Shown here: piece by piece, positions 1 to 54,335 of the stretch
Layout of the letters: each line of letters starts with the position of its first letter
How positions within the stretch are numbered: position 1 is the first letter of the stretch
Source of the DNA: a virus
Taxonomy: Duplodnaviria > Caudoviricetes
Direction: 5' to 3' (one strand)
Virus record (IMG/VR): IMGVR_UViG_3300048895_000023
Coordinates: 1-54,335 of that record
Length of the DNA: 54,335 nt
The notes under the pieces: generated by a model
The model's database searches: none
The model's input: the letters and a program-made list of their open reading frames with translations, nothing else
What the model was told of the DNA's origin: nothing
Program-made: the position numbers and the translations under genes

Positions 1-54
1 CCTCAAAAATTCTCCGGGGGGATATTTCCGGGGGTGTCTGACTACTTTTACCTC

Positions 55-180
55 CGGATTGTGACGGGGGTACCAAGACTATTTCCATGGGTCTTCATCA
101 GCCCTTCTCCTTTCAAGAGTGCGCGTATCGGTCGGGTCCGAAAAGTGCATTAAAAGTCTTGGTACCTCCATCAAAGTCCG
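55..180 (+). ncRNA. candidate structured small RNA with anti-RBS sequence
   Basis: GGGGGTACCAAGACT (66-80) pairs with AGTCTTGGTACCTCC (155-169), extendable with G-U pairs/mismatches to ~55-180; the interior contains TTCTCCTTTCAAGAG (105-119), the reverse complement of the repeated CTCTTGAAAGGAGAA start signal. Confidence 0.5.
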
Positions 181-208
181 TAGTTACATATTAGAATCGA
201 GTGCAAAC

Positions 209-760
209 ATGAAGAAACTAGATGGAAAGTGGCGGGAACATTCTGGACCAGTTACCATCTGGTCTAAGGGATCGGCAGAGCTTATTCCAGATCGTTTGCG
301 TCGCGTCATCACAATTGTAATGCCGATCATCTACCTGCTGTTTTTCCTTTTCGGATTCACAGCAACACTTTCTCCCGTTCCGATTTTTGAAGCGCTCGTT
401 GGAAACCTCTACGGTTCCATCTGGGCCATGCTTATTGCAATTAGCTCGGGCATAAGTTTGGTGGGTCTTATTTACAGACTCCCATTAGAGATCTATAGTG
501 GTATAGTTCTCACGGCACTACTAACAATCTATCCAATCTACATTGTCCTTCTTGTGATTCACGACATATCTCACAACAACTTCTCGCATGTTGGAACGAT
601 CTACGCAGCAGCGTTATTTCCTATCATGCCAGGTTGGCGAGTAGTCGACATAGTTCTTGAACTACGTAAAGCAAGGCAACGACAGTTGTACGCCAAATTC
701 GCTTTGGGGGAAGGCGCCACAAATGATCGAACTACTTCACACGATGAAAGAGCTGAGTGA
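209..760 (+). CDS. multi-pass membrane protein
   Basis: ORF 119..760, more plausible ATG at 209; about four hydrophobic segments. Confidence 0.7.
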   Translation: MKKLDGKWREHSGPVTIWSKGSAELIPDRLRRVITIVMPIIYLLFFLFGFTATLSPVPIFEALVGNLYGSIWAMLIAISSGISLVGLIYRLPLEIYSGIVLTALLTIYPIYIVLLVIHDISHNNFSHVGTIYAAALFPIMPGWRVVDIVLELRKARQRQLYAKFALGEGATNDRTTSHDERAE

Positions 761-1175
761 GCAAGAAGCCAACGTCCAGGTCGCCATCGTGACCGGCGTC
801 TTTGCCTTTCTCGGAATCCTCACTGCAGGACTCCTAGCACGAAAGGGCTCTCATCCTAAAACACCATCCGAGGATCCGGATCTAAACCATAAGGGCCCGG
901 AGTCTTTACTCTCAACCTATTCGGGTGAGCAGAACGACTTCATGCGTTTGGTCATACAGGACAGCAAGACCGTTCACGAACGCCTTGATCGATTCGAGGG
1001 GATCGTAGAACAGATGAAGAAAGAGCGCACACAATTGATTGGCGCCTTTACCCGTTACATCTCAAAGCTCGTTGACTCATGGGGCAGCGGTGGCAAGATG
1101 CCATACCCCGACGACGAGGATTTCAAGATCCTAGAGGAAACTCTTCCCGCTGATTGGAGACGTCGCACTAAGTAA
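723..1175 (+). CDS. single-pass membrane protein
   Basis: ORF 657..1175, ATG 723 after GGGGGAAGG; one TM segment (VAIVTGVFAFLGILTAGLL) then coiled-coil-like region. Confidence 0.65.
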   Translation: MIELLHTMKELSEQEANVQVAIVTGVFAFLGILTAGLLARKGSHPKTPSEDPDLNHKGPESLLSTYSGEQNDFMRLVIQDSKTVHERLDRFEGIVEQMKKERTQLIGAFTRYISKLVDSWGSGGKMPYPDDEDFKILEETLPADWRRRTK

Positions 1176-1194
1176 CCTAAGGAGGTGATGACCC

Positions 1195-1536
1195 ATGGTG
1201 ACCTCACGTAAAGAAACATCCCCTGGAGCGAAACGTCCTCCAGCCACAACCGTCGTAGGCCGAGAGAATCAGTTGATTGCTCTTTCCTATGACATGGCTG
1301 AGAATCAGCTTCGAGCCGGAACGGCGTCATCACAAGTTATGACTCACTTCCTCAAAATGGGTACCGAACGCGAGCGACTTGAGCGACTCAAGTTGGAACA
1401 AGAAACTCTTCTCGCGCAGGCGCGCGTAGAACAACTTGCCTCGGCAGGTCGAATGGAAGCTCTTCAAGAAGAAGCCATCGCCGCTTTCCGAGGGTATCAA
1501 CCTTCACAGGAGACTGACATTGAGTACGAGGACTAG
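1195..1536 (+). CDS. hypothetical protein, possible terminase small subunit
   Basis: strong RBS AAGGAGGTGA; helical small protein upstream of HNH and terminase genes; function from position only. Confidence 0.5.
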   Translation: MVTSRKETSPGAKRPPATTVVGRENQLIALSYDMAENQLRAGTASSQVMTHFLKMGTERERLERLKLEQETLLAQARVEQLASAGRMEALQEEAIAAFRGYQPSQETDIEYED

Positions 1537-1939
1537 ATCATATTCGGAGATGATTCAATTCTCCACTCTTAAGGATCGGTTCGAATATTTAAGACTCCGA
1601 GCATCTGTTGGCGAATCCACCTTCGGTTTCGATCGATGGGTGAACCAGCAATTTTACAGATCAGTAGAGTGGCGAAGGATTCGCGATATTGTGATTGTCC
1701 GAGATCTAGGTTGTGATCTAGCTGTTTCGGACTACGCCATATTAACAGGTCGAATCATCATTCACCACATGAATCCAATCCGGCTCTCTGAGCTAGACGA
1801 ACGTGATCCTGATATTCTAGATCCTGAATACTTGATCACGACTACTCACGATACACATAACGCTATCCACTACGGAGACGAGTCGTTGCTACCGCAGCCA
1901 TTCGTTGAGAGACGCCCAGGCGACACACGTCTGTGGTAA
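1520..1939 (+). CDS. HNH endonuclease (packaging-associated)
   Basis: FYRSVEWRRIRDIVIVRDLGCDL...IIIHHMNP...THNAIHYG; TTG 1520 follows AGGAG. Confidence 0.8.
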   Translation: MSTRTRSYSEMIQFSTLKDRFEYLRLRASVGESTFGFDRWVNQQFYRSVEWRRIRDIVIVRDLGCDLAVSDYAILTGRIIIHHMNPIRLSELDERDPDILDPEYLITTTHDTHNAIHYGDESLLPQPFVERRPGDTRLW

Positions 1940-1955
1940 TTGAAAAGGAGAAACT

Positions 1956-2381
1956 ATGTCTGACGACATTCCATCGTGGCTTCGGCCCGCGGAACCAGCT
2001 GAACCAGTAGACGCAGCACCAGATCCAGAATTCGCAGCTGAGCCCGTCGAGGCCGGCCCCGAAGAAGTTCCTGAGGATGAGGCTCCCGAGGCCGAAACCC
2101 CAGACGAACTCGAAGAAGACACGCTCGAGGACACAGAGGTTGACCCAGGAGAACATCCTGAAGACGACCCAGAGCCCGAAGAGGAAGTTGAACCGGAAGC
2201 GCCAGAAGAGGAACCAGCTCCTGAGCAGGAGACCTACACGGTCCTTGAGGGCGAGAAGCTTTCTGTCATCGCATCCAAGCTCAACGTTCCAGGCGGCTGG
2301 CCCGCCCTCTACGAAGCGAATCGCGAAGCCCTCGGTGCAAGCCCGAAGGTTCACGCTGGTCAGGTCTTGGTCCTTCCGTAA
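1956..2381 (+). CDS. LysM-domain protein with long acidic Pro/Glu-rich N-terminus
   Basis: C-terminal TYTVLEGEKLSVIASKLNVPGGWPALYEANREALG...VHAGQVLVLP fits LysM. Confidence 0.8.
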   Translation: MSDDIPSWLRPAEPAEPVDAAPDPEFAAEPVEAGPEEVPEDEAPEAETPDELEEDTLEDTEVDPGEHPEDDPEPEEEVEPEAPEEEPAPEQETYTVLEGEKLSVIASKLNVPGGWPALYEANREALGASPKVHAGQVLVLP

Positions 2382-2458
2382 TGGACAGAGACACAGTCGG
2401 AGGTTACGAGATTCTCGTCGATCCGATGGACGACCTGCAGTGCGATTCCTGCCAGTAG
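2381..2458 (+). CDS. 25-aa acidic peptide ending in CDSCQ
   Basis: ATG overlaps the upstream TAA (TAATG); translates MDRDTVGGYEILVDPMDDLQCDSCQ; not in the ORF track. Confidence 0.55.
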   Translation: MDRDTVGGYEILVDPMDDLQCDSCQ

Positions 2459-2466
2459 TTTAACTT

Positions 2467-2503
2467 GAAGTGGCCCTATTCAAAATGGGATCAGGGCCAC
2501 TTC
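2467..2503 (+). other. 11-bp hairpin with TCAAAATGG motif in the loop
   Basis: GAAGTGGCCCT-attcaaaatgggatc-AGGGCCACTTC. Confidence 0.6.
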
Positions 2504-2530
2504 TCTAACGTTTTAGGAAAGGAGGCAGCG

Positions 2531-2920
2531 ATGGCTGATGTAACGCCGCCCGAAGTAGATCCGAAAGCTAGCATCCTAATCAGTACAAAGAAAATGCTGC
2601 AGATCGCTGCCGACGATGATTCCTTCGACACGGACATCATCCTCCACATCAACTCAGTATTTTCCATCCTCCAACAGATAGGCCTCGGTCTGACCGACGA
2701 AGAATTTGTTGTCGAGGATGAAACGCAGCTCTGGGAACAGGCCGTAACGTCGCAGAAGAATCTCAACATGATCAAGTCGTACATGTATTTGAAAGTACGA
2801 ACCATGTTTGACCCTGCAGCTAGTGGCTTTGTAACCGACTCGTTCGAACGACAAATCAAAGAATTCGAGTGGCGCATCATGGTTGCTGCCTCATCGACTC
2901 CAAACATCACTGAAAGCTAG
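2531..2920 (+). CDS. putative head-to-tail adaptor/connector
   Basis: RBS GAAAGGAGG; SILISTKKML...FDTDIILHIN...IKSYMYLKVRTMFDP resembles gp6-like connector proteins. Confidence 0.6.
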   Translation: MADVTPPEVDPKASILISTKKMLQIAADDDSFDTDIILHINSVFSILQQIGLGLTDEEFVVEDETQLWEQAVTSQKNLNMIKSYMYLKVRTMFDPAASGFVTDSFERQIKEFEWRIMVAASSTPNITES

Positions 2921-2931
2921 AAGGGAAGCCC

Positions 2932-3363
2932 ATGGCTACAGACGAAGAAGCAATGGAAGATTTCCTAGCACATTTCGGTGTTCTAGGGATGAAGTGGGGT
3001 AAGCACCTACCTGGTCGAGAAGCAACTTCTATCCGCCAACCCCGTCGCAAGGAACTGCATCCTGATCATATCGAGAAGCAGAACCTAAAGCGCAACGGTG
3101 CAAAGCGACTCAGCACGGCAGAGATCAAGAAAGTTAATGATCGAATCCAGGCAGAGCAGAACTACAAGAAGCTTTCTCCTGGAACTGTGGGTAAAGGTAA
3201 GAAGATCATGCTTGGTCTTATTGCTGCTGCGGGTACGGGCGTAACCGTCTACAACATGGTTCAGTCTCCGGCTGGAAAGAAGGCCATCGAGGTTGGCAGT
3301 GCTGCCCTCGACCGGATGGATGATGCTATCTGGAAAGCCGTAGTCAACAACATGTACCAGTAA
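2932..3363 (+). CDS. LAHxGxxGMKWG-leader protein 1 (putative virion protein)
   Basis: N-terminus MATDEEAMEDFLAHFGVLGMKWG, then basic region and hydrophobic segment. Confidence 0.75.
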   Translation: MATDEEAMEDFLAHFGVLGMKWGKHLPGREATSIRQPRRKELHPDHIEKQNLKRNGAKRLSTAEIKKVNDRIQAEQNYKKLSPGTVGKGKKIMLGLIAAAGTGVTVYNMVQSPAGKKAIEVGSAALDRMDDAIWKAVVNNMYQ

Positions 3364-3376
3364 TGAAAGGAGGTTA

Positions 3377-5140
3377 GTGATGAGTCTCTCTAACACGGCC
3401 ACACCAAGATATTTTGGTGAGTTTCGTGATGCCGTACTCCGAGGCGATATTCCTGTAAACAAGGAAATTTCTGCTGAGATGAACCGCATTGAAGAGCTCA
3501 TCGCTAACCCCTTCTATTACTACGATAGCAGGGCGATCGATGGGTTCATTGCATATTGTGAAGCTGAGCTAACCCTCACTGATGGTAGCTCGGTCCATCT
3601 GCTTGATTCTTTCAAACTGTGGGCAGAAGAACTGCTCGCATGGTTCTATTACGTCGAACGTAGCGTCTACGTACCCTCCAAGAATAATCACGGAGGGCAT
3701 TACGAGACCAAGCTTATTAAGAAGCGTTTGACGGTCAAGCAGTATCTCATCGTTGCCCGTGGTGCCGCCAAGTCAATGTATGCTTCGTTCATTCAAGCAT
3801 ATTTTCTTAACATCGACACCACGACAACCCATCAAATCACTACCGCTCCAACGATGAAGCAAGCCGAAGAAGTGATGGCTCCGTTCAGAACGGCTATCAC
3901 GCGCGCGCCAGGACCGCTGTTCAAATATTTGACCGAAGGGTCTCTTCAGAACACAACTGGTAATCGTGCTCTTCGCATGAAGCTGGCATCGACAAAGGTC
4001 GGTATTCAGAACTTCCTCACAGACTCTAGGCTTGAGATTCGACCCATGTCGATTAACAAACTTCAGGGTCTGCGACCAAAGATTTCAACAATCGATGAGT
4101 GGCTATCCGGTGACGTTCGTGAGGATGTTATTGGTGCCATTGAACAGGGCGCATCTAAGGATGACCAGGATTATCTGATCGTGGCGATTAGCTCTGAGGG
4201 AACCGTTCGAAACGGCGCTGGCGATACCATCAAGATGGAGCTCGCTAACATTCTCAAGGGCATTGGTCATCCATCGCCTCACATCTCCATATTCCATTAT
4301 AAGCTCGATTCAATCGAGGAAGTTAATGATGAAGCGATGTGGCCAAAGGCGAATCCAAATCTTGGCTTCACAGTAACCTATGAAGTCTATCAGCTTGATG
4401 TCGAGCGTGCCGAGAACAACCCCTCAGTGCGAAACGATATTCTTGCTAAGCGGTTTGGTATACCCATGGAGGGCTACACATATTTCTTCACTTACGAAGA
4501 AACTCTGCCCTTCACCCCTCGTCGTGACGTTCGTTTTCATGGAATGCGATGTGCGATGGGCGCGGACCTTTCTCAAGGTGATGACTTCACAGCTTTCACA
4601 TTTCTGTTCCCTCTTCCTGATGGATCCTTCGGAGTCAAGACTCGAAGCTATATTTCTCAGAACACCATGCTGAAGCTCCCAGGAGCAATGCGTGCTAAGT
4701 ACGAGGAATTCATCAATGAAGGAAGCCTCCACGTTCTCGAGGGGGTTACCCTTGACATGATGGAAGTCTATGAGGATCTCGATGCACATATTGAGCGATT
4801 CAAGTATGATGTTTGTGCCTTCGGGTATGACCCGTACAATGCTCAAGAGTTCATGCAGCGTTGGCAGAATGAAAACGGTCCCTATGGGATCGAGAAAGTT
4901 ATTCAGGGAGCCAGAACCGAATCGGTACCTCTCGGTGAGCTTAAGAAACTGAGCGAGAATCGAATGCTTATATTCGATGAAGAACTCATGACTTTCGCTA
5001 TGGGTAACTCGGTTACCATGGAAGACACTAATGGTAACCGCAAGCTATTCAAGAAACGCCAAGAGGCAAAGATTGATAATGTGGCCGCTCTAATGGACGC
5101 ATACGTTGCCTATAAGGCACATAAGATGGAATTCGACTAG
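3377..5140 (+). CDS. terL: terminase large subunit
   Basis: Walker A-like VARGAAKS, Walker B STIDEW, nuclease GADLSQGDDFTA and C-terminal KIDNVAALMDA. Confidence 0.93.
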   Translation: MMSLSNTATPRYFGEFRDAVLRGDIPVNKEISAEMNRIEELIANPFYYYDSRAIDGFIAYCEAELTLTDGSSVHLLDSFKLWAEELLAWFYYVERSVYVPSKNNHGGHYETKLIKKRLTVKQYLIVARGAAKSMYASFIQAYFLNIDTTTTHQITTAPTMKQAEEVMAPFRTAITRAPGPLFKYLTEGSLQNTTGNRALRMKLASTKVGIQNFLTDSRLEIRPMSINKLQGLRPKISTIDEWLSGDVREDVIGAIEQGASKDDQDYLIVAISSEGTVRNGAGDTIKMELANILKGIGHPSPHISIFHYKLDSIEEVNDEAMWPKANPNLGFTVTYEVYQLDVERAENNPSVRNDILAKRFGIPMEGYTYFFTYEETLPFTPRRDVRFHGMRCAMGADLSQGDDFTAFTFLFPLPDGSFGVKTRSYISQNTMLKLPGAMRAKYEEFINEGSLHVLEGVTLDMMEVYEDLDAHIERFKYDVCAFGYDPYNAQEFMQRWQNENGPYGIEKVIQGARTESVPLGELKKLSENRMLIFDEELMTFAMGNSVTMEDTNGNRKLFKKRQEAKIDNVAALMDAYVAYKAHKMEFD

Positions 5141-5148
5141 GAGACAAA

Positions 5149-5655
5149 GTGGGAACAAATGAAGAGGATGACACTCTAGAACACCACGGTGTCCTAGGGA
5201 TGCATTGGGGTCAGCATAAGAATCGACAGACATCATATCGTCGAGGGCAAGCTCCCCCGAAACGCAAGGGTCTATCCAAGAACCAAAAGGTAGCTATTGG
5301 CGCTGGAGCCGTCGGAGTGGCTGCGGCCGCGATGCTTGGAGCCGCATTTATCTCTAAGAAGAGTGGGGTTAAACTAAGCTCGATCCCAGGCGCTCAGAGT
5401 CATATGTGGAACCCCAATGAGTTCCAGGATCTTATGGACGCCTTTATAAAGGGCCATAATGAAACGATATTTAGTATGCCTGCAGCAGCAGTTCCTAAGA
5501 CGCACGCGATCATGGACGGCCTTGCTGCCGCCGATCGTTCAGCTCTTAAGTCTGTTCTTGCTACGGGTAGCAAAGACTCTGTTCAGAAGTGGCTGTCAAA
5601 TCACTACAAGGAACTCATTCCTGCGCCAGCTGTACTGGCCGGATTTAAAGGTTAA
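5149..5655 (+). CDS. LxHxGxxGMxWG-leader protein 2
   Basis: EEDDTLEHHGVLGMHWG, basic stretch, hydrophobic segment. Confidence 0.72.
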   Translation: MGTNEEDDTLEHHGVLGMHWGQHKNRQTSYRRGQAPPKRKGLSKNQKVAIGAGAVGVAAAAMLGAAFISKKSGVKLSSIPGAQSHMWNPNEFQDLMDAFIKGHNETIFSMPAAAVPKTHAIMDGLAAADRSALKSVLATGSKDSVQKWLSNHYKELIPAPAVLAGFKG

Positions 5656-5666
5656 GGGGTAATAGT

Positions 5667-6164
5667 ATGGCAACAGATGAAGAGGCAATGGAGGAGTTTC
5701 TAGCTCACTTTGGTGTCCTCGGTATGAAGTGGGGGCAGCACAAGGCTGGAACTAAGCCCGCCGCAGCCACTCGCGACGATATTTACGGAGCTCGAGCTCG
5801 AATCTCTGAGCGAAATGTAGATTCCCGTCTCCACAAGCCGGAACGATCAAACTATTCTTCCGCAAAAATTAAGGCCAACAAGCGCAATAACGAGGTCGAC
5901 CTTAAAGTGGCTCGCAAGAGCGCCAACACTCGTGAAAAGGTAGCTAAGGGTCTTGCTCTTACTGCTGTTATTACTGCTGTTGGTGGAACTGCAGCTGGAC
6001 TAGTAGCAAGCCGAATCGGTGGAAACGCCAAGGTCAAAGCTGGAGCCGATATCCTGGACACGATCCTCACGGGCGTTGCCGGGGCTACGGTTATTGGCGC
6101 TCTTGGAACTGCTGCTTCTGCTAACCGGGCCGAAGAGAAGTACCACGCCCCTAGCTTCAAGTAG
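5667..6164 (+). CDS. LAHxGxxGMKWG-leader protein 3
   Basis: MATDEEAMEEFLAHFGVLGMKWG, nearly identical to the leader of 2932..3363; two hydrophobic Gly/Ala-rich segments. Confidence 0.75.
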   Translation: MATDEEAMEEFLAHFGVLGMKWGQHKAGTKPAAATRDDIYGARARISERNVDSRLHKPERSNYSSAKIKANKRNNEVDLKVARKSANTREKVAKGLALTAVITAVGGTAAGLVASRIGGNAKVKAGADILDTILTGVAGATVIGALGTAASANRAEEKYHAPSFK

Positions 6165-6201
6165 CGGCTATGACGATGATGTAGAAAGGAGGTGACATGT
6201 A

Positions 6202-7515
6202 GTGGTTTCAATATTTGATAGAGCTGCCTCTGGAATGAATCGTCTCGCGCACGCGTGGAATGTTTTCGTAAACCTGCCAGATCAAACAAAAGTACGCACC
6301 GGTTACGGTGGATTCGGTAGTGCAGGAGGCAATCCAAGTAGGGTTCGTCTCTCTACGACAAATGATCGTTCGATCATTACCTCTGTCTACACGCGTGTCG
6401 GCATTGACGCTGCCGCCATAAACATGAGTCATGTCTATCTTGATGAGAACAAACGATATTTGAAGGACGCTAATAGCGGCCTCAACAACTGTCTCACCTT
6501 GCGCGCTAACATCGACCAGGGCGCTCGCGCCTTCCGTCAGGATATTGTGATGTCGCTCTTTGATAAGGGCACAATCGCAATCGTCCCAGTTAACACGTCA
6601 GACATGCCCTTGCCTTCCGGATCTTACGATATTTATTCACTGCGCGTTGGGGAAATCATTGCATGGTATCCCCGGCATGTACGAATTCGTCTCTATAATG
6701 ATATTACCGGTAAGAAGGAAGAGATCACGATGCTTAAGAGCACCGTGGCTATTGTCGAGAACCCGCTATATTCTGTCATGAATGAGCCGAACTCTACTTA
6801 CCAGCGCCTGCTACGGAAGCTTAACCTTCTGGATGCAGTCGATGAGGTAGCTGCTTCGGGCAAGCTTGACATTATTATTCAGCTCCCCTACGTGGTCAAG
6901 AACGACACGAAGCGGGAACAGGCTGATCAGCGAGCTCGAGACATTGAATCTCAGCTCAAGGGATCGAAGTACGGTGTTGCCTACACAGATGGCACTGAGA
7001 AGATCACACAACTCAATCGTCCTGCCGAGAACAACATGCTTGCACAGGTGAAGTTCCTGACAGGAATGCTTTACTCTCAGTTGGGTCTTACGGAGTCCGT
7101 CTTTGACGGAACTGCCGATGAAAAGACTCTCCTGAACTATTACAACCGAACAATTGAGCCGGTTCTTGGCGCCATCGCCGAGGCCATGAAGTACATCTTC
7201 CTAACCCGAACTGCCCGGACGCAGGGACAATCGATCGAGTACTATCGCGATCCGTTCAAGCTTCTTGGAATTCAGGATCTGGCAGAACTTGCTGACAAGC
7301 TCACTCGAAACGAGATTCTTACCTCGAACGAATTCCGCAGTCTGCTCGGCTTTAAGCCGTCGACGGATCCAAACGCGGACAAGCTCCTGAACAAGAATCT
7401 TCCGGTTCAAGCCCAGCCCGGAGAAGCATCAGAGATCACCTCGGTCACGCCTGTGCGCCCGAAGCCTCTAGCTCTTCCTGCTGGAAAAACTGATTCCAAC
7501 GAATCAAAGTCATAA
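6202..7515 (+). CDS. portal protein
   Basis: ~437 aa between terminase and capsid; HK97-like portal C-terminus (ILTSNEFRSLLGFKP). Confidence 0.88.
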   Translation: MVSIFDRAASGMNRLAHAWNVFVNLPDQTKVRTGYGGFGSAGGNPSRVRLSTTNDRSIITSVYTRVGIDAAAINMSHVYLDENKRYLKDANSGLNNCLTLRANIDQGARAFRQDIVMSLFDKGTIAIVPVNTSDMPLPSGSYDIYSLRVGEIIAWYPRHVRIRLYNDITGKKEEITMLKSTVAIVENPLYSVMNEPNSTYQRLLRKLNLLDAVDEVAASGKLDIIIQLPYVVKNDTKREQADQRARDIESQLKGSKYGVAYTDGTEKITQLNRPAENNMLAQVKFLTGMLYSQLGLTESVFDGTADEKTLLNYYNRTIEPVLGAIAEAMKYIFLTRTARTQGQSIEYYRDPFKLLGIQDLAELADKLTRNEILTSNEFRSLLGFKPSTDPNADKLLNKNLPVQAQPGEASEITSVTPVRPKPLALPAGKTDSNESKS

Positions 7516-7533
7516 GAGAGGAGAAAAATCAAA

Positions 7534-9513
7534 ATGGCAGCAGATTTTAGTGGCTGGGCCACTAAGAACGGCATTAAGTGCAGCGATGGTCGAACCATCA
7601 GCAAAGATGCGTTCAAGCACCAGGACCGTATGAGGGTTCCTCTTGTATGGCAGCACCAGCATTCTGGGCCTGAACACGTCATGGGACACGCCATTCTTGA
7701 GAATCGTCCTGAGGGAGTATACACGTATGCTTTCTTCAACGATACCGAGAAGGGAGAGCTAGGAAGGCAGCTTGTCAAGCACGGTGACATCGACAGCCTT
7801 TCGATCTTCGCCCGACGCCTCCAACAGCAGGGCAGCCTTGTCATGCATGGAGACATCACGGAGGTCAGCTTGGTCATGGTGGGGGCTAACCCCGGAGCCA
7901 AGATCGACAATGTAAGCCTCATGCACGGAGATGACATTATCGGTCAGTCCGAGGATGAGGCTATTATCTATACTGGAGAAGAACTCCAGCATGAAGATCC
8001 AGAAGGAGATATTGTGGGAAACCAGAACAAGACGAAGGATGACGAAGATCTTGAACTTAGTCACGTAGACCAGGAGACCGTCGCTGACGTTGTCGAAGGT
8101 TTCACGGACGTAGAGAAGAACGTCGTCGCCTTCTTGATCGGCGAAGCTGTTGCTCAGGCCGAAGGCGATTCAGCGGCACACTCAGTGTCATTCACAGACG
8201 ATGATGAGTTTCTTGCTCACATCGACGAACAAATCCAGGAAGGATTTAGTAACATGGGAAATGTTTTCGAGAACAACGGAGCTACCGTCGCGCACGCGCA
8301 GCGTCCTCGTCTCACCAAGGACCAGCTCCAGACCATTCTCGATGATGGTCCCAAGTTCGGTTCGCTCAAGGAGTCGTTCCTCGCCCACGCGGATGAGTAC
8401 GGCATTGAGGACATCAACCTCCTCTTCCCCGACGCCAAGCTCGACCGCAATGGCATCACGTATGTCTCGCGCCGCATGGAGTGGGTCCAGGACGTTCTGT
8501 CCAAAACGCACCACAGCCCGTTCGCCAAGATCAAGTCGCTCTCGGCTGATCTGACCGCAGACGAGGCTCGTGCTAAGGGTTACGTAAAGGGTAACCTGAA
8601 GAAGGACGAGGTCATCAAGATGCTTCGCCGTACGACCGGTCCGACCACGGTCTACAAGAAGCAGAAGCTCGACCGCGACGACATCATCGACATCACCGAG
8701 GTTGATATTCTCTCCTGGATCCAGGCTGAGATGCGCGTCATGCTCGATGAGGAAATCGCTCGCGCGATCCTCTTCGGCGACAACCGCGAGTCGGATGACC
8801 TCGACAAGATCGATGAGGACTGCGTCCGCCCGGTTGCGTACGACATCGACATGTACAACACCACCGTTGAACTCTCCTCGACTCTTGCTCCCGGAGACCT
8901 CATCGATGCAATCGTCATCGGCCTCAACAACTACAAGGGCTCGGGAACTCCCACGCTGTACACCACGCGTGCGATCTTCACGAAGCTCATCATCAGCAAG
9001 GACACCCTTGGCCGTCGTCTATACGCGACCAAGCAGGAGCTCGCAGCTGCTCTGACCGTTGAGGACATCATCACGGTTGAGGCCATGGAGGACAACAGCG
9101 ACCTGATCGCTGTCTGCGTCAACCTGACCGACTACACCGTTGGTGCTGACAAGGGTGGAGAGATCAACCTCTTCGACTTCTTCGACATCGACTACAACCA
9201 GCAGAAGTTCCTGCTTGAGACCCGCATCTCTGGTGCGCTCACCAAGCCGAAATCGGCTGTTACCTTCGTCATCAACGCAGCGAACGTCGTTACGCCTCAG
9301 GCGCCGACCTTCGTTAACTCGACTGGCGTAGTTACCATCCCGACCCAGGCCGGCGTTGTCTACAAGAACGCTTCGACTGGTGCAGTCCTCGCATCGGGTG
9401 CTCAGGCTCCGATCGCCGTTGGCGCTACGCTCGAGGTCGAGGCCCACCCGGCCACCGGCTACGGCTTCACGCACGACGCTGAGACCGAGTTCGTCTTCAC
9501 TCGTACTGCGTAA
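7534..9513 (+). CDS. prohead protease-scaffold-major capsid fusion with C-terminal Ig-like domain
   Basis: N-terminal HK97-type protease motifs (FSGWA, PLVWQH, SLSI, EVSLVMVGANPGA), acidic linker, capsid-sized domain with strongly biased codon use. Confidence 0.88.
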   Translation: MAADFSGWATKNGIKCSDGRTISKDAFKHQDRMRVPLVWQHQHSGPEHVMGHAILENRPEGVYTYAFFNDTEKGELGRQLVKHGDIDSLSIFARRLQQQGSLVMHGDITEVSLVMVGANPGAKIDNVSLMHGDDIIGQSEDEAIIYTGEELQHEDPEGDIVGNQNKTKDDEDLELSHVDQETVADVVEGFTDVEKNVVAFLIGEAVAQAEGDSAAHSVSFTDDDEFLAHIDEQIQEGFSNMGNVFENNGATVAHAQRPRLTKDQLQTILDDGPKFGSLKESFLAHADEYGIEDINLLFPDAKLDRNGITYVSRRMEWVQDVLSKTHHSPFAKIKSLSADLTADEARAKGYVKGNLKKDEVIKMLRRTTGPTTVYKKQKLDRDDIIDITEVDILSWIQAEMRVMLDEEIARAILFGDNRESDDLDKIDEDCVRPVAYDIDMYNTTVELSSTLAPGDLIDAIVIGLNNYKGSGTPTLYTTRAIFTKLIISKDTLGRRLYATKQELAAALTVEDIITVEAMEDNSDLIAVCVNLTDYTVGADKGGEINLFDFFDIDYNQQKFLLETRISGALTKPKSAVTFVINAANVVTPQAPTFVNSTGVVTIPTQAGVVYKNASTGAVLASGAQAPIAVGATLEVEAHPATGYGFTHDAETEFVFTRTA

Positions 9514-9525
9514 CAATCAGTCAAA

Positions 9526-9873
9526 ATGGCAAAGTACTACGGGGTAATCGGCTATGCCGAACCTAACCAAGTAGAGACTGCGCCAGGTGTGTGGGAGGAT
9601 GTCGTCGTAGAACGAAAGACCTACGGCGACATCCTTCGCAACAATAGGCGTTTGAACCCTGGAGAAACCGCTAATAACGAGATCACCGTGGGCAATACGC
9701 TTAGCATTGTTGAAGATGCTTATATTAAAGCTAACTTCTCAAACATAAGATACGTTGAATGGCTAGGAACTAAGTGGACTATATCTACAGTTGATGTGGT
9801 CCATCCTAGACTCAATCTAACGTTGGGGGGTGTTTACAATGGGCCGACGCCTAGCCCTCCAGTCTCTCCTTGA
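9526..9873 (+). CDS. putative head-to-tail stopper/head closure protein
   Basis: size and position directly after capsid; beta-rich. Confidence 0.55.
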   Translation: MAKYYGVIGYAEPNQVETAPGVWEDVVVERKTYGDILRNNRRLNPGETANNEITVGNTLSIVEDAYIKANFSNIRYVEWLGTKWTISTVDVVHPRLNLTLGGVYNGPTPSPPVSP

Positions 9874-10159
9874 GACGTTAATGGGAACCGAACCAGAGCA
9901 AAAGCTCAAGGTATATTTTCAGCCGAAGCCTAAGATGACACTAACCTATCCTTGTATTCTTTATGAACGAGATAGTGCTAGATCACACCATGCTGATAAC
10001 ATCCCATATTCACACACTAAGCGTTACCAGGTTACGGTCATAGACAAGAACCCGGATAGCGAAATTCCGGACAAGATTGCGGCACTACCGCTCTCCCGTT
10101 TTATACGGGCGTTTGCTGTGGACAATCTTACGCACGATATTTACTCACTATACTTCTAG
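9839..10159 (+). CDS. putative tail terminator
   Basis: VYFQP...YPCILY...YQVTVID pattern, directly before major tail gene. Confidence 0.6.
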   Translation: MGRRLALQSLLETLMGTEPEQKLKVYFQPKPKMTLTYPCILYERDSARSHHADNIPYSHTKRYQVTVIDKNPDSEIPDKIAALPLSRFIRAFAVDNLTHDIYSLYF

Positions 10160-10171
10160 AAAGGAAGTAAA

Positions 10172-11044
10172 ATGACTGAGCTCCTTTGGGATCAGACAGG
10201 TGAGCGCGAGTACGAGACTGGCGTCTCCAAGGGTGTATTGTTCCTCCCTGACGGCGCTGGTGTCTACGGCGAAGGATATGCTTGGAACGGTCTTACGGCC
10301 GTCACTGAGTCTCCTTCGGGCGCAGAAGTCACCAAGAAGTACGCAGACAATATCAACTACATCAGCCTCGTCTCGGCAGAGGAATTTGCCGGCACGATTG
10401 AGGCGTTTACATATCCTGACGAGTGGGAGCAGTGCGATGGTACGGCAACCCCGACTCCGGGTGTAAGCGTTGGTCAGCAGGCACGAAAGACCTTCGGTCT
10501 CTCTTACCAGACCCTCCTCGGCAATGACGTTGATGGCCAGGACTTCGGCTACAAGATTCACCTCGTTTGGGGCGGCCTCGCTGCACCTTCCGAGCGTGCA
10601 TATGCCACGGTCAACGACTCCCCGGATGCAATCACGCTGTCGTGGAAGTTCACGACCACGCCGATTCCAGTTCCAGGCCTCAAGCCGTCTGCAATCATCA
10701 TCATCAACTCGACCAAGGTAGCTCCTGATGCGCTTCTCGCGCTTGAGGCAGCCCTGTACGGCACCGAGGGCTCCGAGCCCCGTCTTCCGTCGCCGGCCGA
10801 GGTTCTTGCATTCTTCAGTGGTTCGGTTACTCAGGTAACCCCGACTGAGCCTGCATTCGACGACGCCACCAATGTCATCACGATTCCGGCCATCACGGGC
10901 GTAGTCTACAAGATCAATGGTGTTGTTAAGCCTTCGGGTCCGACCGCTCCGATCACTGAGGACGTCATGGTTAAGGCTACGCCTGCCATCGGCTACCAGT
11001 TCCCGGCAGTTGTCGACACCGACTGGTTCTACTCGGCTACCTAA
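10172..11044 (+). CDS. major tail (tube) protein with C-terminal Ig-like domain
   Basis: LLWDQTGEREYETGVSKGVLF...AWNGLTAVTESPSG...YADNINY; position; codon bias. Confidence 0.85.
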   Translation: MTELLWDQTGEREYETGVSKGVLFLPDGAGVYGEGYAWNGLTAVTESPSGAEVTKKYADNINYISLVSAEEFAGTIEAFTYPDEWEQCDGTATPTPGVSVGQQARKTFGLSYQTLLGNDVDGQDFGYKIHLVWGGLAAPSERAYATVNDSPDAITLSWKFTTTPIPVPGLKPSAIIIINSTKVAPDALLALEAALYGTEGSEPRLPSPAEVLAFFSGSVTQVTPTEPAFDDATNVITIPAITGVVYKINGVVKPSGPTAPITEDVMVKATPAIGYQFPAVVDTDWFYSAT

Positions 11045-11070
11045 GCCCTGACACGAAAGGAGACGAGAGA

Positions 11071-11622
11071 ATGCTCACACTTACAATTCCCGCAAAGGAA
11101 CTCTTTAACGATGAGACTCAAAAGTTCATCTATACCAAAGACCAAGTAATAGTGCTCGAGCATTCTCTCGTCTCCCTGTCAAAATGGGAGCAAGTTTGGA
11201 AGAAGCCTTTCCTTGGGAAAGAGCGCCGAACGACAGAAGAGACGATTGACTACATTAGATGCATGACAATTACACCGGATGTTCCCCCGGAAGTTTTCTC
11301 AGGCCTTTCTAATGACGAATTGGGCAAAATTAGCGACTACATCAATGACAAGATGACCGCTACTTGGTTCAATGAGGTGCCTGGTGCGCCCAAAGCTAAC
11401 TCTGGCGAGAGTATTACCGCCGAGATCATATATTACTGGCTCATCGCCTTGCAGATCGACTTCCAAGTCCAGGACTGGCACTTGAACCGTCTGCTTACTC
11501 TTATTCGTGTGGTCAACATTAAGAACGACCCGAAGAAGAAGCTGATGCCAAAGCGTGACGCAGCTCAACAGCAGCGAATGCTCAACGAAGAACGTAAGGT
11601 TCGCCTAGCAACGAAGGGGTAA
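11071..11622 (+). CDS. putative tail assembly chaperone
   Basis: follows major tail; WHLNRLLTLIRV motif; function from position. Confidence 0.5.
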   Translation: MLTLTIPAKELFNDETQKFIYTKDQVIVLEHSLVSLSKWEQVWKKPFLGKERRTTEETIDYIRCMTITPDVPPEVFSGLSNDELGKISDYINDKMTATWFNEVPGAPKANSGESITAEIIYYWLIALQIDFQVQDWHLNRLLTLIRVVNIKNDPKKKLMPKRDAAQQQRMLNEERKVRLATKG

Positions 11623-11625
11623 CAA

Positions 11626-12264
11626 ATGGCTAAGATTATTTGGGGCGCCATCGGAGCGCGAGGTTTCGAGGTCGGAGCAGATCGAGGAGTTCTATATCCT
11701 CCTTCCGGTATCGGAGTCCCCTGGAATGGTCTCATCTCTGTAGATGAATCCCCAACTGGTGGAGAGCCTAAGCCATATTACCTTGACGGAATTAAGTATC
11801 TTCAGGTAGCTAGTGCTGAAGAGTTCGATGCCTCTATCAAGGCCTTCTCGGCACCAACTGAGTTCGATATTTGCGATGGAACAGCTGCTCTTTATGCCGG
11901 TCTGTTCATCACCCAGCAGCCGCGTAAGCAGTTCGGGTTTGCGTATCGTACGCTCATTGGTAACGACGTGGATGGTTCAGATCACGGTTACAAGATTCAT
12001 ATCGTCTATAATGCCCTTGCGAAGCCCACGAGCCGTAACAACCAGTCCATTGGAGCCAGCACGGAACCTATCGACTTGAGTTGGGATATTTCTACGGTCC
12101 CTCCAACAATTACGGGCGTTAAACCTTCTGCGCATATCGTCATCAGTTCACTGACGGCATCTAGCGCTCACCTAATCGCTGTGGAGAACATTCTCTATGG
12201 CACCGATACAGTGGCTCCTCGTCAGCCTACGATTGCGGAGCTCATTACTATATTCGGGAGTTAG
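11626..12264 (+). CDS. tail tube paralogue 2
   Basis: IIWGAIGARGFEVGADRGVLY...PWNGLISVDESPTG...YRTLIGNDVDGSDHGYKIHIVY aligns with 10172..11044. Confidence 0.8.
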   Translation: MAKIIWGAIGARGFEVGADRGVLYPPSGIGVPWNGLISVDESPTGGEPKPYYLDGIKYLQVASAEEFDASIKAFSAPTEFDICDGTAALYAGLFITQQPRKQFGFAYRTLIGNDVDGSDHGYKIHIVYNALAKPTSRNNQSIGASTEPIDLSWDISTVPPTITGVKPSAHIVISSLTASSAHLIAVENILYGTDTVAPRQPTIAELITIFGS

Positions 12265-12265
12265 G

Positions 12266-13048
12266 ATGAAACTAAGTTGGGATGAAGTCGGCACTCACGA
12301 GTATGAGGTTGGTGTCGACCGAGGCGTATTCTACCCTCAGACAGGTCCTGGCGTCCCATGGAACGGTCTTCTGAAGGTTAATGAGGAAGCTCAGGGAACA
12401 GGCCAACTCGCCATCTATATTGATGGACAGAGACGAACCAATCAACTAGACCTCGGAACTTTCGGAGGCTCTATTGAGGCATTCACATATCCTGACGAGT
12501 TCCTTCCATACGACGGTTACTCAGAACCTATGTTCTCAGGCCAGAAACGCCCTGAGTTTGATCTTACATACCGAACGTTGCTTGCTGATGATATTTCTGG
12601 TACCGATCGAGGGTATCGTCTACACCTAGTTTACAATTGTATGGTTACTCCATCGAATAGAACCAACGGAACGCTTAATGCATCTGTTGATATTTCCACT
12701 TTCAATTGGAAACTTTCGACTAGGCCAGAAGCACTTCCGTATGATCGACCAACGGCACATCTATATTTGGAATCACCGAATGTTGAAGGCGCAGCTCTCT
12801 CAGCTATTGAAAACATTCTCTATGGAACCAGTACCACCAATCCTAGAATGCCTACAATAGCTGAGATCATAGCTATATTTGAAGCTAATGCAATCTTCAT
12901 CGTCATCAATCACGGAGATGGTACTGCAACAGTAACCGGTCCTGATGATTGGGTCTTTCCGGATGCGATAGATCCAACTCTTTGGACTCTTGCCTCTCCG
13001 TCAATATTTCCACTTGGCGATCACCAGTACAAAGTCAGCTCATATTAG
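12266..13048 (+). CDS. tail tube paralogue 3
   Basis: LSWDEVGTHEYEVGVDRGVFY...PWNGL...IEAFTYPDEF...GYRLHLVY aligns with both other tube genes; ATG 12266. Confidence 0.8.
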   Translation: MKLSWDEVGTHEYEVGVDRGVFYPQTGPGVPWNGLLKVNEEAQGTGQLAIYIDGQRRTNQLDLGTFGGSIEAFTYPDEFLPYDGYSEPMFSGQKRPEFDLTYRTLLADDISGTDRGYRLHLVYNCMVTPSNRTNGTLNASVDISTFNWKLSTRPEALPYDRPTAHLYLESPNVEGAALSAIENILYGTSTTNPRMPTIAEIIAIFEANAIFIVINHGDGTATVTGPDDWVFPDAIDPTLWTLASPSIFPLGDHQYKVSSY

Positions 13049-13060
13049 AAAGGAGCCAGC

Positions 13061-14923
13061 ATGGGCACCGTTACAGTCTACGATTCAACCCGAATGAAAG
13101 AGATAGAAGACGGTACAGTAGTATCAGGTGAAGTTGATGTTGACGGAAACCTTATTCTCACGCACCATGATGGCTCTACGGTTAACGCCGGTTATGTGGT
13201 TGGTCCTATGCCGACAATGCTCATCTCTTATAGAAACGCTGCGTCTGCGCCGTCCACGTATCCTCTAGGCCTTTCTTATATGCCTATATCAGCTATTGAT
13301 GACTGGCCTATTGATACTGCGATCTTATTTAGTGTTAAATCAGCAGCTTCTAACCGAATGTTTCAACAGCTAGTTGATAAAGAAACAACTCGTGTTTGGA
13401 TGCGTTCCGAAAACACAGGAGACACTTGGATTGCATGGAGAGAAATAACAGGAGATGCAACCTCCACCGTAAAAGGTCTAGTTGAACTAGCCACTCTTGG
13501 CGAGATGACAACTGGCACTAGTCAGGTTCTTGCAGCTACCCCGGAGGGAGTACGTCAAGAACGCAACCGAGTAAGTCAGTTTACCGGAATCATCGAAGCT
13601 GGGTGGTCTGGTGGACAGCCGAACGTAGTTCTTGATGCAGGTCAAGCATATTCTGGAACTGTTCAGGCGATTCTTCCACCTAACGAAGATCAGTCGATTA
13701 AAGCTGGGGCTAGGGTTGTTCTAACCATTACTAATGGTGGTTTCTGGACTATTCTAAGTTCATATGGCTCCAAACCTAAGTTCATGCGCCAGATTCCTGG
13801 TCAATTGGAACCTGGTTCCGGTTGGGTTATGTACACCGACACAATTACAACGGATCCAAGTCATACATTCGGCGAAGGCCCTGCTGCGTGGGGTGGTGCT
13901 GCTATTGGTGCTGATAGTAGTATTGCTGGAAATTTCTATATTACGTGTACGTCCACAGGTATCGTATCGCTAATGGGACTAATAAATAGAGCTGCCGGTA
14001 ACCCCGCAGTCAACTCTATAATTGGTCGATTTCCAATTAGTTTGGCTCCCGCTCGTAATCAGTTCTTTGGACTAGTGGCTAATAATCTTCACGCTCAAGT
14101 AGCTATATGCACCGACGGAACAATTCGTTATCTTACCGGCGCCGCAGCAAGTTATTTCTCGTTGAACGGTATACAGTGGAGAACCGCCGCATCAGTTACA
14201 GCCGGACTAGCCACGTTTGTACCTCTGACCCTGATTTCTGGTTGGGGTCTGATGAACTCTGCAGCTTGGACCGGCGAGCCAGGATCAACCATCCATACTC
14301 CCGGCTATACTATTGACGGCGATAAGGTAGCTATCTTTGAGGGGATCGTTGGAGCAACAGTAGCTAAGGCTGCGCTGGCAGACATATCGGTCCTCTCTGG
14401 GCTTACGCCGGCAATGTCTATCCACTGTCATTCGGCATTTTCTGGCGGATTCAACTACATTCGTATTGGCGGCTCAGCTGGCGCGGGCGGCGTTGGAAAC
14501 ACTTTGAACCTTGGTATAGCTATTGCTGCTGGTGGATACATGTCTCTCGCTAATGTCCTATGGCTAGACTCATCGTCCACGACTACTAAACGAGTTGTTC
14601 CTGGAATCTCGGGGGTTAACGGTTGGACGAACTATGGTGCCACCCAGTTTGCTCCAGCAAATGCTGCAAAAACTCCGGATGGTTTCTGTATGTTGTTTGG
14701 TCTATGGACCGCAGGCACAGTTGGGCAGATTATGACCTTCATGCCTCCCGAATGGCGGCCACGGTTCATGTCAATCCATCCGAACGTCTCTAATGCAGCA
14801 TTTGGGCGAATAGATCTAGGAAACCCGGCAACTCCTAACAGAGGATCCCAAGGTCCTCTATCGTCTGTAGGATCAAACGTTTGGAACTCCCTAGATGGGA
14901 TAGCCTGGCCAGCATACGTATAA
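13061..14923 (+). CDS. minor tail / tail fibre (receptor-binding) protein
   Basis: DATSTVKGLVELAT...LAATP fibre repeat; repeated Gly/Trp-rich beta domains (GW...Y...G.V.L.G...P). Confidence 0.75.
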   Translation: MGTVTVYDSTRMKEIEDGTVVSGEVDVDGNLILTHHDGSTVNAGYVVGPMPTMLISYRNAASAPSTYPLGLSYMPISAIDDWPIDTAILFSVKSAASNRMFQQLVDKETTRVWMRSENTGDTWIAWREITGDATSTVKGLVELATLGEMTTGTSQVLAATPEGVRQERNRVSQFTGIIEAGWSGGQPNVVLDAGQAYSGTVQAILPPNEDQSIKAGARVVLTITNGGFWTILSSYGSKPKFMRQIPGQLEPGSGWVMYTDTITTDPSHTFGEGPAAWGGAAIGADSSIAGNFYITCTSTGIVSLMGLINRAAGNPAVNSIIGRFPISLAPARNQFFGLVANNLHAQVAICTDGTIRYLTGAAASYFSLNGIQWRTAASVTAGLATFVPLTLISGWGLMNSAAWTGEPGSTIHTPGYTIDGDKVAIFEGIVGATVAKAALADISVLSGLTPAMSIHCHSAFSGGFNYIRIGGSAGAGGVGNTLNLGIAIAAGGYMSLANVLWLDSSSTTTKRVVPGISGVNGWTNYGATQFAPANAAKTPDGFCMLFGLWTAGTVGQIMTFMPPEWRPRFMSIHPNVSNAAFGRIDLGNPATPNRGSQGPLSSVGSNVWNSLDGIAWPAYV

Positions 14924-14931
14924 GGAGTGAC

Positions 14932-15087
14932 ATGGATCAGTTTTATCGATCTACAGAACTATACACTGTAGAAAAAGTAACAGACTCGACTAATAGTGCG
15001 ATCAATCAAGTGACAAACTCGCAGGGGATGGTCACGGCTAGACTGACCGACGAAGAATTCGCAAATCAGTTCGAACCAATTGAATAA
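14932..15087 (+). CDS. small hypothetical protein
   Basis: RBS TAAGGAG, ATG 14932, 51 aa. Confidence 0.6.
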   Translation: MDQFYRSTELYTVEKVTDSTNSAINQVTNSQGMVTARLTDEEFANQFEPIE

Positions 15088-15105
15088 AATCAAAATGGGA
15101 GTATT

Positions 15106-16191
15106 ATGTCAGGACCAATGATCTTCAACCCAGCCGAAGGAGGCGCGCTCAAGGTATCTTGGGCAGCTCACTCCGGCGCCAAGGGAGAAGACTGGGATAT
15201 TGGCGACGATGATCCAGTCACTCCAGGCAATCAGAACCAGGATGGTAGCGGACGTACACGAAAGATTACTGCTGGAGTCACAGGAGTAGTCACAAGTGTC
15301 GGCGGACCATATAATGAAGTAGTAATTAAGATCGATAATGACCCCCTGGGTCGTTCACGTCGGTCTTGTGAGCATGCAGTTATTCGGGTAGCCAAGGGGG
15401 ATCATATTATTGACGCCTTCCGGGTGGTCGGTGAAGGCGCTCTATTCCGTAAGGATTCATTTTTCCCCAACGGATCATACCGCTTCTTGCATCTCAATGG
15501 CTTCGACTCCAGAGGTAACCGTATTCCTGATTCAGGCATGGTTACTCACACACAAACGCAAGTTAAGGAGGCTATGACTGTGGAACCTTCCGAGCGAATG
15601 GCGAATGCGACGGGCTCAAACGCTCGAACTCTGCCAACGACGGTTGGAACGACTATCGTTCCACCAGCAAGCATTAGTAAGAATACTTCGGCGTTCTTTG
15701 ATGGTTGGATTACTGGTTCTGATCCTTATGGGACTGGAAACACTAACTGGTTCTCACGAATCTTCAATGGTGTTCGTTACTTCTATCACTCGAGCGGCTT
15801 CACTGACGCTGGAACCCACGATCTGAAGAATCTCAACACGTACTCCGTGCTGTTTGATACTGAGGATGGCGTTCCTGAGGATTACATCCTGAAGACCTTC
15901 GTTGGGGATCCAATTGGGAAGCCCGCTGAGGATCCAACTAAGGAAAACTTTACCTTTGCAGGTTGGGTGGACTCTAATGGAACCGAATGGAACTTCGCAA
16001 CTCCAGTTCCGGGCAACCTTACGCTGTTTGCGAAGTGGACTCCAGTTCCCAATAGCGGTAATGCTCCTACGATCGAAGAGATTAAGGAAGCTCTACAACC
16101 GCAGTTCGACGAGATCAAGGAATTGATCCGTAACCAGAAGTTCAACGTGACTTCAACCGGAACTGCCGTTCAGGAAACACCTGTTCAGTAA
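15106..16191 (+). CDS. putative endolysin (divergent M23-like peptidase, SH3-like region, InlB B-type repeat)
   Basis: HSGAKGEDW...CEH...FLHL resembles M23 metal ligands; YSVLFDT...PAEDPTKENFTFAGW...WNFATPVPGNLTLFAKW is a Listeria-Bacteroides repeat. Confidence 0.55.
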   Translation: MSGPMIFNPAEGGALKVSWAAHSGAKGEDWDIGDDDPVTPGNQNQDGSGRTRKITAGVTGVVTSVGGPYNEVVIKIDNDPLGRSRRSCEHAVIRVAKGDHIIDAFRVVGEGALFRKDSFFPNGSYRFLHLNGFDSRGNRIPDSGMVTHTQTQVKEAMTVEPSERMANATGSNARTLPTTVGTTIVPPASISKNTSAFFDGWITGSDPYGTGNTNWFSRIFNGVRYFYHSSGFTDAGTHDLKNLNTYSVLFDTEDGVPEDYILKTFVGDPIGKPAEDPTKENFTFAGWVDSNGTEWNFATPVPGNLTLFAKWTPVPNSGNAPTIEEIKEALQPQFDEIKELIRNQKFNVTSTGTAVQETPVQ

Positions 16192-16208
16192 AACAGTCAA
16201 AATGGGAG

Positions 16209-16601
16209 GTGATTGTGGGAATCGTATCTGTCAAATCTAGTGGTAACACCAACAACCTTGAGGCCTTCCTTAAGGAGATGCAGGCTAACTCTATGTTTGA
16301 CATGCTCGAGTCCGAAGCACAACGCGGAGTCGAAGCACTCGAAGCCGCAACCCCCCGCAGGAGTGGTGTAACTGCTTCCAGCTGGTACTACGAAATTACC
16401 ACGCACGGAAGCAGTTACACCATAACCTGGATGAACTCGAACAGAGACCCTGAAGGAGTTCAAATCGTTATCATGCTTCAGTATGGTCACGCAACAGGTA
16501 CTGATGGATACGTCCAAGGTCTTGATTTTATCAACCCGGTAACCAAAGTCATATTTGATGACATTGAAGACGCTGTATGGAAGGCGGTGCAGTCAGCATG
16601 A
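16209..16601 (+). CDS. HK97 gp10-like tail completion protein
   Basis: ALEAATPRRSGVTASSW...LQYGH; precedes tape measure gene. Confidence 0.6.
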   Translation: MIVGIVSVKSSGNTNNLEAFLKEMQANSMFDMLESEAQRGVEALEAATPRRSGVTASSWYYEITTHGSSYTITWMNSNRDPEGVQIVIMLQYGHATGTDGYVQGLDFINPVTKVIFDDIEDAVWKAVQSA

Positions 16602-19600
16602 GTAGTATTGATGATCGCGTCGTAAACATGCAGTTTAACAACGCCCAGTTCCAGGCAGGAATCACAGAAACCAACGCTAGTATCCTTGAGCTTAAGGATA
16701 ATTTGCAGCTCCAGGGGGCCACTGACGGCCTTGACGAGGTGCAATTTGCCGCTGATCGATTCTCCCTGTCGAACATCGAGAATGCCCTTGACCATATCGC
16801 AAGTATGTTCAGCACTTTCGGCGTTATTGCTTTCACGGTTCTTCAGAAGGTTACCAACTTCGCTATTGACGCGGGTGCTAAGATGGCTAACGCTATCCTT
16901 GAGCCCATCGTTCAAGGTGGAGCCAAGAGAGCTCTAGCTCTCCAGCAAGCCAAATTCCAATTCCGAGGCCTAGGTCTCGACGTCCAGGCAACAATGGACA
17001 CCGCTCTTGCCGCGGTTAAGAACACGGCTTTCGGTCTAGACGACGCAGCTACTGCTGCAGCTCAGTTCGGTGCATCAGGCATTACCGCGGGTCACGGCCT
17101 CCTCGAGGCTCTCCGTGGTATTGCTGGCGTCGCTGCTCAGAGTGGTTCTTCCTTCGAGTCCGTAGCCCAGACCTTCGAGTCAATCGCAGGTAATGGCCGA
17201 CTTATGGGTCAAGACCTCCTGAGCCTCTCGAGCAAGGGCATTAACGCCGCTGCCACTCTGGCAAAGTCTATGGGCATCAGCGAAGCAGCAGTTCGCAAGA
17301 TGGTTTCTGAGGGTAAGATCAGCTTCTCTCAGTTCTCTGATGCGATGAACGCCGCTTTCGGTGAGAACGCTAAGAAGGCTAATGAGACCTACACTGGTGC
17401 TCTCTCGAACATGCGTGCTGCGCTTGCTCGTATTGGCGCTGAAGTAGCTTCTCCTTGGTTCTTCTTCATGCGTGACATGTTCAACGAGCTTACTCCGATC
17501 ATTGACGCCGTCCACGTGGCTCTACAGCCACTTCTGGATGATATTGCTGCTTTCCTTGGCTTTGCCTCGGGTCGCGGTAAGGGCATCATCAATGAAATCC
17601 TCGGCCCAGGTATCGTTGAATCCATCAGCAATGTTGTAACTGCTATTCGGACTATCGGTGGAGTTCTCGAGAAGGGTTTCCGGACTATATTCCCGGAGAA
17701 CACCACCGTCCAACTGAGCAACGTATCAAAGTTCCTCACGACCATCACTGAAGCCCTTATTCCAACGGAGTATGAGGCTGGACAGCTCCAAACGACCTTT
17801 GCAGGGCTCTTCGCGATATTTGACATAGTGGGTAGAGTTATCTACGAACTGGTCAGAGGTTTCGCAGAGCTCTTCGGTTTCGCCACTGAAGGATCCGGAA
17901 CGATTCTTGACTTTACCTCCACCGTTGGTGGATTTATTGTTAAGATCGATGAGGCAGTTAAGACAACTACCTTCTTCCGTGATTTCTTCCAGGCTCTAGC
18001 GGGTATTCTGGCTGGTCCAATCGCCATCCTTAAGGTGATCATTGGTGTTATCGGCGACTTCGTATATTCACTGCAGCACATGGACACTGGCGGATTCGAT
18101 GACTTTGCAGACAAGGTTAAGGAACGATTCAAGGGTCTTGCGACTCTTGGGGAGTTCTTTGATGGCTTCTGGAAGGGCATTGTCGAGACGGCTCAGAAGG
18201 CGTGGGAGTTCCTTCGCCCCGTATTTGAGCTCATTGGTTCAGCCATTGGCGTTGCTGTTGACAAGATCAAGGAATCTCTGAGTCAACTCAGTTTCCAGGA
18301 TGGCGCACAGCTTCTCAATGCTGGTCTCTTTGGTACGTTTATTCTTGTGATTAGTAAGTTCTTCGATACTATCAAGGGAATCATATCTGGAGATGGTCTA
18401 CCCCTCGTAGAGAGCATTAAGGGTGTCTTTGGATCCCTTAAGGATCAGATATCTGCGATGACCAAGAACACAAACGCCAAGACGCTTAAGGAAATCGCAA
18501 TCGCGGTTGCTCTTCTTGCCGCCTCAGCAATTGCTCTTAGTTTGGTTGATCAAGGAAAGCTTACGTATGCTCTTGGCCTTATGGCTGGGCTTATTAAGGG
18601 CCTTCTCTTGGCGTTCACCGCCTTCTCTAACACTGAGACTCCGGCGGGCATCAAGAATCTCCTTGCGATGTCAGCAGCACTTCAGATCATGGCTGGAGCT
18701 ATATTTACGCTCTCTCTGTCTATCGTTCTATTGGCAGTATTACCTCTGGATCGTCTTGGGCAGGGTCTTGCAGCAATCATTCTTCTTCTCTATGCAATGG
18801 TTGGAGCCTTCAAGCTTCTGTCAAAGTCTGGACCAGAACTACTGTTTGCAGCAGGCGCAATTGCGATCATCGCACCAGCGATTCTACTATTGGCCGGAGC
18901 AGTGGCTATATTTGCTGCCCTACCTCTACCAAACCTTGCTCAGGGTGTAGCCGCATTCGCTGCGGTACTTATTGTCCTCACAGGGGCAATGCTTCTCTTG
19001 GGTCTGGCTAAGGAAGAGGTAATCGTAGGGGCTTTGGCAATCTCTTTGGTTGCCCCAGCTATTACCCTATTGGCCGGAGCAGTAGCTATATTTGCTGCCC
19101 TACCTCTGCCTAACCTAATTCAGGGTGTTGCTGCCTTTGCTGGGGTTCTCCTTATCCTCACAGGGGCAATGCTTCTCCTGGGTTTGGCCAAAGAACAAGC
19201 GCTTATTGGAGCAGCGGCAATCGTTATCGTGGCAGGGGCCATGGTCCTTATTATTGAGGCCATTGCGCTCCTTAGCCTCGTTCCAGCAGATAAGCTACTT
19301 GCTGGAATGCTAACCTTTGCTGCGGCAGTAATCATATTGGTCGGTGCAGTGCTACTTCTTGGGCTCGCTCAGGAAGCATCACTTGCCGGCTCAATTGCCC
19401 TTATTGCTATTGCCTTTGCTATGTCTATGCTGGCACCAGCGCTCCTCCTTCTTGCCCAAATTCCTTGGGAAGGTGTAGGTCCTGCGCTTACTATGCTGGC
19501 AGCGTCAATTGGTATCCTAGCGGTTGGTGGAATTCTCCTTATTCCAGCGTCGGTTGGTTTTATGCTCTTCGGCATAGCCCTCCTGATGATTGGTGGAGCT

Positions 19601-20800
19601 ATTCAGCTTGTAGCCTCTGGCCTCGGCCTCTTGCTTATAGGTATTGCCGCCCTTGTCGCCATTGGTGTTTCTGGCATAGCCGGGTTCGCCTTGATTCTGC
19701 ACACATTCATAGCCATGCTCCCTGAATTGGGAACAGGTATTGGTGCAGCACTAGTTGCTATGGCAGTAGAGATTGGTCGTCAGGCAGGAACGCTTGTCGG
19801 AGCATTCGTTGGGGTATTGCTGGCTATGCTGGCAGCTATCGATACGGTTATTCCGGAGATCATTGAGGTCGCAGTTCACCTTATTACGGTCCTCGTTGAG
19901 GCCTTGGTCGTTCTTATTCCTCTCATTGTAGAGGCTGGATTGACCATCATCGAGGCATTGCTTACAAGCATTGCTAATCATATTGGTGAGATTGCAACTC
20001 AGGCGATTAACATCGTTCTGGCCTTTATTGGAGCCTTGACTGACAAGCTGCCGATGATCATTGCTGCTGGTGGAGATCTTATTCTCGCCTACATCAATGG
20101 TATGGGTGACTACATCAAGAACAACTCTTCTAAGTTCGTTACCGCAGGTAGCAAGCTCTTTAGAGCGATTATTGATGGGATCTCGAAGGCTATTGAGCAG
20201 GGTGGTAAGGATCTTCAGTATGCTGGTGAACGTATCGGTAACGCGCTTATTAAGGGTGCTCGTAACGCACTAGGTATCCATTCTCCCGCTAGAGCCTTTA
20301 GCGATGATATTATGCCTAAGGTCTTTGATGGTGTCGATTCTGGTACCGATAAGAACCTGTTCCGTGCTGAAGATAATGGTGCGGCTATTGGTGCTGCTAT
20401 TACTGATGGAGCAGTTGAGGGCGTTAAGAACGCTATGGCGGGTATATCTGGAGCATTTGATACTAACAGTATTGGGACTCCGGTTATTCGTCCGGTAATC
20501 GACCTCACAGCCATTGAAGAAGGCGCTAACCGTATTAATGGCCTCATGCCCTCGCCGACGCTGTCAATTAATACCTCTTCTGATACTGCTACTTCGGTAG
20601 CGTTGCAGGAGCAGGCTAACAATGCAAGGCTCTCGCTCGAAGCGGATCCTGATCTGAAGACTGGAACTACAGTTAACTTCACTCAGAACAACAATTCGCC
20701 AAAGGCATTGTCTACGGCAGAAGTATATCGTCAAACTCAGAACCAGTTGTCTACATTGAAGGGAGACCTAGGCGTTGTTGACCAAAGTGGAAGTGCGTAA
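16598..20800 (+). CDS. tape measure protein
   Basis: ~1400 aa Ala/Gly/Leu-rich helical; tape-measure N-domain (GIAGVAAQSG...GRLMGQDL...MVSEGKISF); ATG 16598 overlaps upstream stop. Confidence 0.92.
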   Translation: MSSIDDRVVNMQFNNAQFQAGITETNASILELKDNLQLQGATDGLDEVQFAADRFSLSNIENALDHIASMFSTFGVIAFTVLQKVTNFAIDAGAKMANAILEPIVQGGAKRALALQQAKFQFRGLGLDVQATMDTALAAVKNTAFGLDDAATAAAQFGASGITAGHGLLEALRGIAGVAAQSGSSFESVAQTFESIAGNGRLMGQDLLSLSSKGINAAATLAKSMGISEAAVRKMVSEGKISFSQFSDAMNAAFGENAKKANETYTGALSNMRAALARIGAEVASPWFFFMRDMFNELTPIIDAVHVALQPLLDDIAAFLGFASGRGKGIINEILGPGIVESISNVVTAIRTIGGVLEKGFRTIFPENTTVQLSNVSKFLTTITEALIPTEYEAGQLQTTFAGLFAIFDIVGRVIYELVRGFAELFGFATEGSGTILDFTSTVGGFIVKIDEAVKTTTFFRDFFQALAGILAGPIAILKVIIGVIGDFVYSLQHMDTGGFDDFADKVKERFKGLATLGEFFDGFWKGIVETAQKAWEFLRPVFELIGSAIGVAVDKIKESLSQLSFQDGAQLLNAGLFGTFILVISKFFDTIKGIISGDGLPLVESIKGVFGSLKDQISAMTKNTNAKTLKEIAIAVALLAASAIALSLVDQGKLTYALGLMAGLIKGLLLAFTAFSNTETPAGIKNLLAMSAALQIMAGAIFTLSLSIVLLAVLPLDRLGQGLAAIILLLYAMVGAFKLLSKSGPELLFAAGAIAIIAPAILLLAGAVAIFAALPLPNLAQGVAAFAAVLIVLTGAMLLLGLAKEEVIVGALAISLVAPAITLLAGAVAIFAALPLPNLIQGVAAFAGVLLILTGAMLLLGLAKEQALIGAAAIVIVAGAMVLIIEAIALLSLVPADKLLAGMLTFAAAVIILVGAVLLLGLAQEASLAGSIALIAIAFAMSMLAPALLLLAQIPWEGVGPALTMLAASIGILAVGGILLIPASVGFMLFGIALLMIGGAIQLVASGLGLLLIGIAALVAIGVSGIAGFALILHTFIAMLPELGTGIGAALVAMAVEIGRQAGTLVGAFVGVLLAMLAAIDTVIPEIIEVAVHLITVLVEALVVLIPLIVEAGLTIIEALLTSIANHIGEIATQAINIVLAFIGALTDKLPMIIAAGGDLILAYINGMGDYIKNNSSKFVTAGSKLFRAIIDGISKAIEQGGKDLQYAGERIGNALIKGARNALGIHSPARAFSDDIMPKVFDGVDSGTDKNLFRAEDNGAAIGAAITDGAVEGVKNAMAGISGAFDTNSIGTPVIRPVIDLTAIEEGANRINGLMPSPTLSINTSSDTATSVALQEQANNARLSLEADPDLKTGTTVNFTQNNNSPKALSTAEVYRQTQNQLSTLKGDLGVVDQSGSA
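18850..19215 (+). repeat. 180-bp tandem duplication inside tape measure gene
   Basis: CTATTGGCCGGAGCAGT(G/A)GCTATATTTGCTGCCCTACCTCT at 18887 and 19067; CTCACAGGGGCAATGCTTCTC at 18976 and 19156. Confidence 0.85.
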
Positions 20801-21596
20801 TGCTGCGGGTACAGTTCTAACTCTCCCTCTTCAGGATATTTCAGGCGGTTACACGCTAAAGAATATTGAAGGGCTTGATCCGGTTAAGGCTACAATTGTA
20901 ACCTCGACCTTTGCCAATAGAGACGGTGTAGAGTATGAGACCGCAAGACGAGATGCTCGCAATCTTATTCTTGGAGTAGGATTTGCACCAGATTGGGTGT
21001 CCCAGACACCTAAGACGTTGCGCGATAATCTCTATAAGTGGTTCATGACAAAGCAGATGGGCGAGTTCCGCTTCTATGAAGACAGTGGTTTGGTAGTCAG
21101 TATCGTGGGGCGGGTAGAGTCTAATGATTCTCCCCGCTTCACGTCTGACCCAGACTCAACGATCTCGGTTATTTGCTTCCAACCTGACTTTGTGGGTATG
21201 ACTAACGAGCTTATCAGTGGTAACTCCACTGCAGGCAGTACAGAGTCGACTGTAAACTATATTGGTACGTCTGAAACTGGATTCCTCTTCACTCTCAATG
21301 TGAATAGAACTATATCTGGTTTCTCCCTGTACCAGCGTGGTGTCGACAACGTGCAGTATGAGCTCGACTTCTCTGCAAACCTTATTGCGGGCGACGTGGT
21401 TAAGATCAGTACAGTTGCGGGTAACAAATATGCCACTCTCACAAGGGGTGGCGTTACAAGCTCAATTCTGTACGCAGTATCTCCCTCGTCGCCATGGTTG
21501 ATTCTGTCCCCCGGAGAAAATAAGCTCCGGCTACAGATATCTGGAGCGGCCATTCCTTACACGATTGAATACACAGACAAGTACGGAGGACTTTAA
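20775..21596 (+). CDS. distal tail (Dit-like) protein
   Basis: immediately after tape measure; ends WLILSPGENKL. Confidence 0.75.
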   Translation: MLTKVEVRNAAGTVLTLPLQDISGGYTLKNIEGLDPVKATIVTSTFANRDGVEYETARRDARNLILGVGFAPDWVSQTPKTLRDNLYKWFMTKQMGEFRFYEDSGLVVSIVGRVESNDSPRFTSDPDSTISVICFQPDFVGMTNELISGNSTAGSTESTVNYIGTSETGFLFTLNVNRTISGFSLYQRGVDNVQYELDFSANLIAGDVVKISTVAGNKYATLTRGGVTSSILYAVSPSSPWLILSPGENKLRLQISGAAIPYTIEYTDKYGGL

Positions 21597-23014
21597 TGGA
21601 ACTCTATGTCCTCGACAGCCTTCTCAGACGGACGGCTGTTATTGACAGCTTTGTTTCGACTCTCTGGGCAGAACGATTCAATGATACTGGTGACATTACG
21701 CTGAACATCCATTCAACGCTAGCTAACCGTAATCTCCTCGTAGCAGGCACCATGCTTGCTATGAATCGCTCGAATAGAGTGATGATCGTACAAACTGTTG
21801 AAGACAAGACGAACCAAGACGGGTCACAAGTTCTTGTCATTACGGGCTCGTCCATTGAATTCGTGATGGACGAGCGCCTGGCAAAAGATGCTATGACTGG
21901 AACTGTGGAAGAACCAAAGTGGGTCATTACGGGGCTCCCAGCGGCCATTGCCCGACAGATATTCCAAAAGGTAATGGTCGATGGGGTCCTGGACTCACAT
22001 GACGTTCTTCCGTTCTACACAGTTGGGAATCTATATCCTGCTGACAACCTCGCCGAGCCGGCAACATCGGTCACGGCGAGTCTTACTACTGGAAGTGTTC
22101 TAGCCGCACTAAAGGCGGTATGCCAGACGTACGACCTAGGGTTCCGAATCTCCAGAAATGCAGACAATTCGCAACTCTTCTTCAATGTATATTCTGGTAA
22201 TGACCGTACTTCAAGTCAGACCGTTCTGCCAGCAGTCATATTTGCCCCAGCTCTTGACAACTTGCTCAATTCGTCATATTTGACGTCTATTAAGCAGTAC
22301 AAGAACGTCGTTTACATCATCTGTCCTGATGGGGCGGCCAAGGTTTACGACACGGGTGTGGATCCGACAACGGCAGGATTCGTTCGTAGGATTTTGCCAC
22401 TCGAAGTGAGCGACATTAGGTACCCAGATCGTACTGGTGCCTATACAGTTACCACGGCGCAGGCTAGTGCAGTTAAGGTGGCTCAACAGCTTACGACCAC
22501 GACGCAATTGCAGAGTGAGTCACTAGCTAAGATCACCAAGATGTTGCGCCTACTAACTCAGGACCTTGTTAACATTAACACGGTTCTAACGCTAGTAGGC
22601 ACAACCCTAACCGCGCCACAGATTGCCGACATCACGGCAGCCAGGAACACATCAACTGCCTACAACCCGACGGAAGATGCCGCACTAACTGCTTTGCTGA
22701 CTGCAAGAGCTCTACAGGAGCTTCAGAAGTACAACAGCATTACGGCATTTGACGGCGAGATCCCCCAAACGGGTAGCTGGAAGTATGATCGCGATTACTT
22801 CCTTGGAGACATTGTCGAAGTGCGGAACCAGGATGGAGTTGTCAGTAAGGTGCGAGTCACCGAGCAGATCTTCTCTCAAGATGCATCTGGCGAAAAGAGC
22901 TATCCAACGCTTTCAAGCCGACTTGTCATCACACCAGGTGTGTGGGCAGCTCGTAACCCGACTGAGGTCTGGGCTGATGTTGCTGACACTGAGCACTGGG
23001 CAGATAATCCGTAA
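21596..23014 (+). CDS. minor tail protein (Gp37-like baseplate hub)
   Basis: IDSFVSTLWAERFNDTGD and YDRDYFLGDIVEV...RVTEQI patterns; position after Dit. Confidence 0.75.
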   Translation: MELYVLDSLLRRTAVIDSFVSTLWAERFNDTGDITLNIHSTLANRNLLVAGTMLAMNRSNRVMIVQTVEDKTNQDGSQVLVITGSSIEFVMDERLAKDAMTGTVEEPKWVITGLPAAIARQIFQKVMVDGVLDSHDVLPFYTVGNLYPADNLAEPATSVTASLTTGSVLAALKAVCQTYDLGFRISRNADNSQLFFNVYSGNDRTSSQTVLPAVIFAPALDNLLNSSYLTSIKQYKNVVYIICPDGAAKVYDTGVDPTTAGFVRRILPLEVSDIRYPDRTGAYTVTTAQASAVKVAQQLTTTTQLQSESLAKITKMLRLLTQDLVNINTVLTLVGTTLTAPQIADITAARNTSTAYNPTEDAALTALLTARALQELQKYNSITAFDGEIPQTGSWKYDRDYFLGDIVEVRNQDGVVSKVRVTEQIFSQDASGEKSYPTLSSRLVITPGVWAARNPTEVWADVADTEHWADNP

Positions 23015-23058
23015 GATGGTCAAAATGGTAGTACTTTCAAGTAAAGAGGAGTTGAGAC

Positions 23059-23304
23059 ATGGCTGTTGGAGATGACGCAACCGCGGCGGGCTATGCCCTG
23101 GTTCCCGATACAGGTGACCCTGGACGAGTAAAGCTAGGTGCGCAAGAGATTAACCGTACACGTGACTTTGTCGCGCAGGTTAAAGGCCTTATACCTGTCG
23201 GTATAGCTGCATATCAAGCTGCCGCTGGCATTTCCTATGGGACAACAGTACCTAGCAATGCTGTAGGGACTAATGGTATGATCTACTTGATGATTTTGCC
23301 GTAG
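23059..23304 (+). CDS. small tail-associated hypothetical protein
   Basis: RBS GAGGAG; GAQEINRTRDFVA; position in tail module. Confidence 0.65.
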   Translation: MAVGDDATAAGYALVPDTGDPGRVKLGAQEINRTRDFVAQVKGLIPVGIAAYQAAAGISYGTTVPSNAVGTNGMIYLMILP

Positions 23305-23311
23305 GTGATCT

Positions 23312-24136
23312 ATGGCTACCGCAAGAGTTGATATTACTACGGGAGCCCCGACTACTCAGTTCATAACTGAAGCGGACATGGTCTCCCAGAATCAAGCGGG
23401 TAATTACTCAACAGTATATTACTACGTAAAGGCCATTAACCGCGGTAACAGTACCTCGGGAAGTGGTTATGCGGGTTCTCAAACTGCGTATGTAGGCGGA
23501 CTTGGTGGCGGTGGTCACTCTGGTACTCTACCTACGGGTTTGGCTAATGGCACTCAGCGTTGGTATGAGGGGCCTTGGGGCGTTGATCTGGCCCATGACG
23601 CTGCGGGTAACCGCGGAGCGGATTCGGTCCAGCAAGCCATTCGTGGTTGGTACGGATCTACTAGCTATGCTCGAGACGATTATGGGTCGATTGGTCCATA
23701 TCCTAGAATCCCAAAGGCACCTAGTGCTCCAGGAACTCCGGTAGCGAGCAATATTCTACCTACGAGCCTGAAGCTGACCTGGACCGCCTCGACAGATGAT
23801 GCTGGGTCTGCGATCACAGGATATTTGGTTCGTCGCTGGCTAGGCTCTACACCGACTGGAACGTATACGGACATATCCGAGTCAAACACACTAACCCGTA
23901 ATGACACCGGTCTGGTTCCTGGTACCACGTACACATATGTTGTCTATGCCCATAATGGATCGTCTGCAGGATATTCTGCGGCCTCTGCTCCAGTCACGGT
24001 AAAGACAATTGCTCCTATGTGGGTTAAGGCCTCAGGAATCTGGAAGTATGCAGTCCCGTACGTCAAATTTAATGATGAATGGCGCATGACGCAACCCTAC
24101 GTAAAGGTTGCTGGCGTCTGGAAGATGACTGGTTAA
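23312..24136 (+). CDS. minor tail protein with fibronectin type III domain
   Basis: PSAPGTP...SLKLTWTAS...AITGYLV...DTGLVPGTTYTYVVYAHN is an FN3 signature. Confidence 0.8.
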   Translation: MATARVDITTGAPTTQFITEADMVSQNQAGNYSTVYYYVKAINRGNSTSGSGYAGSQTAYVGGLGGGGHSGTLPTGLANGTQRWYEGPWGVDLAHDAAGNRGADSVQQAIRGWYGSTSYARDDYGSIGPYPRIPKAPSAPGTPVASNILPTSLKLTWTASTDDAGSAITGYLVRRWLGSTPTGTYTDISESNTLTRNDTGLVPGTTYTYVVYAHNGSSAGYSAASAPVTVKTIAPMWVKASGIWKYAVPYVKFNDEWRMTQPYVKVAGVWKMTG

Positions 24137-24149
24137 TAAAGGAGAAAAA

Positions 24150-24428
24150 TTGAGTGAAACGTCTATCGACACTGCGAACAAAGGGATTCTTCTCTCTGGG
24201 CGTACCTACGATATTCTGAAAGATGTCAACCTGGTGGGTCTACCTGCTCTAGCGACGCTCTACGCGACTCTAGCTCTTATTTGGCACTGGCCATTCTCAG
24301 AGCAGATCGTTGGCACCATCGCAGCTATCGTTCTTTTCATGGGAGTAATCCTTAAGATCAGTAGCGTGCAGTACAAGGCAAAGGTTGCAGCACTGGACAC
24401 GGAGTTTATGACGGCGGATTCGCAGTAA
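24150..24428 (+). CDS. holin (Dp-1-like)
   Basis: YDILK...LPALATLY...IW...EQIVGTIAA...ISSVQY; two TM segments. Confidence 0.82.
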   Translation: MSETSIDTANKGILLSGRTYDILKDVNLVGLPALATLYATLALIWHWPFSEQIVGTIAAIVLFMGVILKISSVQYKAKVAALDTEFMTADSQ

Positions 24429-24469
24429 TTTCACGCCTTATAATGAACCCCTCTTGAAAGGAGACCCAC

Positions 24470-24748
24470 GTGCGCAAACTGCCCGTAACATTCACCAAAG
24501 CCATCGAAACCGAACAGCTTCGACTTCTCTCTGAAGCCGAGTCGCTAGGAACCGATTCCCCCGATTACAAAACCAAAATTGAATTCATCAAAAGCCTTAA
24601 TGAAACGAAGTCCAAAAAGGACAACAATGCCATTATCGCTGCGCTGATCAGTGCTGGCGCATCCGTCGCAGGAATCCTCCTCGTACTCAACTATGAGAGA
24701 GCCGGAGCCGTCGTCTCGAAGTCGTTTGGACTTGTTAAGAAAGCTTAA
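24470..24748 (+). CDS. cassette 1 small membrane protein
   Basis: GTG after CTCTTGAAAGGAG; C-terminal TM segment. Confidence 0.75.
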   Translation: MRKLPVTFTKAIETEQLRLLSEAESLGTDSPDYKTKIEFIKSLNETKSKKDNNAIIAALISAGASVAGILLVLNYERAGAVVSKSFGLVKKA

Positions 24749-24775
24749 CCACCAAATCAACTAAAAGAACATCCG

Positions 24776-24820
24776 AAAGGAAGGACTAGACCTAAAAATT
24801 CTAGTCCTTCCTTTTTCTTT
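24776..24820 (+). terminator. intrinsic terminator-like hairpin
   Basis: perfect 15-bp stem AAAGGAAGGACTAGA / TCTAGTCCTTCCTTT, loop CCTAAAAAT, T-run. Confidence 0.8.
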
Positions 24821-24845
24821 TCGCGAGAAAAACAACCCCTATAAT

Positions 24846-24960
24846 GAACCAATAAACCGCTTCCCTGCAAAGGGTGTCTCCCGAAAGCGTAACCAATCAG
24901 ACTATTATTCGGACTTTGGTTCTTTATATCCTCACGGTAATTCCACAAAGGTTATAAATT
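24846..24960 (+). ncRNA. candidate small RNA occupying cassette 2
   Basis: promoter motif with no RBS or ORF behind it; GAACCAA (24846) pairs with TTGGTTC (24916); CCCT-GCAA-AGGG GNRA hairpin; CCGAA/TTCGG. Confidence 0.5.
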
Positions 24961-25010
24961 TTGCGCGTGTAATACATGCCTTATAATGAACCCCTATGAA
25001 AGGATTTATT

Positions 25011-25151
25011 ATGAAAGAACTCACAGGCCCACAGATTGCCATTCTGTTTGGTCTAGCATGCACTGCCTCCGCAGTAGCAACTGGACTAGTACTCAGAACC
25101 ATATCTCGAAAGCTCAACCCAGAGCCAGTATCATATCTCTCCGCCATGTAG
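25011..25151 (+). CDS. cassette 3, 46-aa membrane peptide
   Basis: ATG after ATGAAAGGA; MKELTGPQIAILFGLACTASAVATGLVLRTISRKLNPEPVSYLSAM; not in the ORF track. Confidence 0.7.
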   Translation: MKELTGPQIAILFGLACTASAVATGLVLRTISRKLNPEPVSYLSAM

Positions 25152-25241
25152 GCACAGAAAGCTATCAGCCCCTAACACGGGCTATAGTTTTTCGCAGGAA
25201 AAACAGGTCATATAATGAACCCCTCTTGAAAGGAGACTCAC

Positions 25242-25508
25242 ATGACCACCAACTCAAACCCAGATTCCACTAAAGTCATTGCAGTAGTAACTGTAGTAAT
25301 TCTAGGAACGGCCACCATCGTGCTTAGGCACCGCAACTCGCAACTCAAAGCAGAGAACAAGAAATTGTCCTTTACCAAAGTACATTACACGCGGACCATC
25401 GAGCGCCTCATCAACCATATTCCCAGAGATCACTACGACGCTGTTGTTGCCGACTTGAACGAAGATCTGAAGTTTGCGATCATCACACGAGATCTAAACA
25501 AGAACTAA
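25242..25508 (+). CDS. cassette 4 small membrane-anchored protein
   Basis: RBS CTCTTGAAAGGAG; N-terminal TM segment. Confidence 0.75.
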   Translation: MTTNSNPDSTKVIAVVTVVILGTATIVLRHRNSQLKAENKKLSFTKVHYTRTIERLINHIPRDHYDAVVADLNEDLKFAIITRDLNKN

Positions 25509-25591
25509 CAAAGCTATCAGCCCCTCACACGGGCTATAGTTTTTCGCAGGAAAAACAAGGGCTATAGTGAACCCCTATGAAAGGAAAACTA

Positions 25592-25825
25592 ATGACCAAG
25601 TTTCAAACTTTTTGTAAGAAGCACCAGACCCCTATCCTCATCGCAAGTTGCGCTGTCGCTACGGTCGCTGTTGTAATTGCCGTCAATCAGGTTAAGACCC
25701 GAATGATTGCAAACTACACTCCCGACCCCCTAGCCGAAGCCGCAGCTTTCGAAGACTTTACAAAGGCCATGGCTCTCGCAAAGAAGTATGACGCAGAAGA
25801 TGCAGCCAAACTTCTAGGAAAGTAA
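25592..25825 (+). CDS. cassette 5 small membrane-anchored protein
   Basis: ATG 25592 after ATGAAAGGA; one TM segment. Confidence 0.75.
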   Translation: MTKFQTFCKKHQTPILIASCAVATVAVVIAVNQVKTRMIANYTPDPLAEAAAFEDFTKAMALAKKYDAEDAAKLLGK

Positions 25826-25916
25826 AAAGCTATCAGCCCCTCGCACGGGCTATAGTTTTGCCTAGATCTCGCGTAATATTCATAGCATATAATGAACCCC
25901 TATGAAAGGAACAACC

Positions 25917-26003
25917 ATGTTTAACACCATCAAGTCCATCATCGCCGAGATCAAGCAAGACCTTGCTAACGCTCGCCCGATGTGGAACCACGTTGCTAAC
26001 TAA
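25917..26003 (+). CDS. cassette 6, 28-aa peptide
   Basis: own promoter motif and RBS; MFNTIKSIIAEIKQDLANARPMWNHVAN. Confidence 0.65.
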   Translation: MFNTIKSIIAEIKQDLANARPMWNHVAN

Positions 26004-26124
26004 GTTACATCTTCACAGTTAACAAAACCAACAGCCCCTAACACGGGCTTTAGGTTTTTCTCGTCTTATATTTTTGCGCGTGAAAAACAAGGGCTATAGT
26101 GACACCCCTATGAAAGGACACACC

Positions 26125-26379
26125 ATGTCAACTGAAGAAATCCAATTCACCCCCATCGCGATTAAGATCGCTGCCCCTCGAACCGCGCATATTCTGGCGA
26201 TGCTAGAGCCCCGCTTTGCGGAAATGGACTACGATACCCTCCTCCACGGAAACTACGTCGTATTCGATTACCCCGAAAACGGACACTACACCCTCGTCAC
26301 CGAAGAGCGTTTCCAGGCAAAGTTCACCAATCCTTGGGAACCTTGGTTCTTCCAGCCCTTGGTAGTAGACACTATCTAA
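26125..26379 (+). CDS. cassette 7 hypothetical protein
   Basis: ATG 26125 after ATGAAAGGA; 84 aa soluble. Confidence 0.75.
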   Translation: MSTEEIQFTPIAIKIAAPRTAHILAMLEPRFAEMDYDTLLHGNYVVFDYPENGHYTLVTEERFQAKFTNPWEPWFFQPLVVDTI

Positions 26380-26469
26380 GAAGTCAGAAAGCTATCAGCC
26401 CCTCACACGGGCTATAGTTTTTCGCGTAATATTCATAGGGTATAATGAACCCCTATGAAAGGAAAACCC

Positions 26470-26643
26470 ATGACCATCAAGCCCGTCATCGCCAAATCCG
26501 TCTTCACCGTTCAGGCCCACGCCATTGCCGCTGGAACCTTCGCTTACGCGATTGGTTACGTTGCAAAGACCGCGGTCCAGGACAGCGTCAAGACGATCAA
26601 GGAAATGAAAGCCGAAGGCTACTTCACCCCAAATAAGTTCTAA
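26470..26643 (+). CDS. cassette 8 small protein
   Basis: ATG 26470 after ATGAAAGGA; 57 aa with hydrophobic middle. Confidence 0.7.
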   Translation: MTIKPVIAKSVFTVQAHAIAAGTFAYAIGYVAKTAVQDSVKTIKEMKAEGYFTPNKF

Positions 26644-26737
26644 ACCAAAAACCAAAAGCCCCTAACAAGGCCTATGGTTTTATTTTTTGCGCGAGAAAAA
26701 CAAGCGCTATAGTGAAACCTCTTGAAAGGAGATCCTC

Positions 26738-26917
26738 ATGAACGTCACGTTTACCACCAACAACTCCAGCCTCCAGCTCTCCAAAGTTGGTTCCGTAGCT
26801 CTTGTCACCTATGCCACCGTCGGCATGGTTGTCATCAGTCTCGGAATCGCCAACCTCGGAGAACGAGCTGTCGTTGCGTACAAGCGCCGACTCAACCGTA
26901 AGATCAACGAAAAGTAA
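26738..26917 (+). CDS. cassette 9, 59-aa membrane peptide
   Basis: RBS CTCTTGAAAGGAG; MNVTFTT...VALVTYATVGMVVISLGIANL...YKRRLNRKINEK; not in the ORF track. Confidence 0.72.
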   Translation: MNVTFTTNNSSLQLSKVGSVALVTYATVGMVVISLGIANLGERAVVAYKRRLNRKINEK

Positions 26918-27017
26918 ATCACAAAGCCAAAAGCCCCACAAGGCCTATGGTTTTCTTTTTCTCGCGAGATTTTCAGACCCTATAATGAACCCCTATTCTC
27001 TTGAAAGGAGAACCCAA

Positions 27018-27218
27018 ATGAACACCACCGAACCAACCGTCGTGATCCACAACTACCCCACCATCAAGGAGCAGCTTGCACAGGGCGGTATCTCCCTCGC
27101 CATCGGCGTCGGCGTTACCGTTGCCTATGTAGGCGTCTTCGCGCTGGTCGACTTTGTGGGCAAGAAGGTCAAGGCTCGCAAGGCCGCTCAGACCGAAACC
27201 ACCCCTTCAACTGACTAA
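27018..27218 (+). CDS. cassette 10 small membrane protein
   Basis: ATG 27018 after CTCTTGAAAGGAG; one TM segment then basic tail. Confidence 0.75.
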   Translation: MNTTEPTVVIHNYPTIKEQLAQGGISLAIGVGVTVAYVGVFALVDFVGKKVKARKAAQTETTPSTD

Positions 27219-27281
27219 CAATCAAAGCTAAACTACAACTAACACTTGTGGTTTATGCTTTCATTTTTCTAAGGAAGAATC

Positions 27282-27518
27282 ATGACAGTAGAACATGTTA
27301 AGGCGTGGAAGGTCACAGAAGAGAACACTTTGATCCTCAAGAACATATCTGGAGAGGCTGAGGCTACTTTTAAGTCTTGTCCTGGCTGGGTTCTCATTGA
27401 GGACTGGAGTGAGCGCCCGCGCTTTCTTTTGATGCCGGAATCCGTATTCCACACGTACTATCCGAACCTCGAATTCACTGAATTATCAATAGATTCGCGA
27501 GAAATACAAGGGGTATAA
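27282..27518 (+). CDS. hypothetical protein
   Basis: ORF track; RBS TAAGGA; faint resemblance to 26125..26379 and 43888..44211. Confidence 0.65.
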   Translation: MTVEHVKAWKVTEENTLILKNISGEAEATFKSCPGWVLIEDWSERPRFLLMPESVFHTYYPNLEFTELSIDSREIQGV

Positions 27519-27543
27519 TGAACCCCCTATGAAAGGAAAAACC

Positions 27544-27693
27544 ATGAAGAAGCTCAAGCAGAAGTTTGAGGAAGACCCCATCTTCGCTACCACCCTTATC
27601 ATCACCGGAGCAGTCGTTGCTACCGGCCTGATAAAGGCAATTGCGAAGGGAATCGAATCCTCTGCTTACGCCTACCGCGCCTCCAAGCTCTAA
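27544..27693 (+). CDS. cassette 11, 49-aa membrane peptide
   Basis: MKKLKQKFEEDPIFATTLIITGAVVATGLIKAIAKGIESSAYAYRASKL; promoter motif and RBS; not in the ORF track. Confidence 0.72.
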   Translation: MKKLKQKFEEDPIFATTLIITGAVVATGLIKAIAKGIESSAYAYRASKL

Positions 27694-27764
27694 ACCCATA
27701 AGGAACAAAACTCGAACTACAACTAATACTTGTGGTTTGAGTTTCTTTTTTTGAAAGGCATTAC

Positions 27765-28088
27765 ATGCTAGCAATTCATTTTGGAATTCGTGAAAGCGAA
27801 GTAGCCGTATTCAAGGGTCAGATCAGCCGTATGGTCTCAGAACCCCTCGAGATTCGTACATGGGCAGAGGCCTGGGATGCTGGGAATGATCCAGAGTTCA
27901 TCTTGGAGCCTACCACCCACGTAGTACTCACCACCATGACTCCAATGGTTCTGCTCAACTTCATTGCTGGAAACTTCAGTAATTTCCTTGTCCCTCACGC
28001 AGCAGAGAACCTTGACGGTGTTCTGATGTTTGTTACGGACTCGGAAGAGTGGACCAGTGAGTACCTGGAACTCCGATATCCAGGATAA
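27765..28088 (+). CDS. hypothetical protein
   Basis: ORF track; RBS TGAAAGG. Confidence 0.65.
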   Translation: MLAIHFGIRESEVAVFKGQISRMVSEPLEIRTWAEAWDAGNDPEFILEPTTHVVLTTMTPMVLLNFIAGNFSNFLVPHAAENLDGVLMFVTDSEEWTSEYLELRYPG

Positions 28089-28146
28089 ACTCGCGTAAAA
28101 ATCAGGTGTTATAATGACCCAGTAAACCTCTTGAAAGGAAGTTATT

Positions 28147-28323
28147 ATGCCTGAAGTCAACGTCGTTAAGAACACCCCCTCGAACGACTTTAGCCCTAAG
28201 CTGAAGTTCGTCGTTTCCGTGGGAGCCCAAGTAATCATTGGACTCCTCGGAATCGCCGTCACAGCTGCAGTTACAGTCGCCCTCGCTAAGGGTACCGAAA
28301 CCGCCATTGAACTCGCTGAGTAA
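28147..28323 (+). CDS. cassette 12, 58-aa membrane peptide
   Basis: MPEVNVV...FVVSVGAQVIIGLLGIAVTAAVTVALAKG...; promoter motif and RBS; not in the ORF track. Confidence 0.72.
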   Translation: MPEVNVVKNTPSNDFSPKLKFVVSVGAQVIIGLLGIAVTAAVTVALAKGTETAIELAE

Positions 28324-28405
28324 TCACTCACAGATCCAACTGAACAAAACCTAAACTACAACTAACACTTGTGGTTTAGGTTTACATTTTTGAAAAGGAG
28401 ATAAA

Positions 28406-28627
28406 ATGCATGAGCCACTCTTTATAGAGCCTTGGTGGTTAATGGTATTAGTAGCCATTGCCCTATGGGTTCTATGGATTGCTCTGGTGCTCAACTTCCG
28501 AGCAAAGATTGACAATTACTTCGCTATGCGGAGGCACAACCGGCGTATGCGCAATTACATGAAGCGCAGCGCACAACTGGATATTGCAAGAAAGTTGGTC
28601 ACCAGTGACACTCGCACTCGCCGCTAG
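28406..28627 (+). CDS. small membrane protein
   Basis: RBS AAAGGAG; TM segment and basic tail. Confidence 0.7.
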   Translation: MHEPLFIEPWWLMVLVAIALWVLWIALVLNFRAKIDNYFAMRRHNRRMRNYMKRSAQLDIARKLVTSDTRTRR

Positions 28628-29363
28628 GAACGCCCTTGGCGTTGTCAAGCAAAAGTCCCCGGTTATTCTAACGGGGCTTGCGATCGGAGGTGTTGTGACT
28701 ACTACCGTATTGGCAGTACAAGCAACGCCTCGAGCAATCATCGCCATCGATGAAGACCAGGAGGACGGCACTACTCTCACTAAGTGGGAGGTCGTCAAGA
28801 AGGTTTGGCCCTACTATATTCCAGTCGTCATTACGGGCGGTCTCACGATCGCTTGTATGATTGGTGCCCAGAGTGTAAATACTCGGCGCCAGGCAGCTCT
28901 CGTTGGTGCTTTCACCATTACCGAAGGTGCCTTCCAGGAATATAAGGAACAGGTGGTCGAGGTACTTGGCAAGACCAAGGAGTCCTCAGAAGTTCGAGAG
29001 AAGATCATCCAGAAGAAGATTGAAGAGAATCCTCCTAGTAAGGATATCATCATCGGATCTGGTAACGTGTTGTGTTTTGACACGTATACTGGTCGATATT
29101 TCGAAAGTTCCATGGAGAAGATCCGTGCTGCCCAGAACGACTTCAATGAGATGCTCATCAATGGTGAGATGTACATGTCAGCGAACGAATTCTACCACCT
29201 GATCGATCTCGATGACGTTGTCGTCGGTGAGCAGGTTGGGTTCTCTCCTGAGAACACTATGAAGATCGAATTCACCTCTCGTCTGACCCCGGACGGGAGG
29301 CCTTGTCTTGCCATAAGCTTCCGAGCTCTTCCCCGGCAAGACTACAGATCGATGTTCCAATAG
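28605..29363 (+). CDS. DUF6353-like membrane-associated protein
   Basis: SPVILTGLAIGGVVTTTVLAVQATP...RRQAALVGAF...NEFY; paralogous to 35808..36698; family name from memory; start uncertain. Confidence 0.65.
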   Translation: MTLALAARNALGVVKQKSPVILTGLAIGGVVTTTVLAVQATPRAIIAIDEDQEDGTTLTKWEVVKKVWPYYIPVVITGGLTIACMIGAQSVNTRRQAALVGAFTITEGAFQEYKEQVVEVLGKTKESSEVREKIIQKKIEENPPSKDIIIGSGNVLCFDTYTGRYFESSMEKIRAAQNDFNEMLINGEMYMSANEFYHLIDLDDVVVGEQVGFSPENTMKIEFTSRLTPDGRPCLAISFRALPRQDYRSMFQ

Positions 29364-29498
29364 CCCTTGCCTATGCCCCGTCTGTACGGAGATCGGCGAA
29401 GACGAAATCTGCCACTGTCCGGAATGTGAGGGAGCCGGATTGTGACTAAAACCCTAAAGACCCCACTTGAATTAATTCAACCAACAAAGGAGAAAAAG

Positions 29499-29636
29499 AT
29501 GGACAAGCTCAAGGCATACGCCGCAGCGGCAGGACAGAACAAGCAGCTGGTGGCGGTTACCGCTATCGCTTCTGCAGGACTGGCTCTGGTAATTGAGAAC
29601 GGCATTCGTATTGCCATTCTCAAGAAGAAGGCCTAG
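29499..29636 (+). CDS. small hydrophobic protein
   Basis: RBS AAAGGAG, 45 aa. Confidence 0.6.
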   Translation: MDKLKAYAAAAGQNKQLVAVTAIASAGLALVIENGIRIAILKKKA

Positions 29637-29699
29637 GTCGCATATTTGAGGGCGCTGTCTATACGATGGCGCCCTCAAAAGCTCTCTTGAAAGGAGACT

Positions 29700-29975
29700 T
29701 TGATGGCCGAATCATCAGTAAAACGTACCACTGCTGAACTACACGCCCTTATTGCCCTGGCGACCGAACTCGGTTTCCTGGATGATCTGGCTGTGTGGCA
29801 AGCAGAACTCGCCGAAAACGAGCGTGTTGAGGGCGAGAAGACTTACCACTTTGCGTGGCAAGGACGCAACAAATTCATTGACGCAACTAGCGAAGATGAA
29901 GCTCGAGTTATGTTCGCTGAGCGCTTCGGCTTCGAAGCCTCTTTCGTATCGGCAACCGTCAAGGTTCTCGATTAA
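29700..29975 (+). CDS. hypothetical protein
   Basis: RBS CTCTTGAAAGGAG preceded by a GC hairpin (TTTGAGGGCGC...GCGCCCTCAAA). Confidence 0.7.
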   Translation: MMAESSVKRTTAELHALIALATELGFLDDLAVWQAELAENERVEGEKTYHFAWQGRNKFIDATSEDEARVMFAERFGFEASFVSATVKVLD

Positions 29976-29989
29976 ATATAAGGAGTAAG

Positions 29990-31690
29990 ATGAAGAAAGT
30001 CACTTCGCTACTTGCCGTAGCGTTGCTGTCTGCTAGTGCCGTAATCGGCATTGGTACGTCAGCGTCGGCATCTGTCGTAGACTGTATCCCCTCTGAGGGA
30101 GTCGCAGCATACGACGAAACCATCACGGAGGCCTTTGACGAGATCATCGTCGATTCGGCAGCCATTGACCTCTGGTACTCTTGGACAGGTGGCCCGAGTG
30201 ATGCTCATGCCTTCCCAGGCTTGGACTGGCAGGTTGATCAGGGAAACCACAACGGATTTGACCAGACTCCTGGTCTCCTCCAGCGTGACAAGGGCAACAG
30301 CGGAGAGAGCGACTGGTTCTATCACCAGGTAGTTGCTGCTGTGACCCACCCGGTGCACCACGATGCAGTTATCGTACACCACGATGCAGTTCCTCCCGTT
30401 ACGTGCGGTGACGACGAGCCGGTAGTTCAGGTTGGTCTATATTGCTATGACAAGCTCGATGCCTCACTTCCGGCATCGTGGGAGAACTCTGGAGTGCAGA
30501 CTCTCGTAGCTGTCAAGGCTGGGACTGAGGACTGGACTCTCGCTGAGAAGCTAGCACTCTGCTTTATTCCAGAAGAGTCCTGCGACCCTGTGTCGTCAGG
30601 TTCTCAGACCGACTGGGTGAGTACGGACGAGGAATTTACGTTCCCTGACCATATTCTCTACCCGACTGACAACATTGGCTGGCCGCCGATCTACAATGCT
30701 GTTCACACGGACCTTTCTCCGGCTTTGTCGGAAGAGGGTTGTGAGCCTGTTGTAGAACCTGAGTACTGCGTTGCTGATGGCGACTGGTACACTGAAGGCG
30801 ACGACTCGGCTCCGGCTGAGACTGCTGATGGTCTGGTATTCACCGGTGGTTCTGGTAATGCTGTTGGCTACCGTCATGCGGTAACTGGCAACCTCCAGGG
30901 TCTCGACACGATCAACTACACGGCAAGCGGAGATCTTGATCTCTTCTATATCCGTATCGTTCTGGATTCAACGGAAGACGGTGGATGGGCATATGACTCG
31001 CTCACCGTTATTTCTGAGGGTCCGGTAAACGGATCGTCTATCGCGTCGTCGAACAAGCGTGGGTTTGTTACTCACACTCTTGACGAGTGGGCTGCACTTC
31101 TGCCCAACAGCGACATCACTTCCATCGGATTCCACCTGGACTCTGGCGCTAGTGCTGACAAGTCAGTAACTCTCGTATTGTTCGAGGGAAACTGCCTTGA
31201 GGGAGAATTCGGATATCCTGAGACCGTGGGCTTCCCTGCTCAGTTCTCGGCTGACCCGGATATTCCTACCTGTGACACTGATGGTGTAGCGCCGCTTCTT
31301 GGCGAGTACCCCAACGTGACAATCACATCTGACCGTCCTTTCGACGGTCCTGGAGAGTACACGATTACGGTTACGCCAAATGGAGATTTCATCCTGACGG
31401 ATATTCCTGAGTCGTGGACTGTTAACCCTGATGGTTCGGCAAGTCGTGTCATTGATATCCTGCCCGCAACTGGAGTTACTCAGAGTGAAGACCCTGAGGC
31501 CGCTTGCTACGCAGCACCTCCTATCAGTGACCCGCCCACGACTAACCCTCCTGTGGTGACTCCTACTGGTACGATCCCAGCTCTTGGAGCGCATGACCCG
31601 ATTGGTGGCATTATTGCATCGATCGTAGCCGGTCTTGCTGGTATCGGACTCCTGCTCTTCGGTCGTTTCCGTAAGGGTGCAGTAATCTAG
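29990..31690 (+). CDS. secreted, cell-surface anchored protein
   Basis: Sec signal peptide (MKKVTSLLAVALL...ASA), acidic Cys-containing body, Pro/Thr linker, IPALG, TM segment, RFRK tail. Confidence 0.8.
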   Translation: MKKVTSLLAVALLSASAVIGIGTSASASVVDCIPSEGVAAYDETITEAFDEIIVDSAAIDLWYSWTGGPSDAHAFPGLDWQVDQGNHNGFDQTPGLLQRDKGNSGESDWFYHQVVAAVTHPVHHDAVIVHHDAVPPVTCGDDEPVVQVGLYCYDKLDASLPASWENSGVQTLVAVKAGTEDWTLAEKLALCFIPEESCDPVSSGSQTDWVSTDEEFTFPDHILYPTDNIGWPPIYNAVHTDLSPALSEEGCEPVVEPEYCVADGDWYTEGDDSAPAETADGLVFTGGSGNAVGYRHAVTGNLQGLDTINYTASGDLDLFYIRIVLDSTEDGGWAYDSLTVISEGPVNGSSIASSNKRGFVTHTLDEWAALLPNSDITSIGFHLDSGASADKSVTLVLFEGNCLEGEFGYPETVGFPAQFSADPDIPTCDTDGVAPLLGEYPNVTITSDRPFDGPGEYTITVTPNGDFILTDIPESWTVNPDGSASRVIDILPATGVTQSEDPEAACYAAPPISDPPTTNPPVVTPTGTIPALGAHDPIGGIIASIVAGLAGIGLLLFGRFRKGAVI

Positions 31691-31697
31691 TTATATC

Positions 31698-31797
31698 TGA
31701 AGGTCGAATTGCCACCGTAGACATACTTCCCCCAAGTGGTGTCTGGTAACGAGTCGATAGGTGTTTAGTGGCAAGAATGCCCTACGACTGACCTTCC
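31698..31797 (+). ncRNA. candidate pseudoknotted RNA motif, copy 1
   Basis: intergenic; GAAGGT/ACCTTC, ACC(GT)AGAC/GTCTGGT, AGTCG/CGACT stems and TTGCCA/TGGCAA pseudoknot; second copy at 33286. Confidence 0.65.
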
Positions 31798-31820
31798 TAT
31801 AATCTCTTGAAAGGAGAATC

Positions 31821-32084
31821 GTGGCTATCAAAGCACACTTTACCATCTTCTCTGGTCCTCCTCGATCAGGTAAGACCAGATATGCCAACGAGTTGAAGTC
31901 TGATCCCAATCAGAAAGTCTTCATTCAATTCGAAGGCCATAACGAGGAACATGTCATACGACAGATATTTGCAGTTCTGGCTGATGGTTGTGATGTTATT
32001 TATGAAACCACGCATCCAGTTACTCGGATCTCACAACAGCTTTTGGATCGAGTAGACACCATTGAGGTGTTTAGAGTTAACTAA
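31821..32084 (+). CDS. small P-loop-containing protein
   Basis: IFSGPPRSGKT Walker A; only 87 aa. Confidence 0.65.
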   Translation: MAIKAHFTIFSGPPRSGKTRYANELKSDPNQKVFIQFEGHNEEHVIRQIFAVLADGCDVIYETTHPVTRISQQLLDRVDTIEVFRVN

Positions 32085-32107
32085 TTCTCTTTGAAAGGAG
32101 AAAACTG

Positions 32108-32230
32108 ATGGGCTACAACACGAAATCAAAGTACGGATTCTGGGCATTTGTCTTGGATCTTTTCCTCATCGTTATCACGGGAGGCATCTGGCTTATCTGG
32201 ATGATCTTCCGTGCACTTAGGAGTAACTAA
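32108..32230 (+). CDS. 40-aa membrane peptide
   Basis: RBS GAAAGGAG; MGYNTKSKYGFWAFVLDLFLIVITGGIWLIWMIFRALRSN. Confidence 0.7.
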   Translation: MGYNTKSKYGFWAFVLDLFLIVITGGIWLIWMIFRALRSN

Positions 32231-32541
32231 TGGCTGAGTTGCCAGAAGACACCACAGAATATGATCTGAATCCAGATCGCTTCCTCATCCACGCCAAGCA
32301 GTTCGTCGTCGGCGCCAATGCTGTAGAGACCGCCGAGACCGGAGAGGAAGAGTTGACAGTTGAGCAGCTCTATATTGTCTGGTTCGCCAAGGTTCTTGGT
32401 AACTGGAAGGCCCTCATCTCGACGACTGTCCCTGGTGATGGTCTATATTTCGAGGTGACACACAGCGGTGAGAAGAACGAAACCTACGTGGATATTTACA
32501 GGAAGTCCGCGAATCACTTGTTCTCCCACAACAACCACTAA
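32230..32541 (+). CDS. DUF6275-like protein
   Basis: YIVWFAKVLGNWKALIST...YFEVT...ETYVDIYRK; family name from memory. Confidence 0.65.
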   Translation: MAELPEDTTEYDLNPDRFLIHAKQFVVGANAVETAETGEEELTVEQLYIVWFAKVLGNWKALISTTVPGDGLYFEVTHSGEKNETYVDIYRKSANHLFSHNNH

Positions 32542-32555
32542 CAAGAAAGAAAGAT

Positions 32556-33143
32556 ATGCTACGCAAAGAGATTACGTACACCAACTTCAATGGTAAGGAG
32601 GTGACGAAGCCATTCTTCTTCAACATCACGAAGGCTGAGATCGGTCTCCGTGAGATGGAGTCAGACGGCACCTGGTCTGAGACTCTTAAGACGATCCAGG
32701 AGTCAAACAAGGGCTCCGTCGTTCTCCCAGAGTTCCGTAAGATCATTCAGTGGGTCTATGGAGAGAAGAGCGAAGATGGTGAATCATTCCTCAAGAGTGA
32801 TGAAATTTGGGCCAAGTTCAACAACTCAGAGCCCTGGTCCAAGCTTATCATGGAGCTCCTACAGAACCCAGGCTACGCAGCGCAGTTCATTAAGGAGTGC
32901 ATGCCAGCAGATATGCAGGGTGCTCTTTCGGAGAAGTTGGCTGAACCCGGATTCCGTCCAGGAGCAGACACCTCTCGACCCACACCACCAGCTAATCCGC
33001 CAGCGGCCGCACCTCAACCTGAAGTTGTCCAACAGCCGGCGTATCTCGCTCCGGCACCTGTTGAAGTAGCTCCACAGCAACCAGCTACCGAAGCACCAGT
33101 AGTACAGCAGTCGACTCCTCGCGAGCCTGATCTGTCGCAGTAA
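32556..33143 (+). CDS. conserved phage hypothetical protein
   Basis: MLRKEITYTNFNG...YGEKSEDG.SF.KS; Pro/Gln-rich tail. Confidence 0.7.
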   Translation: MLRKEITYTNFNGKEVTKPFFFNITKAEIGLREMESDGTWSETLKTIQESNKGSVVLPEFRKIIQWVYGEKSEDGESFLKSDEIWAKFNNSEPWSKLIMELLQNPGYAAQFIKECMPADMQGALSEKLAEPGFRPGADTSRPTPPANPPAAAPQPEVVQQPAYLAPAPVEVAPQQPATEAPVVQQSTPREPDLSQ

Positions 33144-33280
33144 ATTCCCGAAAGGGAGCCCGGTCAGGGGTCGAACTCTGGCCGGGCACATAGATTTATG
33201 GGGAATATTCCGTCACTACCACCTCCTTTCAAGATAAAGTGGCTGGAATGTTTTAAATAACAGCAAATCAGTGCCCCGAT
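33144..33280 (+). ncRNA. candidate structured RNA with anti-RBS loop
   Basis: TCCC-GAAA-GGGA and GC hairpins, then AATATTCC.GTCACT-[ACCACCTCCTTTCAAGATAA]-AGTGGC.GGAATGTT. Confidence 0.55.
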
Positions 33281-33285
33281 TTTTA

Positions 33286-33465
33286 TGAAGGTCGAATGAC
33301 TACCGTAGACGCCACTTTTTCATAGGGGTTGCGTTTGGTAATGAGTTATATGCTTACTGTGTGTTCGTTGAAGTCCGGTGACTCGGGCTGTACCCAGGTC
33401 TATAAAAACGTGGAGCGATCTTAAGAAGCACTGATAGTCATATTTATGAGCTATAACTAACCTTC
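33286..33465 (+). ncRNA. candidate pseudoknotted RNA motif, copy 2
   Basis: same conserved blocks as 31698-31797 with compensatory changes and a longer insert. Confidence 0.65.
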
Positions 33466-33751
33466 CCGTACCAGGGGATTTCCCAGTGCCTTCGATGACT
33501 TGACGAAAGTCAGTTAGCCGGAGGGGAATCTGAAATGACCGCCAATACCTAAAGGCGCCCTGGTACATCATATTTTTAGGGCATCGGATAAGCCTAATCC
33601 TGAGCGGAATACGCAGGGAAGAAATAAACCGACGACGAGCCGGAGTTAGACCTTGGTAGCAGTCCCCGGATAAAACGGGCTGTGAAACGTAGAGTATCGG
33701 AATCCTGGGCACGATCTAAAACTACCCAACCTTATTCTTTACAAGGAGAGA

Positions 33752-33976
33752 ATGATGATGTTCAAGCGTTATATTAAGGTTAGCCTTGAAAAGAAGGCTG
33801 ATGAGTATGGCATTATAATGCCGCATGATCGACCCAACCCGTATTATGAGAAGATCGTCGAACGGCAGACAAAGCGCTTGTTCGTTGGAAGTCTTATTCT
33901 CATTGGAACAACAGTAGTCCTGGTCACGGTCGGACAGATTACTGTGAACGCTCTAAACCCGGCCTCGCGAAAATAA
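33752..33976 (+). CDS. small membrane protein
   Basis: RBS AAGGAG; C-terminal TM segment. Confidence 0.65.
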   Translation: MMMFKRYIKVSLEKKADEYGIIMPHDRPNPYYEKIVERQTKRLFVGSLILIGTTVVLVTVGQITVNALNPASRK

Positions 33977-33992
33977 CAACCCCTATAATGAA
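33965..33992 (+). promoter_or_regulatory. promoter motif copy 13
   Basis: TCGCG-AAAATAA-CA-ACCCC-TATAATGAA. Confidence 0.85.
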
Positions 33993-34034
33993 GCCCCGTC
34001 TGGGACTTTATATTTCTCTTGAAAGGAGAATGTC

Positions 34035-34403
34035 ATGGCATCAATTAATAAGCTTGCGCTCGTAAAGGGCGCTGCTGAGCTTGTCACCGCAGCTGGTGTC
34101 AGCGCAATCGTTGGAAACCTCGTTCGCGCAACCACGCCGGATGACATCAACAAGTTCCAGAAGGTCGTTATCGGCATCGGTGGATATTCTCTCGCCGCCG
34201 TCCTTGGCGGTCTCTCGGGAAAGTACATCGCTGACCAGATCGACGACTACGCAACCACGATCCAGGGCATCCTGAAGTCGGGTACGATCGTCGAAATCGA
34301 GGTTGCACCGGAGGACAAGGACGTGGATCCTGAGGTAGAAGCTGCTCCAGTCGAGCCGGCACCTGCCAAAAAGACCACCAAGCCGACCACCGACCAGGAC
34401 TAA
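34035..34403 (+). CDS. hypothetical membrane-associated protein
   Basis: RBS CTCTTGAAAGGAG; two hydrophobic segments. Confidence 0.75.
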   Translation: MASINKLALVKGAAELVTAAGVSAIVGNLVRATTPDDINKFQKVVIGIGGYSLAAVLGGLSGKYIADQIDDYATTIQGILKSGTIVEIEVAPEDKDVDPEVEAAPVEPAPAKKTTKPTTDQD

Positions 34404-34410
34404 TCCTGAG

Positions 34411-34450
34411 AAGTTAGATGGGAATTACAACCCATTTAGCTTTTCTTTTT
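34411..34450 (+). terminator. terminator-like hairpin
   Basis: AAGTTAGATGGG-aattacaa-CCCATTTAGCTT then T-run. Confidence 0.65.
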
Positions 34451-34463
34451 AAAAGGACATATT

Positions 34464-35132
34464 ATGGCTGAAAACGAAGAACCAACCCCCCAGGTAGACC
34501 CTGCACGCGCTTTGCGAGCAACATATCCTGCAAACAACAAAGCAAGTAAGAAGCCGGTCGACCAACCGGTGAAGAAGCTCGAGAAAGTCATCGAGGGGAC
34601 AGCTATAAGGCAGAAGCCGCCCATCGGAAAGCGCATTCGTCAGGCATTTACTGGTGATGACGCTCGAAGTGTTGGCGATTACTTGCTCTTTGACGTGTTC
34701 CTGCCGGCTCTTAAGACGACTATATCTGACATGGCAAGTCAGGGTGTCGAACGTCTCCTCTTTGGAGAGAAGTCTCGTACTCCTGGTGCCGGTAACCGTC
34801 GTCCCGGAACTGTGAATTACAATATGATCAGTGGCCGAAACGTTGCGACTCGGGATGAGCCACGAGCTCTCTCCCAGAGGGACCGTGCAACGCATAACTT
34901 CGATCCGATCGTCCTTCCCACACGGCAGGATGCAGAGACAGTTCTGGCTAGCATGATCGACACGATCGAACAGTACGACATGGCTACTGTGTCTGACCTG
35001 TACGAGCTCGTGGGAGTCACTGGTAATTTCACAGATGACAAGTGGGGATGGACTAACCTTGCTGGAGCCGATATTACTCGGGTTCGCGATGGTTACGTGC
35101 TTGACCTGCCTCCGACGAAGCCTATCCGCTAA
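34464..35132 (+). CDS. conserved phage hypothetical protein
   Basis: 222-aa ORF; ATVSDLYELVG...DDKWGWTNL. Confidence 0.75.
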   Translation: MAENEEPTPQVDPARALRATYPANNKASKKPVDQPVKKLEKVIEGTAIRQKPPIGKRIRQAFTGDDARSVGDYLLFDVFLPALKTTISDMASQGVERLLFGEKSRTPGAGNRRPGTVNYNMISGRNVATRDEPRALSQRDRATHNFDPIVLPTRQDAETVLASMIDTIEQYDMATVSDLYELVGVTGNFTDDKWGWTNLAGADITRVRDGYVLDLPPTKPIR

Positions 35133-35305
35133 TGGCTAACGCCAGGCAGAAGGCCATCATTGCTCAAGTCGTCGCTAAGTCAGGACTTTCACCGAGCACG
35201 GTAAAGGAACTATTCACGAAGGGGTGGTCGTACGAAACGGCCCAACACCTTCCAGATCGATGGACCAAGGAGGTACGTCGTGCCACTACCAATCCCAGCG
35301 AGTGA
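35132..35305 (+). CDS. 57-aa hypothetical protein, possible HTH
   Basis: TAATG overlap; IAQVVAKSGLSPSTVKELF; not in the ORF track. Confidence 0.55.
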   Translation: MANARQKAIIAQVVAKSGLSPSTVKELFTKGWSYETAQHLPDRWTKEVRRATTNPSE

Positions 35306-35537
35306 ACTAGCAGTCAGGGATTATTCTGAAGCCTACGGGACTATTCGGAATATTTCAGAAGTTAAGGATCCGAAGACAGATGAAATCATCAGCATCGACA
35401 TTGAATGGTGGAATGGGGAGAAGCACACAGGCATTTCCCCAGAAGCCATGTACGACATTATCCAAGGTGGCCTTACCGACAGAGAACCAAACCAGTCGGT
35501 TCGTGAAGGACTTGCCGAGGACCACCCAGATAAGTGA
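35280..35537 (+). CDS. hypothetical protein
   Basis: GTG after AAGGAGG. Confidence 0.7.
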   Translation: MPLPIPASELAVRDYSEAYGTIRNISEVKDPKTDEIISIDIEWWNGEKHTGISPEAMYDIIQGGLTDREPNQSVREGLAEDHPDK

Positions 35538-35565
35538 TGAACCGGATTTCCGATTCTCATCATTC

Positions 35566-35811
35566 ATGATGGATGTCGAGTCTTCTTTCAACTACGACAA
35601 GGAGCAGATGCTTGAGGCCATGGTGGCTGCGAGCGGTATGACTCCTGAAGAATTCGGTGTTGACTGGCTCATCGAAGAATATCCAGTCGAGATCCTGAAG
35701 TCTGACAACTTCAATGACGACGACTATATCTTCACAGTTCGACAGGAATTTAGGGCGCGCCTAAAAACTCCTGAGGAAAAACAATTAGCAATAGAAAGTG
35801 AGAAAAAATGA
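35566..35811 (+). CDS. hypothetical protein (start uncertain)
   Basis: 3' part of ORF 35380..35811 fills the gap and overlaps next start. Confidence 0.55.
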   Translation: MMDVESSFNYDKEQMLEAMVAASGMTPEEFGVDWLIEEYPVEILKSDNFNDDDYIFTVRQEFRARLKTPEEKQLAIESEKK

Positions 35812-36698
35812 TGATTCCAACGAATCTCAAAGGGGTTGTCGGGAGAGGAGGACTTATTCTCAAGAAGTTCGCTCCTGAGATCCTGACTGGCGTTGGACTT
35901 GTAAGCATGACGGGTGGCGCATTTCTGGCTGTCCGTGCAACGCTTAGGTTCGAAGACGTTCTACATGAGGCGGAAGAACGCCTCGAGGAAGCTCGTAACG
36001 TCAACGACGAACTGCCAGACGAAGTAGAGCCGTGGAGTGAGAAGGATATTCAGAAGCGCCTGTACAAGGCCTACCTGCGTAACGTTCTCGCATTCCTCAA
36101 GCTCTACGGACCGGCAACGTCGCTATTCGTAGCGGGTGCTGGATCGGTTCTCGCTGCTCATGGCATTATGCGTAAGCGTAACGTCGCTCTTGTTGCTGCA
36201 TACAATGCAGTCGAGAAGAGCTGGGCAGCATATCGCGCACGTCTCATTGAGGACCTTGGCGAAGCTAAGGACCTTGACTATATTCGTGGCATAACGGAGA
36301 CCAGCGAAAAGGGAGAAGACGGAAAGAAGACGTCTGCTATTGAGGTCGATCCGACCAAGATGAGCCAGTACGTCCGAGTCTTCGACGAGACCAACCCACA
36401 GTGGCAGAAGGAGCCTGGTTACAACCAGTTCTTCCTCGCTGCTGAGCAGAACTGGATCAATGACAAGTTGCTCCACTCGGGTCACGTATTCCTCAATGAG
36501 GTCTACGACCGTCTCGGCTTTGAGCGAACCACTGAAGGCGCTGTCGTCGGGTGGATCATCAAGAAGGATGGTGACAACTTCATTGACTTCGGAGTCTATG
36601 ATGCCTCAACTCAGTCCAAGCGACGTTTCGTCAATGGATTCGAGAACAGCATCTGGCTTGACTTCAATGTCGATGGTGTCATCTACGATCTGATCTAG
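35808..36698 (+). CDS. DUF6353-like protein, paralogue 2
   Basis: KKFAPEILTGVG...AVRAT...KRNVALVAAY...GHVFLNEVYDRLG...LDFNVDG. Confidence 0.7.
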   Translation: MMIPTNLKGVVGRGGLILKKFAPEILTGVGLVSMTGGAFLAVRATLRFEDVLHEAEERLEEARNVNDELPDEVEPWSEKDIQKRLYKAYLRNVLAFLKLYGPATSLFVAGAGSVLAAHGIMRKRNVALVAAYNAVEKSWAAYRARLIEDLGEAKDLDYIRGITETSEKGEDGKKTSAIEVDPTKMSQYVRVFDETNPQWQKEPGYNQFFLAAEQNWINDKLLHSGHVFLNEVYDRLGFERTTEGAVVGWIIKKDGDNFIDFGVYDASTQSKRRFVNGFENSIWLDFNVDGVIYDLI

Positions 36699-36776
36699 CC
36701 CATTGGGGGCTGATGGAATCATATCTGTCAGCCCCCACCCGCTTCACAAGTACATATTTCAAATAGGAGATACCTA

Positions 36777-37076
36777 ATGGACACCATCGTTCCAAAGCCC
36801 ATGCCACCAAAGAAGAGAGAACCCAGTGCGGAGACTCTGAAGATGCAGCAGGATATTCGTGCACTCACGAACGCCCTACTCGATGACGAAAACACGGTCC
36901 TGGAAACTCCAGAGCCTGTAGTCGTCGAGAAGCCGGCTGTCGTACGTCCGAAGAAGCCTTACCATCCTGACCCGCATCTGACTGCACGCCCTTTCAAGGA
37001 CAACGCAGAACTGCATGCTCTTCAGGTACGAATGAATGCCCAAAAGCGTAACACCAAAACCAAGGAGAAGAATTGA
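36777..37076 (+). CDS. hypothetical protein
   Basis: RBS AGGAG. Confidence 0.65.
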   Translation: MDTIVPKPMPPKKREPSAETLKMQQDIRALTNALLDDENTVLETPEPVVVEKPAVVRPKKPYHPDPHLTARPFKDNAELHALQVRMNAQKRNTKTKEKN

Positions 37077-37855
37077 TGAACCAGAATCTTAAGACTGCAC
37101 TGATTGCAGCTGCGGGAGTACTCGCAGGAGGTGTCACCGGATATTTCATCGGTGGTGCCATCGTTACCCAGAAGACCCAGAAGATGCTTGACCTGTTCAT
37201 TGAACAGACCAACGCTGACTATGAGGACTTCAAGAACCGTCACACCAAGTCAGGGGAATATTCCACTGTCGAAGGTGCCGCAGCAGTGCTCCTTCCTCCC
37301 AAGGAAGAGGACGAGCCGGGAATCCAGCTGTTCGAGGATGAGGAACCTATCATCCCGAAGGACTTCATCGACCAGTTCCACGAGCGTGTCAACGGCCCCT
37401 ACGGTGGAGTGAGCTTCCCTGGACAGGTGGAGTCGGCCACTAATGCAGATGAGGAGGATGACGTGCCTATTTCTTCGGTACCCGGATTCCTTTCCGTCCG
37501 TGACCCAAATGGTCCTTACGTTATCAGCATTGATGACTACATGGACGACGCGGAAACCCCATTCGAGAAGGTTGAGATGACATATTTCGAGGGTGATGAC
37601 ACTCTCGTAGATGCTCGCAACCAGATCGTACCCGACATTGATGGTGTCGTTGGTAAGAAGAACTTTGACAAGTGGGGTCAAGGAACGACGGATCCAAACC
37701 AGGTTTACGTTCGCAATGAGCGTCTCGAGCTAGATATCGAGATCACTCGCGATGACAACACCTACACTCGAGCAGTCCTCCATATTATCCCGGAGGAAGA
37801 AGTACAGCGCTCGATGACCAAGCCGCTGAAGATGCGTGAGGGTGATGACCGTTAA
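37073..37855 (+). CDS. membrane-anchored acidic hypothetical protein
   Basis: N-terminal TM; PYVISIDDY...YFEGDDTLVD...VYVRNE. Confidence 0.75.
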   Translation: MMNQNLKTALIAAAGVLAGGVTGYFIGGAIVTQKTQKMLDLFIEQTNADYEDFKNRHTKSGEYSTVEGAAAVLLPPKEEDEPGIQLFEDEEPIIPKDFIDQFHERVNGPYGGVSFPGQVESATNADEEDDVPISSVPGFLSVRDPNGPYVISIDDYMDDAETPFEKVEMTYFEGDDTLVDARNQIVPDIDGVVGKKNFDKWGQGTTDPNQVYVRNERLELDIEITRDDNTYTRAVLHIIPEEEVQRSMTKPLKMREGDDR

Positions 37856-38390
37856 TGGCACACTCGACGATCGCTATCTGACCTGGCTTCACCGTCAACT
37901 AGAACCTGACACTCTACGCAATCCTGCGCGTTCTCATTGGAAGCTGTTCATTCAGCTACATGGGACAGAGTTCACGTGGTTCATTCCAAATGATGACAAC
38001 CGCTTATTTGATGGACTCGACATTCGTGCCGAGTACGTTGATGCGGAAGAGGGCGGCGACGTTCCTGGACACTGGCTTTCACAGGCCTGCTCGTTCTTGG
38101 AAATGCTCGTCGCCCTCAGTCGTCGGATGGCATTTGAGACCGAGCGAGAGCCAGATTTCTGGTTCTGGCAAATGATAGAGAACCTTAATCTGCGTATTTA
38201 CACGGATGAGGTTTATGACAGCGAAGTGGAAAGTTTGGTTGATGATATTATCACAGGTGTCATTCAGCGGACTTTCCGGGCGGATGGGAGCGACGGCTTG
38301 TTCCCACTCCGCCATCCGGGGACAGATCAAAGAGAAGTCGAAATATGGTATCAGATGTCCCAGTATCTTATGGAGAACATCGTCGTTTGA
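37845..38390 (+). CDS. conserved phage hypothetical protein
   Basis: YLTWL...NDDNR..DG..IR...CSFLEMLVAL...GLFPL...EIWYQM. Confidence 0.75.
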   Translation: MTVNGTLDDRYLTWLHRQLEPDTLRNPARSHWKLFIQLHGTEFTWFIPNDDNRLFDGLDIRAEYVDAEEGGDVPGHWLSQACSFLEMLVALSRRMAFETEREPDFWFWQMIENLNLRIYTDEVYDSEVESLVDDIITGVIQRTFRADGSDGLFPLRHPGTDQREVEIWYQMSQYLMENIVV

Positions 38391-38412
38391 CTCACGCTCT
38401 TGAAAGGAGGAA

Positions 38413-41400
38413 GTGATGGATTTTTATCAGCTTAAAGAGCGTGAGTTAGACGGAAAGAAGACCGGTGTAGTAGAGGTATATCCTGACTTCCGGATTGTAA
38501 GATCTAAGGATCTTATGGTCCGCGGCAAGCAGTTCTATGCCATTTGGGATGCCGAACGAAACCTCTGGTCACAGGACGAGTACGATGTACAACGCCTAGT
38601 CGATCAGGAAATTGCCGATCATGAAGTAAAGGCAACAACCGTCATTGAGGTGCACCGCAAATATCTTGGGAACTTCAGCACTAACAGCTGGCTTTCCTTT
38701 AGAAATTATGTAGGGCACCTCTCTGACAATAGCCATCAGCTTGACGCTGAGTTGACCTTTGCAAACACGGATGTGAAGAAGGAAGATTATGTCTCAAGAC
38801 GTCTACCTTACCCCCTGGCAGCGGGAGATATTAGCGCGTATGACGAACTCATCGGTACTCTATACTCACCAGAGGAGAAAGCTAAACTGGAATGGGCTGT
38901 TGGAGCTATTATGGCCGGCGATGCCAAGCATATCCAGAAGTTCATTGTCCTATACGGTGCGGCTGGTACCGGAAAGTCTACGTTCCTCATCATTCTGCAA
39001 AAGCTCACAGACGGATATTTCATCACGTTTGATGCTAAAGCCCTTACCGGGAATAACAACGCTTTCTCCACAGAGGTATTCAAGTCTAATCCACTCGTAG
39101 CAATCCAGCACGATGGAGACTTGAGTCGTATTGAGGACAACACGAAGTTGAACTCAATCGTATCTCACGAAATTATGACGATGAACGAGAAGTACAAGCC
39201 CTCGTTCGATGCGATCATCATGGCATTTCTCTTCATGGGTACTAACAAGCCAGTGAAGATCACGGATGCCAAGTCGGGTCTTATTCGTCGTATGATCGAT
39301 GTGAAGCCTACTGGAGAGAAGGTGTCTGCTCGTAAGTACCAGTCGCTCATGGCACAGATTGAATTCGAGCTGGGGGCTATCGCTGCTCACTGCTTGGAGG
39401 TATATCGTGAAATGGGTAAGGATTACTACTCGGGCTACCGGCCAGAGGACATGATGCTTCAGACAGACGTGTTCTTTAACTACGTCGAGTGGTACTGGGA
39501 TGATCTCAAGGAAGCAGATGGCATCAGCCTGACGCGTGCCTATGATCTGTACAAGGAATATTGCAAGGACTCGAGCCTTGACTTCGTAATGCCAAAATAT
39601 AAGTTCCGTGAGGAGCTGAAGAACTACTTCGGAAGTTTCGAGGATGTTCATGTGGATGCTAACGGTAGTCGGGTTCGGGGTTGGTATACTGGTTTCACAG
39701 CTGACAAGTTCAAGTCACAGAAGCACGTCGAGGAAGATTCTCGTGTGTTCTCTCTGGTAATGGATGAGACAGAGTCTATATTTGACCGTGAGATGGCCAG
39801 AATGCCAGCCCAGTACGCAACGGCTAATGACGATGAGTACATGAAGTTCTGGAGCAACAAGCCCCGTACAGGAAAGAATGGCAAGGAGTATATTCCGGCA
39901 GATAGTCGGGTTGTACACACTACCCTTCAGGATCTGGATACCCACAAAGAACATTACGTCAAGGTGCCTGAGAATCATATTGTCATTGACTTTGACCTGA
40001 GAGGAGCAGACGGTGAGAAAAGCGCAGAGAGAAATCTTGAAGCAGCTTCTAGCTGGCCTTCTACCTATGCCGAATTCAGTCGTTCTGGAGGAGGAATTCA
40101 TCTCCACTATATCTACGATGGAGATGTCGCCGATCTTAGTTCGGTCTATGACGATGGAATCGAAGTCAAGGTATATCGAGGTGATGCCAGCCTACGACGA
40201 GCCCTTAGCCGATGCAACAATGTCCCGGTGGCAACAATTAATAGCGGACTCCCGCTAAAGGAGAAAAAAGTGATGAATTCCGACCAGATCAAGTCTGAGA
40301 AAGCTCTCAGAGAATTGATCGAACGGAATCTTAAGAAGGAAATTCACGCTGGCACTAAGTCAAGTGTGGACTTTATTCATAAGATTCTAGAGGATGCATA
40401 TGCTTCGGGACTCGTCTATGACGTTACCGACATGCGTAATCGTATCCTCGCGTTCGCCAGTAACAGTACAAACCAAGCCCTACCAGCTATTCGTGTGGTT
40501 GCCTCGATGAAGTTCGCTTCTGAGGTAACTGTTGAGAAGTATGAGGAAGTCGCAATGGAAGAGGCACCACTTGTCTTCTTCGATACCGAGGTCTTCAAGA
40601 ATCTCTTCATGGTCTGCTGGAAGTATGCTGGTGCGCCAAACGTAACGACCATGATTAACCCCACGCCGGCTGAGATTGAGCAGTTGATGAAGTTCCGTCT
40701 TGTCGGTTATAACAACCGTAAGTACGACAACCATATTCTCTATGCTCGCTATCTCGGCTATGACAATGAGCGTCTCTACAAGCTCAGTCAGAAGCTCATT
40801 AGCAACGTCCCGAATGCCATGTTTGGTGAGGCCTACAACCTCGCTTACACGGATATTTATGACTTCGCCAATGAGAAGAAGAGTCTCAAGAAGTGGGAAG
40901 TCGAGCTCGATATTCCACACATTGAGCTGGGTATGGACTGGGATGCTCCTGCTGACGAGAGCCTTTGGCCTCAGATTGCAGAGTATTGCGCTAACGATGT
41001 CCGAGCAGAAGAGGCAGTCTTTAACCACCGTAAGGAAGATTTCCTTGCACGGCAGATTCTGTCTGAGCTCTCCGGACTCCCAATGAGTGCTACCACGGCG
41101 CAGCACACCTCGAAGATCATATTCGGGGACAACCGCCGTCCGCAGGAAGACTTCGTATACACGGATCTTTCGAAGGAGTTCAAGGGCTACGAGTTCAAGC
41201 TCGGTAAGTCAACTTATATGGGTGAAGACCCTAGTGAGGGAGGCTACGTATATTCTGAACCTGGGATGTATGAGAATGTCATTGAGCTGGATGTTGCATC
41301 CATGCACCCTACCTCGATCGAGCAGCTTGAGTTGTTTGGACCTCACACCGAGAAGTATTCGGAGATCAAGAGGGCTCGTATTGCTATCAAGCGTCGTGAC

Positions 41401-42252
41401 TTCGAGAGTGCAAAACTCATGTTCAATGGTCGTCTTGCCAAGTTCCTCGAGGATATTGAGGGAGCAGAAGCTCTGGCCTATGCGCTCAAGATTGTTATTA
41501 ACATTGTCTACGGATTGACGTCAGCACGATTTGACAACATATTCCGTGACCCTCGCAACGTCGATAACATCGTCGCAAAGCGTGGAGCATTGTTCATGAT
41601 CAATCTGAAGCACAAGGTTCAGAAGTGGGGCTACCAGGTCATCCATATTAAGACGGACTCGATCAAGATCGTTGTTCCCAAGGGTGAAGACCCTAAGAGC
41701 ATTATCGATATGGTCATGGAGTACGGTGAAGAGTTCGGTTACGAGTTCGAGCATGACGCTACCTATGAGAAGATCTGCCTCGTCAATGACGCGGTATTCA
41801 TTGGTAAGAAGACTGACGGACGCAAGCCTTCTGAATGGAGTGCCACAGGAGCTCAGTTCCAGCACCCCTACGTATTCAAGAAGCTCTTCACGCACCAGCC
41901 CATCCAGTTCAAGGACAAGTGCGAGGTAAAGTCGGTAACGACCAGTCTCTGGCTCGAGTTCACTGATCCGGATGAGGCCATGGCTCTTGACGAACCAAAC
42001 CGCCGCTTTGTCGGTAAGACGGGTATATTCTGCCCGATCGTACCCGATGGGGGAGGTGGACGACTTTGCCGTGAGAAGGATGGGAAGTTCCATGCTGCTA
42101 CTGGCTCCACCGGATATTTCTGGTTGGAAGCCGACATGGTAAAGACTCTTGAGAAGGAGAAGCAGATCGACATGCGTTACTTCGATAATCTCGTCAATGC
42201 TGCCAAGGAAGATATTGGTAAGTTCGGCGACGTTGAATGGTTCGTGTCGTGA
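38413..42252 (+). CDS. SF3 helicase / primase-like / family B DNA polymerase fusion
   Basis: GAAGTGKST and MGTN (SF3); VIDFD and SRSGGGIHLHY (AEP/primpol-like); FDTE, YNNRKYD, YCANDV (3'-5' exonuclease); DVASMHP, KIVINIVYG, KTDS (polB motifs). Confidence 0.88.
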   Translation: MMDFYQLKERELDGKKTGVVEVYPDFRIVRSKDLMVRGKQFYAIWDAERNLWSQDEYDVQRLVDQEIADHEVKATTVIEVHRKYLGNFSTNSWLSFRNYVGHLSDNSHQLDAELTFANTDVKKEDYVSRRLPYPLAAGDISAYDELIGTLYSPEEKAKLEWAVGAIMAGDAKHIQKFIVLYGAAGTGKSTFLIILQKLTDGYFITFDAKALTGNNNAFSTEVFKSNPLVAIQHDGDLSRIEDNTKLNSIVSHEIMTMNEKYKPSFDAIIMAFLFMGTNKPVKITDAKSGLIRRMIDVKPTGEKVSARKYQSLMAQIEFELGAIAAHCLEVYREMGKDYYSGYRPEDMMLQTDVFFNYVEWYWDDLKEADGISLTRAYDLYKEYCKDSSLDFVMPKYKFREELKNYFGSFEDVHVDANGSRVRGWYTGFTADKFKSQKHVEEDSRVFSLVMDETESIFDREMARMPAQYATANDDEYMKFWSNKPRTGKNGKEYIPADSRVVHTTLQDLDTHKEHYVKVPENHIVIDFDLRGADGEKSAERNLEAASSWPSTYAEFSRSGGGIHLHYIYDGDVADLSSVYDDGIEVKVYRGDASLRRALSRCNNVPVATINSGLPLKEKKVMNSDQIKSEKALRELIERNLKKEIHAGTKSSVDFIHKILEDAYASGLVYDVTDMRNRILAFASNSTNQALPAIRVVASMKFASEVTVEKYEEVAMEEAPLVFFDTEVFKNLFMVCWKYAGAPNVTTMINPTPAEIEQLMKFRLVGYNNRKYDNHILYARYLGYDNERLYKLSQKLISNVPNAMFGEAYNLAYTDIYDFANEKKSLKKWEVELDIPHIELGMDWDAPADESLWPQIAEYCANDVRAEEAVFNHRKEDFLARQILSELSGLPMSATTAQHTSKIIFGDNRRPQEDFVYTDLSKEFKGYEFKLGKSTYMGEDPSEGGYVYSEPGMYENVIELDVASMHPTSIEQLELFGPHTEKYSEIKRARIAIKRRDFESAKLMFNGRLAKFLEDIEGAEALAYALKIVINIVYGLTSARFDNIFRDPRNVDNIVAKRGALFMINLKHKVQKWGYQVIHIKTDSIKIVVPKGEDPKSIIDMVMEYGEEFGYEFEHDATYEKICLVNDAVFIGKKTDGRKPSEWSATGAQFQHPYVFKKLFTHQPIQFKDKCEVKSVTTSLWLEFTDPDEAMALDEPNRRFVGKTGIFCPIVPDGGGGRLCREKDGKFHAATGSTGYFWLEADMVKTLEKEKQIDMRYFDNLVNAAKEDIGKFGDVEWFVS

Positions 42253-42488
42253 GTACCGGAGTCCCCTCTGAGGGATACGTTCCGGTATATCTCGAAGATC
42301 GCACGTTGATTGGGAAAGCTAAAATCTCAAATGACGGTAAGCACATCGAGATTGATATCCCTGGAGATTCTCCCGTTGCTGAGTTGATGGCTGAAGGCCT
42401 TATTGGTCTCAGTACTTGGTCAATGGCGGCAGGTACTCCTGTGGGAGCGTTTAAAGAAGAAGTTACAAACAATAAAGGAGAAAACTGA
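42249..42488 (+). CDS. hypothetical protein
   Basis: GTGA overlap with polymerase stop. Confidence 0.6.
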   Translation: MSTGVPSEGYVPVYLEDRTLIGKAKISNDGKHIEIDIPGDSPVAELMAEGLIGLSTWSMAAGTPVGAFKEEVTNNKGEN

Positions 42489-43030
42489 TGGCTAAGGCTG
42501 CAGCAAAGCGTCGCATGGACGACGTGACAATGGAAGGGGTGCAGATCCGCATCCGAAACTTCACTGGTAAGGAGGGGACCTACAACGTCAAGGGACAGCG
42601 TAACTTCCTCGTTCTTCTCAATGATGACGTTGCTGACGCAATGCTCGAAGATGGATGGAACGTAAAGTACCTGAAGCCTCGCGACGAAGATGAGCGTCCG
42701 CAGCCCTTCCTCAAGGTCAAGGTGAACTTCGACAGTGAGCCCAAGCCCCGTGTTGTTCTCGTTACCACGCGTAACAAGACGACTCTGAGCGAAGAGGATG
42801 CCTATATCCTCGACTGGGCAGACATCGTATCCTCGGATCTCATCATCAATCCATACCAGTGGACGCGAGATGACGGTCGTAGCGGAATTACGGCCTATCT
42901 CCGCGCTGGTTACTTCACGATCAACGAAAACGAGTTGGACCTGAAGTACGCAGATGTTCCTGAGAACCAGGTAGACAGTGCCCAGGCAAATGCCGGCAGT
43001 GTTCACTTCGTTGACTCTGACGATCTGTAA
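42488..43030 (+). CDS. putative single-stranded DNA-binding protein
   Basis: RNFTG...RNF...GWNVK...DLIINPYQW...G..AYL, acidic tail, next to polymerase. Confidence 0.65.
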   Translation: MAKAAAKRRMDDVTMEGVQIRIRNFTGKEGTYNVKGQRNFLVLLNDDVADAMLEDGWNVKYLKPRDEDERPQPFLKVKVNFDSEPKPRVVLVTTRNKTTLSEEDAYILDWADIVSSDLIINPYQWTRDDGRSGITAYLRAGYFTINENELDLKYADVPENQVDSAQANAGSVHFVDSDDL

Positions 43031-43032
43031 CA

Positions 43033-43194
43033 ATGGAATTTGATTGTGGTGGGTGTGGACATTCCTTGGGATTCCACACCCACCATGGTTGCCAGCACTA
43101 CGGGTGCAACTGCCGTAATGCTCAGATTAACATTATCTACAATCTAGTAGACTATGTTGTAGAAAACCAAAGAGCATATGACGAAGTGGAGTAA
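43033..43194 (+). CDS. 53-aa Cys/His-rich protein
   Basis: MEFDCGGCGHSLGFHTHHGCQHYGCNC...; not in the ORF track. Confidence 0.55.
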   Translation: MEFDCGGCGHSLGFHTHHGCQHYGCNCRNAQINIIYNLVDYVVENQRAYDEVE

Positions 43195-43498
43195 GGTATT
43201 GAGTAACGAAATTACAGTACACTATAAGATGCTCACGAAGCACGTTCTCGAGGATGAGAATGAAGTGCGCCGATATTCATGCTCAGAGTGTGGTCAGGAC
43301 ATTTTCAATGTGAATGTCCACGCCCAGTTTGAGCACGACACGTTGCTCTTCGACATCGATCCCGAGGAGGCTCCAAGAGAGCATGATGCCCCCTTTCACC
43401 CCTGTGGAGTATCTGGATGCGAATTCGCCCCACATGAGGGCGGTCCTCATTCGTGGGAGTCAAAAGCGAAGGAGTTAACAGATGAAGCAAACGTTTAG
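43178..43498 (+). CDS. Zn-finger-like hypothetical protein
   Basis: CSECG...HAQFEH and CGVSGC...H...H; start may be 43199. Confidence 0.65.
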   Translation: MTKWSKVLSNEITVHYKMLTKHVLEDENEVRRYSCSECGQDIFNVNVHAQFEHDTLLFDIDPEEAPREHDAPFHPCGVSGCEFAPHEGGPHSWESKAKELTDEANV

Positions 43499-43919
43499 AA
43501 GTCGTATTCGTGAGTGGAGATACTGGCATATCACGCGTAAGACTCAGAACTTTGTTCCGTGGCTTGCTCGAAAGCTGCCACGGAAGCTGAAGTACTACGT
43601 TGTTATTCACGGTATGGTTTCCGTGGAGCCCAATGTAGAGCCTACGAGCGTCACGGGCATGCAGATGCTGAAGCTCTGGAACCCGGATGAGATCGTAAGA
43701 TCTAAACCTCTTCATGATCTTTTGGGTGAGCCTAAGCGTGCAGAAAATAACCAAGACCTTAAAGTTTGTCCCGAGTGTACTGCTGGAAAGCATAACAACT
43801 GTGACGGCTTTGGGGATATTGACGATGACGACAATCTACTTCGATGTGGTTGCTGGCAGCGTTACCATTTGCTAGAGATCGAAGGTAGTGACGTTGAGAA
43901 TCCGCACAAAAAAGTATAA
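43482..43919 (+). CDS. hypothetical protein with Cys-rich C-terminus
   Basis: RBS AAGGAG; CPEC...H..C...CGC. Confidence 0.65.
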   Translation: MKQTFRSRIREWRYWHITRKTQNFVPWLARKLPRKLKYYVVIHGMVSVEPNVEPTSVTGMQMLKLWNPDEIVRSKPLHDLLGEPKRAENNQDLKVCPECTAGKHNNCDGFGDIDDDDNLLRCGCWQRYHLLEIEGSDVENPHKKV

Positions 43920-44211
43920 CTACGGCTGGGGGAATCCTGAGGAACCCCTACGCTGTGTCCAGGTGACCGAGAAGAACTACGTCGATATTGCTAACTGGGT
44001 CGTCTCAGTCAACGCAAAGGGCGAGAAGAAGCCGGCACTGGCTATCGTCAAGGTTGGTAAGAACAACGTTGAGTCCGATCACCGCGTACAGTTCAGTACT
44101 CCTAACGGAACCCGTGTTGCCCGAGTGGGTGACTGGATCGGTAAGGAGTGGTCTGCTGTATGCATCGTCGTTAAGAAGGCGGACTTCGAGAGAAATTTCT
44201 TCCCCGTCTAA
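43888..44211 (+). CDS. hypothetical protein
   Basis: TPNGTRVARVGDWIGK...K.DFERNF pattern. Confidence 0.7.
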   Translation: MTLRIRTKKYNYGWGNPEEPLRCVQVTEKNYVDIANWVVSVNAKGEKKPALAIVKVGKNNVESDHRVQFSTPNGTRVARVGDWIGKEWSAVCIVVKKADFERNFFPV

Positions 44212-44262
44212 CCATTTATCCTGGGTATGATTTAAAACTGCCCTTCTCTTGAAAGGAGACAT

Positions 44263-44682
44263 ATGCCTAGTATTGAAGGATTGGCCGATGAGCCATGCCT
44301 TATTTGTAATCACCTACTTCGACACCATGTGAACGGACCAGAGGTCAAAGGCGCATGCCAGGGTCTCTTGTGTCGGTGCGATGGGTTTGTCTTTAATCCT
44401 ACCCCAGTAGCAGACAAGATGGGAAGACTTTACGAAGAAGCAGTTCTTGAACCGGACATGGTAAATCATCCCCCGCACTACAAGAGTGGTTCCATTGAGG
44501 TCTGGGACTTCATTATCGACCAAGATCTCTCTTACGCATCCGGGAATGTAGTAAAGTATATTTCCAGAGCAGGTAAGAAGGGTAAGGACACCCATCTGCA
44601 GGACCTTGAGAAGGCACAGGCATATCTCAAGCGCGAAATTCAACGAGTAAAAGATCTCTTGAAAGGAGATAAAAGTGGATGA
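44263..44682 (+). CDS. DUF3310-like protein with N-terminal Cys/His extension
   Basis: VNHPPHY..G.IEVWDFI...GNVVKYISRAGKK...DLEKA..YL.REI. Confidence 0.8.
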   Translation: MPSIEGLADEPCLICNHLLRHHVNGPEVKGACQGLLCRCDGFVFNPTPVADKMGRLYEEAVLEPDMVNHPPHYKSGSIEVWDFIIDQDLSYASGNVVKYISRAGKKGKDTHLQDLEKAQAYLKREIQRVKDLLKGDKSG

Positions 44683-44917
44683 AGAAATGTCAGAGCTGAT
44701 TCATCAGCCGAATGCTTGGCATAACAGCGATGGACAAGTCCTTATGCTGTGTGCCATTGAGGAAATGCACCCGCTAGCCAAGGGCAGTAAGCAGGCAGTC
44801 ACCGTCATTGGTGGCCTTGCTATCTGTCAGGATCACATGGAGAAGGCTATTGACGCTCTCCGTGCAGGTCAGCCGATCACTCAGATCGTCATGCAGGCCC
44901 TGGCTGGTGAGTTCTAG
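44675..44917 (+). CDS. hypothetical protein
   Basis: RBS CTCTTGAAAGGAG. Confidence 0.7.
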   Translation: MDEEMSELIHQPNAWHNSDGQVLMLCAIEEMHPLAKGSKQAVTVIGGLAICQDHMEKAIDALRAGQPITQIVMQALAGEF

Positions 44918-45297
44918 TGAGTCGCGACGACGGCTACCTGGTTCGCCAGAGGCCTCGTAAGACTTACGCGATGGCTGGCAAGTGGGTAGTACAACACTAC
45001 TTCACAAGTGCTCAGTGGCCGGATATTAACGATCCTAGTCTTGAGGAGTACGGCAATCTGGAGTCAGCACTTGGGGCGTATAAAGACGCTGCGAATGAGA
45101 CTGAGTATGGTTTCCGTATCGTACAGGACGAGCCACTTATTTCTGGTGGCTCCACCGTCTACGATGCTGAGCACACCGAGGAAACGCTTAGGCGGGTCTA
45201 TGGTGCTCTGCATACCGAAGGCATCTACGGTCAAAAGGCTGTGGATGTAGTCAATGCAATTCACAACAACGGCGTACTATTTAGGGATCGATCATGA
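44917..45297 (+). CDS. hypothetical protein
   Basis: coupled to neighbours. Confidence 0.7.
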   Translation: MSRDDGYLVRQRPRKTYAMAGKWVVQHYFTSAQWPDINDPSLEEYGNLESALGAYKDAANETEYGFRIVQDEPLISGGSTVYDAEHTEETLRRVYGALHTEGIYGQKAVDVVNAIHNNGVLFRDRS

Positions 45298-45713
45298 TTA
45301 CGGAGTGGTGGCAGTGGATATTCGTGATTGCTGGAGGACTCCTGCTTGCGGGAATCTCCTACATCCTATTCAGTATCATTATTGGGCTGATTGCTATGTG
45401 GAGCGGTAAGATCTACTGGCACACTTATGCCTGGGCTCACAACCGTAAAGCCCGTAAGCTGAATGAGAAGGCTCGACTTGAGCGACTCAAGCGTACGGAT
45501 TGGGAAGGCATTCGTCTTCCTATGGGCAAGTCTGGCGAATTGACATATTCTGTCGAAGAGCAGATGTCCTGGGTAAGTGTTGACTCCCATCGTCTTGAGA
45601 AGGTCCTTAAGGATCGTGCTGATGACCTGGGAGTTGAGTTCCAATTTGCTACCAACAACGCGACGAGAGAAATCTCTGTTCGTTGGGCACCACGTCTGCG
45701 CGTGGATAAATAG
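45294..45713 (+). CDS. membrane-anchored hypothetical protein
   Basis: N-terminal TM segment. Confidence 0.7.
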   Translation: MITEWWQWIFVIAGGLLLAGISYILFSIIIGLIAMWSGKIYWHTYAWAHNRKARKLNEKARLERLKRTDWEGIRLPMGKSGELTYSVEEQMSWVSVDSHRLEKVLKDRADDLGVEFQFATNNATREISVRWAPRLRVDK

Positions 45714-46015
45714 GTCTTAGGCGCAGAGCGGGTAATGGGGTGACTTCATAGAGGAGGAGATCATCAAACGGGTTGAAGCCGGATTTGCTAACTAGTTTAG
45801 CCAAAAACCTACCCCATTATCGTGACAATTACTAGCATGCACCGGTTGAAAAAGCCCGGATAGTCGGTCACTATGAGTGATCCAAAAGCCCCTGCTGATT
45901 AATTAGGTCATTCATAGGCTGTGTGACGAGAATGGACGGACTGATTACCCGTCTATACGAGGCTCGTCAGGGGGCCGCTCTAGGAAATCTTACTGACCTA
46001 GAGCGGCCCTTCCAC
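45714..46015 (+). ncRNA. candidate structured RNA region
   Basis: ~300 nt without an ORF of 60 aa or more; stems GGTAATGGGGT/ACCCCATTATC, GTGAC/GTCAC, CTATGAGTGA/TCATTCATAG, TGACGAG/CTCGTCA, GGCCGCTCTAGG/CCTAGAGCGGCC. Confidence 0.45.
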
Positions 46016-46038
46016 CAAACTCTCTTGAAAGGGGAAGA

Positions 46039-46293
46039 GTGCCTAGCAATGAGATTCAACTAGCTGCTCATATTCAGTTAGAAGGCATGAAGAACGTTCT
46101 CATTGCGAATCCCACTGAAGGTGAGTATTTCATTGAGAATCTAAAGATGCTTGATGGTGGTGAGCAAAACTGGGTACTGACGTTTCTGATCATGCATCTG
46201 TCACGGCAGTTTCCGCAATTTTATTTCATTAGAACTGAGAGCCTGGACCCGAATGTTCGAGGTATCTTAGTCCGTTGGAGGTTTAAAAGATGA
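46039..46293 (+). CDS. hypothetical protein
   Basis: GTG after CTCTTGAAAGGGG. Confidence 0.65.
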   Translation: MPSNEIQLAAHIQLEGMKNVLIANPTEGEYFIENLKMLDGGEQNWVLTFLIMHLSRQFPQFYFIRTESLDPNVRGILVRWRFKR

Positions 46294-46562
46294 GCATTAC
46301 TGACTCGGAAGAGCTGGCTAAAGCAAAGAAGGACGTGGAAGCATCTGTTGCGGCTTATATCGCAATCCGTGAGAAGGAAGACAATGACGTTGACAACATC
46401 TACGTTGTCGCATGGGCAGTACACGCCGAGTACCTAAAAGCTGATGATATTAACGATGGTAAGACCACCTCGGTCTCTATTGTTAAAGAAGATCAGATGG
46501 CTAGTGCTACTATGGGACTCTTTGAATTCGGAAAGCAGGATTTTTCACAATGGAAGCGGTAG
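46290..46562 (+). CDS. hypothetical protein
   Basis: RBS GGAGG, ATGA overlap. Confidence 0.7.
   Translation: MSITDSEELAKAKKDVEASVAAYIAIREKEDNDVDNIYVVAWAVHAEYLKADDINDGKTTSVSIVKEDQMASATMGLFEFGKQDFSQWKR

Positions 46563-54335: not shown

What the first reader, a model, noticed from the sequence alone, without database searches (positions are those of the whole stretch)
55..180. Left-end structured RNA displaying the exact antisense of the non-structural-gene RBS
Seen: a long stem (66-80 with 155-169, extendable) encloses TTCTCCTTTCAAGAG, a 15-nt perfect complement of CTCTTGAAAGGAGAA (26998, 31804, 34016) and a 13-nt complement of CTCTTGAAAGGAG found before 10 genes. Structural genes use RBSs without the CTCTT extension. 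Inference: made at the head of the late transcript, this RNA could silence translation of many early/middle mRNAs, including the DNA polymerase gene, while sparing late genes. Alternative: it is an RBS for a 16-codon minus-strand ORF (MKTHGNSLGTPVTIRR).
Basis: partly seen in the sequence, partly recalled or inferred. Interest (0 to 1): 0.82.

Follow-up and report, generated by a model that had tools for sequence, protein, structure and literature searches.

The report
Phage RNA displaying an anti-ribosome-binding-site sequence
Next to its left end this phage has a conserved folded element, probably an RNA, that holds out the exact complement of the ribosome-binding motif used by a dozen of its non-structural genes, so it may switch those genes off by base pairing, which has not been shown.

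Summary
Window 49-186 is a long inverted repeat. It encloses a small hairpin, a mostly unpaired CTCCTTTCAAGAG (107-119) and a second hairpin.

The same layout occurs near the cos end, or before the small-terminase-like gene, in at least 50 independent phage lineages. These include Arthrobacter, Curtobacterium and Bifidobacterium phage isolates. Stem sequences are unrelated between lineages, so the pairs are compensatory.

G.U pairs favour the + strand (116 against 35), so the + strand is the folded one. That argues against the minus-strand mini-ORF alternative.

The invariant part is CTCCTTTC, identical to the 3' tail of 16S rRNA. The 12-13-nt match to the RBS motif CTCTTGAAAGGAG holds only in this phage's clade. 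There, every genome but one has one reverse copy (the element) and 1-10 forward copies before non-structural genes.

My best reading (about 0.42) is a trans-acting anti-RBS RNA. Transcription, timing and repression are not shown. Accessibility-corrected energies give only modest selectivity.

The element matches no Rfam family. It parallels the unexplained single reverse start-associated sequence of Cluster K mycobacteriophages.

All earlier scan notes concern this same window; none are on other DNA.

The parts
49..186 (+). Whole structured element: long closing helix enclosing hairpin 1, the anti-RBS stretch and hairpin 2
   Evidence: The arms are 49-83 and 152-186. Fold z-score is -6.06. Covariance model R1 scores 105 bits on the + strand and 19.4 on the - strand. 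The same layout is seen in 59 elements forming 50 stem clusters.
66..80 (+). 5' arm of the core closing stem
   Evidence: It pairs with 155-169 by 14 Watson-Crick pairs plus G68.U167. Relatives keep a stem at this place with unrelated sequence.
155..169 (+). 3' arm of the core closing stem
89..104 (+). Hairpin 1 (GGGU/GCCC stem, 8-nt loop), 2 nt upstream of the anti-RBS stretch
   Evidence: A hairpin occupies this position in relatives, and 3 of its 4 pairs show changes on both sides.
107..119 (+). Anti-RBS stretch CTCCTTTCAAGAG. The core 107-114 (CTCCTTTC) equals the 16S rRNA 3' tail; the extension 115-119 is AAGAG. The 15-nt complement spans 105-119.
   Evidence: It is the exact reverse complement of the RBS motif. 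Opening costs 2.85 kcal/mol for 13 nt and 0.39 for the core. The core is kept in 42 of 51 motif-blind strong inverted-repeat loops, against 0 for its complement. The 16S tail was checked.
118..151 (+). Hairpin 2 (two-tier stem-loop) following the anti-RBS stretch
   Evidence: A second hairpin is present in most relatives.
24451..24463 (+). Forward RBS motif before the first gene of the non-structural arm (24470-24748, about 92 aa with a C-terminal hydrophobic stretch that looks like a membrane helix)
   Evidence: Homologous genes at about 30% identity carry the same 13-mer in six phage isolates.
25223..25235 (+). Forward RBS motif, 6 nt before ATG 25242
26719..26731 (+). Forward RBS motif, 6 nt before ATG 26738
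26998..27010 (+). Forward RBS motif (15-nt complement), 7 nt before ATG 27018
28128..28140 (+). Forward RBS motif with one mismatch (CTCTTGAAAGGAA), before ATG 28147
29684..29696 (+). Forward RBS motif before ATG 29703
31804..31816 (+). Forward RBS motif (15-nt complement), directly after a TATAAT box and before GTG 31821
34016..34028 (+). Forward RBS motif (15-nt complement) before ATG 34035
38397..38409 (+). Forward RBS motif before the 1279-aa primase/DNA polymerase gene
   Evidence: The gene matches PHROG 4210 and Pfam DUF5906.
44246..44258 (+). Forward RBS motif before ATG 44263 (DUF3310 protein)
44656..44668 (+). Forward RBS motif before GTG 44675
46022..46034 (+). Forward RBS motif with one mismatch (CTCTTGAAAGGGG), before GTG 46039

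Best explanation
Window 49-186 encodes a structured RNA read from the + strand. A long closing helix (20-40 bp in relatives) holds two small hairpins. Between them lies a mostly single-stranded CUCCUUUCAAGAG.

The first eight bases are identical to the 3' tail of 16S rRNA, the anti-Shine-Dalgarno sequence. They therefore pair with any GAAAGGAG-type ribosome-binding site. In this phage and its clade, four to five further bases make the stretch a perfect 12-13-nt antisense of the start-associated motif CUCUUGAAAGGAG. That motif sits 3-7 nt before the start codons of 12 non-structural genes.

I propose that the RNA pairs with these translation-initiation regions, competes with the 30S subunit and lowers their translation, perhaps also their stability. 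Structural genes lack the CUCUU extension, and several of the strongest late sites, though not all, pair better with 16S rRNA than with the element.

Shown: the structure, its conservation and covariation, the folded strand, the accessibility of the stretch, the complementarity, and the co-occurrence of one reverse copy with 1-10 forward copies across the clade.

Inferred: that it is RNA rather than single-stranded DNA, where and when it is transcribed, whether the long helix is processed (for example by RNase III), and the repression itself.
For: Structure and significance:
- The inverted repeat and fold are real.
- Inverted-repeat alignment scores at the elements of 17 genomes are 27.5-65.5, and 16 of 17 are at least 38.5. 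At 2532 random positions the score is 15.8 +/- 2.7 with a maximum of 36.
- A motif-blind scan found a strong inverted repeat (score at least 36) in 51 of 103 unique cos ends. The loop holds CTCCTT in 47, CTCCTTTC in 42 and the complement AAGGAG in 0.
- In 79 loci chosen only by terminase similarity, CTCCTT is enclosed by such a repeat in 5 loci (143 occurrences scanned). AAGGAG is enclosed in 0 (546 occurrences).

Covariation:
- On an ordinary MAFFT alignment of six members, 16 of 25 pairs change on both sides.
- 81.3% of cells pair, against 66.9% in shuffles (0 of 500 shuffles as high) and 43-50% when the partners are slid.

Strand:
- In 50 independent stems, mismatches that are G.U on the + strand number 116. 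Those that would be G.U on the - strand number 35 (p = 2e-11).
- 38 clusters favour the + strand, 6 the - strand and 6 are tied. Base composition predicts a ratio of only 1.19.
- The + strand fold is the more stable in 16 of 19 sequences.

Accessibility: the median unpaired probability of the core is 0.73, and it exceeds 0.5 in 52 of 59 elements.

16S identity: the tail motif ends at the 3' end of the SSU rRNA match in a Microbacterium and a Staphylococcus genome.

Clade-wide co-occurrence:
- CTCTT precedes 10 of 17 GAAAGGAG sites in the window, 4 of 11 in G001 and in G009, and 3 of 12 in G002.
- G006 has ATCTT at 2 of 6 sites, matching its own AAGAT variant.
- Six isolates (Gordon, Sloopyjoe, Uzumaki, Giantsbane, Argan, JoyLin) each have exactly 1 reverse copy and 1-4 forward copies.
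- The first forward copy always precedes a homologous protein of about 95 aa, whose identity is only about 25-40% to the window and across genera (up to 66% between the two Gordonvirus isolates), while the 13-mer is identical.

Energies: raw duplexes between the element and the motif RBSs are -23 to -27 kcal/mol. The same RBSs with the 16S tail give mostly -12.7, and -15.6 at the polymerase gene.
Against: - No expression data exist. No promoter is recognisable upstream.
- Beyond the 8-nt core the complementarity is not general. The predicted extension occurs 0 times in 10 of 10 genomes with other extensions. G016 (TTAAT, 4 copies) and G019 (AATCT, 4 copies) have repeated RBS extensions that do not match their own element. 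G008 has the CAAGAG element but 0 of 8 matching sites.
- Variants at the last position of the element are compensated in G006 but not in G007 or Giantsbane.
- The forward motif can fold on itself (CUCUU-GAA-AGGAG). After opening costs, motif sites score -10.7 to -15.4 kcal/mol while late genes 7534 and 6202 score -13.6 and -10.8. Predicted selectivity is therefore modest.
- Shared descent of the clade could explain part of the co-occurrence.
- Single-stranded DNA of the + strand would give the same wobble asymmetry.
Confidence: 0.42

Rival explanations
1. It is a + strand RNA that works in cis or structurally. It would be a leader or processing element in front of the packaging/structural operon. 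The long helix would serve as an RNase III site, a 5' or 3' end stabiliser or a transcription barrier. The anti-SD would pair with the Shine-Dalgarno sequence of the first downstream gene to tune its translation.
For: - The element always lies just upstream of the first late-type gene, in most relatives a small-terminase-like gene.
- In Curtobacterium phage JoyLin it sits 1.9 kb from the end but directly before that gene.
- The downstream gene usually has a strong GAAAGGAG-type RBS 20-80 nt after the helix. In L225, L293, L216 and L320 it matches the element over 10-11 nt.
- The universal part of the element is only the 8-nt anti-SD.
Against: - In the window the first downstream gene (ATG 209) has no Shine-Dalgarno sequence to pair with.
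- The anti-SD is locked inside a very stable helix far from the downstream RBS, which is an odd design for a cis anti-SD.
- No U-tract follows the helix, so it is not a canonical terminator.
- In Circum a TGnTATAAT-like box lies between the element and the next gene, which would leave the element out of that mRNA.
- This reading does not explain the conserved 12-13-nt match to distant RBSs.
Confidence: 0.2
2. It is a decoy of the 16S rRNA 3' tail for a protein rather than for mRNAs. The partner could be a host ribonuclease or toxin that cuts the anti-SD region, a phage RNase that targets Shine-Dalgarno sites, or a ribosomal or rRNA-processing factor.
For: - The invariant part equals the 16S tail.
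- It follows a hairpin, loosely as the tail follows helix 45 (the helix 45 comparison is recalled, not tested).
- The extension varies freely in most lineages.
- A second + strand copy in the window (33214-33235) matches 11 nt of the tail.
Against: - No candidate protein partner was identified.
- It does not explain the 12-13-nt clade-wide match to the RBS motif.
- The spacing to hairpin 1 (0-3 nt) differs from the 16S tail (the 16S spacing is recalled).
Confidence: 0.1
3. It is a DNA-level signal. The 13-bp sequence would be an operator for a phage DNA-binding regulator, as with the stoperators of Cluster A mycobacteriophages. The left-end copy would be one more operator. Alternatively the inverted repeat belongs to the packaging (cos) or replication machinery.
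For: - 6-7 of the 12 forward copies lie 0-26 nt after TATAAT-type boxes, a typical operator position.
- The element is 20-50 nt from the cos end in most relatives, and its outer pairs reach the conserved cos palindrome.
- An asymmetric site present once in reverse orientation is also known for Cluster K start-associated sequences. Their authors left both protein and RNA partners open.
Against: - The G.U against A.C asymmetry (116 to 35) is not expected for duplex DNA or for a cruciform.
- The element is found 300-1900 nt from cos in several phages, so it is not tied to the end.
- Most lineages keep only GAAAGGAG/CTCCTTTC, which is too generic to be an operator.
- Five forward copies have no promoter nearby.
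Confidence: 0.1
4. It is the ribosome-binding site of a small minus-strand gene (MKTHGNSLGTPVTIRR).
For: - ATG lies 8 nt after the minus-strand GGAG.
- Circum has an annotated 65-aa leftward gene after the same motif.
- The spacer GGGC.GATGA is similar in the window, L163 and Circum.
Against: - Only 18 of 50 lineages have any start codon at RBS spacing, and the ORFs are 1-16 codons except in Circum and one open frame.
- L163, the closest structural match, has 6 codons.
- Wobble pairs favour the other strand.
- Circum gp2 overlaps the conserved helix.
Confidence: 0.03

Closest known systems
Start-associated sequences (SAS) of Cluster K mycobacteriophages and Cluster EF Microbacterium phages (PMC3203893 and PMC7302621, passages read)
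   Same: - A 13-bp asymmetric motif containing the Shine-Dalgarno core lies a few bases before start codons.
- It is restricted to the non-structural half of the genome and is more conserved than 16S pairing requires.
[quoted passage not shown] In Anaya I found one at 59870-59882, in the gp96-gp97 gap.
- Its function is stated to be unknown: a host or phage product, RNA or protein.
   Different: - The sequence is different (GGGATAGGAGCCC or GGGAAAGGACCCC, against CTCTTGAAAGGAG).
- No structured antisense element has been described there.
- I did not show that the Anaya reverse site sits in a comparable fold, because folding of such high-GC sequence is uninformative.
- Cluster K sites often carry extended inverted repeats (ESAS), which I did not see here.
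Phage antisense RNAs that occlude a ribosome-binding site: P1/P7 c4 RNA acting on the icd/ant message, P22 sar, lambda OOP
   Same: A structured phage RNA presents short single-stranded complementary stretches that pair with a translation-initiation region and block the ribosome. c4 is cut out of a longer transcript, as I suspect happens here.
   Different: Those RNAs act on one neighbouring operon and are encoded opposite or next to their target. This element would act on up to 12 dispersed genes through a shared RBS motif. Its invariant core is the anti-SD sequence itself.
T4 RegB endoribonuclease (PMC3014915, passages read)
   Same: The logic is the same: early messages are inactivated through their Shine-Dalgarno sequence (GGAG), while most middle and all late messages escape.
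   Different: RegB is a protein nuclease helped by ribosomal protein S1. Here the proposed agent is an RNA acting by pairing. That review states that no small trans-acting regulatory RNA had been functionally characterised in T4.
[quoted passage not shown]
   Same: Many copies of a 13-bp asymmetric site lie in intergenic gaps, oriented with transcription.
   Different: Stoperators are duplex-DNA sites for the repressor. They are not ribosome-binding sites and are not displayed in a covarying single-strand fold.
STAB-SD 5' stabiliser of Bacillus thuringiensis cryIIIA mRNA (recalled)
   Same: A Shine-Dalgarno-related sequence in an untranslated region is used for something other than starting translation.
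   Different: STAB-SD is a Shine-Dalgarno sequence that binds the ribosome. Here the folded strand carries the complement, which cannot bind the 16S tail.

Membership tests
Trans-acting antisense/small RNA that blocks translation initiation | An accessible single-stranded seed complementary to the target's ribosome-binding region | tested here: met
   The complement is 13 nt exact to 10 RBSs and 15 nt to 3 of them. Opening costs 2.85 kcal/mol. The core is unpaired with probability above 0.5 in 52 of 59 elements.
Trans-acting antisense/small RNA that blocks translation initiation | Conserved secondary structure supported by covariation on the RNA strand | tested here: met
   16 of 25 pairs change on both sides, with 0 of 500 shuffles as high. 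The G.U asymmetry is 116 to 35.
Trans-acting antisense/small RNA that blocks translation initiation | Seed and targets change together between genomes | tested here: inconclusive
   The G006 variant is matched by its own RBSs, but those of G007 and Giantsbane are not. The extension is unmatched in 10 of 10 genomes of other types.
Trans-acting antisense/small RNA that blocks translation initiation | The RNA is made and represses its targets | not testable with these tools
   This needs transcript mapping and reporter assays.
Start-associated sequence (SAS) systems | A 13-bp asymmetric motif containing the Shine-Dalgarno core, 3-7 nt before starts, limited to non-structural genes, with one orientation plus a single reverse copy | tested here: met
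   There are 12 forward copies between 24451 and 46034 and none in 1-24 kb. Spacing is 3-7 nt. The reverse copies are at 107-119 and, with one mismatch, at 33223-33235. The motif sequence differs from the published ones.
Ribosome-binding site of a minus-strand protein gene | A start codon at RBS spacing and an open reading frame conserved among relatives | tested here: not met
   18 of 50 lineages have a start codon, and the ORFs are 1-16 codons apart from two exceptions.
Intrinsic (rho-independent) terminator | A GC-rich hairpin with a short loop followed by a U-tract | tested here: not met
   The loop is 68 nt and the tail reads CCATCAAAG. The scan reports none in 1-400.
Any Rfam family | A covariance-model match | tested here: not met
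   There were 0 matches up to E = 10 in window 1-1000.
Operator/stoperator for a DNA-binding regulator | A specific protein binds the duplex site | not testable with these tools
   Only the positions relative to promoters can be seen.
16S rRNA 3'-tail mimic | Sequence identity to the tail in an exposed context | tested here: met
   CTCCTTTC lies within GGATCACCTCCTTTCT, which ends at the 3' end of the SSU rRNA matches in L423 and L388. It is exposed. Any function as a mimic is untested.

The most novel reading that the evidence does not exclude
Many Gram-positive phages that share this cos end and this terminase type would carry an RNA that copies the 3' tail of 16S rRNA. It would compete with the ribosome for Shine-Dalgarno sequences. 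By adding a few bases to both the RNA and a chosen set of ribosome-binding sites, a phage would gain a private address code that switches a whole gene class off at once. This would be the missing partner of start-associated sequences, whose function has been open since 2011, including the lone reverse copy in Cluster K mycobacteriophages.
Probability: 0.25. Interest if true: 0.9.

Novelty: new variant of a known kind. Interest (0 to 1): 0.74.

Why it matters
Start-associated sequences are among the clearest unexplained repeats in actinobacteriophage genomes. Their authors asked whether an RNA or a protein reads them.

This element is a concrete, conserved candidate RNA reader. Cultured and genetically tractable systems are at hand (Arthrobacter phages Circum, Gordon and Sloopyjoe), so the question can be tested directly.

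If the reading is right, it would be the first multi-target phage RNA that works by imitating the ribosome's own anti-SD sequence. It would also add an RNA motif found in at least 50 phage lineages that matches no Rfam family.

There is a practical gain too. It flags probable mis-annotations: the leftward gene gp2 of Circum, and start codons placed inside the motif.

Tried and rejected
Searches that found nothing useful:
- Nucleotide searches of the left end against the phage collection found nothing (megablast of 1-1200; blastn of 1-400). Relatives were reached through motifs instead.
- blastn of two AT-rich relatives hit only coding parts.
- Public sequencing runs: no RNA holder is listed for window 1-3000.
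- Rfam gave no match at the left end.
- The search for RF00177 in the window's own record returned no loci from the control genomes. I therefore checked the 16S tail through a pattern scan and Rfam on two loci.

Tests with a negative or mixed result:
- Extension covariation outside the clade was negative in 10 of 10 genomes. I no longer claim that the 13-nt match is a general rule.
- The element was not found upstream of the small-terminase-like gene in Streptomyces phage Bing, Rhodococcus phage ReqiPoco6 or Gordonia phage Tanis, within the stretches fetched.

Methods that failed or were set aside:
- Scripts 80 and 81 failed on an index error. Script 82 used a duplex search that allowed very long loops and dropped 31 of 83 genes, so I discarded it in favour.
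- The model-fitted alignment A2 contains reverse-strand rows because the fold is nearly symmetric. I did not count pairs on it.
- The cos-end set is not fully independent of the motif.

Literature:
- One search was far too broad. One found nothing ('start associated sequence' + RNAseq + phage, 0 papers).
- Searches for an anti-SD phage RNA gave no paper describing such an element. This covers only the held library.
- In the Arthrobacter phage survey (PMC5513430, passages) the words 'promoter', 'Shine-Dalgarno' and 'ribosome binding' occur 0 times.
Figure S3 and Tables S1-S6 of PMC3203893 list the reverse sites of Adephagia, Angelica and CrimD and could bear on the Cluster K parallel.

Ideas considered and rejected:
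- Intrinsic terminator: there is no U-tract.
- STAB-SD: it would lie on the wrong strand.
- phi29-type packaging RNA and ColE1-type primer RNA: nothing supports them, and neither explains the anti-SD.
Full report
WHAT THE WINDOW IS. The window is a near-complete phage record of 54,335 bp with 49% G+C and essentially all genes on the + strand. Its first bases resemble the left cohesive end of Arthrobacter phage Circum. The left arm holds lysis, packaging and virion genes. The right arm (24-54 kb) holds small genes and replication genes, including a 1279-aa primase/DNA polymerase (PHROG 4210) and an 899-aa protein of PHROG 4291.

THE OBSERVATION.
- Bases 66-80 pair with 155-169 (14 Watson-Crick pairs plus one G.U). 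The repeat extends to 49-83 and 152-186.
- The fold is far more stable than shuffles (z = -6.06).
- CTCTTGAAAGGAG occurs 10 times on the + strand and once on the - strand at 107-119, against 0.00 expected. With up to two mismatches there are 12 forward copies and 2 reverse copies.
- Every forward copy ends 3-7 nt before a start codon, and none lies in the structural arm.
- The 16-codon minus-strand ORF exists.

THE SAME ELEMENT ELSEWHERE. Related records also had exactly one copy on the strand opposite to the others, and in the record starting at a cohesive end it lay near the left end. I therefore collected phage ends through a palindrome next to the cohesive end.
- In 23 of 121 end segments the antisense 13-mer (at most one mismatch) lies on the gene strand within 1.5 kb of the end. 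The forward motif lies there in only 2.
- Folding 19 distinct examples gave one architecture every time: a very long closing helix, a hairpin, the unpaired CUCCUUUC..., and a second hairpin.
- Relaxing the search to CTCCTT gave 59 elements in 50 unrelated stem clusters. Median length is 142 nt.
- A motif-blind scan is the fairest test. Of 103 unique ends, 51 have a strong inverted repeat. Its loop contains CTCCTT in 47, CTCCTTTC in 42 and the complement AAGGAG in none.
- Random positions in 17 genomes never reached the scores seen at 16 of the 17 elements.
- An independent set of 79 loci chosen by terminase similarity gave the same one-sided result: 5 loci against 0.
- A sequence-only alignment of six members already shows 16 of 25 pairs changed on both sides. 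Pairing is 81% against 67% in shuffles and 43-50% with slid partners.
- Named isolates with the element are Arthrobacter phages Circum, Gordon, Giantsbane, Sloopyjoe, Uzumaki and Argan, Curtobacterium phage JoyLin and Bifidobacterium phage BitterVaud1.
- It was not found in the stretches fetched from Streptomyces phage Bing, ReqiPoco6 or Gordonia phage Tanis.
- It matches no Rfam family.

WHICH STRAND FOLDS. A G.U pair on one strand is an A.C mismatch on the other. I aligned the two arms without giving any credit to wobble pairs.
- The 50 independent stems hold 116 mismatches that are G.U on the + strand and 35 that would be G.U on the - strand (p = 2e-11). 38 clusters favour the + strand against 6 for the - strand.
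- Arm composition predicts a ratio of only 1.19.
- The folded molecule therefore has the + strand sequence.
- This, together with the lack of a conserved frame, disposes of the minus-strand gene reading. Only 18 of 50 lineages have a start codon at RBS spacing, with ORFs of 1-16 codons apart from Circum's annotated 65-codon gp2 and one open frame. Circum gp2 overlaps the conserved helix and is probably not a gene.

WHAT IS CONSERVED IN THE LOOP.
- Positions 7 and 8 of CTCCTTTC were not imposed by my search. They are T in 46 of 50 and C in 40 of 50 clusters. The following five bases vary, with AAGAG or AAGAT the commonest.
- CTCCTTTC lies inside GGATCACCTCCTTTCT, which ends at the 3' end of the SSU rRNA match in a Microbacterium and a Staphylococcus genome.
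- The universal feature is therefore an exposed copy of the anti-Shine-Dalgarno tail. The median unpaired probability is 0.73, above 0.5 in 52 of 59 elements.

IS THE 13-NT MATCH MEANINGFUL? I fetched 16 further full contigs and listed the five bases before every gene-strand GAAAGGAG.
- In genomes whose element ends in AAGAG or AAGAT, the matching extension is the commonest one. It precedes 10 of 17 sites in the window, 4 of 11 in G001 and in G009, and 3 of 12 in G002. G006 has 2 of 6 as ATCTT, which fits its own variant. G007 has 3 CTCTT and 1 TTCTT of 8 against an AAGAT element. G008 has none of 8.
- Six isolates each have one reverse copy and 1-4 exact forward copies.
- In those six isolates and in Circum the first forward copy precedes a homologous protein of about 95 aa. 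Its C-terminal hydrophobic stretch looks like a membrane helix. In five of the seven the upstream gene is annotated holin or membrane protein. Identity is only about 25-40% to the window and across genera, and reaches 66% between the two Gordonvirus isolates, while the 13-mer is unchanged.
- Against this, the predicted extension was found 0 times in all 10 genomes with other extensions. Two of them (G016, G019) have repeated RBS extensions that do not fit their element. The Giantsbane variant is not compensated.
- The extended pairing is thus a property of one clade, layered on an older 8-nt anti-SD element.

ENERGETICS.
- Raw duplexes between the loop and the motif RBSs are -23 to -27 kcal/mol. 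The same RBSs with the 16S tail give mostly -12.7, and -15.6 at the polymerase gene.
- Several of the strongest late-gene RBSs pair better with the 16S tail, up to -20.5.
- The forward motif can fold on itself (CUCUU-GAA-AGGAG). After opening costs are included, motif sites score -10.7 to -15.4 and take 10 of the top 13 places. Late genes 7534 (-13.6) and 6202 (-10.8) and the last gene 54010 (-13.2) fall in the same range.
- The calculation supports pairing but shows only modest selectivity.

TRANSCRIPTION IS THE WEAK POINT.
- The 14 copies of the right-arm promoter motif all lie between 24.4 and 50.4 kb.
- No sigma-70-like site precedes the element on the + strand.
- In most relatives the fold begins 20-50 nt from the physical end. 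A promoter must therefore be very close to the end, or transcription must cross the joined ends.
- Contigs in which the ends are joined show a conserved G-run/C-run hairpin before the junction, with no U-tract after it.
- A consensus promoter-like site lies at 53952-53980, before the last gene.

COMPARISON WITH WHAT IS KNOWN.
- The forward motif meets the published description of start-associated sequences. [quoted passage not shown] It leaves open whether an RNA or a protein reads the sites.
- In Anaya I located that reverse site at 59870-59882, in a 385-nt non-coding gap near the right end. I could not judge its fold.
- The proposed mode of action resembles phage antisense RNAs such as P1 c4 (recalled). 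It serves the same end as T4 RegB, which inactivates early messages through their GGAG.
- I found no description of a phage RNA that carries the anti-SD sequence (held library only).

VERDICT.
- The element is real, widespread and previously undescribed as far as my searches reach.
- The most likely function is pairing with ribosome-binding sites. In this clade that means pairing with the start-associated motif of non-structural genes (about 0.42).
- A cis or processing role (0.2), a protein decoy (0.1) and a DNA-level signal (0.1) remain open.
- The minus-strand gene is very unlikely (0.03).

Noticed in passing
window 33214-33235 (+): A second + strand copy of the anti-SD reads CACCTCCTTTCAAGAT. 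It shares 11 nt with the 16S tail and 12 nt with the complement of the RBS motif. It sits in the loop of a short hairpin inside a 900-nt non-coding gap (33143-34035). The six isolates checked have no second reverse copy at one mismatch or fewer.
   Followed up: partly
window 45690-45745 (+): There is an Rfam match to the Pistol ribozyme (RF02679): 43.4 bits against a gathering score of 34.5, covering the full model.
   Followed up: no
window 54290-54335 (+) and the joined ends of G007, G012, G013, G015, G017, G018: A conserved hairpin (G-run, loop, C-run) followed by TGCAT lies just before the cohesive end. Contigs with joined ends carry about 9 more bases (CGC.GCC.T-like) between TGCAT and the left-end CCT/CTT. 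The window lacks these bases, which are probably the single-stranded overhang lost in library preparation.
   Followed up: partly
window 11-27 and the same place in about 100 phage ends: A near-palindromic box TCYCCGGSGGRATATTT lies 10 nt from the left end. It is shared by phages of very different G+C content. A second box, AAACTAT, sits at the 3' foot of the long helix and can pair with the ATATTT of the first box.
   Followed up: partly
L127 372-569 (-); L505 502 and 8996 (Arthrobacter phage Circum): Annotated gp2 (65 aa, leftward) overlaps the conserved helix and is probably spurious. The annotated starts of gp28 and gp53 fall inside the 13-mer motif, so the true starts are probably the next ATG downstream.
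   Followed up: partly
window 51296-53995 (+): An 899-aa protein matches PHROG 4291 along its whole length. That family is labelled 'RNA-dependent RNA polymerase'. The protein has a C-terminal helix-turn-helix. It may be a phage RNA polymerase that makes the late transcripts.
   Followed up: no
window 24421-28115, 33966, 50367 (+): There are 14 copies of CGC-N8-CA-N5-TATART against 1.17 expected, all on the + strand. Several lie 5-13 nt before the RBS motif, so those messages would begin almost at the motif.
   Followed up: partly
L379 (Mycobacterium phage Anaya) 59870-59882: The single reverse start-associated sequence (GGCCTCCTATCCC on the + strand) lies in the non-coding gap between gp96 and gp97, just after a strong hairpin.
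   Followed up: partly
window 209-760 (+): The first gene after the element has no Shine-Dalgarno sequence. A TATTAG box lies 15 nt upstream, so its message may be nearly leaderless. L163 has a homologous-looking membrane protein in the same place, but with a strong RBS.
   Followed up: no

Follow-up and report, generated by a model that had tools for sequence, protein, structure and literature searches.

PMC2839356 and PMC4122927 describe gene-swapping PeSL (promoter-early/stem-loop) cassettes in T4-type phages, and the logic set out there is that of the array reported here, for which they are the accurate precedent. Within the actinobacteriophage supercluster AM/AU/BI/CC/DJ, which infects Arthrobacter (AM and AU), Streptomyces (BI), Rhodococcus (CC) and Gordonia (DJ), a central array of small membrane-protein genes and, for a cluster DJ phage, a 50-bp TATAAT motif have already been published (PMC5513430 and PMC9671010). 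A YonO-like RNA polymerase is likewise on record for the supercluster, in bioRxiv 10.1101/842583. The present analysis adds three features: junctions that are chimeric, a promoter element resembling an operator, and terminator loops that are conserved.

The window, that is, the whole 54,335-bp stretch of DNA analysed, comes from a soil phage (record 95% complete) that is a lytic siphophage of this supercluster. Between its holin gene and a conserved gene for a DUF6353 membrane protein lies a real tandem array of what are probably autonomous transcription units (24420-28383, all on the + strand) with 12 promoter-like motifs and 12 hairpin/T-run terminators, as the earlier note had proposed. Its 13 ORFs comprise 11 promoter-driven ones (28-92 aa) and two that encode soluble proteins and have no promoter of their own.

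24150-24428, + strand: left anchor, a holin-like 92-aa protein with two hydrophobic segments (phrog_9233 holin, E 6e-21); its stop codon overlaps the first array promoter
24420-24815, + strand: unit 1; promoter 24421-24444, leader GAACCCC plus CTCTTGAAAGGAG, ORF 24470-24748 (92 aa, C-terminal TM helix), hairpin 24775-24815 (16-bp stem)
24821-24960, + strand: unit 2; promoter 24822-24845, then some 70 nt lacking a ribosome site or any credible ORF, hairpin at about 24921-24955
24963-25191, + strand: unit 3; promoter 24964-24987, ORF 25011-25151 (46 aa, TM), hairpin 25158-25191
25192-25543, + strand: unit 4; promoter 25193-25216, ORF 25242-25508 (88 aa, N-terminal TM), hairpin 25510-25543
25544-25859, + strand: unit 5; promoter 25545-25568 (TATAGT), ORF 25592-25825 (77 aa, TM), hairpin 25826-25859
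25869-26057, + strand: unit 6; promoter 25870-25893, ORF 25917-26003 (28 aa, no TM), hairpin 26024-26057
26076-26421, + strand: unit 7; promoter 26077-26100 (TATAGT), ORF 26125-26379 (84 aa, soluble), hairpin 26388-26421
26422-26681, + strand: unit 8; promoter 26423-26446, ORF 26470-26643 (57 aa, weakly hydrophobic), hairpin 26648-26681
26689-26955, + strand: unit 9; promoter 26690-26713 (TATAGT), ORF 26738-26917 (59 aa, TM), hairpin 26925-26955
26962-27260, + strand: unit 10; promoter 26963-26986, ORF 27018-27218 (66 aa, TM), long-stem hairpin 27224-27260
27282-27518, + strand: promoter-less ORF (78 aa, soluble) directly 3' of a long-stem hairpin
27495-27744, + strand: unit 11; promoter 27496-27519 (within the 3' end of the 78-aa ORF), ORF 27544-27693 (49 aa, TM), long-stem hairpin 27708-27744
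27765-28088, + strand: promoter-less ORF (107 aa, soluble) directly 3' of a long-stem hairpin
28091-28383, + strand: unit 12; promoter 28092-28115, ORF 28147-28323 (58 aa, TM), long-stem hairpin 28347-28383
28406-29363, + strand: right anchor, a promoter-less 73-aa TM ORF (28406-28627) and a 259-aa DUF6353 membrane protein (28584-29363)

The promoters share the motif T-CGC-R-N14-TATAAT, usually followed by GAACCCC and a GAAAGGA ribosome site. Searching both strands of the window with the pattern CGC[GA]-N14-TA[TG]A[AG]T returned 14 sites on the + strand and none on the - strand, 12 of them in the array (24421-28115), against a chance mean of 0.70 and maximum of 4 (200 first-order Markov resamples, both strands together). 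Allowing up to two mismatches, TATAATGAACCCC matched 11 times against an expectation of 0.83; nine of these matches are in the array. An exact GAACCCC leader, earlier called usual, does follow eight of the 12 array promoters. Scanned for terminators, the stretch 23000-31000 gave 19 sites compared with 6.8 ± 2.3 in shuffled sequence.

The claim that every unit carries promoter, ribosome site, ORF and hairpin held for 11 of the 12 units but not for unit 2, where neither a ribosome site nor a credible ORF was found in the roughly 70 nt behind the promoter, and where the sequence folds no better than its shuffles (z = 0.01). Unit 2 is an empty or degenerate cassette; its terminator recurs in the nearest relative, locus L005 (7604-7640), there behind an 85-aa TM ORF. 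Homologues of the left anchor occupy the equivalent position in AM phages, Serenabean and locus L007, and the right anchor (PF19880, E 3e-67; phrog_2152) lies 3' of the array in every relative locus compared but one (11 of 12), the short locus L006 giving no match. Unit 1 (ORF matching phrog_5818, E 6e-10) is the conserved first cassette, its homologues being first in L005 and Serenabean too. L005 also retains, in the order of the window, the 78-aa ORF (59% identical), unit 11 (76%) and the 107-aa ORF (42%), and the two promoter-less ORFs are conserved backbone genes; the 107-aa protein gave no family match and no usable Atlas lead. A homologue of unit 3 was detected in L007 (tblastn), while an L005 ORF (7687-7851) resembles unit 3 by eye only and went undetected in the homologue search.

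Cargo proteins had been described as mostly bearing one hydrophobic helix, and eight of the 13 do so (Kyte-Doolittle, 19-residue window, at least 1.6), but four have none and one is borderline. They are mutually dissimilar, as claimed: blastp of cargo against cargo gave no significant similarity (best non-self E-value 0.024). None of the three searched (unit 4, unit 7 and the 78-aa ORF, the last at E ≤ 1e-3) had a match in 50,697 phage records, neither of the two searched in IMG/VR (units 4 and 7) had one there, and the Atlas gave no usable lead for unit 7. Our guess is that the cargo acts at the host membrane, in superinfection exclusion, takeover of the envelope or division, or lysis timing; size and hydrophobicity are the only pointers to such a role.

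Between cargo genes lie junctions of about 60-120 nt, regulatory composites that each combine an intrinsic-terminator hairpin and its T-run with a promoter, a conserved short leader and a strong ribosome site. Three 75-nt junctions (25158-25232, 25510-25584 and 26388-26462), formerly called nearly identical, are not so: they agree at 59-65 of 75 positions (79-87%), with 36-37 of 37 in their terminator halves and 23-29 of 38 in their promoter halves. Within the window, the same terminator occurs next to more than one version of the promoter, and vice versa, and the promoter and first codons of unit 6 are a near-copy of those of unit 8 (repeats D1, 92% over 51 nt, and D10). The window also shares a 35-nt terminator, at 100% identity, with AM phages to which it has no other similarity at the megablast level.

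Because L005 is only 67% identical at the protein level, breakpoints are mappable in the relatives' clusters rather than in the window. Gain and loss of cassettes, as the earlier note predicted, is borne out by the varying cassette number among AM-cluster phages and by L005, in which units 4-10 have no detectable counterpart; the predicted shuffling is not, no change of order being seen among the 10 relatives compared. Two clusters of close relatives yielded 11 events in which a cassette was gained, lost or replaced. Six have both edges in junction repeats and leave chimeric junctions, with crossovers in the promoter spacer or T-run. Tribby, KeaneyLin and Dynamite, for example, have a junction that combines the left portion of Kardesai junction 29-30 with the right portion of junction 30-31; Circum carries a three-way mosaic junction, that of Uzumaki is chimeric, and a TM-ORF cassette of Zeina stands exactly at the position of a non-coding cassette of GantcherGoblin. 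The other five events fall at ribosome-site or start-codon microhomologies without promoter repeats (a TGAAA overlap in Kardesai gp32 versus Dynamite, an ATGT overlap in gp36 versus Tribby), so junction recombination is not the sole route and the repeats are not strictly necessary. The proposed recombination between junction repeats thus describes six events but not the remaining five; since those six are bounded by junctions and gene content is variable, this check of breakpoints leaves the idea unrefuted. Independent recombination events are few, and alignment ends tend toward conserved junctions anyway, although the chimeric junctions argue against a pure artefact. Joints in metagenome contigs were short-sided only (20-42 nt) and too short to count.

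We consider it probable that the array consists of PeSL-like autonomous transcription units, read by the host, whose repeated junctions double as sites of homologous recombination. The features outside the array that bear on this are as follows.

33966-33989, + strand: 13th motif copy, ahead of the block leading to the primase/polymerase gene
42488-43030, + strand: single-strand annealing protein (phrog_4787, E 2.5e-54; phrog_3953, E 8e-67; PF24083)
50367-50390, + strand: 14th motif copy, ahead of the exonuclease and RNA-polymerase genes
50719-51303: exonuclease gene, preceding the polymerase gene
51296-53995: YonO-like RNA polymerase (899 aa; phrog_4291; DFDGD motif)

Host sigma-A RNA polymerase would read the array promoters soon after infection, so that each small, mostly single-pass membrane protein may be made independently and at a high level, with the hairpins insulating units from one another and from late transcription; early timing, promoter activity and termination are all predicted here from sequence. 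The same promoter type would drive the replication block and the operon with the YonO-like polymerase, which could then read the structural half of the window (1-24 kb), where no motif copy was found. Being repeated in direct orientation, the junctions in relatives also serve homologous recombination that deletes, inserts or replaces whole cassettes and leaves junctions chimeric; the annealing protein and exonuclease are a candidate engine and would probably perform it. Such recombination gives the array a hypervariable middle in which many genes have no known relatives.

It is rather unlikely that the junction repeats are conserved purely as regulatory signals, with cassettes turning over at the edges of genes by ordinary illegitimate or microhomology recombination, of the kind seen throughout mosaic phage genomes, and the coincidence of breakpoints and junctions a by-product of viable or alignable joints. 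The five microhomology events would fit, and BLAST segments naturally terminate in conserved junctions, but the six others leave junctions in which two parental ones are cleanly fused, the product expected from homologous exchange between 35-95 nt repeats, and the phage encodes both an annealing protein and an exonuclease.

Host reading of the promoters, which we favour, has to be set against their make-up. A generic sigma-70 scan recovered none of these motif sites, since a -35 hexamer is missing from them; their perfect TATAAT is instead preceded by a conserved T-CGC-R-NN-AA-tt-ACA at -31 to -18. The window and 12 relative loci, 13 sequence sources in all, supply 85 distinct promoters, in which the T before CGC carries 1.3 bits and the C and A of ACA 2.0 bits each, at positions left unselected. 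About 45 nt (-31 to about +8, the first transcribed bases GA(G/A)ACCCC among them) are conserved in phages whose hosts span at least five genera (Arthrobacter, Gordonia, Streptomyces, Rhodococcus and Curtobacterium), which, like the missing hexamer, would also suit a phage-encoded polymerase or factor and runs counter to a plain host promoter. The conserved TCGC box is placed 13 nt upstream from the -10, a spacing that matches the MotA box in T4 middle promoters. The polymerase is present in all these phages (250 records), and the ReqiPepy6 annotation likens its homologue to a 'structural protein' of Lactococcus phage 1706. The motif might then be the promoter of the YonO-like polymerase or need a phage factor at -31 to -18, placing the array in a middle or a virion-delivered-polymerase class. 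We regard this as distinctly unlikely: TATAAT matches the bacterial -10 consensus exactly, and the polymerase gene itself lies behind the motif, in the window as in ReqiPepy6 and Caterpillar, so a host-polymerase bootstrap would be needed unless the enzyme is injected. Motif sites, almost all on the + strand, number 8 in Tanis, 8 in OhMyWard, 7 in GantcherGoblin, 7 in Serenabean, 8 in Vardy, 5 in Rima, 15 in ReqiPepy6 and 9 in Caterpillar (reversed-pattern control 0 in each of the last three), whereas polymerase-bearing Firmicutes relatives lack them (Lactococcus P162, 0 forward; Faecalibacterium FP_oengus, 0), and the motif therefore tracks host phylum, not polymerase.

The likening of the array to an integron is mere analogy and fails every defining feature, each cassette having its own promoter, with no attC-type site and, as the earlier note said, no integrase (no PF00589 or PF00239 match in the whole record). 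Integron recombination substrates are folded hairpins, and a 7-nt loop, CTAACAC or a close variant of it, is conserved on at least ten different stems across clusters, more constraint than an intrinsic terminator requires; but dedicated capture, with site-specific recombination at hairpins inserting and excising cassettes, is highly improbable given that no tyrosine or serine recombinase was found in the 95%-complete record, that every cassette has a promoter, that the hairpins are followed by terminator-like T-runs and that crossovers in relatives, in promoter spacer or T-run, keep to no fixed hairpin point.

A promoter motif of the form CGC[GA]-N14-TA[TG]A[AG]T was found 14 times on the + strand of the whole window, with no copy on the − strand and an expectation of 0.70, and 12 of the 14 copies lay within 3.7 kb (24421-28115), where 11 preceded ORFs of 28–92 aa. 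Each copy had a T before it and GA(A)CCCC after it (exactly GAACCCC in 8 of 12), the span from CGC to ATG was ~47–57 nt, and the array promoters had no −35 hexamer. Twelve hairpins with T-runs, 17–41 nt long, stood between the units, confirming the earlier note's observation of an array of promoters, hairpins and tiny ORFs. Nine of the 14 inter-ORF gaps (83–262 nt) ran in the order hairpin/T-run, CGCR-N14-TATAAT, GAAAGGA and start codon; the other five had just one of the two elements, promoter or hairpin.

The ribosome site took one of two conserved leader forms, CCCTATGAAAGGA or CTCTTGAAAGGAG. All six copies of CCCTATGAAAGGA were inside the array; CTCTTGAAAGGAG occurred 14 times against 0.11 expected, with five copies in the array, seven on the + strand before right-arm genes and two on the − strand, and behaves like a genome-wide start-associated sequence.

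Copies of CTCTTGAAAGGAG outside the array
29684, 31804, 34016, 38397, 44246, 44656 and 46022, + strand
107-119, − strand, at the extreme left end

Eleven of the 13 array ORFs had their own promoter motif. Directly 3′ of each of three long-stem hairpins (27224, 27708 and 28347) lay a promoter-less ORF, and in Kardesai, a phage of cluster AM, two long-stem hairpins stood upstream of the promoter-less genes gp32 and gp40; such hairpins may act as attenuators.

Promoter-less ORFs behind the long-stem hairpins
27282-27518, 78 aa, soluble
27765-28088, 107 aa, soluble
28406-28627, 73 aa, TM

Three junctions (25158-25232, 25510-25584 and 26388-26462) that had been described as nearly identical proved only 79–87% identical overall, with terminator halves matching at 36–37 of 37 positions and promoter halves at 23–29 of 38. 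Two features of the junctions exceed a plain promoter plus terminator. One is an asymmetric element, T-CGC-R-NN-AA-tt-ACA, conserved from −31 to −18 in 85 distinct promoters, with the CA of ACA invariant although outside the search pattern; its position is where a putative repressor operator or sigma-appropriation box would be. The other is the hairpin loop: across clusters, at least 10 different stems carry CTAACAC, CTAACAA, CTAACCC or CACAA. Among the window's hairpins whose loop is 7 nt long, the pattern was fitted by 8 of 9 in the array versus 0 of 15 elsewhere. A 35-nt terminator was identical between the window and AM phages. Far to the right, an inverted repeat with a T-run (50391-50430, + strand) lies between the promoter copy at 50367 and the ribosome site of the next ORF, and might attenuate transcription in the leader of the exonuclease/polymerase operon.

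Eight of the 13 array ORFs had a strong hydrophobic (TM) helix, in keeping with the claim that the cargo mostly has one such helix, and these small TM-rich genes sit directly downstream of the tail genes, after the holin. The cargo also lacked detectable mutual similarity, as had been proposed (best E-value 0.024). Paralogy by duplication and divergence was rejected, as no significant similarity was found except in the promoter and first codons shared by units 6 and 8, which then diverge completely. Homologues were found for none of three cargo proteins searched in 50,697 phage records and for neither of two searched in IMG/VR, and the majority of the window's cargo had no detectable counterpart in 12 relative loci. 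In PHROGs and Pfam, unit 1 matched phrog_5818 and unit 11 (ORF 27544-27693) weakly matched phrog_18827, with nothing further; for the array proteins of 107 aa and 84 aa, no usable lead came from the protein Atlas.

Behind the unit 2 promoter (24822) are ~70 nt with neither a ribosome site nor a credible ORF; a structured small RNA was rejected here, the fold being no better than shuffles (z = 0.01). A conserved non-coding cassette of ~110 nt, with the same promoter type and a T-run at its end, was seen in the GantcherGoblin and AM clusters. Eight of its 29 predicted pairs were changed on both sides, in a comparison of two lineages only; this cassette of the relatives matched no Rfam family and was absent from the window.

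Non-coding cassette in relative phage loci
L013, 5606-5725
L021, 5608-5722
L004, 9232-9345
L011, 9320-9430
L009, 8933-9045
L008, 9565-9678

A further relative locus, L005, has at 7885-7990 a promoter motif, a non-coding stretch with GGTTCGAATCC (tRNA T-arm-like) and then a hairpin; ARAGORN called no tRNA from the tRNA-like piece in L005 and the window, and that candidate was dropped.

The record (54,335 bp; 95% complete by CheckV) looks complete, apparently with all genes on the + strand. Lysis and packaging genes are followed by structural genes as far as a minor tail protein, then by a holin-like gene and the array; to the right of the array come, in turn, a DUF6353 membrane protein, a primase/polymerase, a single-strand annealing protein, a helicase and an exonuclease.

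Genes that place the array in the genome
23312-24136, minor tail protein
24150-24428, holin-like gene, phrog_9233
38413-42252, primase/polymerase
51296-53995, + strand, putative YonO/RdRP-like polymerase, last large gene, 899 aa, phrog_4291, carrying a DFDGD motif and, at its C-terminus, a helix-turn-helix domain

The 899-aa protein had no sequence match in the PDB, and in many relatives phrog_4291 is annotated merely as ‘HTH DNA-binding protein’. In the phage collection 250 proteins were related to it, each with coverage of at least 80% and identity below 60% (top identity 52.5%), among them records from phages of Arthrobacter (95), Gordonia (55), Streptomyces (54) and Lactococcus (13), with further phages of Curtobacterium, Microbacterium, Rhodococcus and Faecalibacterium. 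As a putative YonO/RdRP-like polymerase, this protein has already been proposed as the signature of the ‘actinobacteriophage supercluster’, according to the portion available of a preprint (bioRxiv 10.1101/842583). Of the signature genes, the window holds the RNA-polymerase-like protein, exonuclease, primase/polymerase and DUF6353, the holin also being common to the group. Because nucleotide matches to known phages were limited to junction pieces, the window is, judged by sequence comparison, a new lineage within this known group. Its nearest relative among the genomes compared is L005 (the same as L016), with a DUF6353 protein 67% identical; a search for closer relatives with that protein in IMG/VR and metagenome contigs gave L005 as the sole usable one, plus two short contigs. 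A second member of the DUF6353 anchor's family, phrog_2152, is encoded at 35808-36698 (+ strand; 296 aa; E 7e-70) and is apparently paralogous to that anchor, on the right of the array.

The same architecture recurs in relatives. Terminator–promoter–leader junctions like those of the window run from gp26 to gp40 of Kardesai, and the motif was also present in Circum, Tribby, KeaneyLin, Dynamite and two IMG/VR contigs, almost always on the + strand and grouped after tail genes. With the same strand preference and placement, we counted 8 copies in Tanis, 8 in OhMyWard, 7 in GantcherGoblin, 7 in Serenabean, 8 in Vardy, 5 in Rima, 15 in ReqiPepy6 and 9 in Caterpillar; a reversed control pattern gave 0 in the last three. 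The forward motif was not found in two polymerase-bearing Firmicutes phages, Lactococcus P162 and Faecalibacterium FP_oengus.

Both the array and its promoter motif are already known, because papers on AM and AU phages and on Vardy, and the Conley paper, describe them; the array is a published hallmark of the phage group. The available excerpts report a central array of small membrane-protein genes, downstream of those for the tail, in AM/AU phages (Klyczek et al. 2017, PMC5513430), central arrays of this kind in CC/AM/AW/AU/DJ phages (PMC13313380) and, in the cluster DJ phage Vardy, a repeated intergenic 50-bp TATAAT motif whose end lies at the start codon, the genes being separated by terminators (PMC9671010), a motif reported again in the Conley excerpt (PMC10868162); AU phages have ~20 small transmembrane proteins per genome (PMC5679793). 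The window array shares with these the small TM-gene content, the TATAAT intergenic motif and the position after tail genes. Junction recombination, the −31 to −18 element, conserved loops and non-coding cassettes, by contrast, go without mention in the portions of these papers available, and a term search of the accessible text of PMC5513430 gave no instance of promoter, terminator or intergenic.

Gene content did vary among relatives, as had been expected. L005 had nothing like units 4–10, and kept unit 1, the 78-aa ORF, unit 11 (ORF 27544-27693) and the 107-aa ORF in unchanged order. Its ORFs at the places of units 3 and 12 resembled them by eye and were not detected by tblastn; at the position of the window's empty unit 2 it had an 85-aa TM ORF, with the same terminator. 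As exact breakpoints need close relatives, these were mapped in two clusters, AM (5 genomes) and GantcherGoblin (4 genomes; 9 in total). The gp30 cassette of Kardesai was missing from Tribby, KeaneyLin and Dynamite, whose junction consisted of the left part of the Kardesai 29–30 junction (to TTACAC) and the right part of 30–31. Circum had neither gp28 nor gp29, with a three-way mosaic as its junction, and gp28–gp30 were absent in Tribby. KeaneyLin was without gp27–gp28, both edges lying in intergenic junctions, the left 6 nt upstream of a promoter motif and the right where such a motif starts. In the GantcherGoblin cluster, Uzumaki had one cassette fewer and a chimeric promoter, and Zeina had a 228-nt TM-ORF cassette exactly at the site of the other genomes' non-coding cassette.

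Gain and loss of cassettes by recombination between junction repeats, as the earlier note proposed, is thus real in relatives, where 6 of 11 events had both edges inside the repeats, but is not the sole route: the other five fell at ribosome-site/start-codon microhomologies, promoter repeats being absent. The proposed shuffling was not borne out, no change of cassette order being seen among the relatives compared.

Cassette events at microhomologies (Kardesai gene numbers unless another phage is named)
gp32, absent in Dynamite, replaced in Tribby
gp36, absent in Tribby
gp40, replaced in Dynamite
Zeina gp39

Within the window, one terminator was paired with differing promoter versions, and vice versa. 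In metagenome contigs (runs X1–X4), the ends of joints all fell in junction repeats, with a shorter side of merely 20–42 nt; contigs also break at repeats, and the joints, which may stem from other organisms or from assembly, were set aside. A contig of run X2 was 99.6% identical over units 5–6 (25572-26089), the sole contigs on the tail genes (22585-24311) being ~88–90% identical, which suggests mosaic exchange but could be a strain mixture. The claim that the array lacks an integrase held, PF00589 being unmatched in the whole record with a control positive in 14 of 14 genomes; the resolvase family PF00239 was likewise unmatched in the whole record. The window encodes an annealing protein and an exonuclease, and direct repeats of 35–95 nt together with this Red-like pair would be enough, in a simple way, for cassettes to be lost, gained and replaced.

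In relatives, turnover at junction repeats is homologous recombination of the type described for T4-type phages, in which the comparable units are the promoter-early/stem-loop (PeSL) cassettes, modelled, in the available parts, by Arbiol et al. 2010 (PMC2839356) and Comeau et al. 2014 (PMC4122927). As described there, a PeSL is a ~100-bp composite intergenic motif of stem-loop terminator, strong host-type promoter and Shine–Dalgarno site, dense in hyperplastic regions beside small ORFs without known relatives, and close relatives differ through recombination of flanking motifs into a single chimeric motif; all of this resembles the array. PeSLs, however, belong to T4-type myoviruses, whereas the window phage is of the Actinobacteria siphovirus type and unrelated to T4. 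The PeSL promoter is described as sigma-70, with −35 and −10 boxes, whereas the window promoter has the −31 to −18 element and no −35; in the window, the hairpin always precedes the promoter and has a conserved loop, and the cargo consists chiefly of single-pass membrane proteins, with all units contiguous in one array whose position in the genome is fixed. For PeSLs, the excerpts show that promoters and terminators are active and that mini-circles form, whereas the promoters and terminators of the window are predicted. The siphovirus-type genome and missing −35 hexamer make the likeness one of analogy, not descent. A literature search combining ‘PeSLs’ and ‘actinobacteriophage’ returned no paper.

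An integron likewise is a one-directional array of small cassettes with unrelated genes, varying in number among relatives. Here, however, each cassette has its own promoter (11 of 13 ORFs), no integrase was found, attI and attC are apparently lacking, and recombination is homologous rather than site-specific, so the description of the array as integron-like does not hold. The attC sites of integrons are imperfect palindromes of ~57–141 bp; crossovers in the relatives had no fixed hairpin position. Overall, the earlier interpretation is partly supported. The morons of lambdoid phages are genes with their own promoter and terminator between other genes, but each is inserted singly, in a temperate phage, and is expressed from the prophage, whereas the window has a tandem array with shared junction sequences in a lytic phage.

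SPO1's host-takeover module is, in the sections of PMC6873191 available, also a small early-gene cluster whose promoters and ribosome sites are typical of high expression, and many of its products are toxic to the host. It differs in having 26 genes in several multi-gene operons within the terminal redundancy, with mostly soluble inhibitors as products, and those sections describe neither a repeated junction cassette nor cassette turnover.

The sequencing runs listed for the window were six DNA-type soil runs and no RNA run, and we infer what follows on expression from the anatomy, statistics, conservation and chimeric junctions of relatives. Host sigma-A polymerase would read the array promoters: this is favoured by the perfect −10 box and by the fact that the structural half and the Firmicutes relatives lack the motif, and further by the copies that stand ahead of the replication block (33966) and the exonuclease/polymerase operon (50367), the latter placement also being seen in ReqiPepy6 and Caterpillar. 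Placement, absences and −10 box together argue for an early class, to which the gene for the phage-encoded polymerase would also belong. Each unit would be insulated from its neighbours by the hairpins.

All parts can be joined into a single, considerably bolder proposal, which we regard as unlikely when taken whole. The junction would be a mobile regulatory module across host genera, with two parts, the T-CGC-R-NN-AAttACA element (−31 to −18) and the hairpin loop, recognized by phage-encoded factors. The loop, kept as CTAACAC, CTAACAA or CACAA, fits the anticodon-loop pattern C-U-NNN-A-N; array, replication block and phage polymerase operon would be switched together as a single regulon; access to the promoter-less soluble genes would be controlled by regulated read-through at the long-stem hairpins; and the module would also carry small RNAs, represented by the ~110-nt AM/GantcherGoblin cassette with its compensatory pair changes.

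For the window itself, the outcome is chiefly that a region of known type is now cleanly annotated. The architecture belongs to ~250 sequenced phages, whose hosts include Arthrobacter, Gordonia, Streptomyces, Rhodococcus and Curtobacterium, counted as records with the signature polymerase. If the junctions are portable, strong and drive exchange, this would account for the region being the most variable in these genomes; the PeSL principle would extend from T4-type phages of Gram-negatives to siphoviruses of Actinobacteria, and the junctions would be compact, ready-made expression parts for high-G+C hosts. The array would then also give a defined list of candidate early effectors to screen.

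Elsewhere in the record, a Pistol ribozyme (RF02679) match at 45690-45745 (+ strand) scored 43.4 bits in Rfam against a gathering score of 34.5, over the full model length, and spans the end of the right-arm ORF 45294-45713 and just past it. Two ORFs, 2932-3363 and 5667-6164 (+ strand), are alike in their first 75 nt (2932-3006 and 5667-5741; 81% identity). A 180-nt tandem duplication (18857-19216, + strand; 76% identity) lies within a 1407-aa ORF, presumably the tape measure gene.

What the first reader, a model, noticed from the sequence alone, without database searches (positions are those of the whole stretch)
31698..33465. Two covarying copies of an unrecognised pseudoknotted RNA motif
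Seen: 31698-31797 and 33286-33465 share TGAAGGTCGAAT...ACCGTAGAC...GTYTGGTAAYGAGT...ACTRACCTTCC. Stems change in compensatory fashion: pseudoknot TTGCCA/TGGCAA versus ATGACTA/TAGTCAT (33296/33435), third stem AGTCG/CGACT versus AGTTATA/TATAACT. Both are intergenic. I cannot assign it to hammerhead, twister, pistol or a riboswitch I know. Inference: a functional structured RNA (ribozyme, riboswitch-like or sRNA).
Basis: seen in the sequence. Interest (0 to 1): 0.8.

Follow-up and report, generated by a model that had tools for sequence, protein, structure and literature searches.

The report
New pseudoknot RNA family in actinophages
The two repeats are real copies of a compact, knotted RNA found in no RNA catalogue; I also found it in uncultured soil phages and in cultured Streptomyces phages, usually beside tRNA genes, and what it does is still untested.

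Summary
Observation confirmed. Both copies (31699-31796 and 33287-33465, + strand) share the stated blocks, and P1, P2, P3 and a J1/2-to-P3-loop pseudoknot pair as described.

No Rfam 15 family matches either copy, although the same scan finds a pistol ribozyme at 45690.

I found relatives:
- a soil metagenome contig (L087);
- short contigs in four other soil runs;
- a syntenic viral contig (L140);
- a P2-less form in 28 Streptomyces phage records (Gilson, Annadreamy and others).

On a MAFFT alignment of 16 distinct sequences:
- 93.6% of pair cells are standard pairs;
- 11 of 23 pairs change on both sides;
- the pseudoknot is paired in every cell, and 3 of its 5 pairs covary;
- 0 of 500 shuffles reach the observed values.

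The element is a discrete module bounded by P1. It is far better conserved than its flanking genes and sits at different places in different genomes, usually in noncoding islands with tRNA or tRNA-like genes.

Downstream genes are unrelated or absent, which argues against a riboswitch.

My best guess is a cis-acting RNA boundary or processing module, possibly a new self-cleaving ribozyme. A stable trans-acting small RNA is nearly as likely. Function is inferred, not shown.

The parts
31699..31796 (+). Copy A, whole element (98 nt). It starts 8 nt after the stop codon of ORF 29990-31690 and ends 24 nt before the GTG start of ORF 31821-32084.
   Evidence: Covariance-model scores: 108.9 bits (R1) and 104.9 bits (R2).
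31699..31705 (+). Copy A, P1 5' strand; pairs with 31790-31796.
   Evidence: P1 covaries across the family (4 of 7 pairs).
31706..31715 (+). Copy A, J1/2: a conserved GAAU, then the pseudoknot 5' strand (31709-31715).
31714..31747 (+). Copy A, P2 hairpin with the conserved GU bulge (31717-31718). P2 is optional in the family.
   Evidence: P2 is absent from the Streptomyces phage forms.
31748..31751 (+). Copy A, J2/3 (AACG); part of the conserved GGUAAYGAG block.
31752..31789 (+). Copy A, P3. Its loop holds the pseudoknot 3' strand (31768-31774).
31790..31796 (+). Copy A, P1 3' strand.
33287..33465 (+). Copy B, whole element (179 nt, with a long insertion inside P3). It lies in the 33144-33751 noncoding stretch after the TAC_17-like gene 32556-33143.
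   Evidence: Covariance-model scores: 225.2 bits (R1) and 89.7 bits (R2).
33287..33292 (+). Copy B, P1 5' strand; pairs with 33460-33465.
33296..33302 (+). Copy B, pseudoknot 5' strand; pairs with 33435-33441.
33302..33339 (+). Copy B, P2 hairpin with the GU bulge (33305-33306).
33344..33458 (+). Copy B, P3 (7 bp at its base) with a roughly 100-nt interior that holds the pseudoknot 3' strand at 33435-33441.
33460..33465 (+). Copy B, P1 3' strand.

Best explanation
The two copies belong to a previously uncatalogued family of compact RNAs carried by phages of Actinobacteria.

The core is a closing stem P1, a conserved GGU(C/A)GAAU strand that runs into a 5-7 bp pseudoknot with the loop of stem P3, and a conserved GUAAYGAG joiner. 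The window's form adds an optional hairpin, P2.

The element is transcribed on the + strand inside long phage transcripts. It behaves as a portable module whose edges are the ends of P1.

Most likely it acts in cis as a boundary or processing module. The cut could be made by the RNA itself or by a tRNA-processing enzyme.

Within this reading, self-cleavage by a new ribozyme class is the single mechanism I favour, at about 0.25.

What is shown: the fold, the family, the modularity and the genomic contexts. What is inferred: transcription, cutting and the capping role.
For: Structure:
- On 16 distinct sequences aligned by MAFFT, 93.6% of 359 pair cells are standard pairs and 11 of 23 pairs change on both sides (38 cells). 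None of 500 shuffles reaches any of the five measures. With partners slid 1-3 columns, at most 48.6% of cells pair and at most 4 pairs covary.
- The pseudoknot is 100% paired, and 3 of its 5 pairs covary. The changes come from independent lineages: copy B, L140 and phage Forrest.
- RNAalifold, run independently, recovers P1 and P3.

Family:
- Model R3 was built only from the four soil-phage sequences. It finds one strong match in each of 5 of 5 whole Streptomyces phage genomes of 125-131 kb (27.5-30.7 bits, E 8.5e-7 to 8.3e-6).

Module behaviour:
- L087 shares 83% identity with copy A over 117 nt. Its flanking genes are only 35% and 48% identical in protein.
- The element follows the TAC-like gene in L087 and L140 but the 566-aa gene in the window.
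- In run X3 the sequence right after P1 is one that lies about 380 nt further on in L087.

Context:
- No copy of the phage promoter motif lies between 28115 and 33965, so both copies would sit inside one long transcript.
- The element abuts an annotated tRNA in Annadreamy, starting 1 nt after it.
- tRNA or odd tRNA-like genes lie within about 100 nt in Belfort, MeganTheeKilla, Forrest, Sham and Blueeyedbeauty.
- A T-arm-like minihelix lies 100 nt upstream of copy B.
- The same genome carries a pistol ribozyme in a like position, overlapping a stop codon and followed by about 300 nt of structured noncoding RNA.

About a dozen conserved unpaired bases cluster at the junction, as in catalytic or binding cores.
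Against: - No RNA run was listed among the holders and no cleavage site is known, so transcription and cutting are not shown.
- The pistol ribozyme is 12-14 kb away, which is a weak association.
- The element is missing from 111 related viral loci and from 5 whole related virus records. It is therefore dispensable.
- Near-identity of the whole 5' half, including the P2 loop, among A-type copies fits recent transfer. It could equally mean a sequence-specific partner, which a simple processing site would not need.
- In 8 of the 13 Streptomyces phage loci fetched, and at copy A, an ORF starts 17-34 nt downstream. A leader role is therefore not excluded.
- The structure tested was derived from these same sequences. 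The outer two pairs of the inner hairpin P3c hold in only 42.9% of cells.
Confidence: 0.4

Rival explanations
1. It is a stable small RNA gene that acts in trans. It would be released from tRNA-island transcripts by the tRNA-processing enzymes and would bind a host or phage protein or RNA. Possible roles are a decoy against a host defence or a helper in translation takeover.
For: - It sits among tRNA and tRNA-like genes in both phage groups.
- Copy B, L087 and L140 have no ORF close downstream.
- The 5' half of A-type copies is invariant, loops included, across phages whose proteins are 35-48% identical. That fits a sequence-specific partner.
- There is one copy per Streptomyces phage genome, as for a gene.
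Against: - Copy A has no promoter of its own. It is wedged 8 nt after a stop codon and 24 nt before a start codon.
- No partner is known, and no RNA-binding protein gene stands out in the window.
Confidence: 0.3
2. It is a ligand-sensing leader (riboswitch-like) or a 5' UTR element that controls the gene just downstream.
For: - An ORF begins 17-34 nt after the element at copy A and in 8 of the 13 Streptomyces phage loci fetched.
- Conserved junction bases could form a pocket.
- RNAalifold finds an alternative pairing of the pseudoknot 5' strand with the conserved GUAAU segment. That would allow a two-state switch.
Against: - The downstream ORFs fall into at least three unrelated families.
- Copy B, L087, L140, Comrade, Belfort, MeganTheeKilla and Forrest have no ORF next to the element.
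- The alternative pairing is broken in L140 and copy B and has no compensating changes, while the pseudoknot has them.
- No terminator or RBS-sequestering platform is conserved.
Confidence: 0.1
3. It is a 3'-end signal for the upstream transcript: a terminator or pause site for the phage's own RNA polymerase, or a block to 3' exonucleases.
For: - A-type copies start exactly 8 nt after a stop codon behind two unrelated genes.
- Copy B and L140 lie at the tail of the operon, before the next promoter.
- The phage encodes a single-subunit RNA polymerase of the phrog_4291 kind.
Against: - The Streptomyces phages that carry the element are a different phage group, and I did not check them for this polymerase.
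- Copy A is followed at once by a gene with no promoter of its own, so termination there would silence that gene.
- Simple hairpins would do for exonuclease blocks, yet here the unpaired bases are the best conserved.
Confidence: 0.1
4. It is not an RNA at all. It is a DNA repeat, for example a recombination or mobile-element end, or a chance resemblance.
For: It sits at different places in different genomes, and conservation stops sharply at its edges.
Against: - Compensating changes occur in four helices including the pseudoknot.
- G-U pairs are allowed only in the + strand reading.
- No transposase or integrase gene lies beside it.
- The shared 24-position pattern gave 0 matches in 100 shuffles.
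Confidence: 0.03

Closest known systems
Small self-cleaving ribozymes in phage intergenic regions (pistol RF02679, which is present in this window; also hammerhead, twister-sister and hatchet)
   Same: About 90-180 nt. A compact junction with a pseudoknot and a cluster of conserved unpaired bases. Intergenic on the coding strand of a phage. More than one copy in this genome. Placed right at a gene's end, like the pistol at 45690.
   Different: None of these Rfam models matches, even at E<=10. The junction strands carry other sequences. No cleavage site is known. Only actinophage examples were found.
tRNA-like elements and T-arm minihelices that direct processing of neighbouring RNAs by RNase P or RNase Z (recalled concept; local examples are window 33158-33187, L102 1489-1580 and the Gilson T-arm)
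   Same: It lies in tRNA islands. In one case it abuts a tRNA 3' end. It is closed by a 6-7 bp stem like an acceptor stem. The conserved GGUCGAA stretch also occurs in the loop region of the window's own minihelix.
   Different: ARAGORN and the Rfam tRNA model do not call it. It has no cloverleaf. The T-loop-like stretch is followed by the pseudoknot strand, not by a closing stem.
P1-closed pseudoknot aptamers of riboswitches (recalled as a general architecture; no specific family matched)
   Same: A closing stem, an H-type pseudoknot and a conserved joiner, often just upstream of an ORF.
   Different: Downstream genes are unrelated or absent. No expression platform is present. No Rfam riboswitch model matches.
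Exonuclease-resistant or 5'-stabilising folded RNAs at message boundaries (xrRNA-like; recalled)
   Same: A junction plus pseudoknot sitting at cistron boundaries. Such a fold could protect a neighbouring RNA.
   Different: The topology differs: here J1/2 pairs with the P3 loop. There is no sequence or model match, and nothing has been tested.

Membership tests
Any Rfam 15 family | A covariance-model score at or above the family's gathering score | tested here: not met
   Whole window: only the pistol at 45690. At E<=10 over 31600-33800, 4 weak matches, none over either copy. No match over the element in L087 (E<=1), L140 (E<=1) or Gilson (E<=1).
Pistol ribozyme (RF02679) | A match to the pistol model (hairpin, loop pseudoknot, conserved linker) | tested here: not met
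   The model scores 43.4 bits at 45690-45745 in the same scan but reports nothing at 31699-31796 or 33287-33465.
Hammerhead, twister, twister-sister, hatchet and HDV-like ribozymes | A match to the family model, including its conserved core bases | tested here: not met
   No hit at E<=10 with permissive filters on 2.2 kb.
Self-cleaving ribozyme (as a function, any class) | Site-specific self-scission giving 2',3'-cyclic phosphate and 5'-OH ends | not testable with these tools
   No RNA run was listed among the holders. The runs laid were DNA contigs.
tRNA or tRNA-like | A cloverleaf recognised by ARAGORN or by Rfam RF00005 | tested here: not met
   0 tRNAs in the window. No tRNA-model hit at E<=10. 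ARAGORN calls nothing over the element in 13 Streptomyces phage loci.
Riboswitch | A conserved aptamer upstream of functionally related genes, with an expression platform | tested here: not met
   Downstream ORFs fall into at least three unrelated families, or there is none. No conserved terminator or RBS-masking helix was seen.
The new family itself (working definition) | P1 closing stem, GGU(C/A)GAAU, a 5-7 bp pseudoknot to the P3 loop, GUAAYGAG and P3; P2 optional | tested here: met
   Both window copies, L087, L140 and 12 distinct Streptomyces phage sequences fit.

The most novel reading that the evidence does not exclude
The element is a new class of small self-cleaving ribozyme specific to actinophages. 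It would cut tRNA-island and polycistronic transcripts at the edge of P1. The pseudoknot and the conserved GAAU, GU-bulge and GUAAYGAG bases would form the active site.
Probability: 0.25. Interest if true: 0.85.

Novelty: new variant of a known kind. Interest (0 to 1): 0.68.

Why it matters
New natural RNA folds with solid covariation are rare, and few new self-cleaving ribozyme classes have been described in recent years (my recollection).

This element is small and has a clear pseudoknotted core. It occurs in cultured Streptomyces phages (Gilson, Comrade, Annadreamy, Faust and others), so cleavage assays, deletion mutants and RNA-end mapping are straightforward.

If it cuts itself, it is a new ribozyme class. 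If it does not, it is a new kind of tRNA-island small RNA or boundary signal in actinophages. Noncoding RNAs other than tRNAs appear to be little studied in this phage group; my four paper searches turned up no such study.

It also corrects annotation. At least one deposited CDS start (Moab gene 251) runs across it.

Tried and rejected
Searches that found nothing:
- Exact-pattern scans of IMG/VR with the two-copy consensus found nothing. A version with a variable J1/2 length gave 3 chance loci.
- The genome-contig scan gave 6 loci, all chance.
- 10 of the 11 metagenome loci were chance.
- My early patterns demanded CCGTAG, which L140 and the Streptomyces phages do not keep. That is why they missed them.
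More members may exist that I could not see.
- Related-phage loci had no element with R1, R2 or R3: the 80 best of 191 DNA-polymerase relatives and 31 relatives of the TAC-like gene. Nor did 5 whole related virus records.
- Three look-alike stretches in L054, L072/L073 and L040 read as protein-coding sequence and lacked the rest of the motif, by eye.
- L196 (12.9 bits, E 1.9), L144 and L160 were rejected as noise.
- blastn of copy A or copy B alone against cultured phages found nothing real. Only the L140 element bridged to the Streptomyces phages.

Readings I dropped:
- P1 as a Shine-Dalgarno / anti-Shine-Dalgarno mimic (GAAGGU, or GGAGGU in L087). Dropped because P1 covaries freely, for example GGUGGU, UAUAGGU and GCAGGU.
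- A conserved mini-ORF. Dropped because the frames differ between copy A and copy B and all frames carry stops.
- An extended outer P1 in copy A (UUAUA/UAUAA). It is not kept in L087 or copy B.
- The 7th pseudoknot pair of copy A. It is not kept in L087, X2 or X3.

Other blanks:
- No RNA holder was listed for the element, so nothing can be said about expression.
- Parts of the stretch without contig cover are not evidence.
- Paper searches found no description of the element: general ribozyme terms, six 9-12-letter strings of the element (only unrelated primer-like hits), actinophage and structured-RNA terms, and Streptomyces phage cluster BE and tRNA terms. I read passages of one preprint (10.64898/2026.10.21.760802), which was not relevant. 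All other papers were seen only as search listings and abstract starts. Supplements were not opened.
- The notes returned by the search of earlier findings describe other RNAs in other genomes. I did not use them.
Full report
**The observation.** They align without gaps in four blocks. The 24-position pattern that joins the first two blocks occurs twice in the 54335-nt window, both on the + strand. It gave no match in 100 dinucleotide-preserving shuffles.

Each copy folds as a closing stem P1, a hairpin P2 with a conserved two-base GU bulge, and a stem P3. In each, the strand between P1 and P2 is a perfect 7-base complement of a stretch in the P3 loop. The complement's sequence differs between the copies: 31709-31715 with 31768-31774, and 33296-33302 with 33435-33441. 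A complement that long arose in 73 of 20000 (copy A) and 260 of 20000 (copy B) shuffles of the P3 interior.

Both copies are intergenic on the + strand, where every gene I assigned to a family lies. The overlapping minus-strand ORFs have no family support.

**The genome.** The window is a complete or nearly complete virus record (95% by CheckV). It encodes terminase, portal, protease, tape measure, a primase-polymerase and a single-subunit RNA polymerase of the phrog_4291 kind. It gives weak DNA hits to Arthrobacter and Microbacterium phages.

None lies between 28115 and 33965, so both copies would be parts of one long + strand transcript. That is an inference.

Copy A starts 8 nt after the stop codon of a 566-aa ORF and ends 24 nt before the start of an 87-aa ORF. 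Copy B lies in a 600-nt noncoding stretch after a gene of Pfam family Phage_TAC_17.

**Not a known family.** Rfam 15 at gathering scores finds one thing in the window, a pistol ribozyme at 45690-45745 (43.4 bits). At E<=10 with permissive filters over 31600-33800 there are four weak matches, none over either copy. ARAGORN finds no tRNA.

**Finding relatives.**
- Models built from the two copies (R1), and later from three sequences (R2), found nothing in several sets. These were the 80 kept loci of 191 DNA-polymerase relatives at 55-62% identity, 31 loci holding relatives of the TAC-like gene, and 5 whole related virus records.
- Exact-pattern scans with the two-copy consensus were empty in IMG/VR.
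- The one metagenome scan gave 11 loci, of which one is real: L087 634-735, 80 bits. The genome scan gave 6 loci, all chance.

L087 is instructive. The element is 83% identical to copy A over 117 nt, and letter-for-letter identical through the P2 loop. The flanking genes are only 35% and 48% identical in protein. In L087 the element follows the TAC-like gene, not the gene that precedes copy A.

The read index listed five further soil runs from five studies that hold part of the element. I laid four of them:
- X2 and X5 have the window's arrangement, with a diverged upstream gene.
- X4 is L087-like.
- In X3 the last base of P1 is followed at once by a sequence that lies about 380 nt further downstream in L087.

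So the element is a discrete module whose edges are the ends of P1, and it sits in different places in different genomes.

**A looser pattern opened up the family.** One of them, L140 8433-8560, scores 42.7 bits with R2.

L140 is syntenic with the window (tblastx). It has the TAC-like gene, then about 700 nt without a supported ORF, then the element, then a copy of the promoter motif. That is the position of copy B.

Its P1, P2 and pseudoknot carry different letters and still pair. On the model-fitted alignment of the four sequences, 96.7% of cells pair, 8 of 23 pairs change on both sides, and 0-1 of 500 shuffles reach the observed values. That alignment leans towards the structure.

blastn of the L140 element against cultured phages then hit intergenic DNA of Streptomyces phages. 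The Gilson element in turn found 28 Streptomyces phage records, 26 of them covering at least 80% of the query. These forms lack P2 but keep P1, the GAAU strand, the pseudoknot, the GUAAYGAG joiner and P3.

Model R3 was built only from the four soil-phage sequences. It finds one strong match in each of 5 of 5 whole Streptomyces phage genomes (27.5-30.7 bits), plus one weak extra hit in Annadreamy at 15.9 bits. R3 found nothing new in the other 196 loci.

**Covariation on the wider set.** I fetched 13 of the 28 Streptomyces phage records and left out Limpid, which is identical to Annadreamy. I aligned the 12 distinct elements with L140, copy A, L087 and copy B using MAFFT (A8, 16 rows).

For P1, the pseudoknot, P3 and the inner hairpin P3c (23 pairs, 359 cells), one search gives:
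- 93.6% standard pairs.
- 11 pairs with changes on both sides (38 cells).
- 0 of 500 shuffles reach any of the five measures.
- With partners slid 1-3 columns, at most 48.6% of cells pair and at most 4 pairs covary.
- P1: 4 of 7 pairs covary.
- Pseudoknot: 100% of cells paired and 3 of 5 pairs covary. The changes come from copy B, L140 and phage Forrest independently.
- The two outer pairs of P3c hold in only 42.9% of cells and are not supported for one subgroup.

P2 was not counted on A8. Only four rows have it, and MAFFT misplaces one gap; its count is.

RNAalifold on 13 rows independently returns P1 and a continuous P3. In place of the pseudoknot, which it cannot draw, it gives an alternative pairing of the same strand with the conserved GUAAU segment. 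That alternative has no compensating change and is broken in L140 and copy B.

Caveats: I derived the tested structure from these sequences, and the rows are related.

**Context.** In both phage groups the element lives among tRNA or tRNA-like genes.
- In Annadreamy it starts one base after an annotated tRNA-Leu. ARAGORN does not call that tRNA.
- Belfort, MeganTheeKilla and Forrest have an odd tRNA about 95 nt downstream.
- Sham and Blueeyedbeauty have one 55-78 nt upstream.
- Gilson has a T-arm-like hairpin about 50 nt upstream.
- In the window, 100 nt upstream of copy B, there is a 12-bp minihelix whose loop shares GGUCGAA with the element. The nearest relative, L102, has a tRNA-like T-arm at the same place.
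- Relatives L009 and L018 carry a tRNA 4.7-6.6 kb upstream of the polymerase gene.

In 8 of the 13 Streptomyces phage loci fetched, and at copy A, an ORF starts 17-34 nt after the element. These ORFs fall into at least three unrelated families. Copy B, L087, L140 and four Streptomyces phages have no ORF there.

**What it most likely is.**

Shown:
- A conserved, pseudoknotted fold on the + strand.
- A family spread across two unrelated actinophage groups.
- A modular, portable unit.
- A habit of sitting at RNA boundaries in tRNA islands.

Inferred:
- It is transcribed within long transcripts and acts at the RNA level.

The riboswitch reading fits poorly because there is no common downstream gene. 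A DNA repeat is close to excluded by the compensating changes and by the strand-specific G-U pairs.

I favour a cis-acting boundary or processing module (0.4). Self-cleavage is the leading single mechanism (about 0.25). The grounds are the compact core of conserved unpaired bases, the position at gene and tRNA ends, and the pistol ribozyme in an analogous position in the same genome.

A stable trans-acting small RNA released by tRNA-processing enzymes is nearly as likely (0.3). It would better explain why even loop bases are invariant among A-type copies.

No tool here could test transcription or cleavage.

**Novelty.** No Rfam 15 family matches, and the four paper searches found no description. 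The library lacks most subscription journals, and supplements were closed.

The kind of thing is familiar: a small folded RNA at phage gene boundaries. The fold and the family are new. Because cultured Streptomyces phages carry the element, it is directly testable.

Noticed in passing
window 45690-45745 (+), and on to 46040: A pistol ribozyme (Rfam RF02679, 43.4 bits) overlaps the stop codon of ORF 45294-45713. About 300 nt of strongly structured noncoding RNA follows (z = -3.94), ahead of the next RBS at 46023.
   Followed up: partly
None lies between 28115 and 33965. L140 has a copy at about 8657, just after its element.
   Followed up: partly
window 33158-33187; L102 1489-1580: A 12-bp minihelix with a GUCGAA loop (acceptor-plus-T-arm-like) follows the TAC-like gene. 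The nearest relative, L102, has a longer tRNA-like element with a GGTTCGAGTCC T-arm at the same place. ARAGORN calls neither.
   Followed up: partly
window 33189-33280; L102 1447-1487: A hairpin whose loop carries CTCCTTTCAAGA, the complement of the phage's extended RBS (12 RBS copies in the window). It is conserved in relative L102 right after its TAC-like gene. A second sense copy lies at window 107-118.
   Followed up: partly
window 31685-31693; L087 621-629: Nine identical bases (ATCTAGTTA), including the stop codon, precede the A-type element behind two non-homologous genes. The transferred module may have brought the stop codon with it, or the 8-nt spacing to P1 may matter.
   Followed up: no
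L087 826-872, 1216-1258 and 1279-1299: Two promoter-like boxes, each followed by a TTCTATTAG...CTAATAGAA-type hairpin, bracket about 330 nt of noncoding RNA. The contig ends in what looks like the 5' half of a tRNA (by eye; ARAGORN cannot call a cut gene).
   Followed up: no
element columns 5-7, 17-19, 52-54 and 224-226 of alignment A6: Two GGU and two ACC triplets are invariant in the P2-containing forms and could swap partners. The pseudoknot 5' strand can also pair with the conserved GUAAU segment. A two-state fold is possible but has no covariation support.
   Followed up: partly
L257 (Streptomyces phage Moab) 401-490 versus CDS 462-722: The deposited start of Moab gene 251 runs across the RNA element. 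Its homologues in Annadreamy and Faust start downstream of it, so the start is probably mis-called.
   Followed up: no
L256 630-701 (Annadreamy): The annotated tRNA-Leu that abuts the element is not called by ARAGORN. Several neighbouring 'tRNA-OTHER' genes in related phages have odd anticodon loops. These tRNA islands hold many non-canonical tRNA-like genes.
   Followed up: no
window 33467-33750: Downstream of copy B there is a long-range stem (GUACCAGGG with CCCUGGUAC, about 33468-33567) and further hairpins. This may be more small RNAs of the same island. It has no Rfam match.
   Followed up: no

Follow-up and report, generated by a model that had tools for sequence, protein, structure and literature searches.

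The phage record and its non-coding gap

The window, that is the whole stretch of DNA analyzed here, is a whole IMG/VR soil phage record of 54,335 bp, which is 95% complete as a genome according to CheckV and has a G+C content of 49%. Its long ORFs are all on the + strand, with the packaging and structural genes at the left (large terminase at 3377-5140) and the non-structural genes at the right. The window proteins share only 30-50% identity with those of actinobacterial phages, and similar proteins are found in Microbacterium Cluster EL phages as well as in Arthrobacter, Gordonia, Curtobacterium, Rhodococcus and Streptomyces phages. Cluster EL phages are described as lytic, low in G+C, transcribed entirely rightward and networked with Clusters AM, AU, BI, CC and DJ; this description mentions no repeated motif for the cluster (PMC7302621). 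At 45690-45745 (+), overlapping the end of ORF 45294-45713, Rfam 15 places a Pistol self-cleaving ribozyme (RF02679), which scores 43.4 bits where the gathering score is 34.5; it is the only match at gathering score in the whole window.

The gene at 32556-33143 (+) matches the Pfam family Phage_TAC_17 ('tail assembly chaperone') with an E value of 1.8e-32. It is located in the non-structural region, distant from the tail genes, and the C-terminal third of its product is a low-complexity tail rich in Pro, Ala and Gln. Directly downstream of it lie the following features:

33144-33751 (+): ORF-poor gap of 608 nt, which opens with the two hairpins below
33158-33187 (+): minihelix, a G+C-rich hairpin of 12 bp with the 6-nt loop GUCGAA, then CAC (to 33190)
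33202-33254 (+): hairpin of 16 pairs (10 + 6) with one bulged T and a 20-nt apical loop
33218-33237 (+): the apical loop, ACCACCTCCTTTCAAGATAA, 20 nt
33223-33234 (+): anti-copy CTCCTTTCAAGA, the exact reverse complement of the start-associated 12-mer TCTTGAAAGGAG

Folding of the gap gave a z of -4.4 for the + strand and -0.9 for the - strand, based on 20 shuffles of each. The only sizeable frame in the gap is a 130-aa minus-strand ORF (33320-33712), which we rejected as a gene: Pfam and a tblastn search of 50,697 phage records gave nothing for it and PHROGs only a single weak match (E 0.029), and its codon score is -0.15, compared with +0.175 for plus-strand and -0.04 for minus-strand ORFs. 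The hairpin locus itself is non-coding, with no + strand ORF of at least 30 aa running across it. At E values up to 10, the Rfam matches to 33100-33800 and 1-300 were of chance, snoRNA-like level only; the same database gave nothing relevant for the relatives L002, L191 and L192, and ARAGORN called no tRNA or tmRNA gene in the window and 10 related loci.

The minihelix resembles the T-arm plus acceptor of a tRNA and is similar to the same part of tRNA-like structures that we noticed in two relatives. In L002, a full cloverleaf with a canonical UUCGAGU T-loop and an 11-nt 'anticodon' loop lies just after the hairpin (1489-1581, +). In Microbacterium phage Camille, a tRNA-like structure ending GCACCCACCA, unannotated in the record, lies in the gap after the homologous gene cluster (L192 ~2972-3044, +). 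Neither ARAGORN nor Rfam calls any of the three. Such structures beside the hairpins may mark sites of a processing step that would free the hairpin RNA.

The hairpin and its loop

The hairpin is formed by pairing of GGAATATTCCGTCACT (33202-33217) with AGTGGC (33238-33243) and, beyond the bulged T (33244), with GGAATGTTTT (33245-33254); several of the 16 pairs are G-U. The original prediction had placed here a 20-nt loop held by the stems AATATTCC/GGAATGTT and GTCACT/AGTGGC. Its sequence and coordinates proved accurate, both stems are contained in the 16 pairs, and the 12-mer lies in the loop, letter for letter, at 33223-33234.

The region 33183-33278 folds with -27.6 kcal/mol (z -3.0), and one of 200 shuffles was equally good. 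The folding energy by itself is modest, because the 71-nt core alone has a z of only -1.8, with 12 of 200 shuffles as good. The loop is unpaired in both the MFE and the centroid structures. This display of the 12-mer is rare: 12 unpaired nucleotides enclosed by at least 12 pairs were found at 0.4% of 1500 random window positions, and the 13 forward sites described below, used as a control, are never displayed unpaired within an enclosing hairpin. The + strand holds two exact reverse complements of the 12-mer, at 107-118 and 33223-33234, where simple arithmetic for one 12-mer in 54 kb gives an expectation of ~0.003 per strand.

The start-associated motif

With up to one mismatch allowed, the 12-mer occurs 14 times in the window against 0.53 expected, and the largest number in 100 shuffles was 3. 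Twelve of these occurrences are TCTTGAAAGGAG-type sites on the + strand and the other two are the exact reverse complements on the same strand. A looser pattern, (T/C)(C/T)TTGAAAGG(A/G)(G/A), gives 13 sites on the + strand, so that forward and reverse orientations stand at 13 to 2:

24452-24463 (+): start-associated motif TCTTGAAAGGAG, 6 nt to GTG, TATAAT 7 nt upstream
25224-25235 (+): motif, 6 nt to ATG, TATAAT upstream
26720-26731 (+): motif, 6 nt to ATG
26999-27010 (+): motif, 7 nt to ATG
28129-28140 (+): motif, GGAA variant, 6 nt to ATG
29685-29696 (+): motif, 6 nt to ATG
31805-31816 (+): motif, 4 nt to GTG, TATAAT 1 nt upstream
32089-32100 (+): motif variant CTTTGAAAGGAG, 7 nt to ATG
34017-34028 (+): motif, 6 nt to ATG
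38398-38409 (+): motif plus a 3' G, which extends the complement of the loop to 13 nt, 6 nt to ATG
44247-44258 (+): motif, 4 nt to ATG
44657-44668 (+): motif, 6 nt to GTG
46023-46034 (+): motif, GGGG variant, 4 nt to GTG

Every one of the 13 sites lies 4-7 nt before an ATG or GTG, and all are located between 24.4 and 46.0 kb, with none in the terminase-to-tail region. The base at -1 is C in all 12 canonical sites and, together with A at +13, makes up the consensus flanks of the motif. As a short asymmetric repeat with a Shine-Dalgarno core close to gene starts, in nearly uniform orientation and restricted to the non-structural part of the genome, the motif has the hallmarks of a start-associated sequence. 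TATAAT or near-TATAAT boxes were seen 1-13 nt upstream of at least seven of the sites (window 24420-34016), as would be expected of several host-type promoters in a row whose very short leaders start at the motif or within it.

With its usual flanks the forward motif is also self-complementary (UCUCUU-GAA-AGGAGA), and this could account for the TCTT extension without a partner in trans. In about half of the forward sites a small hairpin that pairs the GGAG is predicted (for example 26999-27013 and 34015-34031). Alternatively, motif and anti-motif may be a pair of complementary hairpins.

Relatives of the hairpin locus

With the 222-aa protein encoded 1.2 kb downstream as query, 17 viral and 33 metagenome loci were collected. 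The second hairpin is present in one of the 17 viral loci (L002) and in one of the 33 metagenome loci (L140), and the latter is the same 60,247-bp contig as the former. This closest relative (L002/G001) shows 61% amino acid identity in the flanking protein. Its hairpin begins 5 nt past the stop codon of the upstream-gene homologue and has 12 bp, UUUCUCAUCGCC paired with GGCGAUGAGAGG, around a 20-nt loop (ACAAACCUCCUUUCAAGAUA / ACAAACCTCCTTTCAAGATA), with a z of -2.5 to -3.5. Window and relative have no stem sequence in common, yet the 16-nt block ACCTCCTTTCAAGATA of the loop is identical in both, and in a blastn comparison of the two gaps this 16-mer is the only significant match (E 2e-4). The finding of the same loop on an unrelated stem is not due to chance, and a loop that is kept while its stem is replaced argues for selection on the loop and not on the stem sequence.

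A second anti-copy is found in each of the Microbacterium phages Camille and DizzyRudy, in non-coding gaps of 458 nt and 475 nt. Between differing stems (CCCTGCG/CGCGGG and CACACCA/TGGTGTG) the two gaps carry an identical block of 21 nt, TTCCTTTCAAGGGTTCTCAAA, whose UUCC complements the GGAA motif variant CTTGAAAGGAA, a variant that makes up 4 of the 10 forward matches in Camille and 2 of the 6 in DizzyRudy. The hairpin is predicted in DizzyRudy (z -1.9), whereas the local fold of Camille is no better than shuffles (z -0.5). Both gaps open with a 64-nt block that is 95% identical (L194 783-846 in Camille, L295 138-201 in DizzyRudy); since the remaining gap has diverged, this block may be another conserved non-coding element.

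Wider searches added no further relatives of the hairpin. A scan of IMG/VR with the 15-mer CACCTCCTTTCAAGA gave 117 stretches, 78 of which simply precede ORFs of 40 aa or more on the opposite strand as ordinary ribosome-binding sites, and by eye none of the other 39 resembles the hairpin element. The exact 16-mer was found in 28 IMG/VR stretches, about the number that we estimate for chance, with the hairpin only in the known relative. The 195-aa upstream protein retrieved no relative as a query for related loci, and blastn of 33100-33800 against isolated phages had no match. The close comparison for the hairpin locus consists of one relative and one more distant pair.

A conserved element at the left end

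The other anti-copy belongs to a larger structure, located upstream of the packaging and structural genes:

62-173 (+): first anti-copy element, with an outer stem, a hairpin with a ..UCAUC.. loop, single-stranded CUCCUUUCAAGAG and a second hairpin
107-118 (+): anti-copy CTCCTTTCAAGA, in the single-stranded junction of this multi-branch structure

The claim that a second, independent non-coding locus carries the same 12-mer is borne out by this element, which is itself conserved and structured. Its fold has a z of -5.6 in the window and -7.7 in Camille, and the same architecture is found in G001, in G003 at ~1.9 kb upstream of the terminase and in Camille at 1.7 kb upstream of it. The core pattern TCATC..CC..CTCCTTTCAAG was found in 72 IMG/VR stretches, of which, by a rough estimate, ~20 would be due to chance; when GG upstream and a short spacer were required and duplicates were taken out, 52 distinct sequences were left, including the window and five isolate loci. 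They come from IMG/VR contigs and from Microbacterium, Curtobacterium and Arthrobacter phages. While CTCCTTTCAAG was fixed by the search, the next AG is nearly invariant though not required.

Using a script-based helix test, we found that hairpin arms pair over at least 5 bp with their own partner in 61.5% of cases and with the arms of other members in 35.5%. This evidence of covariation is moderate, because the GGG/CCC core is conserved and is partly imposed by the filter, and an alignment of three elements of this type by MAFFT and RNAalifold did not align the outer stems. By blastn, the element was also found, unannotated, in the Microbacterium phages DizzyRudy, Damascus and Count, in four Curtobacterium phages and in the Arthrobacter phages Qui and Paella. 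The family suits none of the readings as a known Rfam type, a tRNA or a coding sequence. In Count, the exact anti-copy (L294, record 2577-2587) falls within a stretch annotated as gene 7 (2502-3044, hypothetical protein), an annotation that may cover a non-coding element.

The hairpin at 33202-33254 falls outside this type, which is defined by a UCAUC hairpin directly 5' of CUCCUUUCAAG, a second hairpin and an outer stem. It has no UCAUC hairpin and a different architecture, and the anti-motif is the sole feature that the two have in common.

Motif and anti-copy in other phages

Each of 24 IMG/VR records that had been picked for holding the element contains exactly one exact anti 11-mer, and eight of the nine that are at least 90% complete also contain 1-7 exact forward 11-mers. 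With up to one mismatch, forward and reverse copies number 10 and 2 in Camille, 6 and 2 in DizzyRudy, 5 and 2 in Pippin15, 13 and 2 in Qui, and 11 and 1 in Count. Among four phages picked by protein homology only, Cheesy has four exact forward copies and an exact anti-copy at 577-587, while Petito, Gravy and ReqiPepy6 have neither an exact forward copy nor an exact anti-copy. In the present group every examined phage with exact forward motifs has an anti-copy; the incomplete records G002 and G004 show none within the part that they cover. This comparison of motif and anti-copy covers a small number of phages, most of them selected in a biased way.

Start-associated sequences were defined in Cluster K mycobacteriophages, for which a single reverse site per genome, not linked to a gene start, is also described (PMC3203893). 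Anaya has 16 forward sites and one reverse site, and the latter (L174 48871-48883; record 59870-59882) is displayed in a 10-nt hairpin loop closed by the stem GCGCGG/CCGCGC. This Cluster K1 hairpin is located in a non-coding gap near the right end, and the homologous region is present in 150 Cluster K records, some of which annotate a hypothetical protein across the reverse site. An outer stem around the hairpin covaries among 12 aligned Cluster K phages, while the fold at the reverse site of Anaya is no better than shuffles (z -1.0 to -1.6) and Marshawn, Yuna, Keshu and SirPhilip have lost the loop by replacement or deletion. Marshawn and Keshu, both of Cluster K, carry 17 forward sites apiece and no reverse site, and the Cluster EF phage AnnaSerena carries 10 and none; such motifs can therefore do without an anti-copy.

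Proposed role of the hairpin and alternatives

The hairpin exhibits a structure, its loop is complementary to the start sites of the phage, and the loop is conserved while the stem is replaced. Our best explanation, which in our judgement has about an even chance of being right, is that the hairpin is a functional non-coding RNA of the + strand that pairs with the start-associated 5' leaders of the phage and blocks ribosome binding. Here it is transcription of the + strand, action in trans and repression that we infer. The hairpin would lie in the 3' untranslated region of the gene that ends at 33143, at the head of the 608-nt structured non-coding stretch, and its stem would keep the 20-nt loop open as an antisense 'seed' against the start-associated sequence (C)UCUUGAAAGGAG. 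In 13 non-structural genes this sequence makes up the Shine-Dalgarno region, in several cases right after a TATAAT box, and the loop would pair with their short 5' leaders over 12-13 contiguous pairs. Such pairing would outcompete the 16S rRNA tail, block binding of the 30S subunit and perhaps trigger decay of the message, with feedback or a timed shut-off of the motif-bearing gene set as the outcome. The hairpin would then be a lineage-specific second copy, and the conserved element at 62-173 the main one.

The loop is predicted to offer an accessible seed that is complementary to the ribosome-binding sites of its targets. When the loop is paired with the 13 sites, the predicted duplex energies range from -15.6 to -22.2 kcal/mol, and for the 107-118 junction with the 13 leaders from -19.0 to -28.5 kcal/mol, as compared to -10.8 to -17.1 kcal/mol for the 16S-tail motif, whose sequence we assume, with the same sites. 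At the consensus flanks of the motif (C at -1, A at +13) the junction copy is also the better match, while the hairpin loop has mismatches there; the loop flanks instead extend the resemblance to the 16S tail as we assume it to read. A role in cis, by sequestration of the next start site, was rejected: the next ribosome-binding site (33739) does not have the motif, and no forward motif lies within 8 kb of the second anti-copy of Camille.

One alternative, which we regard as unlikely, is that the hairpin is purely structural, as a stabilizer of a 3' end, a processing site or a terminator of the upstream operon, and that the content of its loop is a historical by-product with no antisense role, derived for example from a duplicated 62-173 junction or from an inverted promoter-RBS cassette. 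The position would suit such a role, as the hairpin starts ~60 nt past the stop codon, is preceded by the G+C-rich minihelix and is followed by UUUUAAAU, and the nearby tRNA-like structures in relatives suggest RNA processing. Yet it is the loop and not the stem that is conserved in both pairs of relatives, and the flanks beyond the 12-mer are unlike those of forward cassettes. A loop of 20 nt is far from the geometry of an intrinsic terminator (a G+C-rich stem, a loop of 3-8 nt and a direct U-run), the terminator scan did not call the hairpin, and a U-run follows it in only one of the four phages, that of the window.

Another possibility is mimicry of the 16S rRNA 3' tail. The sequence CACCTCCTTTC in the loop is what we take to be the 3' tail of actinobacterial 16S rRNA, and the RNA could thus be a decoy for a protein or nuclease that recognizes the anti-Shine-Dalgarno sequence (a host defence toxin, an initiation factor or a maturation factor), or a general sponge for Shine-Dalgarno sequences, including those of the host. 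The loops of the window and of L002 have 11 nt and 10 nt, respectively, in common with the 16S tail as we assume it. However, the loops of Camille and DizzyRudy read UUCCUUUC, and among the 52 members of the 62-173 family the bases 5' of CUCC vary, whereas AAGAG, which is absent from the assumed tail, is nearly invariant. It is the ability to pair with the phage motif that has been preserved across all copies, and this holds for the AAGA(G) part and for the UUCC of Camille and DizzyRudy as well; we find this alternative quite improbable. The anti-Shine-Dalgarno decoy of the original prediction fares accordingly in part: the non-coding locus, the selection on the loop and the perfect complementarity to the extended RBS motif all stand, while its wording as a decoy of the 16S tail, possibly acting on host mRNAs, is weaker than a reading directed against the start-associated sequence, because complementarity to the phage motif is conserved and identity to 16S is not.

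The anti-copy might also act as double-stranded DNA, as a site for a phage regulator that binds the forward motifs as well and is here in opposite orientation, with the inverted repeats incidental or part of the site. An operator-like position is suggested by the forward motifs that lie 1-13 nt behind TATAAT boxes, and the extended start-associated sequences of Cluster K, which contain SigA-like promoters, were proposed as protein sites (PMC3203893, PMC11373665). Against this, the sequence of the flanking repeats changes from one of the four phages to the next and yet they always pair, the bias in folding is confined to the + strand of the gap, and the fixed distance of 4-7 nt from motif to start codon indicates a constraint at the level of RNA, all of which leaves us doubtful of a DNA site to much the same degree as of 16S mimicry. 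The least probable option, a true minus-strand ribosome-binding site for a small peptide or an antisense gene, can point to a GTG 5 nt after the motif and to a sigma-70-like TTGAAA-17-AATATT match that overlaps it on the minus strand, but the -10-like hexamer is lost in L002, ORF 33320-33712 was rejected above, and the frames behind the motif differ in length (6 codons in the window and ~185, antisense to the upstream gene, in L002; 16 and 3 at the 107-118 locus), so that no minus-strand peptide is conserved and the small minus-strand ORFs were likewise rejected as genes.

Returning to an antisense RNA against the start-associated leaders, a broader and more tentative idea, to which we would give somewhat less than even weight, is that the supergroup of Camille, Cheesy and Qui and, perhaps independently, the Cluster K1 mycobacteriophages possess a translational regulon. 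Start-associated sequences would mark the non-structural genes, and structured RNAs that carry the complement, one of them heading the late operon, would switch this set off or on in trans.

Comparison with known systems

Shut-off of early messages at their ribosome-binding sites is known from phage T4, where it is carried out by the proteins RegA and RegB. The outcome proposed here is similar, in that a class of early messages would be inactivated through the Shine-Dalgarno region, but the proposed effector is an RNA and not a protein, and no homology is implied. Another parallel may be the c4 antisense RNA of phages P1 and P7 (Rfam C4), together with other RNAs that occlude an RBS in trans, since in our proposal too an RNA cut out of a phage transcript would pair with the ribosome-binding regions of the phage's own mRNA. 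The c4 RNA is matured by RNase P, and in three of the phages studied here tRNA-like structures adjoin the hairpin. Unlike c4, the proposed target is a repeated motif common to about a dozen genes and not one operon, and the C4 model has no match in the window at gathering score, nor in 33100-33800 or 1-300 at E values up to 10.

The hairpin can also be compared with the C-rich-loop RNAs of Gram-positive bacteria (the RNAIII/RsaA type of S. aureus and the mycobacterial 6C/B11), which likewise display a pyrimidine-rich anti-Shine-Dalgarno sequence in a hairpin loop; for RsaA, the abstract of PMC3961350 describes such pairing with a Shine-Dalgarno sequence. In contrast to those cellular RNAs, whose UCCC or C-rich seeds are short and pair imperfectly, the hairpin described here is phage-borne and carries an exact complement of 12-16 nt; it has no Rfam match to these families.

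The forward motif itself resembles the start-associated sequences of Cluster K mycobacteriophages and Cluster EF Microbacterium phages. It is asymmetric with a GGAG core, it exceeds the reach of 16S pairing, and it is placed a few nucleotides before starts, often behind promoter-like boxes, in the non-structural half only; the motif sequence and the phage lineage differ. With regard to the reverse copy, Anaya is similar in that its single site is also found in a hairpin loop, while Marshawn, Keshu and AnnaSerena, unlike the present group, have none. Start-associated sequences were first described in 2011 (PMC3203893), and in papers from 2024-2025 their role is still called unknown (PMC11373665, PMC12699233). 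The passages considered here from PMC3203893, PMC7302621, PMC11373665 and PMC12699233 make no mention of a comparable anti-motif RNA element, and none of the words antisense, hairpin, reverse and opposite appears in PMC12699233.

The analysis also brings to light an unannotated structured-RNA family with 52 distinct examples that is undetected by any Rfam model. A conserved structure that displays the exact complement of the motif leads to a concrete hypothesis, namely that one RNA may control a set of messages defined by that motif. As the elements are also present in cultured phages whose laboratory hosts are harmless (Camille and DizzyRudy of Microbacterium, Cheesy and Qui of Arthrobacter), this hypothesis is directly testable. 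If the regulon reading is true, it would provide the first functional explanation of start-associated sequences and add a new class of phage master-regulator RNA to the systems compared above.
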